A DNA stretch of 64,000 bases from Haliotis rubra (taxonomy: Eukaryota). The notes beneath the pieces were generated by a model. That model had not been told where the DNA came from, ran no database searches, and worked only from the letters and a program-made list of their open reading frames with translations. The stretch is from NCBI RefSeq assembly GCF_003918875.1, contig NW_025766962.1, positions 1,116,001-1,180,000 of the forward strand, read 5' to 3'. Position numbers and translations under genes: made by a program. This document shows, in pieces, positions 1 to 64,000 of the stretch (position 1 is its first letter; each line of letters starts with the position of its first letter).

Positions 1-167
1 TTCTGTATACGGGCCTCTGGCCTTCATGCAATAAACTGATATATACGTCAAGCACGCTCCCCCCCCACACACATTCGTGCGAAACATAGGAAAATAGTGA
101 CATTTCATATACCGTTAAATAAAGCTACAATATAATTATTACATCATAAGTTTCCCCCCTACGCATG

Positions 168-169
<2 letters not shown>

Positions 170-210
<41 letters not shown>

Positions 211-218
211 GCGCGCGC
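170..218. repeat. (CA)n microsatellite followed by (GC)n
   Basis: Directly visible. Confidence 0.95.
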
Positions 219-243
219 ATTAAATGTAGAGAAAAGTTACATC

Positions 244-753
244 TTAAGTTGTACCTACCTTTCTCGCTACATTTTCCGGGAAGCGCAGGTTTCTCGCTGA
301 TGCAAATGTATATTTTTGGATGTAGATGATACCTCCATCGATCTTGATTGAAATCTTTCTGGAGATAGTGTCCTTTAAAGTGACATAGGACACGTTTGGG
401 TTGCCGAACCCGTCGTAGTCATCGTCGCTGTCATCGCTTAACAGGATAACATCGCTTTCGGTTTCGCTGGTAGCGTCATCGTCGAGTTCTGATCTCTGTT
501 TTTGAGTAAGATTACTCAGCGCGTAGACATCGTCATCATCATCATCGTCGTCACAGATCACGATATCAGTATCTTGTGAGGAGCATTCGGGTTCGTTCTT
601 CCAGTTCACCGCTGGTCGCTTTTTCGTTTTCTTCGAAGAAGAACTCGATTCAGCTACTTGGGATGCCTTACGTTTCACACCCCTCTTCTCGACTTCGGCG
701 ACGTCGGCATTGCTGCTAGTGTTGATAGTCTTCTTCTTCTTCAAGATGTCCAT
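244..753 (-). CDS. Acidic/basic nuclear-type protein with NLS-like clusters and two SUMO-interacting-like motifs (putative element cargo)
   Basis: 169-aa ATG ORF with KKKK, KRKAS and KKTKKRP clusters; DIVICDDDDDDD and DVILLSDDSDDD motifs; compact beta-rich C-terminus. Possible donor AAG|GTAGGT near the end. Confidence 0.6.
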   Translation of the reverse strand: MDILKKKKTINTSSNADVAEVEKRGVKRKASQVAESSSSSKKTKKRPAVNWKNEPECSSQDTDIVICDDDDDDDDVYALSNLTQKQRSELDDDATSETESDVILLSDDSDDDYDGFGNPNVSYVTLKDTISRKISIKIDGGIIYIQKYTFASARNLRFPENVARKVGTT

Positions 754-1468
754 GTCGGCGGTGGCGGCGTGTTGGGGTGGTTGGCTGTGTGGTCTGAAGA
801 GAGAATCGGATAGCTTTTATATCGTTACACATAATACAAACACATGAAAAGAATAACAATTAGCGGTGGGACGCGAGAGAGAGAATAACAATAAGCGACG
901 GGGATGCGCGGTGCAGGAAAACATAATTGTTACTAGGGTGGACGGTTTCGGGTCAATAAGGAGGAGCTTATGGGACGTAGGTGTTTGCACGTGTCTACAG
1001 AAAGGAACATAACGAATACACTTACTCGCGCACGATGTAGATATATTCGGGAAAGATCAATATCCTTTCTCATTACACGTCTCGGTATCTCTTCTCCATA
1101 AACAACTGAGGTTTAACGATGTGTATCGTCAAAAAATACAAGTCCTCTCGAGGGTTTGAGTTAAAGAACCACTAAACTTTGTTTTTTGTTACTCTTTTAA
1201 CCATTACATATGAAAGATTTGTGGTTAATCTTATGCGGAACACCAAATTTATTCTTTAAAAACTTGTGGTTAATTAATACCGAGCGATTAAAAGTGGCCA
1301 AAAAGTCGCCTGCTTCCCTCTCGCCCGCCAACGAAACCACAGACAGGTTACGTAACTCTGTCGCCAGAGCACTGCAGTGACGTCATATGAGGAACGATTT
1401 TCAGTTAGGTGTATAGAAAGTGTGTAGCACGCTCATCATTTTGATGATTTCTCGACATGAACGACGAC

Positions 1469-1645
1469 ATGCCGAATCGTTGCTTTGTCGTCAATTGCTC
1501 CTAGGGGTCGGGTGATGGTGTCCCCATGCACAGATTTCCACAGGACCCCGCAGTTCGTGCTAAATGGGTTATGTTTGTGAGTGCGAAGCGAGCGTTGTGG
1601 AAGACTGAAACGATATCTTACTTGTGTTCAGATCGCTTCACGGAA
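1469..1645 (+). pseudogene. THAP zinc-finger domain pseudogene
   Basis: Translates MPNRCFVVNCS*GSGDGVPMHRFPQDPAVRAKWVMFVSAKRALWKTETISYLCSDRFTE. This is the THAP C2CH pattern with a premature TAG at 1502 and His-to-Arg in LCSxHF. Confidence 0.85.
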
Positions 1646-2182
1646 GTTAAAGAATCAAAACTACTTACTAGTTATAGTAAAATATGTATATGATTGATGA
1701 CCATAAAGATTTTCCATAACACAACTTGTAACATAACGATTTCTTCCTCGGAAGTGAGGTTGTGGTCGAAGTAACAATAATATTGTAAGTAGTATTATAT
1801 TGACACCCACCTCGCTGCCAGGAGAGAAATTGTTATGTTATACGCTATCATCATGCAAAATCCTATTGGCCATCAATAAAATACATATTTACTACCAGTA
1901 GAAAGTAGTTTTGATTTTGTAACTCGGTGAAAACAAACCTAAATAGCATTTATCCACAGACTGGCGGATGTTCCCGACAGGGCGCCGCCATTTTTGAAAA
2001 TTGTAGAGTCTGTTAGAATTAATGAGATTACAGTTTGTTTTCATCAAGTTAGAAAATCAAAACTACTTTCTACTCGTAGTTAAATATGTATTGGAATCAT
2101 AACCAAAAGGATTTTGCATGACACAAGTTATAACATAACGATTTCTTCCACGGAAGCGAGGTGGGGGTCGAAGTCACAATAC
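1637..2182. repeat. Three ~150-bp arms of a foldback/MITE repeat in alternating orientation
   Basis: Arms at 1637-1785 (+), ~1790-1940 (-) and ~2030-2182 (+) share ATCAAAACTACT...TAACATAAC..ATTTC...GAGGT.G.GGTC; the repeat interrupts the THAP ORF. Confidence 0.8.
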
Positions 2183-4699
2183 TGCGCGCTAAATTTCTTG
2201 CTACATTCACATGGTTAATGTCCACTCACCAGTATGTAGATACTAGTCAATGTGCGTCTTTATATTTGGTCTTATAATCCTAATTAGTTTATTATCATAC
2301 TTTTATGCATTTTGAAACTAAATAAAAAGCTGACGATCTGCTGATACTTATAGTGAATTTATAACAGAACTGTAATATCTACACATTTGATAGTTTGCCA
2401 ATGTGAATCATAATTCGCACACACACCCTAGTGTATGTTGTCTGTCTCATTACACTTCACGGCGAAAACAATGATTCTGTTGAATGCTACGACAAATGAA
2501 TAAAAACAAAATGCAAATATTAAAATTAAAACAGATTAAAGTTATAGGAACAATATCAGGCCATTACCTTGTTTGAGGAATGTATCCATCAATATCCACA
2601 AAACTGTTCCAAATGATGTGTCTTTTAACAGTTTAATATACGAAAAAGTGATAAATCTTTTCAGGTATTGGTGTATAGTCTCATTGGTCACCCAAGATAG
2701 CACACCTGGCAACTAATTGCATAATGTCCGCCTTTCTTTAAAAACAGTAATTTAGTTAGCCAATAATGGGCAATCAATCAATGTATTGCCGGTTAATCCT
2801 TTGAAAGAAGGACGTTGTTTTTACGCAGACACCGACACGGCAGAGTGTATTCAGTATAGATTAGTAAATCTACATACATAAACACTACCTTTTGACAATT
2901 CCGCTGTGTAAGATAAAAGTAATTAATCAATCAGCGTGTTATCGGTTAATCCTTTGATCGATGTTTATAATGTTGAATATTTACTCCAGACACAAGAAAT
3001 GCCAAATGGGAACCTTTGTCGGGTAATCTAAGTGTGTTACCACTAATTATACCTGTTATAAATTCTTTAACTGACCATCAAGTGAATGATGACAAATAAC
3101 ATGTGTAGGTTTATACCACCGAACACGGGTTACAACAAGGGAGTATTAATTGCTGTATTGCATGTGAAAACTTATGGGCCGACACTGTTTTGAGAATACA
3201 AACAGATTTTTACATGACATGATTAAATATCGAGGTAAAAAAACACAGAAATGGGATCAATTTGGATCAGTCATTATACAAATAGTATAACGACACCAAT
3301 CAATTGTGACAGAAGCGTCTATGGAAACAAGTTGTAACTCTGAAACTAGGCAAAGCAGGAGACAAAATTAAATGCCAGTAGATTGTGAGAACATATAGCT
3401 TTCATTTTCCACAACAATTGTCACGATTTCAGGTTTATACAAGCCTGTAAACAAGATAATTTACCCCCTAAAATGTAGATGAATTCTGCATCGGCCCTCA
3501 AAGCTATTCCTCATATGACGTCACAGAGTCGCGCCGCTCTGATTGGTTGAAATTTCGTTCGCGGGTGAGAATTGTGCACTGTTGTCAAAAAGGTCGATTT
3601 AAGTCAATTAAAGGTCGAAATGAGTAGTTTTAATGACGGGGTTTCATTTATAACGATGCCAGTTAGTGATTTATGTATGTTTACCCCCTAGGGTTTATGT
3701 GACCTTTAATTAATGCACGTGGTCACTTCAACGCCTCTAGATGTATCGTCAAAAAACACGAATCTACGGGTGTGTATGTGATAACTATACTTCCATGGTT
3801 TACTCTAGTTCGAGCAAGGTGGGTGAGCGTTATTAGACGCTACATCAGAGTAACCAGCAATTTGCTAGTAATTAACAGTGATTTCCATGACTGACCGTGT
3901 TCTCTCTCCAAGCGCGCGATGATCCCTAATTTGTTGATTGATGCGCATCCGAGGGATGACAATCAAAACCGGGAGACGGCTGTATTTACACACCCTCAGT
4001 TAAATACTCGTTAACGACGTATTTTCAAAATTCGTACAATTAACCCCGACAAGTGTTGATAAAATACTACTAGATCCACCTCTCGTCACTGAGCATAGAC
4101 GATCTCGCACTGGTGCAGCACGCCGCCATCCCCAAAGACTCCATCGATCTACTCGACAAAGTGTACCGCCAGTGCGTCTTACGTACTATTAACATCAACC
4201 AGCATTACCTAGCTCTGTTTTCCTAACGTCGTGTTTATAATACGTGTGTGTGTGGGAGAGGGAGGGAGAGAGAGGATGTGTGTGTGTGTGCGTGAGTGTG
4301 TGAGTGAGAGAGAGAGTTGCGCGCGTGAAAACTAGATTCGTCTACATTCATGTATAATTATCTTATGAGTGTTTATTCATGAATCATTATGTGCGTGTGT
4401 ATACTAGATTCATGTTTATTCATGTATAATTATGTGATGAGTGATTATTCATATATCATTGTGTGTGTGTGTGTGTGTGTGTGCGTGCTCGCGCGTGAGT
4501 ATGTGGATGTGATTTATAAGTAAAACAAAGTAAATAATAATAATAATAAATGTGAATTCTTACCTTCAGACGATGTTGTTGTTATTGTAGAATATATGGT
4601 TACACATCCTGTATTAGTATCGCTTACATTAGATGAATACACACCCTCACCGTCTATTATAATCTACGACTGCTACTTGATTCCATGTATATCTACAGT

Positions 4700-5402
4700 T
4701 CATCGCGAGCGATGCGGTGTTGTATTGTATGTACCCACTCTGATAGCTGCTCCTTTAATTTGTTCAGATTTGTTTCCACTGATATTGTTAAAGGATTCGT
4801 CTCCTTTTTCTCTTTTAAAGTCCTGTATGAATGCCGAGTATTCATCGCGTGAGCGATATTGATATAGTTCGAATTGCTTAATGTTTCGATCTTCAACTTG
4901 ATCTGTGAGAGTTTTCATGTTGGTCCATACTGACAGCGGAGTATCCAAAAAGAATACGTAGTTACAGTTCCATTGTGGAAAGTTTAGTTTAGCTTCCTCT
5001 GCTTTACTCAAGACGTAACGCTCACTGAATGGTGTCATGTTGAGCATTTTGTATAGGGTTTTGGTGAATACCTTAGCCTAATGGATACCTTTCTCCATCA
5101 AAACGACATCATAATCCTCTATGGGATTCTCACGATATGCTTTACCGATGGAATCCAGTACGTGCAATTGAAATGCAGTGGAGTTCAGTTGAGGGTGTGT
5201 GTAGAACTGTTCCAATGGATTCCATTCACTTCCCGAAACAAATATAAAAAATCCCGAAATGTTGAAAAATAGTCTCTACTGGTTCGAACAGACATAATGT
5301 TCTATTCGTGCCTTGACTGATATCATCCGTGTAGTTGCGTAGAAGAGTGCTTTTACCGCTTGAAATAATGCCGTCGAGAGAAATAACTATAGGTCGCGAC
5401 AT
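4700..5402 (-). pseudogene. Deoxynucleoside kinase (dNK/TK2-dCK family) pseudogene
   Basis: P-loop ISLDGIISSGKSTLL and FEPVE; after a frameshift NPLEQFYTHPQLNSTAFQLHV, VVLMEKGIH* (ERS-like motif with a stop) and YVFFLDTP; intronless. Confidence 0.85.
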
Positions 5403-7018
5403 GGTGAATCGCATAAGTGTATTGAACTTTTCAGTCAGTGTCCCTTTCCAATGACATCAAATTCAACTTCTTCATTGAGATAGCGAACGTGTTGATTTCG
5501 GTGATAATCGGTCTCGTCTTCATTATACAATTTAAACCCACACTACCTGCACTTATGGGATGTTTTTTGTTTTGTTTTTTCGCACTGGTCGATGTAATAC
5601 TCTGCGGTATTGTAGGGGGCGTATTGTTATGAACTCATTGAATGCCACAAACCACGTCTTCTGAGGATGAATCGTCTTGCGTAGATGATATTTTATCCGA
5701 TTGTTGTTGTGTCTTCTCCTTGTAGTTTTCATTCAACATGATGAACGTATATATCTTAGGTTTTGATTTTGTTTTACGTTCGGTGTAGTCTTTATTTTTT
5801 TTTTTTTTTTTAATAAATACTTTCTTAAACGCGTTAATATTCATAAAGTCCAAAAACTAATCATCACACGAAAGTGGGGATTGCTATCTTGTGTGTTAGT
5901 AGGGTTCTCCACTCGACATTTGTCATTCGATTGAGAACAACGAATTCTATACAACACTCGCTGAGAGATGGGTAACCATGTGGGGATGTGTTTGTCTTCG
6001 TTACTTGGTTTACTATGGTGTTTGTCGTTTACCATGACTAGCAGTGTTTGTATTTACTCAATACTACTTCTCTTCAACGCGCGAATGTTCTTTGAAATCT
6101 AACTAATGTCGATTCGGGTTGAAGTGCGTGAGGTGTGACAACAGAGACATAATGTGTTTGTAATTAACCGCAAGTAGGAAATTGGACCTTGAAGTTTTAG
6201 CGGGAGTAATGTTACCCATTCCATTGTTGTACTGATTAGTACGCGTGGGGGTTTATAAGTCGTGATTAGCTCGATACTCTTCCTTCGCTTCATTCTTGTT
6301 GTGATATTCGTACAAATCATGGACCACAATCTCTACGCCAGCGACATTTTTCATCTGTTTGACAGAGAGCTCATTTTGTCAAACGCGTACCTGTGTTCTC
6401 AGATGGGGGAATATCTACGTATAGGATTTAATTATTCATGTAACATAATGCTCGATTCAACTCACACGTCTTACACACACACACACACATAAACACACCG
6501 ATTATCATCTCTTCTACTACAGAGGTTGGTGATATTAATATATCTAATAAGGTAGTGATTAACGCGATTATTCGAATATTGAATATATCACCTTCCCTTG
6601 CATCGAACATTTCTTCTACTATACAGACTAATGATATTAATATGACAAACGAAACTTCTCACATTGCGTATTGATAAAATATGTCTTACCTCATCTTTTT
6701 TCCTGTGTCCCATTTTCAAAGCTTTTGTGATTTTGATGAGCGCTCAATCCCGTACTCTGGTATTCGTCGTAGGGTTCGGTTTTCCCTGCGATCTGGTTAG
6801 GATCCGTGTGTATATAGGACATTGCTTCAGTTGATGGCTTTGTGGGAACCCATGCATGATAAGACCTTTGAACCTGTTTCTTGTTTCCTTACAGCGTCCC
6901 TGATGAAGACCCTGCTTGGCGTTCTTGACGCTTTGAGATGTTATAAAGCATAGTTAAATGCGTCAATATGTCAGTCTATTGTCTCAGTTCCGACACAAAA
7001 ATTTCTTGTATATCAGGA

Positions 7019-7234
7019 TTAGTCCGTGTAGTGCACTCTCTTACACGTGCATGAGTGAATCTTAGAAGATACTTTTTTTTTCTTCACGGTACACTTTCCG
7101 CTATGCGTCAGAAAACGATGGTACGTGTATTTCAATTTGGTTTTGCAATACACACAAGTAAATAGTCCTTGGTAATCTTCACCGTTAGCGTCCACTGGTA
7201 GCAGACCAGAACACGTATCACACAGGTAGGTCAT
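7019..7234 (-). CDS. Small Cys/His-rich putative zinc-binding protein
   Basis: 71-aa ATG ORF: CDTC...CVYC...H...H..C...HSCTC...H plus KKKK; lies next to the element terminus. Confidence 0.45.
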   Translation of the reverse strand: MTYLCDTCSGLLPVDANGEDYQGLFTCVYCKTKLKYTYHRFLTHSGKCTVKKKKVSSKIHSCTCKRVHYTD

Positions 7235-7797
7235 TTTAAACTAAAGTGTAAGCGCTCTAGAATGACATTGGCGCACGCACAACACTCCTTGACGAGATGT
7301 TCAAACTCATATGACTCGACTTTGTCAGTGCTAACGCATGTTCCATCAACGGTGCCGATCTGTACGACTTAAGCTAATTAACTGCCATTATCATTCACAT
7401 TTAATTGTCGTTTTCAAATTCTACAGTTTGGATGTTCTGTTCATACTATAAGAGCACGTGTATATGTAATTAATTAACTGCGGTCTCATTAGAATACTTT
7501 TAACTACGTCTCGATGCCGGACGTCTGTGTACTTTTCTCGTTCGTTTCCCGGGGGTAGGTGATTGTCATAAGCAGCGATGTGTTTATTGTACGACCGGAC
7601 ATCTGTGTACTTTTCTCGCTAGCTTCCCGGGACTGGTGTTTACCCTACGCGGCGAGGTGTTTAATTAGTGGGCGACGGTCGCTCGCCGCAAAATTTGGCA
7701 GAACTCGCTAATTGGGGTATATTCTCTTTTATCGAAAAATTTAACATGGGAATCCCCATTCTAAAAAATTTGTCAGCGTAGCTAATACATAACTACT

Positions 7798-7905
7798 CAG
7801 CCACTAAAGTCTGGAAATCTCTGCCCCAGTACCTGAGAGACTGTGAATCATTGTCATCTTCTAAGACCCAACTCAAAACCTTCCTGTTCGGACTTGCCTT
7901 CTCTA
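7798..7905 (+). mobile_element. L2/CR1-type LINE ORF2 C-terminal fragment
   Basis: Translates ATKVWKSLPQYLRDCESLSSSKTQLKTFLFGLAF, matching the WNSLP...FK..LKT.LF end of L2/CR1 ORF2. Confidence 0.75.
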
Positions 7906-8091
7906 TGTATCGTTTCCCCAGAAATTACTGAGAAAATCTATGTTTCCTAATGCTGATAATGGAATTTATAATAGGTGTTACATGATGTAGTGAGATACTC
8001 AATATGGGAGGCAACTCTTGTAGGCTTAAGAGTGAATCTTACAACATAAAGAGTTATCTCCCCTGGCGCAGCAGACGGCTTCCTTTGTTGA

Positions 8092-8672
8092 CATGGCAGA
8101 TTTGACAGTAGGAGAGAAAAGAAAATGGTTCTAGATGCTTTTGAAAGGTGTGAGACTAATGCAAAAAGAGTTAGATGGTAGACATGACATTCCTCTGTCT
8201 ACAGTATGCAGAACATCGAAGAATATTCAGTCAGGAGTTGGGATTGAGCACAAGACAGGGACAGGGAGGTAAAAAGTTCAGTATTACGGGTCGCCGACGA
8301 CTTGGTCAAATTGTGACATCTTAAATGATCACATCCTTCCAACGGCCTGAACACTGTATGAACATAATTGGATTTTGCAATAATAATTGAACGATCCAAA
8401 ACACATTTCGAGCCACACAAAACAGTGGTTGTCGGAAGAAAATGTTCACGTTTTAGGCTGGCCCAGCAATAGCCAAGATCTAAACCCTATTGAGAATGTG
8501 TGGGGACTAATGAAGGACAGAATAAACCAAAAAGAACGTATTGAGGATATGAAGAAAGAAGTGGTTGAATATTGAGATGCGATGTCAGCTATTTGCTGCA
8601 AACTTTAATTGGTTGTGTCCCTAGGCAGATTCAGTCGTGTATTGCAGGGCAAGGAGGTCTCACAAAGTACTT
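8092..8672 (+). mobile_element. Deleted Tc1-like transposase remnant
   Basis: HTH part (IPLSTVCRT..GTGR), NDPKH...WPSNSQDLNPIENVW and GGLTKY C-terminus, with stops and frameshifts. Confidence 0.85.
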
Positions 8673-8779
8673 AAAAGACACTTGGACTGTAAGAGAATCA
8701 TATCTCAACATATTCATTTAAGTAAAACTTCTATAGTTTATATACATGTATTAGATATTTGCCAGAACCACTTTCTCTT

Positions 8780-9330
8780 TCTGGTAAGGCTCATCATTAG
8801 CTCAGGACCCTTGCCCCCTCAGGACCCTTGCCCAGACAGCGAATGGACGCTTCCCAGTCGAACCCACCAAAAACTTTCCGGAGAATATGTAGGTTCCCCA
8901 ACACTGCAGCCTTCTGCATTACCCAGAGTGTCAGAAGGGCTGTGCTCCCGGTGGAGAACCCGGGCAATATCCTGATCTGCAGCAAGAGTTCAGGAAGTAC
9001 CAAACCAAGGGCACCGAGAACAATGGGGAGTCTGACAACAGTATACTTGGACATTTCAAATGCACATATTTAGCATGCTTTTCCCGATCTTGCCAATCAC
9101 GTTGCTTTCAAAAGGGACAGAAAATTCAATGACATAGATAAATTCTTTATCTTCATCAAAAAGGCCAAGATCAGTTTTTGGGGCTGGAATTCTTCCTAGG
9201 CTGTATATGGGCTTATTCCAAAGACGTTTAAAAGCATCAGCTTCCATGACGCCCTGGACGTGTTTAGGGTCGTATCATGGATGGACCTCGGAGTCAAAGC
9301 AATGGCCACAAGCATGGCGAAGACGATAGC
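8780..9330 (-). mobile_element. R4/Dong-like non-LTR retrotransposon, restriction-like endonuclease C-terminal fragment
   Basis: WNKPI...KTDLGLFD...IYVIEFSVPFESN, then PIVLGALG...MQKAAVLGNLHILRKV. Confidence 0.75.
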
Positions 9331-10050
9331 AGAAGCATGTCGGAAACGGCCCCATCGCTAAATTCCATGAGAAGCTAATTGATGCTACTAAAATGGAATG
9401 GATGTTCCGATTCTGCAATTGGAAATTATGCACTCAACTAGTACAAAACTTAGTGCGCTCTATTACGTGTAAATTTGTTTTGAATTGAAAGTGTATCAGT
9501 TTATTCACGTTTTTGATCAACAAAAACACAGAATATGTTTAAATTAGAGATTTATAGAAAACTCAATTTCCGCATTAACTATGAAGTAAAGCCGAACAAT
9601 TATTTCGGATTACTCACATTTCTTCGGATTACTCCAAATTTTCCACAGCCATGTTTATTAGCCATTTTGAATTGCCAAAAGAGGCTAAGTACCATTGGCT
9701 GAAAGTTCATTTAATTCTAACCCGGATCTTCACGAGATAAATAAATGGGAGTGGTGTAAGACAATAAATATCAACGGCTGGCTAGAACCACACAAATCCA
9801 TTCACATCAATTCACGCAGAGAGTCATTTTGTGCACATGCGAATGTCCATTCCAAGTCGAGTTTAACATGTCCCAGCATCACAACACTATCCACATAAAC
9901 AAGTATGTAGAATCGCAGATGAAGGTTTTATCCGTCTTACTAACAGATATCCTATTACTGGATTCCGTGGTATCGATATGCTGTTACTTATAATGAAAAC
10001 ATGGTCTAAGAAGATATTCCTTGGGTCGTACTAAGTAGTCATTTATCCTA

Positions 10051-10708
10051 CAGTGGAATCGGTCAAATCCAGACTCTGTGTAATCCGGTGTTCTCCATAA
10101 TCCGGACTACTCTCTGAGTTACGCCAAAATTGTTCTTAATTTATCATTTAAGCGTGCTTTATAATCCGGACCCTCTCAATTACGGATTACAGACTAAAAT
10201 AACAGTACCGACAATCAACTTGCAATGAGAACAATGCTTTGTGACCCGGACGTAGCTGACTAAAATAACAGTACCGACAATCAACTTGCTATGAAAACAA
10301 TGCTTTTGTGACCCGGACGTAGCTGACTAAAATAACAGTCCCGACACTTTTTAAACTTGCTATGAGAACAATGCTTTGTAATCCTGTCGCAGCTGAATAA
10401 AAAATAACAGTCCGTTGAATAAACATCTCTGTTACTTCTGTTCACAATGGTTGACTAAAAACATTGTATTACGTGGACATTTACAGAGGCAGAAGCAGTT
10501 CATGTTAACAGACTTCTTCCAATGAAAGTATAAATAATATATTGAGTATAAATAAAAAACAAAACACAACGATTCAAATTGTTGAATGTCCTTAACAAAG
10601 GGAGGTAACTCATCGTGGCAGAGAACACGGTAACGGACAAAAGTAACTGTTGTCTAATCCGGACTGCTTTACAATTCCAGATTTCACCGTAATAGACAGA
10701 TTCCAGTG
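10051..10708. mobile_element. TA-flanked pogo/Tigger-like MITE with internal ~65-bp tandem repeats
   Basis: TA|CAGTGGAATC ... GATTCCAGTG|TA; recurring ATCCGGA motifs; tandem units at 10190-10410. Confidence 0.7.
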
Positions 10709-11663
10709 TATTTCTGTACTGTTTATATTGGTATAAATTAAGCTTTAAAGAAACCGTACTACTGTTTTGACAAATATTGATTTTTGAAGTTATATTTAGA
10801 ATATTAATATAGATACTGTTCAAGCATTAATAGGGATCGTGGAATGTTTCAAGTTAAACGTTTGAGGCTTGAATGACATAAAATCATGAATAACGAATGA
10901 CAGAAAGCACATGCAGTGATTGAGTCAACCGTGATGCTTGAGAGCATGGCGGGCAGGTGCACTTGCATGTTTCGAAGGTTGTCAGTATTGTAGCTGCAGT
11001 GTGCTAGGGATTCACAGACACGCTACTGAGCCCATAGTTGTGACTGCTGTTGTCTCACCACCTGTATGTTCAGGCGTGGCCCTCAACGACCACCTAGGTT
11101 TAACGTAAAGGCACTTCAGGGACAAATCCATTGTTATCAGATCAACTGTCTCTCTAACAGTACTATGTGATTCGTTGTAAAGCATCATGTTACTTATGTC
11201 ATTAAAAACGCAATGGTCCTTGGCAAATATTGTACAGTATTCACAGATACATACATTAATATTATGACACTGGCACTCGAGCAACAGAAGGGTCGACAAT
11301 CGAAATCTCCGTAAATACAGTTATGTGGGCACTGTATTGACCTGTATTAGTGGTATTGTCACCTACATATAGCTGTTCATATCTTCCAGATTACCTGGTT
11401 CAGTGCGTGGACTCCCCCTATGAGACTCGTGAATCTACTGTTAACCGTAACATGGAGATGACATATGAGAAGTACAGATCAGAAAAAGACCTGTTTTGGT
11501 CTGATATACCTCACGAAAAGGCCACAATGGTGACCAAGAAGAAGAAAACTAAACGCAAGAACATGCACTTGCGGACACCTAAACTGTGGGGCAGTTTAAT
11601 GCAAACACCACGACATGCATTCAGGAAGAAGAAAAAAGTCACAAGTCACCATGTCCCAAAGGT

Positions 11664-11678
11664 ACACACACACACACA

Positions 11679-11709
<31 letters not shown>

Positions 11710-11745
11710 GCACTCACACACACACACACATACATACATACATAC
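11664..11745. repeat. Compound (CA)n/(GCAC)n/(TACA)n microsatellite
   Basis: Directly visible. Confidence 0.95.
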
Positions 11746-11989
11746 TTCAATTCATCCGTGCAGGTGGATATGGGGTTGAAACGACGGCGAGTCGTCAAAT
11801 TGCACTTAGCTGTTGATATGTGTTATGTCGACAGTAGTGAGTGAGTGAATTAATATTTAACGTCACATCGACAATATTTCAGCCATACCGTGACGTGAAC
11901 AATCTATACATTAAACCTAAATAAACCTTTACCATAAAACGCTGTCGTCAAAGGACAGTTGTAATTCCTCAGTATGAATTCATTTTTCA

Positions 11990-12856
11990 ACATATTTGAT
12001 GTAAAAAGATATTCTATTCTTCATATGGCGCAGAAATTTGGGGTTTACATACACTTGGAAAATTAGAAATGGTACATTTGTATGCCTCTACAAAGTTTTT
12101 GGGTGTTAAACAAAACACTCCAAATATCATGATCTATGTAGAATGTGGCAGGTTTCCTTAATATCTATATATACTCTTATTGGAAAGCAATTCGGTATTG
12201 GATACATTTATTAAACATGCCAACCTATCGCTTACCCAAAAAATGTTATAGAAAGATGCTTTTATATGATAGAAATGGACAAAAAACTGTATGACTGATA
12301 TAAAACAATTATTATTTTCTACTGGATTGGGATATATTTGGCATAACCAAGAAATTGGAACACATCCGGAATTCATCAAATCATTTACTCAAAGACTAAA
12401 AGATATGTATTTTCAAAACTGGCAAAAAAGATTATCTACTTCAAGCAATATCCATACCGAATTCTATCTGTCATGTTTAAATGTAAAAAAGCATAGGGTA
12501 AGTTTAAGATGCTCATCTCATGAACTTTTAATTGAGAAAGGTAGATATGTAAATACGAACAGAGAACATAGAACTTGTCAGTTATGTTATTCAAATGCAA
12601 TTGAAGACGAGTATCATTTTCCTCTTGTAGGCCCTAACAACAATAATCTTCTAAGCAAATATATATATGCCCATCAAAACAGGCTTAAGTTTTCACTACT
12701 TCTAAACAGTTCAAATACTGAAGAAATTGAAAACCTGTCCATGTATATTTTCTACGCATTTGTACATAGAAAAGCGAATTTGTTCATTGAACGTGTATAA
12801 AGCAATTGTACATAGTGTACTATAGGCCTGAGGCCTTTTGAGTACCAGAATAAAAG
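11990..12856 (+). mobile_element. RTE-X-like LINE 3' fragment (degraded ORF2 C-terminus)
   Basis: YGAEIWG..FLGVKQNTPN..ECGRFP, then LRCSSHELLIEKGRY...RTCQLC...EDEYHF; AATAAA at ~12848. Confidence 0.75.
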
Positions 12857-13148
12857 ATTGACCACCAGAGTATAACATTTGGTTTAAAACCATGTCATAA
12901 TAAAATGTATCATCCAATTCAACCTATGCCTTTCCGTATGAGGCGACGTAGCAGATCGATGGTGACTTGGGAACGTTTGTTCTTTTTGTGACTGACCGTG
13001 TTTGTTGTTTAACGCGCCCCTACCTCATGATCATTGAAATAGCCTGTTGAGATTTGATTAATTCTTGTCATATAGCTGACATATTGCGCGATGAGGAGTT
13101 AGCCAAACATTTGTGTCAAACGTTGTGAAATTACCATTCACATTTCAG

Positions 13149-13479
13149 AAAATCTGTTCAGAAGAAGACACATCATTCCTCGGTCATGTTAGGGATGTGG
13201 TATATAGACCAACTGATGATGACACATTCCCTTTGTATGTGAAATCAAGAAACACATACAAAATATGTCTGAAAGGAAAACTGAATATGGTTCAGCTCAA
13301 AGAGGCTATTGAATACAAAGACAGCATTCCTGCAGATCTACAGATGCTGACTCATCATGGCAAACTGATACGGCCATCCACACTGAAGAACGTGCAGCCA
13401 AATGACACAATCCATGTCATTGTAAGGAACAAAGGAGGAACGAAAGGCGCTGAAAAGAAACCATTACTTAAGAAAAAAG
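13149..13479 (+). CDS. Ubiquitin-like domain exon of the SAMD9-like gene (ends ...HVIVRNKGG, then a basic linker)
   Basis: LYVKS..QLKEAIEYKDSIPADLQMLTHHGKLI..DTIHVIVRNKGG aligns by eye with ubiquitin. Acceptor TTTCAG at 13148; the phase-1 donor G|GTGATT at 13479 matches the phase-1 acceptor at 14747. The initiator Met/first exon was not identified. Confidence 0.75.
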
Positions 13480-13643
13480 GTGATTGATGCACTTCTTCAT
13501 GGCTGAAATTTCAAATGCTTTTTCGACCAATGAACTCCAACATAAAATTTGTTTCTGAAATTCCATTTCATTTAAATACCTTTAAACGATTTGGATTTTT
13601 TTCTTATTCAAATGGAATAGATGTAAACGTTGCTTAGAAAGTA

Positions 13644-14527
13644 CGAGGGTCAATCAAAAAGTACCTAGCCTAACTATATTCTCGATGTCCAATGTTTGAA
13701 AAGCTTCCATTATATTTCGAAGGAATCGTTACCAAAGCCATATCCAAACTTGAGTAATGTGTGGGTAATGTGGTTAACCAGATATTTGTCATCACAACAC
13801 ATTGGTGTACAGTATTTCTAACAATATTGCAGAAAATGAAAAACGGTAAGCCCTCAGATAATGCCAGATAAAATATGTTCAGTATAGTATTGGATGACTT
13901 CCCGTCATGATCAACAATCAAAGATTTGGACTGCCTGATTTATACTTTGTCGGGGGCTATCTCTTAAGGACACACCCATTTTAATCTTCAAAAACATTGT
14001 GTCCAGATATTCAAGCTGGCACTTTTTACAATGTATTGTGAGCTGACACTTGAGTGACCATTCAGTATTTAGTTTGAACCCTTGTCATCATGTATGCATA
14101 AGTGAAAACATTAGAATAATGTCCTTATGATTACGTCATCTGAAAGGTAGTGTCTCCAAAACAAGCTCTTTCGGTCAACATGAAGGGGGGTGGGGGTGTC
14201 ACTTAAACCAGCGATTGTATTTTCAAATTGCTTATTTATGAACTTTAATATCTAAGTGTCATTCTAGGGGACTTCTATCAATCTCAAACACACAACATAT
14301 TTCCTGCATATTTTGTTTCCTGAAGTTTTTCATGCATTTATTGTAGATTTTGCGGTTTTTGAGGGTACCAAGGGAAAAGGTCAACCAAAATGGGGATCGT
14401 GAGACTGGAACATAGCAAAACAAAATTGCTTGTGCTTGACAGATAATATGTAGAAAAATAAAACATAAAAATAACTGCATTTGTATCGTTTTCTTGGTGA
14501 TTCTACATACGTTTTGATCGCCCCTCG
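13644..14527. mobile_element. mariner-like non-autonomous element in the SAMD9-like intron
   Basis: TA|CGAGGGTCAATCAAAAAGTAC ... ATACGTTTTGATCGCCCCTCG|TA. Confidence 0.7.
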
Positions 14528-14746
14528 TACATGAAGTTTTCTACAGTTATATATTAATTCTTGCACATTTATATAATGCGAAAGAGTATGGAAAATTAGG
14601 TACTTATTATACATAACAGTTACTACTATTGTCCCTAAATTCACTTTTTGTTAAGTGTCCAATTTGCATATTGGAGGTGTACTGCCGTGACACTTTTATA
14701 TTTAATTCATATATAATATTTTTCACTACTTCTGTTTATGTTAAAG

Positions 14747-17700
14747 GACCAGGCTTGCCCAATACTGCAACAGAGGAAGAGGTCCAGGAGTGGCTATTAC
14801 GCAGCGTGAAAGTACCTAAACAGTTGATTAAGGATGAAGTGAAATACGTAAATGGGGACATGCTCAATGAATACACAGATTCCAATGAAATGAGAGAAGA
14901 ACTTGGACTTCCCATGGGACTTTGTAGGAAAATTCTATATTTGAACACCAAAGAATTTGATGATAAAACATTTGGATTGAGTAGGGAACAACTGGAATCC
15001 TTTACACCAAATCACATATGTGATTTTGCAAGAGATTCTTTTGCGGAAGACAAAAACCTCGGTAAGATTATTGAGGCTATTAAAACTGAACATATTGATG
15101 GTTTTGTAATAATGTTATATGAGAATCATGAAATGCTTGCTAAGGACTTGAATATTAAAAAGGTTTTAGGTAGGAAATTATTACTGTATGTAAAGAAGAG
15201 GATGAAGGATAGCTCAATGACTACCACAACAACAATGCACTTAAATGAAGCAAGTGACACACGACATATTCCATCCCTTGGTTTGAATCAGAGGAAGATT
15301 CCATCAGCAGCTGATACAACAAGAGAACCTTTCGCAGAACTACCTAGTCATACCCCTAATGCTTCTTCAAGTACTTCCTCACCAACTGTGGAAAGTCCTT
15401 CCATTACCTTCATACAGGAACACTTAGGATTAGATATTAAAGAATACGTTGGTGAAGATAATCCGAATGAGTACCAACTACTTGCAATTCACAGTTCCTG
15501 GGAACCAAGTCATGAACTGGCTCAAATGTTTTTATTCTGGATTTTATGCAAAGGAAACGACTTTGAGGACACGTCTAAGAGAAGGAAACTTTGGAGTTTG
15601 ATTGTCCAGAATACATCGACTTGGTTACAAACTTTACCTGATAAAGTACAATCTGATTTCAAGAAAGGGAAAGGTGAATATCAATTTCAGTTCAAAGGAC
15701 GAAAATCGATCCGTCTGAGCCAAGTTGGGGAAAAGATGATCAAATATGAAAACATAACTCTCAAACAAAGAGATCACTACAAAAATCATATTCTTATTTT
15801 GCCTGGAAGTACTGCTCCAGTCCAAGACCATGTGTATAGAATATATGATGGAAATTACCATTTGGAAGCTTCAATAAAGGATATCACAAACAAAATGTTT
15901 TGTATTGACGATACATTGACATGTATCAAACCTTTGAGTTTTGACCCCACTCCCTCAGAAGAAGGTGAACACCAAGAGAAGGATCTTGGTCTAACTTATT
16001 ATGGTGAAATGAAGGAAAAGTATGGAATATCAACACATGTTTCTAAAACAACTGCTAATACAAAAGCCCAGGATGGAGTGTCATTTCAGAGACCAAGGCC
16101 ATTTAAACTGGACAGTCTTTGCACAGTATATTTCAAGGATTATGTTATGGATGTGACAGAAAGTGGAAGTGGAATGATAACACCGTCCTTAGAATTCAAA
16201 TACTTTCGATCAAGTCTTGATACTGGTAACGAAAACAGTCCAATAGAAAAATTTCTCACAGAGACTTTGCGTTTTGCCTGTGGTTGCCTTAACAGACGTC
16301 GAAATGGAACCATCTATTTTGGAATTGCTGATGAGAAACCTGTTGGTGGAATTACACGCAGGCATGGTCAGATAGTGGGGTTCCCCATCATAGAAGTTGA
16401 CATTGACAGTAAAATAAAGTACGCAGATGAACTGAATGAGGCCAAATCAAAATGTTTTGACTCACCATTAGCAAACAGCGCTGCAAAGGAATGTATCAAA
16501 GCACCCGTTTTTGTGAAGGTTGCCCCTTCACCAGACCAGGTTCCATTGTTTGTTATGGAGGTTGACATAGAGCCTGATTCACGTTTTTGCGAAGGCATAA
16601 TTTTCAAACTGGATTTATCGAAAATATGTGGGAAGAAACAGAGACCATTCCTGTTTGTTCGTGATGGACCCGAAACAAAAAAGATTGGTACTGATGCAGA
16701 AGAACTACACTTTGTAGACAAATTGAAGGAATGGGACAATAAGCGCAAATTTGAAGAAGAACGGTCAGTTGATAGACATTGGTCCGATCAAAATGATCAC
16801 AAATATTTGGCTGAAAAACTCTGTCGTAAATTATGCAAAACTAGCAACCAAATTGATTCTTCACTCTGGCCAATTCTAATTTCTAGCAAGCCACCAGATG
16901 CATTAAAGTCATCACTGTTTACTTCTCTTAGTTTCATCTCAAGCATTCCTTGGTGTGCAGTTTTTGATTTTGATGAGGAATCGTTTAGAAATGGGATGTG
17001 CAAGCATTTTTTCAACAGTACACAAACAACTCTAACAAACGGAGACATATTCCGAGATGTTGAGAACAACAACATTTTGAGAGAACGATTAAAACTCCCA
17101 GAAAACAATGTGCTGATATTTTGCAATGGGCGATCTGAATTTCGAATGCCTCACCTCACAAAACATGAGTGGAAAAAAGAATACTCCCCAAACGTTAAAG
17201 GAGCAATAAACTTTTTTCAGCAAAAATCAGTTATTCCACCTGGAAGAACTATTGCGGTGTTTTTACTCTTTGCAACGGATTTTCATGGTTTCTTGGATAT
17301 CTTTGGAGAGATGACAACATTCTTTGGAAGTGAAAACATTGTACTTATTTGTGAAGAAATAGGCGTATTTCAAGAATTTCAACGCATGGCTTTAGTTCAA
17401 GAAATTGTCGAGAAAGAAGACATTGAACGGAATTGTGTTGTTGGCATGACGTGGGAGCAGACCAGTACTTCTATCAACAATCTAATAGGTGTTGACAAAC
17501 AAACTGTAACATCTATACCAACCAGCAGTGGAGCACCTGTAACAGCTGAACTAAAATTTCTAGAAAGCATCGACAGTTTACAACTTTTGAGTTACTCACA
17601 ATGCGAGGACAAAACATTTGAAAAACTATCTGATAGACAAACATTTAGTAGAATGAAGGAATTGAAGTTTTATCAAGGTAACAGGGTTGAGTGGTGGAAT

Positions 17701-20574
17701 TTCTTTTTTGACGGACATGTCATGGAAAGACATTGCTTTCGTAGACTGAAATCTAAAGTTTTTGATGCCCTCAGTGGAGAAAAAGCAGACAAAATATCAA
17801 GAATTGTGCCTATATTTCTTCATCATGAACCGGGTGCAGGCGGTTCAACTTTAGTAAGGCATGTCCTTTGGGAGTTTCACAAGGAGTTCAGATGTGCAAT
17901 CATCACAAAACTGGAGGAAAAGACTGCTTTAGACATACTTTCATTGTGGCGTTATAAAGAAAAGGACATCAAATACGCCAGACCTCTGTTGCTACTTATT
18001 GACTCAATAGTGGAGCAAAAGTTAGAGTTGCATGACATCCATCACCTCGTGACAAAAGAATCTTGGAAAGTTGATAGCCACATGAGATCCCCTATATGTG
18101 TTTTCCTCGTTTGCAAAAGAGATGAAACCCTAAATATGCCTCAGCGAACTCTACGACAAGAGGTATCTGAGAATGAATACCTGCTGCAGAAGGTAGAAGA
18201 CGGTGAAAAAGACTGGTTGACCATGAAGATACAGCAACTAGAAGACACAAGCAGGGATTTGGGTCTCACACATTTCAAAGGAGAATATTTTATTTCCTTC
18301 ATGATTCTACATTCAGACTTTAAACAGGATTTTCTCAGAGATACAATTCGCAGTTTGATGAGCCGAATGGAGTTTGAGGACAAGTCATTCAAGCTGCTGG
18401 CTTATGTTGCCCTTATCATATCATTTGTAAGTCCCCCAAATGGGGGTGCAGCCATAGCGATTCCTGTTGAATGTTGTAGTGAACATATGGGATTTAACTC
18501 CAGGATGAACAACCAGTCCAGAAATCTTTCCCTTTGGGAAAACCATCTTGAAGGCCCTTTAAAAATATTATTGATAATTGAAGCAAAAGAAAATGGCAGC
18601 GGAAAACAGATACGAATGGCTCATCAAAATCTGGCAAAAGCTGTGATAGAATGCATTCAATCTAAATATTTTAAGAATGATCTAGCCAGTATTGCTACTG
18701 CTTTCCTTGACTCAGATCTACTCAAAACTTCTTCCTTTGCCAAAAAATATTTACATCGGCTATGTGTTGAAATGCTCATACGACGAAAAAAGGAAGAATA
18801 TGAAGATGGTGAAAATACAAAGTTCAGTCCACTTATTGAAAGCATTATTAGTGAAACTAAACTGTATTCAAAGGGTGCAAACGTTTTAGTTAAAGGATTT
18901 GAGCTGATGCAAGATGGTTTCATTGCTCATCAACTGGCACGTTTACATCTTCATCACAAAGAATACATTTTGGCCAAAGAGTGGGCACAAAAGGCAGTGG
19001 CACTGGATCCAAAGAGATCCACCTTCTTACACACGTTTGGATGTGTCTACAAACATCACTTTCTGAATCTGAAGTTGTGGGAATCAACAGATAAGAGAAA
19101 ACCAGACGATCCCAGTACGACAGATGCATTAGATATGGCACTAGGTGCATTAGGCCATTTCCAAAACGCAAGCACGTGTGACAAATATGAGAAGAACCTC
19201 TTGGCATATTTCGATACTCTTTCAACAGTCAATTGCATTGCTAGATTTCTCTGTGAAATTGTTAACATTGGCACACCTGATGTTGTTCACAGATATTTGA
19301 CTGAAGACAGTTACTCTCCAGAATCTACTGCATCCTGGGAAAACTACCATTCAAGACTTAAGGCTTTGTATGACACAGCCATGGGTGCAGTCGGTGTGTT
19401 AGATGAACATATTTACTACAGTCAATGTTCTTATGTATCTAAATATAGCCATCAACAAAATGAAGAACACAGAAATTCGAGGATTATTAAGAAACGTCTT
19501 CCTGACTCCTTTCAGGATTTTGTAAAGTTCTTTTGCCAAAGAGAAAACACAAATGATCCACCATCCTATATCAGATCGGATGTACTCATGGACGGATGGC
19601 ATAGAAGGTGTGTTGTGGCTCTGCATGGAAAGAGGCTGGTAGATGTCTTCAAAATTGCCTTCCCTAAAACTGAACAGATACACGAGAGTGTGCACTACAA
19701 GGGGAACGCTAAGAAAAATAGGAAAGGAGAAAAGCCTGTTCCCTCTGATAGCCTATGGAGGATTCAAACACATTTAAAGAGCATAAAAGATAAAAGTGCG
19801 GAAGACTGTTTGACTCTTATAGCTGTTAACCTTGCTCTGGCTGAACTAAAAGCTGCAAAGCAAACAAGTGTTTCAGAACTGTATGGGTATTGTCTTCAGA
19901 TAATACGCACAGAAAGAAGAGGAATCGCGTTAAGCATGGCCTATCTTTATATTGTGATGTTTCTGTGGCCACAGGTGAAACAAGTAGTAGCATATGATCA
20001 CACACTGATGAAGGAGGCTATGAAGTTCTTGTTTGATGAATTCAGAGCAACCAAACAGCGAAAACCAAGAGGTGAAAATGAGTTATTCAAACGAGAAAAC
20101 AATATTTTTCAGAGCATTGCTCTATTCTATTTAGCTAAAGGTAGAGGTCTGTCATCATTTTCCTATCACCTCTCGCCCCTGTTCCTTAAAAGGAAACAAC
20201 AAGAAGAAATGTGGGAAAGCTACCAAGTTAGAGAAAAGCTACAGTTAGTACGAGGCTACACAAGACTAAAACCAAACAGTGGCACAATAAGTGTTATCGT
20301 GGACTTGAAAGACTTTGACATAGATGAAGAGCTAGAATTACGAAATTTCAAATGCAGGCGACCGGAAATGACTGAGAGACCGATTTCATTCTACCTGGGA
20401 TTTTCATTGTCTGGCCCTGTCGTGTGTTACATATGCCCTGAAGAAACGTCTATGGATCAATGGCAACTTGCTTCAGCCTATGTCGATTATTCCGTATTCC
20501 CAGAGGAAAAGCTTCGGCAGTTGCTGAAAGACATAGAGAAAATCAAGGCAAAAAGAATCCGGCGCTCAGAGGAG
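14747..20574 (+). CDS. SAMD9: SAMD9/SAMD9L-like antiviral STAND NTPase, main exon (SAM-SAM-unknown-AlbA2-SIR2-like-P-loop-TPR-OB)
   Basis: AlbA2 motifs PRPF..TESG..LEFK..ETLRFACGCLNRRRNGTIYFGIAD; IPWCAVFDFDEES; degenerate Walker A HHEPGAGGSTLVRHVLWEF; C-terminal ISFYLGFSLSGP. Uninterrupted 5.8-kb frame, acceptor TTAAAG at 14746, donor GAG|GTAAAT at 20574. Confidence 0.93.
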
Positions 20575-20792
20575 GTAAATATGCACTCCATTTACTAATT
20601 AACAATATCATTATTGTTAATACATCCTTCATAAAAGATATACATTCACTATGTGTGATATCATTATGAGAAACTATATTTTTGGAGAGAGATGAGATAG
20701 TTTTATGAACTTTTATTAAACTCTGTGTTGGACGTGTGAATCTACATATGCTGTGATATGTATATGTGGCATCGTATCCCTCCTAATTTCAG

Positions 20793-20870
20793 ACAGACCT
20801 CTTGAAGGACGAAGCAGCAATCAATGAAGCACTATTTAGATATGAATCGGAAGAAGCCATCATTGACTAA
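20793..20870 (+). CDS. SAMD9: SAMD9-like gene terminal exon (TDLLKDEAAINEALFRYESEEAIID*)
   Basis: Acceptor CTAATTTCAG at 20792 in phase 0, matching the donor at 20574; open to TAA at 20870. Confidence 0.7.
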   Translation, partial: TDLLKDEAAINEALFRYESEEAIID

Positions 20871-21037
20871 AACCTGTGACATATAAAACGCCTGGATGAT
20901 ATGAAAAACAGGTTTTGTACTTAATTCCAAGAGTGTGCAGTTTGGTGAGTGAGTGTCTTTAATTCCTCCCTGATAAATAGGAGATATAATGAGGTGAGGC
21001 TGGAAAATGTTTGAGTTAATGAGGTGAAAGGGAGAGT

Positions 21038-21652
21038 TTATGTCTGATGATGTCCAAAATGTCCAACCTTGATCGCAAGTGACTTGTTGTCAAAGTGAAG
21101 TTCATGTCCACCAAGGAGAGCTAGAGTTTGACTCTCAGGGTCCATAGTGTCCAGTGTCACATATGTGTCAGGTCTAAAGACGCCAAGTACGGACTTCCAC
21201 ATGATCTCTCTGCTCAAGAGAACAGATGTAGGGCCAGGTTGTCCAGAGTCACAGTGAGGACACCAGCTTGCAACTATGGGTGTGGCAATCAGGCGAAGCA
21301 AGCGGTAGTATTCACTTCTGTGTTTTGGGTCGTACTTGCTGAGGACCCACAGATAGTGGGGAGAGAAGTAGCTGTGTAGCTGCGAGAACACGTGCAGGTC
21401 AGGGTCGTCGTTAAGTCTATGTCTCGGCGAGTTGGCTTCAAATGTTAGCACTGCTTCCTTAGCGCGATGTTTCCAGGAATGTTTAGAAACTCTCAGACCG
21501 TTGTATGCAGAGTTCAGAAGGTTAGAGATATCGTAATGTCCACAGCCGCGCTGATCTGTGTTGTTCAGGTGGCAGATGGAGAATCGAAAGAGGACAACAG
21601 CTTTAACTGTGCACGGACTTGGATAAGTAACATTTCGGCCAAAGAGGATGAT
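21038..21652 (-). CDS. Orphan 204-codon open frame (unknown protein or terminal exon)
   Basis: Stop-free frame from 21652 to 21038, longer than the ORF-track call; GC content above the flanks; no recognisable motif; no ATG near the 5' end. Confidence 0.35.
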   Translation of the reverse strand: MILFGRNVTYPSPCTVKAVVLFRFSICHLNNTDQRGCGHYDISNLLNSAYNGLRVSKHSWKHRAKEAVLTFEANSPRHRLNDDPDLHVFSQLHSYFSPHYLWVLSKYDPKHRSEYYRLLRLIATPIVASWCPHCDSGQPGPTSVLLSREIMWKSVLGVFRPDTYVTLDTMDPESQTLALLGGHELHFDNKSLAIKVGHFGHHQT

Positions 21653-22424
21653 CTAACTGATTCATTCTTGAGACCAATGTGCGACATGTCATCATTCATT
21701 GTTAACGAAGAGACAATGGATGAAAACCAAAACTGTTGTATTGTTAAAATATGTTAGTCAATTATGCATAATATTTTGAAAACGACTTGATAATGAGTAA
21801 GTGAAATTCGAAAAACTCGTCAGAACTACCGTTTGTGAGCGTTTATTTTCGCAGTCAAAAAATATCATGCACTATGACAATTATTATTGACAGTGACATT
21901 TTGTAATTTAACAAACATTTGGTGTTTATAGATTATCAATTAATATGGGTTTAAACAAACAAGGGCAATGTGTTTATTGCAAGTATATTATCAGTTGTTT
22001 TTTGTGTATATCATAGAATTATAGTCATCGACCTCACACAAAGTTAATGCATTCGGTGTCACTATTCCTCTCAAAATCATTGAGAGATGACAGTGTTTAG
22101 AGTACATTTCGAAAGTGCTCAGTGTAATCATTATTGATATTGTGTTTGCGATAACATCTATAACATCATCATTACTTCGTTATGTAATGTCTTTCTCTTA
22201 TTGAAAATATAAATACTCTGATTCCATTATTGTCAGAGCATCTTGTCTTTAAGTGTCCAATATCAAGAACATTTGTTTCTTAAAGAGCTTAAAGATGTTT
22301 TCGCCATGAAGTACAGTAGCAGCCTAATGCAGTGTCCTACTGGTGTAGAACAATGTAAAGAATTTTCATTAAAAGCAATTTGTAGACAATCACTATTTCA
22401 CACACACACACACACACACATATA

Positions 22425-24486
22425 CAGGGAATGTGTGAAACCACGGATTTCACGTAATCCCTAAAAGAGTCAGTGATTTCATGAAATCCCTGTTACCCCC
22501 AGGGATTTCATGTATTTCTTAAAATTTCCAGGCATTTCATGAAATTACTGAAATATTAGCTCAGGGATTTCATGAAATCCCTGTAAGCCTTTATTGAAAA
22601 AGAGAACACCAAATTTATAATGCGAGTACAGAGTATATGCGGATAAAATTTATTTGTTTGGACAAGATAGACTGTTATGATACAAGCTATTACACTTCAG
22701 TAGCACTTTAAACATTTACAACGTATAGATTTACATTGGTTAGGATCACAGTTACATTTCTGGAAACCCTGACCACCACAATTCGACTCGAAAATCACAG
22801 CTGCGTGGAGAAACAGTTCTTTGTCCATTGCCACAACATTCGTAGAGTGAAGACGCTGAGGACAAACACGAAATATGTGCTTTGACAAAATACCTTTTCC
22901 TTCTCAATGGCCTAATCTGTTTATGCTTAAACGTCTATTTTGAATAAAGAAAAGCATTTTTTTTTTAAAACCTCGCTAAATTTTTAAATGCTATTTCACA
23001 GTAAAATGTTGAGCCTTTCCGTACGGAATTATGAGAGACACCTGTGCCACAATATACAGAGTATAATATAAGAATATTAAAAAATGCAATGAAAAGGGTA
23101 CAAGTTACATTAAGAAGATATATACAAATTTGTAGTACGCTTTTAAAGAATATTGAGGCAGGTTTGGGCGGATAAAAACGACACACCTGGACAAACTAGA
23201 AATAAAGATTAACTCTTTCAACATACACAGATTGAAAAGACTTGTACATTAGATAAAAGTTACAATCCCTCATCAGCATACAAAAGACAATGCAATAAAA
23301 CATGACACTCATCTTCAATAAAATCTTTACAGTAAAAGCAAATTCTTTCAGTTTCGATTCTAAGCGAAATCGCTAAAAACAACCTCTGTAACTTTTGAAA
23401 CTACAAAAGGAATATTGATACTCAACGTTGATATCCTTATATCAACACCCAACGACAAATTATTAATCATAACAATAAGATGCACTAGCAAGTGTGATGC
23501 CGCGATTTCAACACAATTAGTGCCAGTTAAATTAGGAAGCATCCAGGAAATGTGCCAACAAGATTAGTGCCAGTTGAAATAGGATTAACAGGATTAAGTA
23601 CTTTCCCTGCCTGGTCATTTAAGTTGTTCTTGTAGGACACATCCCATTCTGCATAATCTGTATTTCATTGGTTATTGTAGGTTACACCCATTTTTGTATC
23701 AGTCAACGAATCATAACCTCTTCCTTGTTTCAAATTTAGATATATTGTAACAAACTCCAATTATTTGTCAGTAGGGTTTAGACTCCCAACACAGGTCAGC
23801 TCAAGCCCCCAGCCCAGAGGGTTGTACCGACTCTCTGTGGCCACCCCATGTTATTCCATTCTTGTAAATAAAATTGTGATTAGATTCTTGTGACTTCGGA
23901 CTCTTTGCTGAGTCAATTCCCCTAAGCAGACCAGCACGCGAGTTAGATAAGGGGTTTCACCAGAACCCTCACTTGGACCCAAGACCCTTATCATAATATT
24001 ATAAAAGATAATCTATACAGATGTCATTTGTCAAAGCATCAGCTGGAATATTATCGAAACCCGGTGATTTCCCTCTCTTAGCTTGACATAGTGTCATCAG
24101 TAAATAGTAAAGTTTTCAACTCCTAAGACCTAAGGGATGAAATGAGACTCAACAGTAAAGTCGTAAGTAAATCAACTTGCTACCCCGACTCAAGGTAGTA
24201 ATTAGCCAAAAAGGTCATCGGTAAATTGTCAAAGTTTTCAACTCCTAAGACCTAAGGGATCAAATGAGACTCAACAGTAAAGTTTTAAACTACAAACATT
24301 AATTTCACACATTCACTGATATCCTAACAGGGAATGTGTGTAATGAGACACCATGAAAATCAGTAATTTCATGAAATCCCTTGAAATTTTAGGGAATACA
24401 TGAAATCCCTGGGGGTCACAGTGATTTCACGAAATCACTGAATCTTTTAGGGATTACGTGAAATCCCTGGTTTCACACATTCCCTG
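22425..24486 (-). mobile_element. DNA transposon with ~130-bp internally repetitive TIRs and a KRBA2/SCAND3-like (Ginger-type) integrase C-terminal remnant
   Basis: TIR CAGGGAATGTGTGAAACC...GATTTCATGAAAT at both ends, TA flanks within CA/TA repeats; 22650-22830 (-) encodes GQGFQKCNCDPNQCKSIRCKC..KCNS..HNSLSCPNK*. Confidence 0.75.
24093..24281. repeat. ~68-bp direct repeat pair (period ~121 bp)
   Basis: AAAGTTTTCAACTCCTAAGACCTAAGGGAT.AAATGAGACTCAACAGTAAAG occurs twice. Confidence 0.85.
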
Positions 24487-25180
24487 TAATATATACACAC
24501 ATATACACAGACGCAAGTGTTTACGCGTGACATATACACTATCAAGTACAACAGTATCCCAGTGAGGTATATATTAGCAAGAACATGTGCATCTTAGTGA
24601 ACTATCTATCATCAAAAACCTGTTTATCATTTTCAAGAACATTGATCCTGTTTCCTTACGATGTAGCTTGTTATTGAAACAAAAAGAAGTGTTTTGAAAT
24701 AACCAATCATTGGCGTGCCATTTGACACAGGCCCCAGGTTATGGCGGTAACAAAGACATACAAAATGCTAAATAAAACGAAACAGGTAATCGTTGTTTAT
24801 CACAAAGTTCTTACAGATTACACACACTCGAGATTTGATATATATTACATAATAAGAACACGATCATCATAACAAACTAAAACAGGGTTTAAGGATGATT
24901 TTGAAATCAACTCCTTGTTTGGATGAAAGATTTAAGTTTATCAGTTTGTTTCAACATCTGATAGAAAGGAAAAAGTCGACCAGGGTGTAGGTGTAGTCAA
25001 ATGTTATCTAGGTCAGTCAAAAATGTATGTGATACATTCAGAAACATATTTGGATATAAACTGTTAAGTTTGCTAATAAGCAGTTCTGAAATAAGTTCTG
25101 AAGTTATTTAACAGAGATCTGAGTATAAACATTTAATGTTGTCATTGTTGGCTTGGTTTGAAAATAGTTACAGTTTTGGT

Positions 25181-25453
25181 GACCGCCTACGTGGTGTAGT
25201 GGTTTGAGCGTCCGCCCGGAGAGCGGAAGGTCGCGGGTTCGATCCCCGGCTGCGTCAAACCAAAAGACGTTAAAATATGGTACTTGTTCGTCCCTGCCTG
25301 GTGCTGGGCATGAATGGGTAAAACAAGGATTGGTCGGCCCTGACTCAGTATAATGTGTCTGGGTGGGGTATTCATGCTTAACTGCAGCATGGTATCTCAG
25401 TGAGCTAGCACTAAAAACCCACGACATTAAACCACATTTCATCTCCCTCACCT
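25181..25453 (+). mobile_element. tRNA-derived SINE with Meta/MESC-like core
   Basis: A box TGGTGTAGTGG, B box GGTTCGATCCC; core CAAACCAAAAGAC...CAGTATAATGTGTC...TCAGTGAGCTAGCACTA. Confidence 0.85.
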
Positions 25454-26989
25454 CAGTTTTGTTGAGTGTTAAGTCAAAGACAAAATACTTCGTATTTTAT
25501 GCTTATTTTGTCTCTGTAGTACTGTTCGTGTTCTCGTAGAGGACCAACCAGACCTACATAGTCATTTACTGGCATTGATTCATGAGGTTTGTGGCTTCCA
25601 CCATAGGACAAAATTCATTGCGCAAAAAAATTCAAAAACTTTCAACAATCATTGCACAAGGCTTCATTTTATTTGGATAGCCTTTAAGCTACATAGACTA
25701 TGGACTATAGAATGTTACATATTATTCCCACTAAGTGGGAAACATAACTGACTGATGACTGGTGACTAATTCTTATCTTGGCCTTCAGATGTGATTTTAC
25801 AAATTGTCAAAAGGTTCAAAACTCTTTAATGAAAAACTTAATTTTCTCAAGTGTTATTCAACTATTTGTAACAAATGATGCAAATTACCGATATTGACAT
25901 CTACACGGAGGAAGCATTTTTACATGATAACGTTTGTTTCTTTTATGAAAATGAACCAGAATCATCGATGCATGTTTAAACAGAATGCGACTCATTTTGA
26001 ACATCTCGAGAACACTGTCCTTATAATAGTTTGCCTTTTGAAATTAAGTTTGATGAATTCCAAGTACATTTGGCTCTCAGTGACAAGACTCTAAAGAATA
26101 ATTAATCATAATTATTCGTATAAAAGACATTTTTTTCAAAGAAGTAACCTGATCATTAAGACATATTCGTAATGGGCGCGGTGGGCCAGCTGACTAAGGC
26201 GCCAGTGCTATTAAATCCCAATCAAATTTATTAAATATGGAGGAAAATAAAAGAATTCATGGCTGAAAATAAACTTAATAAAATGTTTACATATTTAGTT
26301 TGGCATGCACTAGGTCTGTATTTGTCCGGTTTTTCTGCACAAATGAGTGTGCTTCAAATGTTGTTTTTAAATAGAACAAACCATAATTCAAGGGAGTTTG
26401 TGACTACGATCCTGATGGAAGGACTGAAAAGCTACATTCCTCTGTATACCAGTGGGGTCTTTTATGACTTTTTTTTGTGTTAGAACATATTCATCAGGTA
26501 TACCCGCGTATTTAACTCATTTATTCACGTTTGAGACGAAATTGGATTATCTACAACGAATTTGTTTTGTACAAAGACTCGTGTTTTCAAACGTAATGCT
26601 TAAGTAATAAGAAAGACTGCATGTATTTGTACTTTACGTATCTAAGTAGCGTAAAATAATTTTCCTTCGAGGTGGGTTTGCAAGTTCCAGGTCATTCAAA
26701 GAATATTTATGCATTCCAGTGCTTAAAGCGTAGTTGATTTGCCTTCTTTAAATTTTGATGTAATGTACCAAGCTTTGTCGCGGGCTGAAGGGTTAGTATG
26801 CATTCTGCTTGGGAACCATTTAGATAACAGTTTAAGTAACATAGTTACCTTAACTCGCTTTGGTTCCTTGTATGGTGACTTATGTGCTGGTAATCTATAG
26901 TCTGTTTCTAAACTGTTTTGCTATGTATAGTTATATCTTCTTAAGGGTACATATAAAGTTTAATACCCTTGTCGACTTTGTCCTATACA

Positions 26990-27272
26990 CTTCTAATGTA
27001 AGTATCCATGGACCCTAGTATGGTGATCTACCTTCAGTTGTTTGTGATCTATAGCCCGTTTTTATTTTGTATTGTCTATAGTGATTTAATTTTATGATAG
27101 CGTACTAGTTTGTATATCTGTGATGCTCTAGTATTTTTACTGCCCTGCAATGACAGTTTTTAACGTTCTACATTTATTGATTTTGATATTGTTCTCTTGT
27201 ATTGACTTGTTCTCGTCACGATATGGCTGAAATATCGCCCATGTGACGTTAAATATCAACTCAGTCACTCAC
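26990..27272 (+). mobile_element. LINE 3' UTR/tail repeat (second copy at 53793-54097, minus strand)
   Basis: CTAGTATGGTGATCTACCTTCAGTTG...ATGGCTGAAATAT..GTGACGTTAAATAT..ACTCAC is shared with 53793-54097 and with the tail fragment at 11836-11895. Confidence 0.75.
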
Positions 27273-28431
27273 TAATATAAGTATCATTGTAAATAACGTG
27301 TTCTTGTAATAAAGTATCCCTGAGGTGACTTAAAACGACTCACTCAGTCACTCCAGTGATCATTTCAAGGTATAAATATTTTGTTTCTACGCATATTTCG
27401 ATTCTTGTTCCAGTATTTGTGTTTGTAATTAAATATGTTAATCTCCATTGATTTTCTTGTGATTTCTTTCTCTTATAACGACACGGAGGCTGAGAAGGAT
27501 TTGGTTTAAAATGACGACATAATTCCTTTTGGAAATTAAATTTAAATTATGTGAAAGGAAAGGGCCTTTGAAATCTGCGTTTGTACTCAAGAACTATTAC
27601 AAAACCTACAGAATTTGTTTTTTTCTAACAAGACGGTTGGGTGCAATATGTACTGAGAGTAACAAATATAGGAACACATGAAAATTCAAGTGTTCCTTTA
27701 ATATTTCCTAGTTTTCATCACCAGCTTTGAATAGCGTTGTGAGAGGAAATCTGAGAACAAATAAAGGAAAACTGCCATGAAGTGGTGTTCCCTTATTTGT
27801 TTCCCTTAGTATATATAAAATTGGAACATCCTCATACATCAGTGCTCAAAGAGCGCAACAGACCATTTTTTTCATTGACTCGTAGTATGATATGAAAACA
27901 AAAATTAAATCTACTGTTTGTTTTTGTTATATAATCCCGCATTTGGCAAAAATACCTGTACGACGACTTCTTGTAAATACTGGAATCTAACGGACCAGAC
28001 AAACCAGTGATCGATCCATTTTGTCTCCTCTCACAACCAGCACAGATTGGTGAGCACTTATTCAGGGCCACTCACGCACGTACACACACACTTACAGGTA
28101 TGTCAATGCTAAGGCGCAGTATTTTTTAAAGCTACGTTAAAATCCATTTCGCCGCTCTTCACTTAATCAATGTGATGCATTTTCGTATGTGTCATTGCCG
28201 AGCTGGGTAAGAACGAGTGCCATCTTTTAACGTCTTTTGGGGATCCAGGTTCGAACCGAACTTCTGCTCTCCTATCAGATCCACTATCCACTAGATCACG
28301 GTCACTTTGCATGTACATATTAATGTTTGTGTTAAAAGACGAGGACAACATACATGCCAAGAAATTTATTTCTGAACCCCTGTATAAAATTAGAAAAAAG
28401 AATTTAAACAATATTCCTGCAAATTTCTGTT

Positions 28432-28603
28432 TTATGAGCACTGATACGTCTTGCACGTGCAGGCTGTTGGCATTAGCATGGTTACCTTGGTGATCCTTTC
28501 ACCGTAGGCCAACCCAGCACAGTACGCCCACACCCCTGTCTGTCTGTAGCTGGCCTCACAACGGCTAATTGTACCATAGCTTGCTTTGGCCGAACACCCA
28601 TGT
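28432..28603 (-). CDS. Spaetzle-like cystine-knot precursor, last exon
   Basis: Acceptor TTTTCAG, phase 2; HGCSAKASYGTISRCEASYRQTGVWAYCAG...MLMPTACTCKTYQCS*. Confidence 0.8.
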
Positions 28604-29102
28604 CTGAAAAATGACAAAATACCTTCAGCTTCTATATACATACAAAAGAAAACACTTGTTTGATTGGTCGGTTTATAAAGAAACTGCTAATTATATAAAT
28701 TATTCAGCTACACTCTATCTGTCTAGATCCTACTGGCTTTGCTATACACTGGTTGGTGTGATCAGTCATCTAAATTTCACATCTTTCTACAATTTCACCA
28801 AAAAGGCCTCTTCCAGATAAACAATATTTCCCTGCGTTCAATAAATGTTAGGGATCTAATTAAGTCAGATCTTTAATTTCAATACAACTCTGTCTACGTT
28901 CTCATCAGACTCCACTTCCAGTTCGTGTTAGGTAAAAAAGTGGAAACCTAGATTTCTCACTAGCTCAACTTGAGTGCCAAATCTCCCTCACTAACTTGGA
29001 ACACACTGATTTTCATACAAAACCATGTCTGTACAAGTATGGCCCTGGAATGTTTAATGCTGCATTTCTTTTATGAATGTGAAGACCAAAGCCAACACCA
29101 AC

Positions 29103-29234
29103 CCGCAGTTGTAGAAGCTGACGTCTTGGTACACGGGGTTGATGACCCAGCAGTAGTTGTTGTAGGAGTAGAAGCGTCTCAAGGTCAGGGACTGTCCTTG
29201 GCAGCCATCAGAGTAGGCTGCTTGACGTTTAAAT
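29103..29234 (-). CDS. Spaetzle-like precursor, exon with RFKR site and start of the cystine knot
   Basis: 132-nt phase 2-2 exon; (R)FKRQAAYSDGCQGQ..YCWVINPVYQDVSFYNCG. Confidence 0.75.
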
Positions 29235-29553
29235 CTGTAATTGTGAACACCCAAGTTGAGACGGAAGGTTGTAGTGTAATATGGATATGAAATATTTACA
29301 CAAGATATTCATGCAAATGAAGTTCGTCGAGACATATGTTGGCCTATGAGACTCTAAAAATCAATTCGCATAAGGTTAGATGAGAATTTCTTACCTCTGT
29401 CGCTGTCTTCCAAACATCTAAAACCTGTATTTGCACACTTAACCATTCATCGGAATAAGCTAAACTGGCATGCACATGTATCTGGAAATGTGCATCATAT
29501 ATATTTGTTCTTTTTTATTATTACTTTCTCGTTAGGAACAAACACAAGCATAC

Positions 29554-29679
29554 CTTTGTCCATGTATGGCCATGTGTGGCTGGAGGTTGTATTTACCCCT
29601 GAATCGACCACCAGTTCCTAAATCAAATATGGCGGCTCTGATCTTTGGTCGTTGCTCAAGTTCGAAGATGATATCATGT
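29554..29679 (-). CDS. Spaetzle-like precursor, prodomain exon
   Basis: 126-nt phase 2-2 exon, TTTTCAG...AG|GTATGC, open frame HDIIFELEQRPKIRAAIFDLG...HGQ. Confidence 0.7.
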
Positions 29680-30044
29680 CTGAAAATTAAGTACAATCAA
29701 TAGCTGCAGCTGGGCATTAACAATCAAGTCTGGAACAGATAATCACTGGATTATCTGGACTGAGACAAAGATGACAAAGAATCAAAATAAAACCATAATG
29801 AACTTCTTTTTAAGCGCAATAACTCTGCAAAGATAACAAGAGAGAAAGGAAAAACTAAGTGAAATATACGAATGCTGTTGAACATTAACATTCTATAGAT
29901 AAATGTGGGTAGTAGTGTGTTCGGCCTCTTCGTGGTATTCCAGCCGAATCAAACTATGGTACCCTAGGTTAACGCGTCACGCACTGGACCCATGTCAGGT
30001 GTATCAGAGCTGCGAAGATGAATACAGCGAGGTGTTTCACTTAC

Positions 30045-30781
30045 TTTGGGTAGCTGTAAGACAAGTGAGAGAACTGATACAGAACATAAGGCTCTGGCTG
30101 GAGGCCGCACTTGAGGATAGCAGCGTTGACAACAGGGGCTGAAACAACAGCGGTCTTTAGACTAGGAGACGTTGTCAGGGCGCTGGATGAAGCGGAGAAC
30201 GGCTCGGGAAAATCTGGATGTGGCATAGCAGGGAAGTCGGGTTTAAGGGAAGCTGCGCTAGGTATAATGTCCTTGACAATACCAGAAGCTGGAGGAGCTT
30301 TGGGAAATGTGGAGGCTGGTAAAACGTCATGGACGATAATGTTTGAGCTTGGGACGACGTCATGAACAACGTTTTCGGAAAATGATTTAGGTATGATGTT
30401 ATGGATGACGTCGTGAACGATAGCATCAGATCCGGATTCAGGTACAACGTCGCGAACAACGTCTACCACATCAGATGATAAACCTGTGACAACATCTACC
30501 ACACCACTATTGCCGGGATCGGGAACAACATCTTTTACAACGCTGTTTGACTGTGGATCGTGGACAATGTGGATACCGTCACCACCATGGACATCGACAG
30601 GGTCTTTAATAAAGTCGCCATTTCCACCTACAGCGGAGTGATCAGGCACAACGTCGATGACATCACCTGGATTCGGTCCAAAATGTCCCAAGTCTCTAGG
30701 ATGAATCTGGGAAGACACGATTCCAACGAGGACAGACACCAGTAGAACGTATGCCTGCAACAGTTTAGGGATAACAATCAT
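30045..30781 (-). CDS. Spaetzle-like precursor, signal peptide and Asp/Val/His/Pro-rich repeat prodomain exon
   Basis: Hydrophobic signal AYVLLVSVLVGIVSS; repeated (V/I)V(H/K/R)D(V/I)(V/I)P units; strong donor AA|GTAAGT at 30045. Start is the ATG at 30781 or an upstream mini-exon via TTGCAG. Confidence 0.7.
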
Positions 30782-31102
30782 GATTTTATTCGAGACATTG
30801 AAATCTTGTAAATTTGCATTTTGTGGAAATATGAGTTGTAAAATTGAGTTAACTTGGTGTGAAATGTTATTGCAGTCATCCACGCCGGTGTTGTCAGTGC
30901 CGGCCACAGGCTCTCTAGACACTGTTACAACTACACCATGGAGGCGATCGTATTGTTGTAATATTCTTCCTATAGGAACAGAAGGTTTGTTACTTTGAAA
31001 ACGCGATCAAATAATACACTATATAATTCAGACTTGTAAAGGTCAAAGACTGTATCACTGTTTTCCCGCCACTACCAAGCTACCACGTCATCTGATCAAA
31101 GC

Positions 31103-31265
31103 GGGGCGGTGGGTAGCCTAATGGTTAAAGCGTTCGCTCGTCACGCTGAAGACCCGGGTTCGATTCCCCACATGTATGGGTACAATGTGTGAAACCCATT
31201 TGTGGTGTCCCCTGCCGTGATATTGCTGGAATGGGGCTAAAAGCGGCGTAAACATGAACTCACTC
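31103..31265 (+). mobile_element. Short tRNA-derived SINE (HaSE1-like)
   Basis: GGTAGCCTAATGG A box, GGTTCGATTCC B box, tail GCGGCGTAAAC..ACTCACTC; flanked by repeated TGATCAAAGCGG (probable TSD). Confidence 0.85.
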
Positions 31266-32585
31266 TGATCAAAGCGGCGTTTTACACATATGTCAGCTGC
31301 ATTTGGTCAAGCATTATCAGTGTTAGAAACGCTATTTAGTAGTGTGGCATTAATAATGCTTTCTCACCTTTTTAACATTGACAAAAACTTTATTTGTCAA
31401 CAGCCTCTAAATGACGCAATACAACTAAACAACACGTCTTCTCCATTATAAGATACATAATTATCCAAAACACGTAAACCAAAATATGAACATTATTTAG
31501 GAACTGGAAGTGGCCACTCATTAAACGGTGGGGTCACCAAAGACATGCATTTGGGACAGGTATAATATTGTAGCGAATCTTCAGTCGTTTATGAAACATT
31601 TAACATAGTTCGTCGTAATTACATACTGCCCTAGGCATATAATTAGGAACGATAATCTAACCTTTGGTCGTTTTCTGATATCTTAAACACGGATTGGGGC
31701 ACTTATCGCTGTAATGCGGGTTAGTTTCCATTAAACCAACGGGTTTATTCTACGATGTTTTAACCCAGGTGGAGGAATAATCAGATGTGTGGTTTATTGT
31801 ATCCACCCTTTAAATACTTATCTGAGAGGTATGACTTACTACATGTCTGTGCGCTTAATATCATTCTGTTAATGAATCTACTCAATGTATTAAACCATTC
31901 ATCAATTTCTGCATGTTGCCCTTCAATAATCATCATCCATCGTTTCACCATGATGTTTACCTTTACCCGTTATTGCTGCTCTGTCACGCATGTATGGGTT
32001 TAGTGGGACATTGCTTGAGACAGAACATTCTTTCAGTTAGCGTTTCGAGAGATACTATGCTATATTTCATTAAAATGATGCGTCAACAGCCTCACATTTT
32101 TACAGATCACCCAAAATGTCCCTGGAAGGATGTTTCTTCAAAACACTTAAGGAGAGCTTTTGCATCCACGGAACAGATATTTGAAGTTAGAAGTCATGAC
32201 CGCCCCTCGTGCCATGACTTGTGGCACGATAATAGCTACACGAAAGAACCCTGCGATTACTAGTAATGCTATTTCACAAAGGGAACATTGAAAATGCTGA
32301 ATGATCATACCATGTGCTTTTCAGTGATCTGTTCGCATATATGTTCACCGGTATTATACATTTCCTGCCCGACAGATTCTGTTTTGGTCGGTATTCTCAG
32401 GTGGACACGTTTTAAATACTTATTAGGTCAATCTTTGCACACATGGAGCTAGTTATTCATAGAAATTCATATGATTATTTAGTAAAAATTATCAATAAAA
32501 TAAGTAGTTTAAAATTATTTTACATGTTTCCGAATGAACAAACTCTCACAAAAATTCTTTGAGAGGCATTTTAGAAGTTCTAAAG

Positions 32586-32732
32586 ATGAAGGAAAACCAG
32601 GTTCTATGGATCGTCAACTTCTTTATTGCAATGAGTGCGACGTTTCGGTGTAGGTACTAACACCATTATCTATACCTACACCGAAACGTCGCACTCGACT
32701 ATGCATAGAAATCAAACTTGGTTTTCCTTCAT
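32586..32732. repeat. Penelope-like inverted terminal (pLTR) hairpin
   Basis: GAGTGCGACGTTTCGGTGTAGGTA / TACCTACACCGAAACGTCGCACTC perfect inverted repeat, plus outer arms ATGAAGGAAAACCA / TGGTTTTCCTTCAT. Confidence 0.6.
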
Positions 32733-32996
32733 ATGACAAAACGTCGCACGCTGTTGCTTCTCAACGCAGATACAGTTTGTCGTGGATCCTTACCAAACTA
32801 AATAAAACAACTAGTTTAACCCAAACCCAACAATGTCTTAGCAAAGTATATCATGTAGCAAAAAATAGATATGTCCTACAGATGTACTAAAAACGGAAAA
32901 CCCTGAAAGAAATTTCACACTACTGGCATTGATTAGTAACAGTGTTTAACTTTTTCCTAGGCAAAGGAACATGTTTAAAAGGTGCGTAACCATTCC

Positions 32997-33300
32997 AAAC
33001 ACTGTTGCGATAATATACGAAGTACGAGTGGAAAGTGTGTTATACAAACGTCACACATCACATTACTTACAAACACTGTTGCGATAATATACGAAGTACG
33101 AGTGGAAAGTATGTTATACAAACGTCACACATCACATTACTTACAAACACTGTTGCGATAATATACGAAGTACGAGTGGAAAGTATGTTATACAAACGTC
33201 ACACATCACATTACTTACAAACATTGTTGCGATCATATACGAAGTACGAGTGGAAAGTGTGTTATACAAACGTCACACATCACATTACTTACAAACATTG
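32997..33300. repeat. 74-bp tandem repeat x4
   Basis: Unit AAACACTGTTGCGATAATATACGAAGTACGAGTGGAAAG...CACATTACTTAC. Confidence 0.95.
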
Positions 33301-34047
33301 TGGTTGTGGGGACACCTCCAGCCCAAGCCTCCACCTGAAACAGCGCGGTTCGGTCAAATGACTGTGGGTCAACGTGAAACTTAACCCACCAGACACCATA
33401 TAACGGTTCATTAGATGTGGGCCAGGAGTGAAATATACAATGATTATACCGCCATCATAAACACCTACGGTCAGCCATGCTCCCCGCAGAGGACATATTC
33501 ACTGCACCATTGCACGACTATAGAGAGTTTTTAAGAGAGCCTTAATCCAAGCTGGACCCAATCTCTGTTTATTGAGTAAATGCTATAATGACTCTTAAAA
33601 AGGGTTTTATTGCTATCACACGGTTCTGATGTCGCGGGTATTTAAATTTATAAATTAGTCTTTGTAGCCTTAATTTGCATATTTTCACACAGTTGCCTTT
33701 CATTATCCATTTAATGCATAATGAATTCTAAACTGTATTGTGATGCTTTTATAAACTAACTGTCTCTAACTATATTGTGTCGAGTTACGAGATGCAACAC
33801 AAAATTTCATTGGTGAATCAGCCTAGTTGTTGAATATGAAGTCTGTGTTACGTCCTATTGATCAATATGAACACCTTGAGTGTATCGTCAATCTGCCCAT
33901 ACCAGAGACCATATAATAGATTATATGGTCCCTGCCCATACCAAGTCACAGTCATGAAACGTATCAGTCAGTGTAGTTTCTTTGTTGTGCTCCAGGTAGG
34001 GATGTCACTGACCTATGGTTGTGGATCCGAATCCAAATCTCGCTCAA

Positions 34048-34200
34048 ATTATACCCCTGCTTTCGGAGTAACGGGGGTATATAACGTTCATTCTGTGAGC
34101 CCTTCCGTCCTTCTATCCGTCCTTCCGTCCCGAAACTTTGTCCGGAGCATGTCTCTCAAAGTTTACGTGTATATAAGGTTTGGTGGAGCCAAGGAGAAAG
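34048..34200 (+). mobile_element. Helentron/DINE-like non-autonomous element 5' end
   Basis: TTATACCCC...GGGGTATA subterminal inverted repeat followed by (CCGT/CCTT)n microsatellite. Confidence 0.55.
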
Positions 34201-34872
34201 TCTTGTGAGCTGATCCCCACATTATATACATTAGTATCATTCATTTCCATGTCCCAAGGTGGGAAGAGAGGGACATCTCAAACCTGCATTAGATCGTCCC
34301 ACATGAAGATAACATACTCTGATGTACCTGGGGAACACTGTTCGAAGCGGCGTCAAATACAACTACATCACTCAATATGAACAGAATGACCCGGACACGC
34401 CATGGTCCCTAGTTAGAAGGTATGAGTCAATTCGCGCACCTGCTACGGAGTATATACTTACTCCTTCACCATGATGGAGTAACAATACATTCCAAGACGC
34501 CGTGTTTCTCAAAATAAAGACATCCATATATTCCATGTTATTCAAATGTTTGTTAGATTGCGTTTACTTATTTAATTGATAGTAGTAATGAATATAATCG
34601 CCCTTCCAAATCTTCGAAGATTTTGTTTTATGGTAAAGCATGTACAATGTGAATGACCCCCCCCCCCCCTAAATTTATGTACAAAATAAGTTTCTCCCTC
34701 CCCATGCATGTCATGTACAAAATCAATGACACTTCCTCCCCTCCCCATATTTTTGTAAGCATAATTTTTAATAATAATTGTGTACAAAACTGCTGACTCC
34801 CCCAGATGACGTGAACAAAATTGATGCCCCCCTACCTCCCCAGAACAAAACATGTGACACCCCCTTAAAATC

Positions 34873-35059
34873 NNNNNNNNNNNNNNNNNNNNNNNNNNNN
34901 NNNNNNNNNNNNNNNNNNNNNNNNNNNNNNNNNNNNNNNNNNNNNNNNNNNNNNNNNNNNNNNNNNNNNNNNNNNNNNNNNNNNNNNNNNNNNNNNNNNN
35001 NNNNNNNNNNNNNNNNNNNNNNNNNNNNNNNNNNNNNNNNNNNNNNNNNNNNNNNNNNN
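34873..35059. other. Assembly gap
   Basis: Run of N. Confidence 1.
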
Positions 35060-36194
35060 CTAGTTCCTGACATCAAATTTGCAAGAAATGGCAATATATT
35101 CTTCAGGTCGGAGGCTAAAATTTCGAGTTTTTCAATATCTTAATCATGTATTATATTCAAAGGAAGTGACTGTAACTTATGTCTAAATCTTCGATACAAC
35201 CTTTTAAATTTTTAATCATGAAAAAAAATAACATATTACATTGTTTAATGTATTGCATGTCACATTATCATAAAGGGTCCGGGTATTGAGACGGGTACCC
35301 GGGTCCAACTCATTACCCACCCGTTCCGGGTATCCGGGTTACCCGTCCCAGCCCTAGTCCCTAAACAATACAAGTATGTGCAGGGGCAAGAGACGACGGA
35401 GAGAAAATCGTGACATGTGAAGGTCTGCAGACGACCAAGGAAATCACAAATCTTTTAAAATATACAAATATTAATAAAATGTCCTTGCACTATGTGTTAT
35501 TAGGTGATCGACTTTATTAGCCATAATTAGGGTAACCATGATTCATTCATAGTTACATCAATAAACACAAAATATATAAAAAGATGGAGTTTTCCTTTTT
35601 CACATAATCAACATGATATAAATCATCTGCGGAATACATTTGTCAGTGTTGTTACCGTAAATTTGAATAGTCACATGCCAACAGACATTAATGATACTTT
35701 CAGAGCAACAATATTTGTGTATTGCTTTGTCAACATTGATCAGAGTGACGTTTGAACATCACTAAGTGAGACTGTTGGAGTTGTAAACAGTAGTGAATTA
35801 TAGGCAGCATGTTTGGTAAATGTGGGAGGAAATCCCGAAGTATTGTTGGTCACAGACGTCCACCACACCGGTGAAAGCCAAGACCAAGGGTACGCTGCTG
35901 ACGACCCAACACTCATTGTCAGGGAAGGTCTGGGATTCAAATCCAGGATCTCTGAATCCTTGTAGGCTCAAGCGCAATAACCCAGGACAGCGAAATGCGT
36001 GATCGGGTTTCGTGTGCGCGTCAGTATTCTCTGAATAACTGTTTGACTGACCTCCAAATGGTTTCAGCTGAAGTTGGACAACAGTATCAACAACAGGAAG
36101 AGATCCACCGCATGTGGTGTCGTCATTGTCTAAAAGTGTAACGACAGGCAAGAAGCGCATTAGACTTTGTGGAGTCTAAATTAAAAGGCATATA

Positions 36195-39100
36195 TTACAC
36201 CGGGTTGCCACTTTTAGAACTGACGACTTCTCTATGGGAGACGTCCTCGTTACTGAAACTGCCGTGTATCACGTTGTCAGCGGAGTCTCTAAATGTATTC
36301 ACTGGGAATAGTGGACTGCCTTGTGAACTCGTCTCGGGTGTACAGGACATTGATGAAACCTCGTCCTCACTCTCATTCAACATAATGTGCTTGATTTCGT
36401 CGTCTTCGTCTGTGAACGCAGCGTCCTGAACATCCCTGAGAAACTTGTCCAGCTCCCCCTGTCCTCCAAGCTGCTTGTCCAGCCAGTCTTTGGCCTTGTT
36501 TACCCCCAAGTCCCACACTAGACGTTCATTTGGGCATTCCAGTGTCAACCAGCAAATCGCCAAACCAGTCGCCCATACCTTTAAGTCCTGAACAAAAAGA
36601 AGGATGTGTATGTAATACTATGTATGTGTTGAGCTGTTATTAAAATCGACTATTTTTGTGTCTAACATGTCTTAGCCGCCAGCCAGTTCACCTGAATGGG
36701 TGCTGGGTTACAGCTGGACGGAGCAGTAGGTCATTACTAGTTTCTTTGCTTCCGTCCACATTTGGTTATATAAAGAAAACTTAGACAGGTAGGGTATTGA
36801 TTTAAATCACTCACAGTGCACACTGCTATCTTTATCAGTCTGTACCGATGTACATTGATGAGACAACAAAGTGCCTCACTCAGCATCCAAGCGCCGTCAT
36901 CCTCCTGCAGTGTCACCATCTCACTCGCTGTGGGCGAATCTGAACAACTCAACACGTCATGGCTGATACACGTTGGATCTGAATTATACCAAAGGAAAGA
37001 TCAATGGTAAAAGTTAAAGATTTGTATCCTTATTTGTCGTACATGAACATATTTCAGATGTATGCTCCCCAGGGAGTTGAGATTGACAATACGATGTGCC
37101 GTTGAGATTGACATCCAGTGAACGAGGGAAAAACAAAGCGCCTTTGAGCAGCTGAGCTGAGCTGGATATCGGCGCTATACAAATGTTAGTATGTATGTAT
37201 GTATGTATGTAAATAAGCGAATAACAGGCAAATAACCCACACCACCTCTGTGACATGTCACATGTTTATGATAGTCAATGTTCAGAATACTGTTGACGAA
37301 TGAGGTGACGTATGTCAGGCCATGTCGTGTTAAGAAATAACAACCGTACATCTGTTTGATTTCTGGCCATGATCAATACATCTGTAACTGAAAGAAACAG
37401 TTGACATCGGGGATTGTAAGTGAACGACTTTCATAATTCCAGTTAAAACATGGTTTCACATGTTGGATGAAAGCCTAAAGACCATCCCTTCTGTGATCCC
37501 AACACGTACGAGCTGCCACACCAGAGTGCATGACCAGTGCAGATTGAACCAACGTGTATTGGATTCAGTCATGAACAACAGATACAACAAATTCCGACAC
37601 CTTAGACGACCTGTGTGTTAAACCATCAGGCGACTGCTGTCAACTTCGGGTAATGTCAAAGCCTACACTCACAGAAATTATTGTTAAACAAATGAGCATT
37701 GTATAGAGCCGAATACAAGATTAGAAACAGAATGTGTATTGCAAATCAAAATGTTTCAAATATATGATTCTATGTCACTCATTCTTTACAACGTTAACTG
37801 TATTGTATTGTAATAAGTTTCTGCGTTATAATACGTTTGAAATACGAAAAGCAGTAAATGACGATGGAAGGCCACGTGTATGATAAAGACAGGTTGATGT
37901 TGTCACCCCTGTATTCGTATACCGATGTAGCCAGGTTATGTATTACCTTCATCAGTGGTCTCTGCTACATCAGCTTCAGTTGCACTGCAAGAGACATCCA
38001 TACACTTGTCTGACTGTTTAATCAGCGTAACATACGACTTACAACAAGTTAAAAATACCGGATTCTTCATAGCATGACATAATTATGTTTTATTTATAAA
38101 TTATTCATAATTTATTTATGATTATTCTTTGGTTATTAGTTTGTACCATATTGCCTTTTACACTTACAAGACCAGGTGTACATATTATGATTATCATTAT
38201 TGTAACGGAGATATAGTGAAACCTTGTTAAATCGGACGGACTAGGCTCCTTGTGACTGACTGACTGACTGAGTTTGGTTTTACGCCGCTTTTAGCAATAT
38301 TCCAGCAACATCATGGCGGGGGACACCAGAAATGGGCCTCACACATTGTACCCATGTGGGGATTCGAACCCGGGTCTTCGGCGTGACGAGGATCCTTGTG
38401 AAAACGTTAAGAGTAACACATTTCGGGAATACCGGGACACTTGCATTTAGAAGCCATCCTTTAACTGTCGCATATTGGATAACAAACAATTACCGAGGTG
38501 CCACAGTAGAAGTATTTTTCACACAGTTATCCGAAAGTTAAATAGTAATTATAAACAAAAATAATCACGATTATGGACACGCCAAACCTTACTCGGGAAT
38601 CGTTCATACCTCATGTCCGTACGCGTTATCTGACGTGTAGCGGGCTGGGGGTGGTCCTCGGTGGTCAATACGTCCACACCAACGAATGACGTGTACTTTG
38701 AAACTACATTACCCGACATACTGGCAGCTACTATCTCATCCTTCTTCACCCCGCCGAACTCTGTGAAATAAGTCATACATACATGCTGACTATTACTGCT
38801 ACTAATACTAAATATCATCTGCATAAAACATTAATTGATTACAAACAAGTTCGCCAGAGAAACACCCTATCCATCATTTAATACCTAATATTCGTATCTA
38901 AGTGGTGCTGGTATACATAGATGAGAAGACGGGTGTGGAGGGGCAGAGTCGAGGGGTGAGGTACGTTGTGAATATGCTCATATTTCCAGGCGATACTTAC
39001 AGGGTTGAATAGTTGTTCCATGCAATACTATTGTTTTGTTTGTGTGTTGTCTCAAGCCTCACTCAGAAATATTCAAGCTATATGACGGCGCTTTGTAAAC

Positions 39101-42100
39101 GTTTGATGTACGTTTTTTTTAAAAATAGATAATGTGTTTGGTTTTTTGGTGAAATAAGGTGTGGTGTGTGGAGTGTGGAGTGAGGTGTGTGGAGTGTGGA
39201 GGGTGTTGTGTGATATGTTTGTCATGTGGTGTGATACGTGGTGTAGTTGGGTGTGGAGTGTGGAGTGAGGTGTGTGGTGTGATATGTTTGTCATGTGGTG
39301 TGATACGTGGTGTAGTTGGGTGTGGAGTGTGGAGTGAGGTGTGTGGAGTGATATGTTTGTCATGTGGTGTGATACGTGGTGTAGTTGGGTGTGGAGTGTG
39401 GAGTGAGGTGTGTGGTGTGATATGTTTGTCATGTGGTGTGATAAGTGGTGTAGTTGGGTGTGGAGTGTGGAGTGAGGTGTGTGGTGTGATATGTTTGTCA
39501 TGTGGTGTGATACGTGGTGTAGTTGGGTGTGGTGTGTGGTGTGTGGAGTGAGGTGTGTGGTGTGATATGTTTGTCATGTGTTGTGATACGTGGTGTAGTT
39601 GGGTGTGGAGTGTGGAGTGAGGTGTGTGGAGTGATATGTTTGTCATGTGGTGTGATACGTGGTGTAGTTGGGTGTGGTGTGGTGTGTGTGAGTGAGGTGT
39701 GTGGTGTGATATGTTTGTCATGTGGTGTGATACGTGGTGTAGTTGGGTGTGGAGTGTGGAGTGAGGTGTGTGGAGTGATATGTTTGTCATGTGGTGTAGT
39801 TGGGTGTGGAGTGTGGAGTGAGGTGTGTGGTGTGATATGTTTGTCATGTGGTGTGATACGTGGTGTAGTTGGGTGTGGAGTGTGGAGTGAGGTGTGTGGT
39901 GTGATATGTTTGTCATGTGGTGTGATACGTGGTGTAGTTGGGTGTGGAGTGTGGAGTGAGGTGTGTGGTGTGATATGTTTGTCATGTGGTGTGATACGTG
40001 GTGTAGTTGGGTGTGGAGTGTGGAGTGAGGTGTGTGGAGTGATATGTTTGTCATGTGGTGTGATAAGTGGTGTAGTTGGGTGTGGAGTGTGGAGTGAGGT
40101 GTGTGGTGTGATATGTTTGTCATGTGGTGTGATACGTGGTGTAGTTGGGTGTGGAGTGTGGAGTGATATGTTTGTGATGTGGTGTGATACGTGGTGTAGT
40201 TGGGTGTGGAGTGTGGAGTGAGGTGTGTGGTGTGATATGTTTGTCATGTGGTGTGATACGTGGTGTAGTTGGGTGTGGAGTGTGGAGTGATATGTTTGTC
40301 ATGTGGTGTGATAAGCGGTGTAGTTGAGTGTGGTGTGTGGTGTGAGGTGTGATATGTTTGTCATGTCGTGTGATACGTGGTGTGTGGAGTGAGGTGTGTG
40401 GTGTGAGGTGTGATATGTTTGTCATGTGGTGTGATACGTGGTGTAGTTGAGTGTGGAGTGTGGAGTGAGGTATGTGGTGTGATATGTTTGTCATGTCGTG
40501 TGATACGTGGTGTAGTTGGGTGTGGTGTGTGGAGTGTGGTGTGTGGTGTGATATGTTTGTCATGTGGTGTGATACGTGGTGTAGTTGAGTGTGGTGTGTG
40601 GTGTGAGGTGTGATATGTTTGTCATGTGGTGTTATACGTGGTGTAGTTGGGTGTGGTGTGTGGAGTGAGGTGTGTGGTGTGAGGTGTGATATGTTTGTCA
40701 TGTCGTGTGATACGTGGTGTAGTTGAGTGTGGTGTGTGGAGTGAGGTATGTGGTGTGATATGTTTGTCATGTCGTGTGATACGTGGTGTAGTTGGGTGTG
40801 GTGTGTGGAGTGTGGTGTGTGGTGTGATATGTTTGTCATGTGGTGTGATACGTGGTGTAGTTGAGTGTGGTGTGTGGTGTGAGGTGTGATATGTTTGTCA
40901 TATGGTGTGATACGTGGTGTAGTTGGTTGTGGTGTGAACTGTGCAGTTTCATCTGTTTGTGAGGAGTGTGAGGTGTTGCAGTGTTTTGTTGTTGATGGGA
41001 CGTGTTATGATGTGATGAGGTGTGCTGTGATGTGAACTGTGCGTGGTGATGTATGTGTTCAATGCCGTGTCCTTGTACCTGCGTTATTACCTTTGTCGAT
41101 GACTTCCAGGTGTTTGATAAGAGCGTTGATGGCCATCCTGTGCATGTATGTTTCAGACGTGGTGACCGCGTCCCTGGAGACGTCGAACGTCAACGTGTGC
41201 GTGAACCCCTTCTCCCCAATCCTGCCAGAGACTCTGGCTGTTCCGATAGATGGCGTGTGACGATCAATCTGTGTAGAGAACGTGAGTGAGTGAGTGAGTT
41301 TGGCTTCCCACCACTTTGGGTACTTCTTCAGTAATAACCCGGAACATCTGCTTGATGCGGAGGAAAGTCTGAAGTGATGCAGTTCTTAAGCTTTCACCAT
41401 GTCACGAGTGTTCACAAACCATAAATCGTAATAGGGCGAGTGTATTGTCATATCTTGTCCCATCCTCCAGTGTAGGCTTTCTTCATTATGATAAATACAA
41501 TAGACCCATTCAAATATTACTTCGAAAGTGACTTCTCAATCTCGTTTTTCTCGTCACCTCCCGCTCATGAGAATAATATGATAATTGTTTATAATGTCAT
41601 CTCCATTAAACACAGCTGGGGTAGCGAATAGGTTCATAAAACACAGAACGAAGATAGAGACCCTGGCACATCGATGATGGTATGGCATGGATTCGACATC
41701 CATGGTTTGTAAGTGCATGCATTACTGGCATTGGTGTTGCATAACATCTGCTCACTCAATTACTAAAATATAGAAGCACCAAGATATTATTACAAGTATT
41801 TTATAATATCGGTATGTTCATACTCTTGAAACAGCACGCTGGTTTACCGTCACGCCAAAGTCGTGGGATCGATCCTCGTCTTGGTTAAATTCACGAAGCC
41901 TCCTTTTGATATTGGTTCTATATTGTTAAAGCAGGGTAAAGCCATACCCACTCACTCACTGTTACAACAGTTTCCCTTGACACATACAAGCAACACGAGA
42001 TCTGTTTAATCTGAATCTCTGCAACCAAGATGGTAATGACAACATACAACACTGCCATGTCTCACCTCCCCATCCACAATAGCATAAACTGTGTATCTCC

Positions 42101-45100
42101 CTCCATTGAACATCACTGGGCAATCTCTCGGCAGTCTCCATGTCACTTTCAGACCCTCGGGAAGGTCAAGTGTGAGGTCAAGGTCGGTTACGATGGGTTG
42201 CAAAGCGTACCTCAACAGCTTCATCACCTTCAAACAGTGAAATATGTGTTATTACTTCAATCATGGTAGTTTAAGTAACACATAATGAGATTTATCTTGC
42301 CTCACACATAAATGTCTTTTTCTGATTGGTTGAGAGCTCTTCTATTATTTTCAATGTACCCAGCTTACAAGCGAGTAACATTGTCTATGTACCCCGCTGG
42401 GAATGCCAAACTCATTTGGTACTTCGTAGTAGTAATTCGTTATCTCGAATTACATTGAATCACGCGCATAATGTACGGAAATTACCGATATTTTGCGAAT
42501 GCAAATCGATGGAAGGGAGATAACTCTAAATTTGATTTTCTTGTCGTCTTGTCGTCTGGTACTCCATCCTATGATCCGATACCCGTGCTTCAAACAGTTC
42601 AAAATTACCATATAGGTGTTCGGTAAGATAAATACGTTGTTCACATAAAGAAACATCGAGGGTACTCCAGCCCATGCCCCCCTCGAGACCAGTGAACAAC
42701 TTATAATATTATGAGATAACATATCATGAAAGAAATTAAATACCATTTTGTTAATCAACATCAAGGATAAAATCCTATGAAAAAGTATTATGTTTCCGGT
42801 GATAGTTGGTGTCAGCCGTGTGACATATGCCTGCATAATTGTGTGTGTTATTTCATATGTACCAGAATACTTTGGTATAATTAATTACTGTTCTTATATC
42901 TAACTCATTGTCTCAGTGACATGTTGTCATTCACAGGTCTTCACTCCATAACATCAGACGTTAAGGGCCTCAACTACCCAACTTCACTGAGTGTTGTCCA
43001 TATGCTAAGTCCATACATTTGAGGAAGCATCAACTAAATTTGTATAAAGTTCCATAAATAGAGGTTACAAAACTCTTTATATTGTCATAAAAACTCTACA
43101 CAAAGGCATGGTCGATTGTTTCTTATGAGTTTCACGATATACTATATTCACCTTCTTATGAAGATTATCAGCGTCTCTCACAAACTCCACCAGCCCACCT
43201 CCGGCCTTGGCGACTCTCCTCACCAGCGACGTCGACAACGCAGCACCGACACTCACTGTAAAGACCCTGGGTAGAGACAGAGTTTACAATCGTAGACACC
43301 TAGACACTGTGCCTGACAGTGTTAATTATTAAACATGTATGAAACTTTTACATGGCGCCTGAAATAGCTCGAAATGCGTTCCTTGACGTGGAGGAATATT
43401 GCAACATGACATCAAGCTTATCATTCTGCTTGTCCTATATACGTAACTGGAATGATGCTGAAAGCCAAGTTGAACCCGACAGTTTTACCTGACATTATAT
43501 ACGTATCGTCATATGTAACACTTTGACGATATCAAGGTACAATTGTGACACCTAGCCCGAAGTAAATAAGATTCCTAGGAAAGCGCACCTGCACGATCTG
43601 GCTTTCCTCCTGACCAGGGCCACTACGTGACCGACCCTGGAGACGTCTCCGTCCGTCAGAAGGAACACCTGCAGCAGAACACTGATACATAACATCCACA
43701 GGAGCGATATGTCGCATAATCTAACGAGAATTTTTACTGGAGGAAACACATCTAAACCTTTACGATAAATTTACAATTTCACGAACGACGATACTGCTAC
43801 TGCTACTGCTACTGCTACCACTTTTATTAATGCTACTCCTGCTACTACTACTAATGATATTTCTACTACTATTGCCACCACTGCTAATCGTTAGACTACT
43901 GCCACGAATGACTGTGACCATCACTATTCATGAAGCTGACAATAATTCACTAAATATAAACATTTTTATTGTTACTGTACAATATTAACATTTTCGGAAA
44001 TGAAAGTTAAATTGACAAATGTAAACAGAGTAGTTCTCTGGGGGTATGACACATCCCGCTCTGATAAACAGAAGTCCTACCTGTCGTGAGTAGCCGGGGA
44101 TTTCTCCTCTCTCCAACACGAATTGTATCGGGTTAAAAAACTCACTTCCTCCCATATCCGCCCTCAGATCCTCCTGGAGCTCCAAGGCTTTTTTCAGGGA
44201 GGCTGGCCCGTAACGCTCGCTCCCCCTTCAAAACATGGTTACACAGGTATTTTGAAGGATCACGGGGGAAGGGTTCGCCCACCCAAACCCATTCAAAAAC
44301 ATAAAGGACCCCCTGGCAAGAGTAAGAAACATAATTGCATACATATTCCTTGGTCTTATTAAAGAAAAAGCACCCCAAATATTTTCGATTTTAAATTATT
44401 TTGGAATTTCAATTACAAACTTGCGTGTACAATTGATTAATCAATAAAATACGAAATCGTGTTTCTGTTTTGAACTTTTGTGTGAATATTTCCCTCTATC
44501 CCCATTTAAGTTATCAATTAAAAATTATCTTGATTGAATAGAAAATCGTGATTCTGAGTTATGGTGTTAAAATGCACTTCTGTATTTATTAAATTCCTTT
44601 ACCGAGGGAAAAGGGGAGAAAATCCGGTTCCAAAGCTGATGACATTGAAGTAGCAGTCTGTCGGAAGACTCTTCAGGAAGCACAACAGAAGGTCTTGGGT
44701 TCTTCGTATCGGTTTGCCACTCATGCTGCCTGTTGTGGAAAGAATTGCCAGTGTCAACACCACCAACTGCATGGCTATTTTGCGTGATGGTTATCATTGA
44801 TACGGTTCGTATGCCCGGTAATTGATTCTTTGTTTATAACGCCATAACAAACAGTATGACACGTTTAGGAATATGGTCTGTAAATACTCAAATCTAGACC
44901 AGACATTCAAGGGTAACTTTCATATAGTGTGGTATCTTATTAACAAAGTAATATGTACACACATCCTAGAATAAACATGCAATTATTTAGGTTTAGCCCA
45001 GTGACCAGAAACAGCAGCAGGAATTGTCTCCCTTAGTTGTGCCAGTATTCGAAGGAATATCTTGACAACTATTCTAGGCTTGTCATCACATATTAGTGAT

Positions 45101-48100
45101 TTGCACAAATGGATAGTACCTATATCTACACCATATTAACCTGACACGCCACAACATATATTGCCGAAAATATCCACCATCATCATAACCATTCGATTTA
45201 TAACGAACGCGTTAATAACGAACTGGCTCATATGAGGAACTGTGTACTTTGGTACCGGTCACTTGCGGTCGAAATGCTTGTAACGAACTACGGTTGTAAA
45301 GAACTAAAGTAGTACCTTTGTGTTCGTTAAAACCGTATTTCACAGTAGTTGTATATACGACGGCTGGCTACAGAATCCTGTATGCATATGATCATACAAC
45401 ACACGCATCAGGCAACACACGCATCAGCGCAAACACACGCATCATACAACACACGCATCAGGCAACACACGCATCATACAACACACGCATCAGGCAACAC
45501 ACGCATCATACAACACACGCATCAGACAACACACGCATCATACAACACAAGTATCATACAACAGTACAAGCCGCCTGCACGTACCTGATCGGTCTAAGAT
45601 GAAGATGAACTCAGCGTTCAGAGGCCCCGAGATGACATTTGGGTGCAAGGACATCATCAGTATGTCTCGCCGAAGGAGGGATGAAGATGCACCTGTGTAT
45701 GACAACAGAAACGACTAACGGAGGGATATATTCGAAGCCTGGCAACTGACTCAGCATGCTTGCTCTTAGTTATCGGTGAGTTTCTACTGAAAACATGGTC
45801 CTTTCATATCTATTTGTTTTAAATGCCACACTTAGTTATATTCCAGCTACGTCTCGACTGAAATCAGCCGTCAAGAGCAAACAAGATGTCCAGAGTATAC
45901 AATCCGCCAAAAGCATACAAGATGTCCAGAGCATACAAGATGTCTTTAGCAAGTGGAGTGATTATTGCAATGACAGGACCGACACACTCGTTGCCTCTCA
46001 CAACAAGGGCGTGTTACTTTGAAGTCAGAATCAGGACTTCAATGGCATCAGTAATATATACCAATAACAATCAGGCAGCGGGGTATCCAACAATGAAACC
46101 CCGTTAATCAGACCCACCATAACCAGTCACTTCTGGAAGTTAAAGACATTAAAGTATACATTAACATAATATCAGATAGTTCTAATGCAGATACGTCGTC
46201 GTATGCGCGGACGTTACGTGGTTGCCCGTTTAAGGGGTTTCCAGACTAAAGGGGTTCCTTCTAAAAGGGGTTTCCTGTTTAGTGATGTACGACGGTACCT
46301 TTGTCTCCTTTCTCCAGGGAAGTCTGGATGTTGTAGTCTTCCCCATATAGAATGTTGAACGATAGGTTATGTGTTGGACTGAATGGTTCAGTGAGACGTA
46401 TCTGAAATGACACATCGTTCACACATTGACGTCAAAGCTACATGTTAGATGTATGGACTATATAATGGTGCCTGCTGCGTACAAACGCCACTAACATCAC
46501 CACCACCACTACCATCACCACCAACAGCTGATCCCTAAGGATTTGTTCTTTCTTCTTTATTACGTATTACATTGCTCAAATAAATTAATAATTAAGAAGT
46601 CGTATCATTTCATCAATTTTCCAACGATGCTAAATGTGCCTCTGTTCACAGAAATCGATGATCTTGTTGTATGTTGTGTGTCCCCTCCGTGGTATTGCTA
46701 TTTGACAACACTTTCAGTTGCACTCCTAGAACCTGCATCTTGTGACGCTGGGCGATCACGGGAAACATACCGGTACCAACTTCGTATAGCAGGTGTGCTG
46801 AACATTATAGAATTCACAATAATGTCAGACCGAAATATTTCTATTTTGACAAAACAAGACGTATACACAATCGAATTCAGGTTACTTTGCAAAAAAATAT
46901 GTATTTTGTTATAAAATAATACAGGATTCTGACAATGCTGGAGGAATGATGTGGATAAGGGGAAATTTGCTGAGATACACTCTTACTAATCGTNNNNNNN
47001 NNNNNNNNNNNNNNNNNNNNNNNNNNNNNNNNNNNNNNNNNNNNNNNNNNNNNNNNNNNNNNNNNNNNNNNNNNNNNNNNNNNNNNNNNNNNNNNNNNNN
47101 NNNNNNNNNNNNNNNNNNNNNNNNNNNNNNNNNNNNNNNNCGATTCCGCCGTCCACAACCGTGGTCAGCCTGTCTGTAGTGGACCACACCCTGACTATCT
47201 CGTGCTTAGACACCACGGTGCCGTGGAAGGTCAGATTGTAGCAGGTTGCACTCACATCAGGCACAGTCGCATCTTCATCTGCATCTACGGTAACAGAAGA
47301 CCATCAGCTTATCGCCTGTTTCGGCAATATCCATTGACTATATGAAGAATGGCTTTGACATTGTATTCATGGATGGTACATAGCGAGTCTAGTTAGTCGG
47401 CGTGACGAGCAAATGTTTTCATCACTAGGGTCCTTCACTGCCTCTGTATGTAGTTGTCATTACTAAAAGATGTAGTTTTCTTTGGGAAAATCTTGTAATT
47501 GAGCGACATGTCAGATGTTCATTAACGAAGTTATTTTTCGTGTATTTGTCAACAAACGTAACAATAAAGACACATTGTCGCAGTTTCAGACTTATCGATC
47601 TGATACGCTGAATGGTGCAACTAGTACAGTTTATCATAAATGTTAAATATTGAACCAAACAAGGACTACATACCTAAATTTAATGGAGGAATTGTTCAAT
47701 GAGAGAGAACAGCAATTTGAACCAAAGAATTATAAAATTTGGGTATATATTTCTATTCCTATTCACATTGAACAAATCCCCCACACCCCGAAAACAACAA
47801 CAAACAAGGAAAAAAAACCCCAAAAAACTAAAACTCTTCTTAGAAGCTGCGAGATTTTTTTATACTTCTCTGTAGTTATACACATGTGATAAATTGTTAT
47901 TTTGCATTTATAGTACTAAACTTCGAAACCTGTCTTAATGACAATTTTCTGATAAAGGACACATCGCCTTGTCATCTCATTATATACTATCACCTTATTA
48001 CACATACTGAGTGCATACAGTAAGGATGCCAGCTAATATCTTGCTTCACACATAAATGTCGTTTTTCTGATTGGCTGAGCGCTTTTCTATTATTTTCAAT

Positions 48101-50878
48101 GTACCCAGCTTACAAGCGAGTAACATTTTCTATGTACCCCGCTGGGAATGCCGAACTCATTTGGTACTTCGTAGTAGTAATTATTTTTCTCGAATTACAT
48201 TGAATCAGGTATGATGCACGGAAATTACAGATGTTTTGCGAATTCAAATCGATGGAAGGGAGATAACTCTAAATTTGTTTTTCTTGTCGTCTGGTACTCC
48301 ATAATATGATCCGATACCCGTGCTTCAAACAGTTCAAATTACCATTGAGGTGTTCGGTAAGATAAATACGTTGTTCACTGGTCCCTCGGGGCCCATGGGT
48401 TGATGTGACCCTCGAGACCAGTGAACGACTTATAATGCCCGCCTGGTTCTGAAACGAATTAAGAAGTGAAAAACACGGAGAAATCAACAGTCGTAGAAAA
48501 ACAAATGTCAAGAAAGAAATCGTCGTTGATGTTGCCTTACCTTCCGTGCTGGGACGTTGTCTGGGGTTGAGGACCGTGGGGAGAACAAACTTGAGAGACC
48601 CATCAATCTCCTGAGCCAGTTCCGTCACGAAAGAAAACTGGAGTTTGGCGTCGGAATTTGGTGGTAGATTACCCAACTTGCATCTGAAGATGTCTCCTGA
48701 AGCTTCTTGTTCCTCTCTCATAAAAGGAGGTCGACCAGCAACATCAGCTTTTGTGTAGGTTTCTGTGACCTTTATGAATGACAGAATGTACTGTGATATG
48801 TCGTCATGCAATGTTGTAACTATCTTACATTCCTTCTGTTACAAAGCACCAAATCACCAACAGTTCTTAACACTGTTTTATTTCATTTAACAAACTGAAT
48901 ATTTAGTTGTCGGCTATGTATTACTACATAACGTAATCAGTGATGTGGAAGTTACTATATTTATCAAGTGTAGTCTGGAAACTTCTAGAAGAGTATAGCC
49001 TAATCCAGCTTAACAGATCTTTCCTGGAGGTATTAACACTATACAAGTGGGCTCGCATGTCTCTTTCATCTTAAATTACGTTACGATCAGCGGTTATGTG
49101 GAGATTACGTTTTCACCCTGGATACCCAGCCTGTTGCTACCATATGTTTTAACCATTAGGTTTTACCGACACGAATTATGTATTTTAACAACTCATTACA
49201 ATTCTTAAACGTAATTGATCTGGACCAGACACATGACTATTATCAACGATTCATGGTGTCAACAGACAATCAACGACGTCATGTCAAACAGATCCAAATC
49301 GCTTCGTACCACAACCAGTGTTAACATAAGCTGATGAGGCCAGGGGATGATCGAGGTGTATAATCATGCTCATGATTAAGTTTGTTTTATCCCCCACCTG
49401 TTGTTTTTCTTGAATCTCAGCTTCGTAGTGTCTGTCGTCGATGTCGGCCACAAGTTTGTACACCACGCTGTTGTCGTCCATGGGGAAGAGAAAGGCCACG
49501 TCCACTGTGGTGTCGTGGACATTGCGATACTGGACACATGCGTCAACGTTAGCCAGGAAACCCTGAATACTCACTGATACGTCAACACTCGTCAGAGGCA
49601 CTGAAACATGACAGTGAGCAGGCGAGTGGGGTCTATCTCAGAGCCAGTGATAGTGGGCACAGAGTTGATAGAACTCTTTAGTCAAGCATTTCCCATTCCA
49701 TTTGATCACTTACCACTTACAACTATGCCGGGACCAGTGAGGATTGCGGACTCATGGGTTTGTATCGGAGTCATTCAGGCAATGGTGCCATAAAGGTTGA
49801 CAGAAAAACAAAACAAAACACACACAAAAACAAACAAACATCGCTGAGTCAGTTTACGATCTTGCAATGATTTTAGCAAATTAACGTCAGTTGCACCACT
49901 TGATGGTGTGAGTGTTTATGTTATTGGAGTTCTTACACTTTCTTACAAGACAACCTAACCATTTGCCGGAACTGGCTGTAATTCATCATCAGCTAAGATA
50001 GCTGTGTGTATACGCCACTATTATATACCCACTTATATCAACTTAGACTTTAGAGAGTGTTCAAAATGGGCAATAAATATATCACAAAGTCTTGTAATCA
50101 TATTTATTCTCAAACCCATGAACGTGTCATTGAAATACAGTCGTAAGTAACCGTATCCAACTGAGGTTCGTTGAGCAATCGACATGTGTAAATATAGATG
50201 CGATGTCCGAGATGCGATGCTATATCCCACCGTCCAAGAACTCAAAGTTTTCCTCCACTTGCAGCAGCAGTTCAACAACATCACAAAAACCGAGATGTAG
50301 GCACGTGGCGAATCAAACCCGACACTCCGCCATGACGAAACTACAGACTTATTTTTTGCGTGCAAAGGGACTTGAAAAGAAACGTCATTAAACATTTCAC
50401 TAACACGTGTCACGTCGCTTGTAGGTTTATTTGTTAGATTGTTGCTTAACGTGACACACGGCAGTCCGTAAATAGTGGAGTCTGGACCAGACAATCGGGT
50501 GATTGACTTGATGACATGACGATCTTGGAACCAGACCCCCCGATCCCGTTAGTCACTTCTTACAAGCACGGATTGCTGAAGAACAATTTCTTTACTAGTC
50601 TAGCGCTTGTTAGATGTACTGATGTTATTAAAGTAAATTTTGAGACAAAACGTAGGAAAACTAACACCGTTCACCCGGCGTGCAATGTTTGGCTGACGAA
50701 TGGTGATGTACACATACTGTCTCAAAATGATGGAACGGTTTCTTGAACATACAATAATAACGATAAGGGAAGAAATGTTTCTGCCAGTCCAGTAAGAGTG
50801 GACGAGACAGGACACGGTCCAGTACTTACCTGTTCGCCCCTCTTGTCCCCTGATCACTAGACCGGAGGGAATCGCCAT
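36195..50878 (-). CDS. VWA5A: VWA5A-like (VIT + vWA) protein gene, 16 coding exons: 50878-50830, 49600-49398, 48769-48541, 47284-(gap), 46401-46299, 45692-45585, 44729-44603, 44225-44081, 43668-43589, 43266-43152, 42227-42066, 41268-41091, 38760-38610, 37984-37947, 36978-36815, 36587-36195
   Basis: MAIPSGL..VPLTSVDVSVSIQGFLA (VIT), DIFRCKLGNLPP, EFIFILDRSGSM (MIDAS), CYFNVISFG, ADMGGSE, VFLLTDG, SKYTSFVGVD, WATGLAICWL..KAKDWL. All visible junctions are GT-AG and phase-consistent; exon 4 runs into an assembly gap. Confidence 0.9.
38252..38390 (-). mobile_element. HaSE1-like SINE, 5'-truncated, in a VWA5A intron
   Basis: Reverse complement of the 31103-31265 body with a (TCAG)n tail. Confidence 0.85.
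39160..40935. repeat. GT-rich 69-bp minisatellite (~26 units) in a VWA5A intron
   Basis: Unit GTGATATGTTTGTCATGTGGTGTGATACGTGGTGTAGTTGGGTGTGGAGTGTGGAGTGAGGTGTGTG(G/A). Confidence 0.97.
42294..42707 (+). mobile_element. Crypton-like non-autonomous element, copy 1
   Basis: Near-identical to 48038-48435; CTGATTGG head, ends CCCTCGAGACCAGTGAA..ACTTATA. Confidence 0.65.
45392..45562. repeat. Short-period tandem repeat (ACACACGCATCA-based)
   Basis: Alternating CATACAACACACGCAT / CAGGCAACACACGCAT units. Confidence 0.9.
46994..47140. other. Assembly gap (hides the 3' end of VWA5A exon 4)
   Basis: Run of N. Confidence 1.
48038..48435 (+). mobile_element. Crypton-like non-autonomous element, copy 2
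   Basis: Terminal hairpin TTCACTGGTCCCTCGGG...CCCTCGAGACCAGTGAA; matches 42294-42707. Confidence 0.65.
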
Positions 50879-51261
50879 ATTCTCCACCCTACAGCCACAC
50901 TGACCCCAATACACTACTAACCCGCAACTGCCACCCCGACCCAACAGCTTGTATACCAACGCCTTTATTCCTCAACACACCGATGAGTGACTGGACACAA
51001 AGAAGTGTTTTCAATGTTTTTCTGTTGCACTGAGAATATTCTGGCGCGGTGAATCGTATGATTCCATAAAGGAACTCCGAGTAATTTCTTTGCCTATTTA
51101 TCCAGCTCATTGAGTGTTAGACAGTCATAGTGAATGTTCACAGATCATATTGTATACAAAGATATGCGGTATTTGTGTATTCATTGGCTTGTAAACAGGT
51201 TAGTGGTTTTACTTTCAATGTGCTATCTTCTGATTGTGCGCAGGACGTACTCTAAGGGAGC

Positions 51262-51428
51262 GAGTTCCAGTGTAGTACCGATCACCTTGTGTGAAGGGGC
51301 ACTGGCGGCCCTGTTGTAGACAGTGCCGTAATGACGGACATAGTGAGTTCCAGTGTAGTACTGATCACCTTGTGTGAAGGGGCACTGGCGGCCCTGTTGT
51401 AGACTGCGCCGTAATGACGGACATAGTG
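51262..51428. repeat. 83-bp tandem duplication upstream of the VWA5A start
   Basis: GAGTTCCAGTGTAGTAC.GATCACCTTGTGTGAAGGGGCACTGGCGGCCC... twice. Confidence 0.9.
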
Positions 51429-52453
51429 ACGTTCCTGACAGAAACGTTGGGTCGGGAAATCAGATTCCAGATTTATGTTTTCCTTAGTCAGCACCAGACC
51501 CGTTGTTGTAGATCTCAACAATGTGGTAGACGTGTCAGATCTCATTTCAGAATCACATCAGAGTCTGCCATTCGAATATCCTTTTCACCTTGGACTGACT
51601 CTCGTGCTTCAAAACAACGAAATGTCACCAAGAACATGCGTTTTGAAATACACTCCGTTGGAATAATGGTTAGAGTATGTTAAAGAGGGGGAAAATGGAT
51701 CGCTTGTTTGCTCGTGTTACTACACCCAGAAGCTACATTCCTTCCACAGGTCACGATGACGGGTGGTTATATGTGCAACAAGAGTTGTCTCCCTTTGGCG
51801 TCGAAAACAGAGCGCGCACTATTGAATTGGTGGTTCAGTCAAATCAAGTTATAACTGAAATGTTTATATAATACGAAATCGATTTTCTGAAAATTGCCCA
51901 ATTTGCGGTTGTACGTAAAAGTTAAAAAAACTAAGAAGCCGAGAACATAACACCGTGAGATCGGGACACTTGATCAATATTTGCGGTAGAGGTGTTGGCC
52001 ACGTTTTTGGAGAGTATTGCATAGATTCAAAATCCTTTTCACTAAGCAGACGATTGTGAATGCAATGAATACATTTTTATGCATGTCAATACAATCAATC
52101 GCTTCAGTATGTCTATATGTAGACTCTATTTCTGTCCCAAGTCGCCCCTATCCTTCTGGATGCAAAGTGTTATTTTTTCTTAAAATCTAAAAAATTGAAC
52201 GTTGCGCGACAATTACACATAACAGATATGTACAATATTAATTCCCTGTCCGATGGAGAATATTGAAGTGCAAATACTTATGCGGTTTGAAAAGTAGACT
52301 CGTTAAAGACAGGAATACTTTCTCCGTTTTTCATCCTACACCGAAAAGGCACTGTGTGGAGATATTACATATTTGGCATCTTCAGGGAAACTGCGAGCGA
52401 ACAAATTAAAATACTGAACGAACGATATCGGAACGACACATCAATATCTCAAA

Positions 52454-53700
52454 TAGACTAACGGGCAAAAGAAACGATACCAAGTCGAAATCACTGATAT
52501 TACAAACCACCATTGTGAAAAAGGACAGTGAATTTTAATAATAGGTGTATGGGCAACATGAACTCGGTCATTTCATTGGAGTAGCAGCAATAACAAGTCC
52601 ATTGAGTCAGTGTATAAATGAAGGAATGAAGTGTCCAGTATTCGATCACAGATGTAAACAATACAACATACGTGGTCAGTGTCTGGTATGCCCACTGTGG
52701 GCATCAACTCTACGACGTGCTGAGAACGTCAGACGCCGTATACCTTGAGGGGTCCTTTGCCATTCCTCTTGAAGGGCTTGGACAAGCTGACGTCGGTTAT
52801 AACGGCCCCAGCACGAATCTGACGATCCAAATGGTCGCACAAGTGTTCAATTGGTGACATTGACGTGGAGGGCCAAGGAAACACATTGATGTTGTTTCTT
52901 TGTAGAAAATCCATGACAATATGTGCTGTATGAGGACGCGCGTTGTCCTGCTGGAACATGATCCGGTTACGGCGTTGGCGTAGGAATGGTAGCACAATCG
53001 GACGCATAATTTGATCAATGTATCGTTGAGCAGTGAGATTACCATCCACCACAACAAGATCTGTCTTCATACCGTCACATATGCCGCCCCAAACCATGAC
53101 ACTCCGCCACCAACGGTTCCACTGCCTGTACACAGAAACGTTGCACACGTTCTCAACGGCGTCTGTTGACACGAGCCCTACCATCATTCCTGAACAGCTG
53201 GAACCTGCTCTCGTCTGAGACCATCACTCTCTGCCACTATCTACTTTCTGTTTTGCCACTGGCGAACTGTGCGTGCCCATCGAAGACGTTGATTTTGATG
53301 TTAAAGCGTCAGCCGTACACCACGGTAGGGTCCGTAGGCGCGGATACCGTCGTGCTGCTGTTCGTTGACTGATAGGATGTCCAAGCCCAGTCGCTGCTGA
53401 TGACGTCACAGGTAGGAAACGGTTTCTTCCACTTCTTGGCCAGTCTACTGTCCGCCCTGTTTGCCTGCAGCGTGTCATCAGCCTCGTGATGGCTAGACGT
53501 GTACAGCCCAAGGTCGCTGCTACATGTGCATGAGTGGCACCCATCTGTACCATCCCAATGTCTCTCTCTGGATTCCTGCGATAATCAGGGCATGGTCGCT
53601 GAAGTTGACTTGAAGGTCTGATGTCGAGGAAGTTTTGTGTGCACTCTTATACCCCAATGATGCACGTGCTTCAAGCAATCCGTTCACGAGACTTTCGTGC
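52454..53700 (-). mobile_element. Tc1-like element with transposase pseudogene (~53590-52685)
   Basis: HVAATLGCTRLAITRL..RQTGRTVDWPRSGR; SVMVWGGI..GNLTAQRYIDQI..FQQDNARPH..WPSTSMSPIEHL; frameshifts. Confidence 0.9.
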
Positions 53701-53792
53701 TTCACGACCTGTTGTAGTGACTTGATTGTTTACAGGCCACTACAATATGGCTGGAATATTGTCATAGAATATGAGTCCGGGATAGAAAGGTG

Positions 53793-54097
53793 ATTGAGTG
53801 AGTTAATATTTAACGTCACATCGGCAATATTTCAGCCATAGCGTGACGAAAACAATTCATACAATAAAAAGCGAAAACATTTTGAAGATTAAAACCTGTC
53901 GATGATGAACAGTAAAAATACTAGAGAATCACAGATATGCATGTAAAACTAGTGAGTTAAACTAAAACATGTTTATTAAAGAAGACAATACAGAATAAAA
54001 CACGGGCTATAGATCGCCAACAACTGAAGGTAGATCACCATACTAGGAACCATGGGGACTTACATTACTTTTGCTACCTGCACGGACCCTAGCTGGA
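53793..54097 (-). mobile_element. LINE 3' tail repeat
   Basis: Reverse-complement match to 26990-27272. Confidence 0.75.
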
Positions 54098-57000
54098 TGG
54101 GATAGAAAAGGGCTCCAGCAAAAAGCAGTCTAAGCAAACTTAGGCTCAGTATTATTCGTTCGCCCAAACACAACATTTTTCATGACAAATGTCAGGGAAG
54201 CGTTGTGGCGATTGTTTTAAGCTCATAACTACTTACAAAATTTGAGTTCGAGTCCAAATTATCAAATTCAATTTTAGTGTCGTTTCTTTTGCCCGTTAGT
54301 TTAGATTTGTATGCCTATGTTTAACGTTATACATTCAGTATATCAAATGGCTAAACAATCAGTATAAAATATGGCTTGCCATAGACGACGAAAATTGATT
54401 TTCCGCTATAGTGTCAAACGACGACAGAGAGGCCACACGCTCATAAAGATAAGGGGGCATAACTCCGCTGTGCTTGACACTTGGTCGTTGTACCTGAACC
54501 AGAGTATTCCTATACAACGATCTACACTGTAACTGGATACGTTTTGCTAGTATCACAAACTATAAAAATGATGAAATCGTACAATATGAGAAAGGGCGTA
54601 ATAGCGAATTGAATGGCCTTATCGAATAGGTAAATTACCTCTTAGATTCCCATAATCTCTTGTTTTGTAAATGTATCATATTGCACCATTAATAACAGAA
54701 TAACAGCCTTATCATCACGTGTAATAACATTGCTGAAAAAAACGACACCATTTTAGTTGACGTGAAGGCTTGTTTTATGTATTTGGCAAGGTCGGAGAAA
54801 GACGACATTGGTATGTTGATATATATCTTACCTAATTTTCGTTCAAAGAGTCAAAGGCTCATCTGTATATATCAGTATAAACCTTTCACAAATAGTTTGA
54901 ATAATACTGAAACCTTTTGAACACACTTCTCCAAATCATTACATATTACATCATGCGATCATTTCTGTAATGCTCGATGTCATTAATGTCACCTCCACCT
55001 TGGACAAGGACGCATCAGAGAACCAGTTTTTCCAGTTTGTGAAAAAAGCTTTTGTCTGCACCATACCCGTGTAGCCTACCCATGAATAAACTATTATGTA
55101 ACTATAAGGTAATGGGACACAGTGTGAGATCCGTCACATCCGGGCCTAAGTCAGGCCCGTTCAGAGGAAGAATAACCTAAGTCTTAGCTAGGTCTTTTTT
55201 TTGCATAAATCATGCATATTCAACACGCTGTAATTCTGAAAAATATTAATGTATCAACGTGATATTTCACCACAATCTAGGTCTCAACATGACGTTCAGT
55301 GGGTATTATAATGTCAAAACAACCTAAGTCTCACTTAGGTCGTTCTGCTTCGCAACCCTTCATATGTATCTGAATACAACTGTGTCACAAACATGGTGAA
55401 GAGATACACAGAGACGTCCGGGGGATACCTGTGTGTAAGCTGTGAAGGTAGTAGATTAAATTCATTGTCTTGTATATCTTATACAGTCTTCACTCTTACT
55501 AGTACTCATCAAGAAATTGAACTTTGTGTTTATTACACTTTATCATAAGTCAGTGTTCCTCATTGTGTGGCAATGTTCCAAGTGTATAACATCGCGTAAT
55601 AGGGGTCAGTGGTATGCTATATTCTTGAAAGTACTGGAAGATCTTCTATTGTCTTTTTCGTAGGCACGTGAGGGGATCTATCTTATGACAAGCATTGTGT
55701 GTGTGATGATACTTATCCCCTGGACTACCTTGCCTAGGTCCTCCTTGGGGGTTGGTTGCTGTCGCAGAGAGGTGGATATTTTCATCACTGGCTTTACTGC
55801 CATGATTTTTGCTTTCGTATTATATTAATTTCATTGAGAAGATGGACAAACCTTTACAAATGCCATATTACGTTACATGTTTTTGGAAATTGGAAATATT
55901 ACAGATTAACTGACCACGTTTCACCATCTTAAATCTGCCAAAGGTCACACTGATAATGAGCATCGGACATAATCGAAGACCAGTATCCCTTAAGCTATCA
56001 GAGCCAAGATGCAAAGCGTTTAGCTGTATTGTATGTTTATATTCCACGTTGGTCAAATCACGCTCGTGCCAAATACACCTTCGTGGCATAATCGCACCTG
56101 GATATTGCATTCACATGCACGCGACTGTGAATACTGCTACACTCACTCGGACCACGAACATGGATTGCAAGGCACAGATACCAAAGGTAAGTCACCATCA
56201 GCAGAGTCACTTGAAAGATGACATGGTACCGTCACAATACTCTGAAGCTACTGTCAACAATTCTACAGTCTCTCAGACAGCCGACGTGTTTTGGTAGTTA
56301 CTGCTACACAAGGTAAGTGACCAGTACTACCCAGTTGAAAAGCTATATTACTAAACTGGAAGCTTGAAAACACATTACATAGATAGAGGATACTAAACGA
56401 CCTTCAGTGTAATACCATATTTATTAAACGAGTTAAACATTTGATTCTAAATCTTTCACGAGCTTAATAAAAATGGTATTTCACGGAAGTGAGTTTAGTA
56501 TTCTGTTTATCACTCTCCAACATAAATTGATAGAAACTGCCAACGTAGTGTTATGACTCTCAGCTTTCCACGAATCAAACAAGGTCTAATACCATTGTGA
56601 CAGAGGTATTAGCATTGTGAAGTCATAACTGTAAACCATTACGACGTCATACGTCTAGCGGTATTACACTAGTGTAATATTGCTGTAACAAATATCACAG
56701 TGCAGTATCACCCACGGGCGAGTAATAAATAAAAAAGTAACAGTAAAATCGAACTATTAAAAATATGTTCCCTATGAATATATTTATGTTCTCTATCTTA
56801 GTAGGGACCTTCATGTTTTAGCATGAAACCCACAATGTTTCTGTCAGACAAACCCAGACTAAACACCCCCACCCCCACCCCTTGTCCACAAGTAATTAGA
56901 TATCACTAGCTAATCTACTAAAAAAAGTACTGTAGGAAATAGAAAAAAAACTGTTTTAGGCTGTTACTCTGTATCCCTACAATTTACACAACTGCAAATA

Positions 57001-57964
57001 GCATATGGCGAAATAACCCACTTCGGCCTAACTTGGCATTCAGTGGGATGCGTAATAGGATATCCAGAAAAGCATGTTTACTCGTAAAATCGGGCAAAAC
57101 TTAGAAAAAGTACGAATAGATGCTGAAAACAATAGATCAGACTATCAGATGGCAATTAGGTCGCTCAGCCAGATATGACGACCGACCGTCGACTCACCTG
57201 GCATGAAATGCATGTGCTGCCTACAGGCACAAGGGGTCATCTCAAAGGTATTTTGTGCTTATCCATGTGTGTTGACTATGCCTCATCTATTGATTAACAT
57301 CTTACGTGTCTTCCTTTCATAAAGTTTATGTTGAGATATGTATAAGAGTATGATACCTGATAACCATAGAAACACATCGTATTAAATGTCTCAAAATATA
57401 TAGTGTGGCATGACCACCCGATCGCGAAGATCGACAGGACTGGATATTATTTGTAAATTGTTATGACATGCCGTGTACTTCCCCAGTATAATTGCCCTAA
57501 AGGATTATCTCATCTTAGCTGATATCTCTATCCCCCAGGCCGATCCAAACGATCGTCTGCGACACCCGTCCAGGTTTTGCTTTTGAGACGAACCCTCCTA
57601 TCTGTTTCTTTTTATGGTGACAGTGAAACTCCATGGTAGCTACATCCTTAATAGTTTCAGCATGAAAGTTATTAATTTTTACACCAGCTATCGTTTATAA
57701 TGAAGCTACGTCTAATTTCAAATTGGGCATTTAAGCAGTGTCCTTTGTAATACAATATCGTCGCACACTACTTTGCATAAACCCATGGCCTGTTCCAAAT
57801 AAATCGTTTTGGACTTAGAAAAACACCGCTTTGCTCATTTCTGCACTCATCTCTCCTCAGTAAAGTCCTTTTTCTACGTGTCCTATCTCCCTCCACTGAG
57901 ACTGTAGTTAGGCCGAAATTAGTTTAACAGATATTTCACACTTTCACATTTCCGACAGTACTTT

Positions 57965-58153
57965 AGTGATTTAATGACATTGTGTATTAATCTCAAACGT
58001 CCCTCTCAGACAGGTGAGCGTAGCTCTAGTGATTAAATGGCATTGTGTATTAATCTCAAACGTCCCTCTCAGCCAGGTGAGCGTAGTTCTAGTGATGTAA
58101 TGGCATTGTGCATTAATCTCAAATGGCCCTCTCAGCCAGGTGAGCGTAGTTCT
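57965..58153. repeat. 63-bp tandem repeat x3
   Basis: AGTGAT..AATG.CATTGTG.ATTAATCTCAAA..CCCTCTCAG.CAGGTGAGCGTAG.TCT. Confidence 0.9.
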
Positions 58154-58353
58154 AGAAGAACAAGGCGTAACATGACACTGAAGAGAACATGTTAGCGTGG
58201 CATTGTAAGGGCGCAAACAATCCAGACAGATGACATAGATTGGGAATAGTGAAAGTTTGAGATGACATGATTAGTTGTAAGTCATGCATTGAAAAACATT
58301 CGTATATGCGGCATGGAATGGTCTGAATTAATATTCCGATTTCAGGGAGTATA

Positions 58354-59167
58354 CACTAAACGCCAAAAGAAATGTTACCCTCCTTCCTTAATGACGGAGG
58401 TACCTATCTTCAGCTGGCGTTGTGATGCATAGACGTCCACTGCTTGGTCTGTCTATGGTGACCACAGTCTGTCTGTAGCGCTGACTTATAACCGTGACAC
58501 GGTGGCATCCGAGGACGGTGGCAACAGGATTGCATGTCGACTCCATCTGCACGATCCCAATATCTCTTTCTCTCTATTCAGCTGTTAATCTTCGGGCTCA
58601 GGGAACATAAACAAACATCGAGGGTACATCAGCCCATGTCCCCCTCGACACCAGTGAATAACCTATAGTTTAAACAGAAAATGGAAAAAATGTTACTTTG
58701 CTTGCAAAATTGTTAACATTGATAATTTTAGATGCTTTTTCACAATATTAAAGACACGTTTTACTTGTTTCACTAATGCAAATCAGCAGAAAATGTTTTC
58801 AAAGACTGAAATTATAGGAATGATTCTGTTACAATTTTATACACTCTACAACAGTTGTTTCTTGTTTTAATAGTTGAATAATGGTGACTTAAAATGGTTT
58901 ATCTTTGTCTCAAGCAGAATTTTATTTCAACTTTTCTTTTGGACATCTGTTAATCACTGTTATTGGTTTATTTCGGCATGGTCGAAAATAGGACAATTTA
59001 AGGTGCATTTCACCTAAATATAAATGCATTTGAGAATACTTTTTTGTGATTTGCATAAAGCTGTGTTTTTACGGCCTTCTTGTAAACTAATGCCTTCAAA
59101 CATATCTTTGATAGTTTTTAAGTAATTCATAATGGTAGGAGGGTAACGTTTCTCTTGGCGTTTAGTG
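58354..59167. mobile_element. Tc1/mariner-type MITE with ~41-bp TIRs and TA flanks
   Basis: TA|CACTAAACGCCAAAAGAAATGTTACCCTCC ... GGAGGGTAACGTTTCTCTTGGCGTTTAGTG|TA. Confidence 0.8.
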
Positions 59168-59808
59168 TAGTTCACTCCCTTTGCAGCGCCTTACCAAGTA
59201 TGGCTAACGTACCTGCAGGTGCCTATGATCTTTTGTCCCGGAGTCACTATGTGGCTGGAATAATGCCATTGTGACGTAAAACCCAACTCAAATGAACTCT
59301 TGTCCCGCACATCGTCCGTGGTGGGAAAGACCACTGGGCATGGTTGACCAATGCGCTCTCTCAGTGTCTTACTGGTAGAGGTGGTCAGTTACGTGACGTC
59401 AGGCACGAGTGTTATCGTCTGACAAACAGGTAATGTTTCCGGTGTGCTGGGGCGAGTCTTGGTAAGTATTAGGGAAGCAGTCCACCATATATGCTCTCTA
59501 ACTGTTAGCTTTGTCAAACTAGAGATGTGTTTCCAAACGTTTAGCCTAATATGATACTTAGCTGTGCGTTGTTGCACAAAAAAGACAAAAGCAACCTACT
59601 TTTGAGCGATAGTTTCCTTGTCCCAGACAATTTTTAAAATTTTTGATGTTGTATGTCCAGTTCTTCTCATCTGAAAAATGGTAAAAATCTTGGTACTTTA
59701 TTCATAGAAATATTTCAAAGGTTTCATTGAAATTACCTGTGTTTAAATTATAAGAATAATACCTTGGAGATGTTCACATTATTCTTAACGGGTGTTCCAG
59801 GAGAGGAC

Positions 59809-62800
59809 ATGTCAACTCGAGCTGAAGAAGGGATGAGGGCTGGCTTCAGTCTAAAACTGACTATGTTTGAAGATATGGTGGTTCCATGTGGTATCATCCC
59901 CATTCTGTCCTCCTTCAGGACCCGTGAAGTACGAGATGACGACATCTTTCTGTGTACATATCCTAAATCAGGTAAATACCCGTGACTATATATATTCATA
60001 TGTTGTGTTTCACGATGGAAGGCACTCTCCTACCCAGAGTTCCATGCGGCAAAAATGTGACGATTCGTCACATCTTGCAATGTCCATTCAATATAATGTA
60101 CACATTTCGTTTACACTTTATTTGTGACGAGTCTACACATCTATCTAAACATCTTTAATAGAATGGTTTAGTTTCACTGAGAAAATATCCAAACACATGT
60201 AACACTATTTCGATTTTCGTAGCGATCCTTTGTTTACATAGGTTGTACGGCTCCACGTGCTGTCATCAAAGCTGATGGAGAGCAAACGATGCAGCCAGTT
60301 TGATATCTAAATATGTACCGTCATAGACCTTACTGTCGCATTTGTGGAAGAATATATATGTAACAATGTAAAACATTATGAAGAGAGAGCCGAAAAGCTT
60401 TCGTGAGTCCAGTCTCTTCTTATTATGAATATGCGCGTTTGTTTACAAACAAGAGAAAAGTCCGGTCACGTGATATGCAAATTAACCTGTGGCAGTGATG
60501 TTATGCGAAGTCATCGCTGTGCCGGAGTGTGGATAGAAGGATTAGATGTTTCTTTTCTACTCCAGACCTAGTCAAACTAATTCAAATAATGTGTTTTTTT
60601 AGTCTTAGTCAAATCAAATGAAACAATGTGGTTTCCATCGTAGCAGAAAATACAGCTGACTCAATTTAACAAAATGGATGTATAGTTCAAAACCATATGG
60701 CACAGATACGACGTGTGCCATAATTATTTCAGGGAAATTGTTGACATGAAGTCAAACAATAGGTCTTCACACAGTAGAGACCACGCACGTGTGGTTGTAA
60801 TGCTATGTCGTATAACATGTCAGTTTGCTGAGGGTCACATAGGATGACATACGGCCTAATGCAGTGTGCTGATGCCTATCATCCAGTTCTCAACTCTACA
60901 GGTACCCACTGGACATGGGAGATTCTCAACATGATCGTTAAAGGCGAAGCGAAGTACACAGAGCATTGGCTGGGTTCTTCCTATATTGACCAACGCAATG
61001 AAGATGTCATAGATGCCATTGCTTCTCCGAGGATCTTGACAACCCACATGATACCACGGTGACTATAACATTCATTATGAAGTTCCTTTGATATAAGCCT
61101 TTGAAAACTGCTGCATCAAAGATAGTTATGTCTCATGCATACGAGATGAGTCTTCAAGTGAACCTGTTCATACAAAGCGACATGTACACTCAATCTGAAT
61201 CGTGTAGGGGGTACTTGCCTTGACTAATTTGTTATTGTAAAGGCTGTATTTTACGTGAGTGTAACCTTACCTGTGCAGTATTCTTAACATAAAGGAAATG
61301 TTATGTTACTGTTTTATCCGTCGTATAAAAAATATTTTCAGCAGGTTCTTTTATTATGGTCTCGTTACGACTTTACACGGAATTCAATCACGTGCAACCT
61401 CTCGCACGTGAAACATATTGTATGATCTAAAATCTAAAGGATCAAATGTTTTTCACTTATCTCTAAGGGTATCGCTGAGGCCTTAGGATGGTAACTTATG
61501 TTTTAAAGTGATGTGTGTTGATAATATATCGGAGCCAGATAGTTTTATCACTTTTCTTGTTTGATAGTTTTATCTCCATGGCAACTGATTGATTGTTCCA
61601 GCATTCTACCAAGAGCAATTTGGGAACGAAAGTGTCGTATAATCAACGTACAGCGAAATCCGAAGGATGTTGCAGTGTCCTACTTCTTCCAGTCAACTAA
61701 TCAGAACTGGATGAATGAATCAGCAGGGCCGTCTTTCACTGGTTCCTGGGATAACTTCTTAGATGCATTTATCAAGGGAAACAGTTAAGTTCAATGTACC
61801 ACAACCACAAACCAACATCTAGGCTCTGAAATGAACATATTTTACAGAAAGAAGGGTTAAAAATAATAATCATAAAAATAATGAAAATGAGATCAGAAAG
61901 TTTCTCCATTTTAGGAAACTGTGGAAATCTAGACTTGCCACATATTTCTAGACTTGTTTCGAGGTTATCTATCACCAGGGTCCCGATCCACAAAACGTTC
62001 GTAGCGTTACGACATTTGTAAGCCTATGGTTAACGACAGGTCGTAACGTTGCGAACGCTTCAGCAAACATCCAAAAATTGTACTAGAAGTATCGGTTCCT
62101 GTTGAGGCCCATTGTTCTGTTTTGTCCGAAAATATAATGTGGGCTACATAAATTTCAGTACCCAATGACTCTGCGTTTGATCACACCCTGTCATGGAACA
62201 AGGTTCCAGGAGATTACCCAGATGTTCCCTTTCTTCAGCTACATTATGAAGACTTGAAGAAAGTGAGTGATGTCAAATATAATGACAACATATATCATAC
62301 TTTTCATGGTTTGGCACACCATTCCGTCAAATGACAATTTACTCAGGGTCAGTCCACAGTTCGTTTGACTTTCTAAAAGCCCTTCTCCAATCGGCTATTC
62401 ATTCAAATCTATCATCTATCATGAAGTTATACATCCTTGGTAATCACTATCATGTCATAAAGCCATTAAATGACACACATTGTCAGATGGAACCTCACAC
62501 AGCAAAGCCCTTCACCTTAAAAAATCATCCTCTGGGTCTTTGACTTTGAACTTTAAAATGTGACCTTGAACTTTAAATGTGGCAAGAATACTTAAAAATC
62601 GAAAGTGTTTAACCACACTATTTGCATCTGCATTTCATGTTGACATGGCAACGTTTTCATTAATGTTTATTATTGAAGAAAATGTCAAAGTAGCCTGATA
62701 ATGTTTATGAAATAGGACTACGAGATTGAACATAAACTTTCTCGCTTGATGCCTCAGCGTAACATGTACAATGTTTCATCAACCATTATGTCGATTATTT

Positions 62801-63546
62801 AGATGCACAGCGACTGAATTGGATATTTTAAAACGTTTGAACAAATATTTGTTACAATAAATCGTTTTTCAGAATGCAGTGAAAGTGGTTAAACAGTTGG
62901 CTGAGTTCATTCTGCATCCTCTCCCTGACAAGGTTTATGAAGAAATTGCAGAAGCATGCGGGTTTACAAAGCTGAAACACGCCCACACGTGTCTGAAAAC
63001 CCCAATGTTTTCTACCCCATGGAAAGAAGGGTCTCCTGGTCATTTCAGGAAAGGTAGGATCTCTTAGAACAGTGTGAGTGAGTGAGTTATGTGTTCTGTG
63101 TTTTTCTGATATTGCGTTTACTAATTATGAGTTCATTGGAAATAATATTCAAGTAAAATAACTTTCCTCTAAGGAGAAGTGACATGTAAAGATTTATCCA
63201 TTCTTTCAGGTGAGACCCGTGAAGGTCATGGTTAAAATATTGATCTTCAGTAACCCATGGTTGTCGTAAGAGGCGACTAACGGGATCGGGTGTTCAGGCT
63301 CGCTGACATGTCATCAGTTCCCAATTGCGCAGATCGATGCTGTTGATCACTGGACTGTCTGTTCCAGACTCGATTATTTACAGACCTCCGCCATATAGCT
63401 AGAATGTTGCTGGGTGCGGCGTAAAACTAAACTCACTCACTCTTTCAGGTGAAACTGGCGACTGGAAGCACTGGTTTACAGTTGCTCAGAGTGAAAGGTT
63501 TGACAGAATCTACCAACAGAAGTTTCATCGAACATTTCCATACTGA
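59809..63546 (+). CDS. Cytosolic sulfotransferase (SULT1-like), 6 coding exons: 59809-59971, 60902-61058, 61602-61783, 62159-62262, 62873-63053, 63449-63546
   Basis: 5'-PAPS loop VRDDDIFLCTYPKSG|THW, SPRILTTH, RNPKDVAVSY, LHYEDLK, FRKG|ETGDWK; GT-AG junctions are phase-consistent. Confidence 0.92.
63214..63440 (+). mobile_element. V-domain SINE inserted at the last sulfotransferase splice acceptor
   Basis: V-core CCATGGTTGTCGTAAGAGGCGACTAA, ACTC tail, 12-bp TSD TCTTTCAGGTGA at 63202-63213 and 63441-63452; partial minus-strand copy at ~50478-50590. Confidence 0.85.
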
Positions 63547-64000
63547 ATGTTACTCCTCTAGGTCTGTTTTCGTCCTTCACATCCACCCAACAATTGATTT
63601 AGCTACACATATACATCATTCAGTATCTGAGTAAGTTGCTGATCTACACATGCATTGTTACCGTAATGTAATGAGAATGTTCATGTGACAGCCTAAAAAT
63701 GTGATGATATAAAGTGATGCATTAAAATGTCAATATATAATAAATTATTAAATATTGTCTTCATTCAATGCTTACACGTGATGTCCATCCTTCTTCCCAG
63801 CATTGTTAGCTGGTTCAGGGGTTCAATGTTCAATGTCCAGGGGGACAGATATTTGATTGTCATTCAATGTCCACAGACTACTAATTACAGACGAGTGATT
63901 ATAACTGTAATAATCATAGATGAAATTTCCATTATCAATATTCAATAATTTGCTCATGACCAGATCTACACCATTAAAGGATAACTGTTCAGTGTCCAGT

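What the first reader, a model, noticed from the sequence alone, without database searches (positions are those of the whole stretch)
13149..20870. Ubiquitin-like domain with a diGly end fused in frame to a SAMD9-like antiviral nuclease-STAND protein
Seen: the Ubl exon ends ...HVIVRNKGG (GG at 13434-13439), then TKGAEKKPLLKKK. Its phase-1 donor (13479) joins the phase-1 acceptor (14747) to give KKK-G-PGLPNTATEEEVQEWL, the first SAM domain. Known: mammalian SAMD9/9L begin with a single SAM domain, and ubiquitin precursors are cleaved by DUBs after the diGly. Inference: this is a Ubl-SAM-SAM-X-AlbA2-SIR2-STAND-TPR-OB protein. Its Ubl could be clipped by host or viral deubiquitinases, acting as a protease tripwire or releasing an ISG15-like conjugable modifier, and exposing a basic NLS-like N-terminus. 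I do not know of a described SAMD9 with this architecture.
Basis: partly seen in the sequence, partly recalled or inferred. Interest (0 to 1): 0.85.

Follow-up and report, generated by a model that had tools for sequence, protein, structure and literature searches.

The report
Clip-off ubiquitin leader on invertebrate SAMD9
This abalone gene encodes a relative of the human antiviral tRNA-cutting protein SAMD9 with an extra front section, a basic stretch plus a ubiquitin-like domain ending in Gly-Gly, that is kept in molluscs, acorn worms and corals and is likely clipped off by a host protease to mature the protein.

Summary
The Ubl exon (13149-13479, GG at 13434-13439) and the 1,942-codon SAMD9-like exon are real and splice-compatible. 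The Ubl is not N-terminal: a missed exon (11390-11661, Met 11452) adds a basic leader, giving a 2,148-aa protein with GG at residues 166-167. RefSeq models of three Haliotis species contain the junction. Continuous contigs of relatives do too; reads of this species did not settle it. The GG is conserved: 50 of 50 Ubl-bearing homologues among 236 examined keep it (22 distinct tails; molluscs, hemichordates, corals), while the Ubl itself is only 14-74% identical. All seven tRNase residues of human SAMD9 are present. Best reading: an SDE2/FUBI-like precursor whose 167-aa leader is likely removed by a host Ubl protease; cleavage is untested. A viral Gly-Gly-X protease tripwire remains open. My searches found no description of this architecture. 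Verdict: new variant of a known family.

The parts
11390..11661 (+).
   Evidence: the motif is shared with bivalve homologues; two matches in G000, own and duplicate contig
13149..13479 (+). Ubl exon (phase-0 acceptor, phase-1 donor)
13224..13439 (+). Ubiquitin-like beta-grasp domain ending R-N-K-G-G (GG 13434-13439 = residues 166-167)
   Evidence: Pfam PF00240 26.3 bits; PDB sequence match; AlphaFold2 and Foldseek
13440..13479 (+). Predicted new N-terminus (Thr) and disordered basic linker; not conserved outside Haliotis and some hemichordates
14747..20574 (+). Large coding exon, 1,942 open codons from 14749
   Evidence: covered by RNA-type contigs of three runs
14773..15210 (+). Two SAM-like helical domains (approximate limits)
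   Evidence: SAM1 five-helix model, pLDDT about 90; Pfam SAM strong in hemichordate and coral homologues, weak or absent in abalone; family profile hits SARM1 and Polyhomeotic SAM
15391..15945 (+). Domain X: folded alpha/beta domain of about 185 aa, found in 64 of 110 homologues, absent from vertebrate, amphioxus and Littorina members; weak likeness to the YbaK/ProX tRNA-editing fold
16135..16761 (+). AlbA_2 / tRNase-SA domain with equivalents of human E184, E196, E218, D241 (16159, 16192, 16261, 16330) and K198, K214, R221
16762..20574 (+). SIR2-like, STAND NOD (Walker A HEPGAGGST at 17824), TPR and C-terminal OB-position region
   Evidence: OB not detected from the window sequence alone
20793..20870 (+). 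Last coding exon, TDLLK...AIID stop
   Evidence: same end as P0006 and P0102; X1 contig 7 stops at 20572 with 155 unlaid letters

Best explanation
The gene encodes a SAMD9-family STAND protein with an intact tRNA-nuclease site and a 167-residue basic leader ending in a ubiquitin-like domain and Gly-Gly, and a host deubiquitinase or Ulp/SENP-type protease likely cuts after that Gly-Gly, as for SDE2 and FUBI-eS30. Shown: the architecture, the fold, the exposed tail, and GG invariance across three phyla. Inferred: the cut would free a 19.6-kDa, pI 9.9 leader (with an RRM-like domain in bivalves and corals) from a 229-kDa SAM-SAM-X-AlbA2-SIR2-STAND-TPR-OB body that starts with a small or Met residue. 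The leader would act as a maturation gate, likely setting where the toxic nuclease sits (the basic leader would favour nucleus or nucleolus) or how much of it accumulates. The nuclease would then be switched on through the usual SAMD9 core, not by the cut itself.
For: GG follows the Ubl in 50 of 50 Ubl-bearing proteins of 236 (22 distinct tails). In a held-out set scored with a profile lacking the tail it was 25 of 25 among 123 proteins, six of the tails new. G-G are the only invariant Ubl columns in 11 sequences, with Ubl identity to the window at 14-74%. Among other ubiquitin-like domains found by the same profile, 356 of 577 had GG. Molluscan tails keep GG while dropping ubiquitin's P4 Leu (0 of 16 molluscan-type tails, against 343 of 356 in the background), so the GG is not just a leftover of a recent ubiquitin copy. 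The tail is unstructured and the Ubl does not pack on SAM1 (pLDDT under 50 at 81-97, pTM 0.43). P1' is Met 13, Thr 3, Ala 3, Val 2, Gly 1 of 22 and never Pro; these are stabilising N-end residues (recalled). P5 is K/R in 16 of 22, the position required for SDE2 cleavage (R73). Precedent: SDE2/USP5 and FUBI/USP36. Human SAMD9 156-1589 is autoinhibited by core contacts, and high concentration may favour opening, so control of amount or place is plausible.
Against: No cleavage was observed or could be tested. Ubiquitin's L73, R42 and I44 equivalents are replaced in molluscs, so ordinary ubiquitin USPs may not read this Ubl; in SDE2 the L73 equivalent gives about half of the cleavage. The sequences are related, so 50 of 50 is not 50 independent events, and the background set is itself GG-rich. 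Some annotated homologues lack the Ubl in their models (P0022, P0031, P0377), and four other SAMD9-like loci in this genome showed none within about 9 kb upstream. The junction was not listed for RNA contigs of this species, and RefSeq splits this locus into two models (P0101, P0006). The scallop protein keeps Ubl-GG but has lost most nuclease residues. The role given to the leader is inference only.
Confidence: 0.57

Rival explanations
1. Pathogen-protease tripwire: the Ubl-GG is a decoy that host proteases leave alone, and a viral Gly-Gly-X protease or viral DUB cuts it during infection and so unleashes the nuclease.
For: The tail departs from ubiquitin at P4 in molluscs yet keeps GG. ASFV protease sites carry a Gly-Gly-Xaa signature, and an abalone asfa-like virus encodes a homologue of that protease. 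The body is a STAND immune protein with an intact nuclease site. The linker after GG varies fast (55-65% identity within Haliotis against 81% for the Ubl).
Against: The Ubl is among the better conserved parts within Haliotis (81% against 64-77% for the SAMs), which is not what a decoy under an arms race usually shows (recalled from NLRP1/CARD8). Human SAMD9 is autoinhibited without any N-terminal leader. One motif kept from corals to hemichordates fits a conserved host enzyme better.
Confidence: 0.17
2. The Ubl is an integral, uncut domain (proteasome or adaptor binding, or a folding aid), and the GG is kept as a flexible hinge.
For: Loss of the ubiquitin R42/I44/L73 equivalents. Glycines are common in linkers, and the region is disordered.
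Against: A hinge would not need two glycines in exact ubiquitin register in 50 of 50 proteins while the neighbouring linker is free in length (GG to first SAM Trp 20-36 residues) and sequence. In the background set 221 of 577 Ubl-like domains lack the GG.
Confidence: 0.15
3. The released leader-Ubl is an ISG15-like modifier that is conjugated to other proteins.
For: A free C-terminal GG would result. A short RRM-Ubl-GG isoform is annotated in Crassostrea angulata (P0349, 342 aa). Ubl-exon depth exceeded that of the 5' part of the large exon in three contig sets (contigs are a poor measure of level).
Against: R42 and L73 equivalents, needed by ubiquitin E1 (recalled), are replaced. The released piece is 167-330 aa with a long basic leader. 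No dedicated E1 was looked for.
Confidence: 0.07
4. The Ubl exon belongs to a separate transcript and the fusion is a gene-model artefact.
For: The junction is not listed, and RefSeq splits this locus.
Against: The split falls after residue 463, downstream of the junction, inside an open exon. The junction is in models of at least 15 named species. A continuous contig (L014) and a 98.9% identical genomic contig (L016) part exactly at a splice acceptor, with the Ubl-GG joined in L014. Logan contigs give both the read-through and the intron-ended forms (P0011 against P0103 and P0009).
Confidence: 0.04

Closest known systems
Human SAMD9/SAMD9L (STAND tRNase; PMC5445408, PMC10246899, PMC13600222)
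   Same: AlbA_2 tRNase with all four acidic and three basic key residues, SIR2-like, NOD with GG[ST] Walker A, TPR. The family profile aligns over residues 11-1432 of the 1,434-aa human chain.
   Different: Extra basic leader and Ubl-GG, two SAM domains, and domain X. None of the Ubl or X profiles hit the vertebrate members. N-terminal domains reported for the family in the text read are SAM, DEATH-fold domains and bacterial kinase, not a Ubl.
SDE2 (USP5) and FUBI-eS30 (USP36): Ubl-fusion precursors (PMC13572447, PMC8354635)
   Same: Divergent Ubl with GG in ubiquitin register fused in frame before a functional body; basic P5 in molluscs.
   Different: The Ubl is internal, with about 95-250 residues before it. 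P4 is small in molluscs. The body is an immune nuclease. P1' is Met or small rather than SDE2's Lys. Cleavage is not shown here.
ISG15 and other conjugated type I UBLs
   Same: Beta-grasp fold and GG; immune context.
   Different: Tail RNKGG rather than LRLRGG; R42/I44/L73 equivalents lost; long leader; no dedicated E1 examined.
N-terminal 2A-like StopGo leaders of sea-urchin NLRs (PMC4981915)
   Same: A removable N-terminal leader on an invertebrate STAND immune protein. Three of four amphioxus SAMD9-like hits carry a 2A-like motif near residue 50 instead of a Ubl.
   Different: Co-translational, no protease. Amphioxus retrotransposon 2A-like sequences were mostly inactive in the published assay, so the parallel is only suggestive.

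Membership tests
SAMD9 family | AlbA_2/tRNase domain with E184, E196, E218, D241 and K198, K214, R221 | tested here: met
   all seven in the window protein and in 17 of 18 aligned homologues that cover the domain.
SAMD9 family | SIR2-like domain followed by STAND P-loop with GG[ST] in place of GK[ST] | tested here: met
   E 4e-44 to human chains; HEPGAGGST; signature.
SAMD9 family | TPR array | tested here: met
   Weak Pfam TPR_2 (E 0.022); matches to TPR structures; continuous profile match to the human chain.
SAMD9 family | C-terminal OB fold | tested here: inconclusive
   No relevant match from the window's C-terminal 208 aa alone; the family profile does extend to the end of the human chain.
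SAMD9 family | tRNA-Phe cleavage and antiviral activity | not testable with these tools
   Inferred from residue conservation only.
Ubl-fusion precursors (SDE2, FUBI-eS30, Ub-ribosomal fusions) | Beta-grasp Ubl with exposed diglycine in ubiquitin register | tested here: met
Ubl-fusion precursors (SDE2, FUBI-eS30, Ub-ribosomal fusions) | One open frame across the GG into the body, on one transcript | tested here: met
   Open model, RefSeq models, spliced-versus-genomic pairs in relatives; this species' own contigs were inconclusive.
Ubl-fusion precursors (SDE2, FUBI-eS30, Ub-ribosomal fusions) | Ubiquitin-type tail residues read by USPs (R72 at P5, L73 at P4) | tested here: inconclusive
   P5 K/R in 16 of 22 tails; P4 Leu in only 6 of 22 (corals, hemichordates), Asn in the window.
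Ubl-fusion precursors (SDE2, FUBI-eS30, Ub-ribosomal fusions) | GG-dependent cleavage by a named protease | not testable with these tools
Conjugated type I UBL (ISG15-like) | E1-recognition surface (R42, R72, L73 and the I44 patch of ubiquitin; importance recalled) | tested here: not met
   R42 to Met, I44 to Thr, L73 to Asn in the window; R42 absent in all 11 aligned.
Conjugated type I UBL (ISG15-like) | Dedicated E1/E2 in the genome | not tested
   Not searched.
YbaK/ProX aminoacyl-tRNA editing fold (domain X) | Fold match above background | tested here: inconclusive

The most novel reading that the evidence does not exclude
The ancestral animal SAMD9 was a Ubl-gated pro-nuclease (RRM - basic leader - Ubl-GG | SAM-SAM - tRNA-editing-like domain - tRNase - STAND). 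Its Gly-Gly is a 600-million-year-old sensor of protease activity, tripped by viral Gly-Gly-X proteases or DUBs; amphioxus replaced it with a 2A StopGo leader and vertebrates dropped it.
Probability: 0.15. Interest if true: 0.87.

Novelty: new variant of a known kind. Interest (0 to 1): 0.63.

Why it matters
SAMD9 is a toxic tRNA nuclease whose triggers are unknown. A diglycine-ended Ubl kept in front of it in corals, molluscs and hemichordates points to proteolytic control of an ancient animal immune effector. It would add a rare natural Ubl-fusion precursor to SDE2, FUBI and the ubiquitin-ribosomal fusions, with a non-canonical tail that should name its protease. It is testable with one GG-to-AA construct. 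It also bears on disease in farmed abalone, oysters and mussels: a SAMD9-annotated transcript was up in heat-resilient abalone of one population (not shown to be this gene).

Full report
Observation. The Ubl exon runs 13149-13479 between an AG and a GT, the diglycine is GGA GGA at 13434-13439, the large exon starts at 14747 and is open to 20574, and a last exon ends at 20870. The Ubl passes the Pfam ubiquitin cut-off (26.3 against 25.4 bits), its GG aligns with ubiquitin's, and AlphaFold2 gives a beta-grasp with a disordered tail that Foldseek matches to ubiquitin, NEDD8 and ISG15. With Met 11452 the four exons give an open 2,148-aa protein with GG at 166-167, a 167-aa leader (19.6 kDa, pI 9.9) and a 1,981-aa body. 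The first 463 residues equal NCBI model P0101 and the last 1,638 equal P0006, both named Haliotis rubra. A near-identical copy on contig C2618 has a full-length model, P0102.

Is the fusion transcribed? For this species it is not shown. No run was on record as RNA. Contigs of three RNA-type runs cover the exons, but the joints table was taken up by repeats and did not list the junction. Relatives give better evidence. Logan contigs encode the read-through form (P0011) and the intron-ended forms (P0103, P0009) with the break a few codons after GG. Of 7 metagenome loci, 2 reached the Ubl region, and both had Ubl-LKGG. One, L014, is a continuous frame that is 98.9% identical to genomic L016 up to an exact splice acceptor. 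The other five began within about 1.3 kb of the SAM exon or downstream of it.

Conservation of the leader. The Ubl-GG precedes the first SAM in proteins named from Haliotis (3 species), Mizuhopecten, Saccostrea (2), Crassostrea (2), Mytilus, Potamilus, Sinanodonta, the hemichordates Glandiceps, Saccoglossus and Ptychodera, and the corals Pocillopora and Montipora. My first set of 14 was picked by a GG pattern, so I rebuilt the profile without the tail. It found 22 Ubl-bearing proteins among 110, all with GG, and 25 among 123 later-fetched proteins, all with GG. Over all 236 the count is 50 of 50, in 22 distinct tails; these are related and include the training rows. Many apparently Ubl-less hits were single-exon calls whose clusters hold longer Ubl-bearing members. 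Some models do lack it (P0022, P0031, P0377), as do four distant paralogous loci in this genome. As background, 356 of 577 ubiquitin-like domains from the other hits had GG, with Leu at P4 in 343 of 356. The SAMD9-linked tails have P4 Leu in only 6 of 22, P3 K/R in 20, P5 K/R in 16, and P1' always Met, Thr, Ala, Val or Gly. The basic segment is conserved before the Ubl, not after it. Bivalve and coral proteins begin with a weak RRM-like domain; none was found upstream here.

Mechanism. An invariant GG in ubiquitin register, on an exposed tail, in a domain otherwise free to drift, is best read as a protease site (inference). The nearest precedents are SDE2, cut by USP5 with a need for GG and the R72-equivalent and a partial need for the L73-equivalent, and FUBI-eS30, cut by USP36. 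I put constitutive or regulated host cleavage at 0.57. The changed P4, R42 and I44 positions suggest an enzyme other than a generic ubiquitin USP and argue against conjugation (0.07). Human SAMD9 lacking its N-terminus is still autoinhibited and may open at high concentration, so the leader more likely governs place or amount than the on-switch. A viral tripwire (0.17) has some footing: asfarvirus proteases cut Gly-Gly-Xaa and an abalone asfa-like virus has one. Against it, the Ubl is well conserved within Haliotis (81%). An uncut Ubl (0.15) and an annotation artefact (0.04) remain. Three of four amphioxus hits carry a 2A-like motif in place of the Ubl, as sea-urchin NLRs do, but amphioxus retrotransposon 2A-like sequences were mostly inactive when tested.

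Literature seen. PMC5445408: parts 1-2 of 4 and a term search of three supplements, with no 'ubiquitin', 'UBQ' or 'Ubl', although a Saccoglossus protein is annotated there from its SAM at residue 194; its Figure 1 could not be seen. PMC12680541: term passages, 'ubiquitin' 0 and 'mollus' 0; supplements not searched. PMC13245274: passages and section 3.5. PMC13572447: passages and half of one section. Passages only: PMC10246899, PMC4981915, PMC3708506, PMC8354635, PMC9910796, PMC8728581, PMC5405107, PMC13600222. PMC12338488 and PMC13405545: no SAMD9 or amphioxus terms. Searches listed no paper describing a Ubl on SAMD9; only the top 13-20 rows of each were seen, and subscription journals are missing. 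Databases do already flag the domain automatically (PF00240 on P0019; UniRef names of P0190 and P0203). Recalled without a call: N-end rule classes, E1 determinants, and fast evolution of tripwire linkers.

Verdict. A real, conserved and apparently undescribed architecture of a known family: new variant of a known kind, interest 0.63. Cleavage, the protease and the role of the leader are inferred, not shown.

Noticed in passing
P0065, P0068, P0076, P0113 (amphioxus SAMD9-like proteins, residues 45-60): A 2A-like StopGo motif (GDVEENPGP) after a hydrophobic leader sits where other invertebrate members have the Ubl-GG leader; these proteins also lack domain X.
   Followed up: partly
window 15391-15945: Conserved folded domain X between the SAMs and the tRNase, co-occurring with the Ubl-GG subfamily, with weak but repeated likeness to YbaK/ProX tRNA-editing domains.
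   Followed up: partly
P0019/P0107 (Mizuhopecten): Keeps RRM, Ubl-GG and the STAND core but has lost most tRNase catalytic residues: a possible nuclease-dead paralogue.
   Followed up: no
G000:C2618 (L009-L010): Second copy of the locus, 99.87% identical over 12.8 kb, with one extra A in a run in the first coding exon; likely an alternate haplotype or a consensus error.
   Followed up: partly
P0004 with P0007/P0008 (H. rufescens); P0190, P0203, P0125: Several annotated relatives stop just before the AlbA_2 domain, leaving leader-Ubl-SAM-SAM(-X) proteins; frameshifted assemblies, split models or real truncated paralogues.
   Followed up: no
P0349 (Crassostrea angulata isoform X2, 342 aa): Annotated short isoform with only the RRM-like domain, basic region and Ubl-GG plus a short tail.
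   Followed up: no
L022 (10 kb before the window) 109-2322; window 244-816 and 4700-5077: ORFs with a weak Pox_A32-type ATPase hit (E 0.0027, below cut-off); a likeness to Polinton-type elements is recalled, not tested.
   Followed up: no
L005-L008 (G000 C2223, C2322, C1847, C2406): Four distant SAMD9-like loci (29-33% in AlbA_2) with shorter open frames and no Ubl found within about 9 kb upstream.
   Followed up: partly
window 14953-15699 and 20414-20882: Contigs of runs X2 and X8 at about 89-92% identity suggest a divergent allele or close paralogue not found in the G000 searches.
   Followed up: no
window 48269-49637 (-): Exon-sized pieces of a VIT-domain gene (Pfam VIT E 3e-4).
   Followed up: no
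window 52729-53646 (-); 12273-12800 (+); 21038-21652 (-): A DDE_3 transposase with an HTH piece; two further ORFs that look like retrotransposon fragments (recalled likeness), one inside intron 1.
   Followed up: no
window 30041-31006 (-) and 39073-41004: Val/Asp/Pro-rich repetitive ORF with a hydrophobic stretch, and a strongly skewed tandem-repeat region.
   Followed up: no

What the first reader, a model, noticed from the sequence alone, without database searches (positions are those of the whole stretch)
28432..30781. Hidden four-exon Spaetzle-like cystine-knot cytokine precursor with an RFKR processing site
Seen: four phase-2-linked exons give a signal peptide, a ~270-aa prodomain and Q-RFKR. 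The mature part reads QAAYSDGCQGQSLTLRRFYSYNNYCWVINPVYQDVSFYNCGHGCSAKASYGTISRCEASYRQTGVWAYCAGLAYGERITKVTMLMPTACTCKTYQCS. Known: the C...Q-x-V...C..C...C...Y...P-x-x-C-x-C spacing is that of Spaetzle/NGF-type cystine knots, and RxKR is a furin site. Inference: a mollusc Toll-ligand or neurotrophin-like factor activated by a proprotein convertase. Its nine cysteines leave one free, possibly for dimerisation.
Basis: partly seen in the sequence, partly recalled or inferred. Interest (0 to 1): 0.7.

Follow-up and report, generated by a model that had tools for sequence, protein, structure and literature searches.

The report
Abalone secreted cystine-knot pro-protein gene
This is a real, conserved abalone gene for a secreted precursor whose C-terminal 97 residues fold like nerve-growth-factor/Spaetzle-type cystine-knot signalling proteins. 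It belongs to a little-studied snail-only gene family, and its receptor and role remain untested.

Summary
The four exons, their GT-AG junctions and the 388-aa reading frame are exactly as described. RefSeq models in Haliotis asinina, H. rufescens and H. cracherodii ('uncharacterized protein') are colinear across all three junctions. dN/dS is 0.12-0.42 in every exon.

The gene is therefore real, but it is not 'hidden'. It probably has a fifth exon: a 6-nt coding micro-exon (ATGTTT|GTAAGT at 33298) conserved in three species.

The post-RFKR peptide (modelled on the H. asinina orthologue with a 21-sequence alignment, pLDDT 86.5) folds as a cystine-knot growth factor. Neurotrophins are the best solved matches (VIA Z 6.8). 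Gremlin, VWF-CTCK and sclerostin are tied with them, and Spaetzle scores only Z 4.6.

Pfam Spaetzle, NGF and IL17 models do not hit this protein or any of 26 relatives. It belongs to a gastropod-only family with at least 12 loci in this genome and a shared intron inside the knot. The family has 9 or 10 cysteines and a conserved upstream module (C-x17/18-YP-x3-I-x2-EL).

The Rx[K/R]R site lies in a predicted disordered linker. It is conserved in Haliotis and present in 9 of 21 family members.

A Toll-ligand or neurotrophin role is untested, and no RNA data were available. This is a new member of a known kind, of moderate interest.

The parts
33293..33298 (-). Probable first coding micro-exon ATGTTT (Met-Phe), followed by donor GTAAGT. 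The 5' UTR start is unknown. The surrounding region 33269-33598 is conserved.
   Evidence: The H. rufescens RefSeq model starts with ATGTTT|GTAAGT and then splices to ttgcag|GCATAC. The same 12-mer is present in the window at 33298 and in H. asinina L021:4259. It lies inside 80-83% identical stretches of 330-431 nt.
30045..30781 (-). The alternative is the acceptor at 30755/30754, making the exon 30754-30045.
   Evidence: There are eight [VI][VI]xD[VI][VI] motifs. The hydrophobic core is residues 7-22, ending ...IVSS|Q. dN/dS is 0.27-0.37.
29554..29679 (-). 42-codon exon holding the second half of the N-module (HDIIFELEQRPKIRAAIF) and the start of the linker. It ends in the split Arg codon of RFKR.
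   Evidence: The exon is 88-90% identical at protein level between species, with dN/dS 0.17-0.20. The helices have pLDDT 84-89.
29225..29234 (-). RFKR dibasic (furin-type) site. R288 is completed by base 29234, and F-K-R is coded by 29233-29225. The predicted cut is before Gln292 (29224-29222).
   Evidence: The orthologues read RLRR and RFRR. Rx[KR]R lies 11-23 residues before the first knot cysteine in 9 of 21 relatives. The site falls in a linker segment with pLDDT below 50.
29103..29224 (-). First half of the mature cystine-knot domain (Q292 to the split Gly codon, cysteines 1-3).
   Evidence: The intron at this domain position is shared by the paralogous loci.
28432..28603 (-). Second half of the mature cystine-knot domain (cysteines 4-9, ...ACTCKTYQCS) and the stop codon TAA at 28434-28432.
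   Evidence: dN/dS is 0.12-0.26.
30045..30109 (-). Start of the conserved N-module, from invariant Cys225 to ...SYSYP. It continues at 29679-29625 in the next exon.
   Evidence: The alignment A4 has C, Y-P, I and E-L invariant or nearly so. The motif is found in most of the full-length relatives.

Best explanation
This is an expressed-type, conserved Haliotis gene for a secreted pro-protein. It is one member (the 9-cysteine orthogroup) of a gastropod-restricted multigene family whose C-terminal ~100 residues adopt the cystine-knot growth-factor fold, nearest to neurotrophins/Spaetzle. The proposed mechanism has five steps. (1) A signal peptide directs the protein into the secretory pathway (inferred from sequence). 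(2) The knot domain folds with four intrachain disulfides and leaves one cysteine unpaired. From cysteine spacing, that cysteine is probably the penultimate residue, whose partner in the 10-Cys paralogues has been lost (inferred). (3) A furin-like proprotein convertase cuts after RFKR in a disordered linker. This releases or unmasks a 97-aa ligand beginning with Gln (inferred from the conserved motif and predicted disorder). (4) The conserved helical N-module with its invariant cysteine acts as a folding or latency element. It may stay attached to the knot (hypothesis). (5) The product acts extracellularly as a ligand, probably dimeric, for a receptor not yet identified. Shown here: the gene structure, conservation, family, fold and motif conservation. 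Inferred: cleavage, disulfide map, dimerisation and signalling role.
For: Gene model and junctions. Colinear orthologues. Purifying selection in all exons, omega 0.12-0.42. Family of 26 representatives at E<=1e-3, with every credible member a gastropod. At least 12 paralogous loci in this genome share the intron position inside the knot domain. The 9-Cys clade has 98/96 support and spans Haliotis, Gigantopelta, Pomacea, Elysia and Plakobranchus. The AF2 model has pLDDT 86.5. In Foldseek the top 35 solved hits are all neurotrophins (E 7e-3, TM 0.53-0.58). In VIA the top 35 are all cystine-knot factors, with NGF at Z 6.8, rmsd 3.1 and 87 residues aligned. ESM-Atlas features give Spaetzle/NGF clusters at 0.90 (194/256), with Spaetzle-5 at TM 0.65. 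Atlas shape search gives Spaetzle 0.64, SOSTDC1 0.63 and NT-4 0.59. The Rx[KR]R site is conserved in three Haliotis species and 9 of 21 relatives, often followed by Gln. The site lies in a segment with pLDDT below 50, while the N-module is ordered (pLDDT 84-89, whole-model pTM 0.71).
Against: No RNA or protein evidence was obtainable for this genome. No sequence-level link to any named cystine-knot family was found: Pfam was blank at E<=10 and the PDB sequence and profile searches were blank. Structural scores are middling (Z below 8), and the NGF, Gremlin, CTCK and sclerostin rows are statistically tied. Twelve of 21 relatives lack an Rx[KR]R site, so cleavage is not a family-wide requirement. 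The homodimer prediction gave no verdict. Disulfide connectivity could not be read, because model coordinates are not exposed. The structures were modelled on the H. asinina orthologue (86-88% identical in this domain), not on the window's own joined product.
Confidence: 0.7

Rival explanations
1. It is a true Spaetzle-family orthologue, meaning an endogenous ligand of a molluscan Toll/TLR that is activated by proteolysis.
For: Protein-language-model neighbours are mostly Spaetzle clusters: 13 of 30 hits, top score 0.90. The predicted-structure neighbour Spaetzle-5 has TM 0.65 and a Spaetzle cluster has TM 0.64. UniProt auto-names several relatives 'Spaetzle domain-containing protein'. The architecture of signal peptide, pro-region, basic cleavage site and C-terminal knot matches.
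Against: PF16077 gives no hit at E<=10 on the exons, orthologues or relatives' domains, and none over its cut-off anywhere in this genome. Solved Spaetzle ranks 13th (Z 4.6, rmsd 7.0) and Spz1C scores Z 2.8. Other relatives are auto-named 'TGF-beta profile' or 'Bursicon', so these automatic labels are unstable. From general knowledge, canonical Spaetzle is cut extracellularly by a clip-domain protease after a single Arg, not at a furin site. No Toll-binding evidence exists.
Confidence: 0.15
2. It is a coagulogen-like two-chain protein. After cleavage in the linker, the N-module stays disulfide-tethered to the knot through its invariant cysteine and the knot's 'odd' ninth cysteine. The active species is then not a free 97-aa peptide. 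This partly overlaps the best explanation.
For: The N-module cysteine is invariant. In the 9-Cys clade the total after the signal peptide is 10, an even number. AF2 places an ordered helical N-module with whole-model pTM 0.71. Coagulogen is the solved structure that aligns over the whole N-module plus knot (114 residues, model 9-168, Z 4.5), and Noggin aligns over 109 residues.
Against: Z 4.5 is tied with many knot-only hits. The 10-Cys paralogues would then have 11 cysteines, so the parity argument does not generalise. No contact or disulfide could be read from the model. Pfam Coagulin does not hit.
Confidence: 0.2
3. It is a DAN/CTCK/sclerostin-type knot with an 8-membered ring (CGHGC plus CTC) and a finger-tip disulfide. 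It would act as an extracellular antagonist or as a cross-linking secreted component rather than a cytokine.
For: Gremlin-1 at Z 6.0, VWF-CTCK at 5.8, sclerostin at 5.8 (21-23% identity), NBL1 at 5.4 and Norrin at 5.4 are within about 1 Z of NGF. The top Atlas shape row is SOSTDC1-like (TM 0.63, rmsd 2.8). In Haliotis the third and fourth cysteines are spaced C-x3-C. The predicted long hairpins put Cys5 opposite the CxC and put Cys2 and Cys6 near the finger tips (inference). Relatives carry long proline-rich, low-complexity regions and occur in tandem arrays.
Against: The C-x3-C spacing is not conserved. It varies from 3 to 7 residues across the family, and there is no CxGxC consensus. From general knowledge, DAN/CTCK proteins lack a pro-region with a convertase site. 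Pfam DAN, Cys_knot and Sclerostin do not hit. Foldseek ranks 35 neurotrophin chains first.
Confidence: 0.12
4. It is a canonical neurotrophin orthologue acting through Trk/p75.
For: Neurotrophins are the best solved structural matches. From general knowledge, furin-type processing is typical of pro-neurotrophins.
Against: PF00243 does not hit it. The same genome has a separate locus that does reach the NGF cut-off (C2571:227714-227839, 27.6 bits). hhalign of the family profile against that locus aligns only the CxC (probability 0.8%). The family has 9-10 cysteines rather than 6, and an intron inside the knot.
Confidence: 0.05
5. It is not a functional gene but a chance ORF or pseudogene.
For: No RNA evidence was obtained here.
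Against: The frame is intact. Splice sites are conserved in three species, omega is well below 1 in every exon, and the orthogroup is conserved across gastropod subclasses.
Confidence: 0.02

Closest known systems
Vertebrate and invertebrate neurotrophins (NGF/BDNF/NT-3/NT-4; Pfam PF00243)
   Same: They are the best solved structural match: NGF at Z 6.8, rmsd 3.1 with 87 of 98 residues aligned, and the Foldseek top 35. Both have a signal peptide, a pro-region, an Rx[K/R]R convertase site, a ~100-aa C-terminal knot and a C-terminal CxC.
   Different: There is no PF00243 hit. It has 9-10 cysteines rather than 6, an intron inside the knot domain and a conserved cysteine-bearing N-module. The family is gastropod-only and multi-copy. 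A separate NGF-type locus exists in the same genome.
Arthropod Spaetzle / DNT family (Pfam PF16077)
   Same: It has the same superfamily fold, is the nearest by language-model features, and shares the pro-protein architecture. An odd cysteine count suggests a covalent dimer, as in Spaetzle C106 (general knowledge).
   Different: The PF16077 test failed. Solved Spaetzle scores only Z 4.6. The cleavage motif is furin-type rather than an Easter/SPE-type single Arg.
Horseshoe-crab coagulogen (PDB 1AOC)
   Same: It is one of only two knot-family solved structures that align across both the N-module and the knot (114 residues, Z 4.5); the other is Noggin (109 residues). Both have an N-terminal piece with cysteine, a cleavable linker and an NGF-like knot.
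   Different: The score is weak and tied with others. There is no Pfam Coagulin hit, no evidence of clotting-type polymerisation, and the tether is unproven.
DAN/CTCK/sclerostin/Norrin knots
   Same: Structural scores are comparable (Z 5.4-6.0; TM 0.63), identity to sclerostin is 21-23%, and Haliotis has a C-x3-C plus CxC arrangement.
   Different: The C-x3-C spacing is not conserved in the family. There is a pro-region with a convertase site, and no Pfam DAN or Cys_knot hit.
Paphia undulata 'spatzle homolog' (Yu et al. 2015, cited in PMC7773633)
   Same: As of 2020, that paper described it as the only Spaetzle homologue reported outside arthropods. It is a mollusc.
   Different: It is a bivalve. 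No bivalve protein appeared among the 26 relatives.

Membership tests
Cystine-knot cytokine/growth-factor superfamily (fold level) | Two long twisted beta-hairpin fingers tied at one end by a CxC-containing knot, with structural similarity to solved members | tested here: met
   The AF2 model has pLDDT 86.5 with long hairpins at 53-70 and 79-96. The top 35 VIA rows and the top 50 Foldseek rows are all cystine-knot factors. The Atlas shape rows agree.
Cystine-knot cytokine/growth-factor superfamily (fold level) | Three disulfides with one threading the ring formed by the other two | not testable with these tools
   Model coordinates are not exposed. The connectivity was only inferred from spacing and secondary structure.
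Spaetzle (Pfam PF16077) | Match to the family HMM at or above the gathering score (27 bits) | tested here: not met
   There was no hit at E<=10 for the four exons, P0001/P0002 or ten relatives' knot domains, and none at E<=1 for 26 relatives. The best genome-wide hit was 19.8 bits, at another locus.
Spaetzle (Pfam PF16077) | Closest structural similarity to solved Spaetzle | tested here: not met
   3E07 scores Z 4.6 at rmsd 7.0 (rank 13) and 7B1C Spz1C scores Z 2.8, against NGF at Z 6.8.
Spaetzle (Pfam PF16077) | Binds and activates a Toll receptor after proteolytic activation | not testable with these tools
   This needs binding and signalling assays.
Neurotrophin (Pfam PF00243) | Match to the NGF HMM with six conserved cysteines | tested here: not met
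   There was no hit. The protein has 9-10 cysteines. A different locus in this genome does reach the cut-off.
Neurotrophin (Pfam PF00243) | Pro-protein with a furin-type site directly before the knot domain | tested here: met
   RFKR, RLRR and RFRR lie 11 residues before the first knot cysteine, in a disordered linker. Cleavage itself was not shown.
Interleukin-17 (Pfam PF06083) | Match to the IL17 HMM, and a knot lacking the threading disulfide | tested here: not met
   There was no hit on the protein. The same search found 43 IL17 matches elsewhere in the genome, about 39 of them over the cut-off, which serves as a positive control. Cys1 and Cys5/6 are invariant. IL-17A scores Z 5.6.
DAN / CTCK (Pfam PF03045, PF00007) | Conserved C-x-G-x-C plus C-x-C forming an 8-membered ring | tested here: not met
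   The spacing between the third and fourth cysteines varies from 3 to 7 residues across the family with no central Gly consensus. There were no Pfam hits.
TGF-beta (Pfam PF00019) | HMM match, CC pairs and a heel helix between the fingers | tested here: not met
   There was no Pfam hit. Only a 4-residue helix is predicted. TGF-beta2 scores Z 4.1 and myostatin Z 3.8.
Gastropod 9/10-Cys knot family (defined here, alignments A3 and A4) | Eight invariant cysteines, W before Cys6, P-x2-C-x-C-x4-C at the C-terminus, an upstream C-x17/18-YP-x3-I-x2-EL module, and an intron between Cys3 and Cys4 | tested here: met
   The window's exons carry every invariant residue. Tree placement is in the 9-Cys clade with 98/96 support.

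The most novel reading that the evidence does not exclude
The gastropod 9/10-Cys family is the lophotrochozoan counterpart of the Spaetzle/coagulogen lineage. It would be an expanded set of endogenous, protease-activated ligands for molluscan Toll-like receptors, in which the conserved N-module stays disulfide-tethered to the knot as in coagulogen. That would show that cytokine-type Toll activation is not confined to arthropods.
Probability: 0.1. Interest if true: 0.75.

Novelty: new member of a known kind. Interest (0 to 1): 0.42.

Why it matters
It is still open whether molluscan Toll/TLR or Trk/p75 pathways use endogenous cystine-knot ligands. A 2009 survey recovered no Spz genes from lophotrochozoan genomes (PMC2772990). 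A 2020 paper states that only one clam 'spaetzle homolog' had been described outside arthropods, with no link to TLR signalling (PMC7773633).

This locus belongs to a gastropod-wide, multi-copy family with an NGF/Spaetzle-like fold that current Pfam models miss and that databases label inconsistently (Spaetzle, TGF-beta, Bursicon, 'collagen-like', 'osa-like'). Defining the family gives a concrete list of candidate ligands, at least 12 of them in abalone, to test against abalone receptors. That is relevant to abalone disease and to the evolution of neurotrophin/Spaetzle signalling. Without functional data it remains one more uncharacterised secreted cystine-knot protein.

Tried and rejected
- **RNA support.** The look-up of sequencing runs listed no RNA run. 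The three holders (X1-X3) are DNA contigs of a close relative that cover the introns, so they say nothing about splicing. The one joint reported (29022>29554, one contig, side 21) starts in a high-copy repeat and was dismissed.
- **Homodimer prediction.** The job on two copies of the knot domain returned 'no answer'. It is not used as evidence either way.
- **PDB sequence searches.** Both the single-sequence and the profile search were blank at E<=10.
- **Word-index protein searches.** Searches with exon 1, with the C-terminal region and with alignment A3 found only the close Haliotis orthologues, one Batillaria protein and one unnamed 100-aa fragment.
- **hhalign against the genome's NGF-type ORF.** Comparing A3 with it aligned only the CxC (probability 0.8%).
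- **ESM-Atlas features for the N-module alone.** The scores were at noise level (0.76).
- **Literature.** There was no paper mentioning LOC124137522. The Aplysia immunome paper and a mollusc TLR review do not mention Spaetzle. The limpet mucus paper's 'cystine knots' are mucin CTCK domains and are unrelated.
- **P0011.** This Mucor protein (eight short stretches) was treated as a low-complexity false hit.
- **Joined model left out.** The joined four-exon product has no reference, so it was never sent to a search, fold or complex tool. Exons were searched by reference, and the orthologues P0001 and P0002 served as full-length proxies.
Full report
**Observation.** On the minus strand, the segments 30781-30045, 29679-29554, 29234-29103 and 28603-28432 join into an uninterrupted 1167-nt frame of 388 codons plus TAA. 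All three introns are GT-AG, with lengths of 365, 319 and 499 nt, and all junctions are in phase 2. The product has a hydrophobic N-terminus ending ...IVSS|Q and a V/P/S/D-rich region with eight [VI][VI]xD[VI][VI] motifs. The joined product was made only inside a local script to check the frame. It has no reference, so it was never sent to a search, fold or complex tool. Exons were searched one by one by reference, and the orthologues served as full-length proxies.

**The gene is real but not hidden.** Exon 1 alone retrieves two annotated proteins: P0001 (Haliotis asinina XP_067664107.1, 378 aa, 79% identity) and P0002 (H. rufescens LOC124137522, XP_046359810.2, 414 aa, 66%). An H. cracherodii protein shares the cluster with P0002. 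All are named 'uncharacterized protein'. Both read colinearly through all three junctions. Mapping them onto their own genomic loci shows the same exon boundaries and the same donor and acceptor sequences. Exon-by-exon Nei-Gojobori estimates give dN/dS of 0.12-0.42 for every exon in all three species pairs. The values are 0.13-0.32 for the knot-coding exons and 0.25-0.35 for the upstream exons.

The window comes from a 1.378-Gb, 2855-contig Haliotis assembly. A second copy on contig C2618 is 98-99.8% identical over 3-3.7 kb and is most simply an unmerged haplotype.

**The 5' end needs revision.**
- The H. rufescens model does not start in the large exon. It begins with a 6-nt coding micro-exon, ATGTTT|GTAAGT, spliced to ttgcag|GCATAC.
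- The same acceptor is present in the window at 30755/30754.
- The same 12-mer is present at window 33298 (minus strand) and at H. asinina L021:4259. In each case it lies inside a stretch 80-83% identical over 330-431 nt.
A genomic contig of another Haliotis (L022) has a stop in that position.
- I therefore favour, at roughly 2:1, a five-exon gene whose product starts MF-AYVLL.... Only the signal peptide is affected.

**A gastropod family.** An exhaustive HMMER search of 1.84 billion cluster representatives used the orthologues' C-terminal 143 residues. It found 26 proteins at E<=1e-3 and 8 at E<=1e-10. Every credible one is a gastropod: Haliotis, Gigantopelta, Pomacea, Lottia, Batillaria, Nucella, Elysia, Plakobranchus or Aplysia. 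Their source names are a muddle, which shows that no signature captures the family cleanly. The names include 'Spaetzle domain-containing', 'TGF-beta family profile domain-containing', 'Bursicon', 'collagen alpha-2(I)-like', 'proline-rich cell wall protein-like' and 'trithorax osa-like'.

The domain alignment (A3) has eight invariant cysteines, a W before Cys6 and a P-x2-C-x-C-x4-C ending. Most members have ten cysteines. The window protein falls in a well-supported clade (98/96) of nine-cysteine proteins from Haliotis, Gigantopelta, Pomacea, Elysia and Plakobranchus. Nine cysteines is therefore an old, conserved state and not an accident.

A profile search of the window's own genome finds at least 12 loci, including a tandem array at C1:1.553-1.615 Mb. 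Nearly all are split into two exon matches at the same domain position, between Cys3 and Cys4.

**Named families by sequence.**
- Pfam finds nothing at E<=10 for the four exons, P0001/P0002 or ten relatives' knot domains, and nothing relevant at E<=1 for 26 full-length relatives.
- In the whole genome, PF16077 (Spaetzle) has no match over its cut-off.
- PF00243 (NGF) has one match at another locus (27.6 bits).
- PF06083 (IL17) has 43 matches elsewhere, about 39 of them over its cut-off. This is a useful positive control for the six-frame search.
- PDB sequence and profile searches are blank.
- Membership of Spaetzle, NGF or IL-17 as defined by their HMMs is therefore tested and not met.

**Fold.** AlphaFold2 was run on the orthologue's mature peptide with the 21-row alignment. 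It gives pLDDT 86.5 and pTM 0.67, with short strands followed by two long hairpin strands at 53-70 and 79-96.
- Foldseek against the PDB lists 35 neurotrophin chains first (E 7e-3 to 0.2, TM 0.46-0.58), then sclerostin, VWF-CK, VEGF-C, myostatin, gremlin and IL-17A.
- The Foldseek-independent aligner gives the following Z-scores: NGF 6.8 (rmsd 3.1, 87 aligned), proNGF 6.6, Gremlin-1 6.0, VWF-CTCK 5.8, sclerostin 5.8, IL-17A 5.6, NBL1 and Norrin 5.4, PTTH 5.2 and Spaetzle 4.6 (rmsd 7.0). The first 35 rows are all cystine-knot factors.
- ESM-Atlas neighbours by language-model features are Spaetzle and NGF clusters (0.90, 194 of 256 features). By shape they are Spaetzle-5 (TM 0.65), a Spaetzle cluster (0.64), SOSTDC1 (0.63) and NT-4 (0.59-0.63).
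- The cystine-knot fold is thus well supported. The sub-type is not resolved, because rows within about 1 Z are ties and all Z-scores are below 8.

**Cysteine logic (inference).** The spacing between Cys3 and the next cysteine varies from 3 to 7 residues across the family, with no CxGxC consensus. That argues against a strict DAN/TGF-beta-type 8-membered ring, although Haliotis itself has CGHGC.

The predicted hairpin register puts Cys5 opposite the CxC, and Cys2 and Cys6 near the finger tips. In ten-cysteine members a second cysteine follows two residues after the fourth. It is missing throughout the nine-cysteine clade, while the penultimate C-terminal cysteine is invariant. The simplest reading is that this C-terminal cysteine has lost its partner in the window protein. 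It would then be free for an interchain bond or a bond to the N-module.

**Processing site and N-module.** Rx[K/R]R is conserved in the three Haliotis sequences compared (RFKR in the window, RLRR and RFRR in the orthologues), 11 residues before Cys1. It occurs 11-23 residues before Cys1 in 9 of 21 relatives, often followed by Gln. The other 12 lack it.

Upstream lies a second conserved element, C-x17/18-YP-x3-I-x2-EL, with the Cys and the YP invariant and I, E and L nearly so. It is found in most of the full-length relatives, at distances of about 50 to more than 400 residues from the knot.

AF2 of the N-module plus knot (pLDDT 76.5, pTM 0.71) predicts ordered helices for the module (pLDDT 84-89). 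The linker is disordered (pLDDT below 50 at model positions 50-56 and 65-74), and this disordered stretch contains the dibasic site. With this model, coagulogen (114 residues aligned over model 9-168, Z 4.5) and Noggin (109 residues) are the only knot-family solved structures that align across both parts (the other rows reaching the N-module are weak cystatin-type hits), though their Z-scores are tied with knot-only hits. This raises the possibility that the 'prodomain' is not simply discarded. That possibility is unproven.

**Expression.** No RNA run holding this stretch was on offer. The three runs that hold it are DNA contigs of a close relative that cover the introns. The junctions therefore rest on conservation and on the orthologous RefSeq models. 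The 6-nt first coding exon in the H. rufescens model suggests transcript support, but I could not verify that.

**Literature.** Wilson 2009 (PMC2772990) recovered neurotrophin-like genes, Trk and p75NTR from Lottia and Capitella. Its tBLASTN searches found 'no Spz genes' in lophotrochozoans. Saco et al. 2020 (PMC7773633) state that a spaetzle homologue had been described outside arthropods only in the clam Paphia undulata, with no demonstrated link to TLR signalling. I found no paper on this Haliotis gene.

**Verdict.** It is unsupported at the level of 'Spaetzle family member' or 'Toll ligand'. The locus is a new member of a known kind, belonging to a distinct, poorly annotated gastropod family. 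Interest is moderate, because the family offers concrete candidates for the unresolved question of endogenous Toll or neurotrophin-type ligands in molluscs.

Noticed in passing
window 32996-33301: A 74-bp tandem repeat (4.1 copies, 98% matches) duplicates the putative first coding micro-exon together with its splice donor. Two copies keep ATGTTT|GTAAGT (ATG at 33298 and 33224), and the other two read GTGTTT|GTAAGT. The H. rufescens query piece matched its own locus once, so the array looks specific to this species. It could offer alternative first-exon donors.
   Followed up: partly
window 28996-29082 (intron between the two knot exons): This is a short, very high-copy interspersed repeat. Summed contig depth is 11,000-83,000 against about 5-60 for the flanks in three DNA runs, with many loose ends at 29000-29004 and 29058-29067.
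   Followed up: no
G000:C2618:30098-35425 (loci L001, L004, L005, L008): There is a second copy of the whole gene, 98.0-99.8% identical including the introns. It is probably an unmerged haplotig rather than a paralogue.
   Followed up: partly
G000:C1:1553855-1614741; also C613:1441268-1472646 and 1728208, C127:255009-255778, C2090:1711312-1711890, C26, C316, C457, C2322: These are paralogous loci of the same 9/10-Cys knot family, including a tandem array of about six genes on C1. Nearly all are split by an intron at the same position within the knot domain.
   Followed up: partly
G000:C2571:227714-227839 (L014): This is the only locus in the genome reaching the Pfam NGF cut-off (27.6 bits, profile positions 69-108). 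It is a candidate canonical molluscan neurotrophin and lies next to a long (CT)n microsatellite.
   Followed up: no
G000 contigs C243, C2706, C2375, C233, C458 and others: The IL-17 repertoire is large: 43 six-frame matches, about 39 over the Pfam cut-off, mostly in tandem clusters.
   Followed up: no
P0013, P0023, P0022, P0025 (relatives in other gastropods): Database names such as 'trithorax group protein osa-like', 'collagen alpha-2(I) chain-like', 'repetitive proline-rich cell wall protein-like' and 'Bursicon' are attached to proteins whose only conserved part is this knot domain. The names appear to come from low-complexity regions or marginal signatures.
   Followed up: partly
L021:1-2338 (H. 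asinina, upstream of the orthologue): The neighbouring gene in H. asinina encodes a VIT/VWA protein (inter-alpha-trypsin-inhibitor-like). Synteny with the window was not examined.
   Followed up: no
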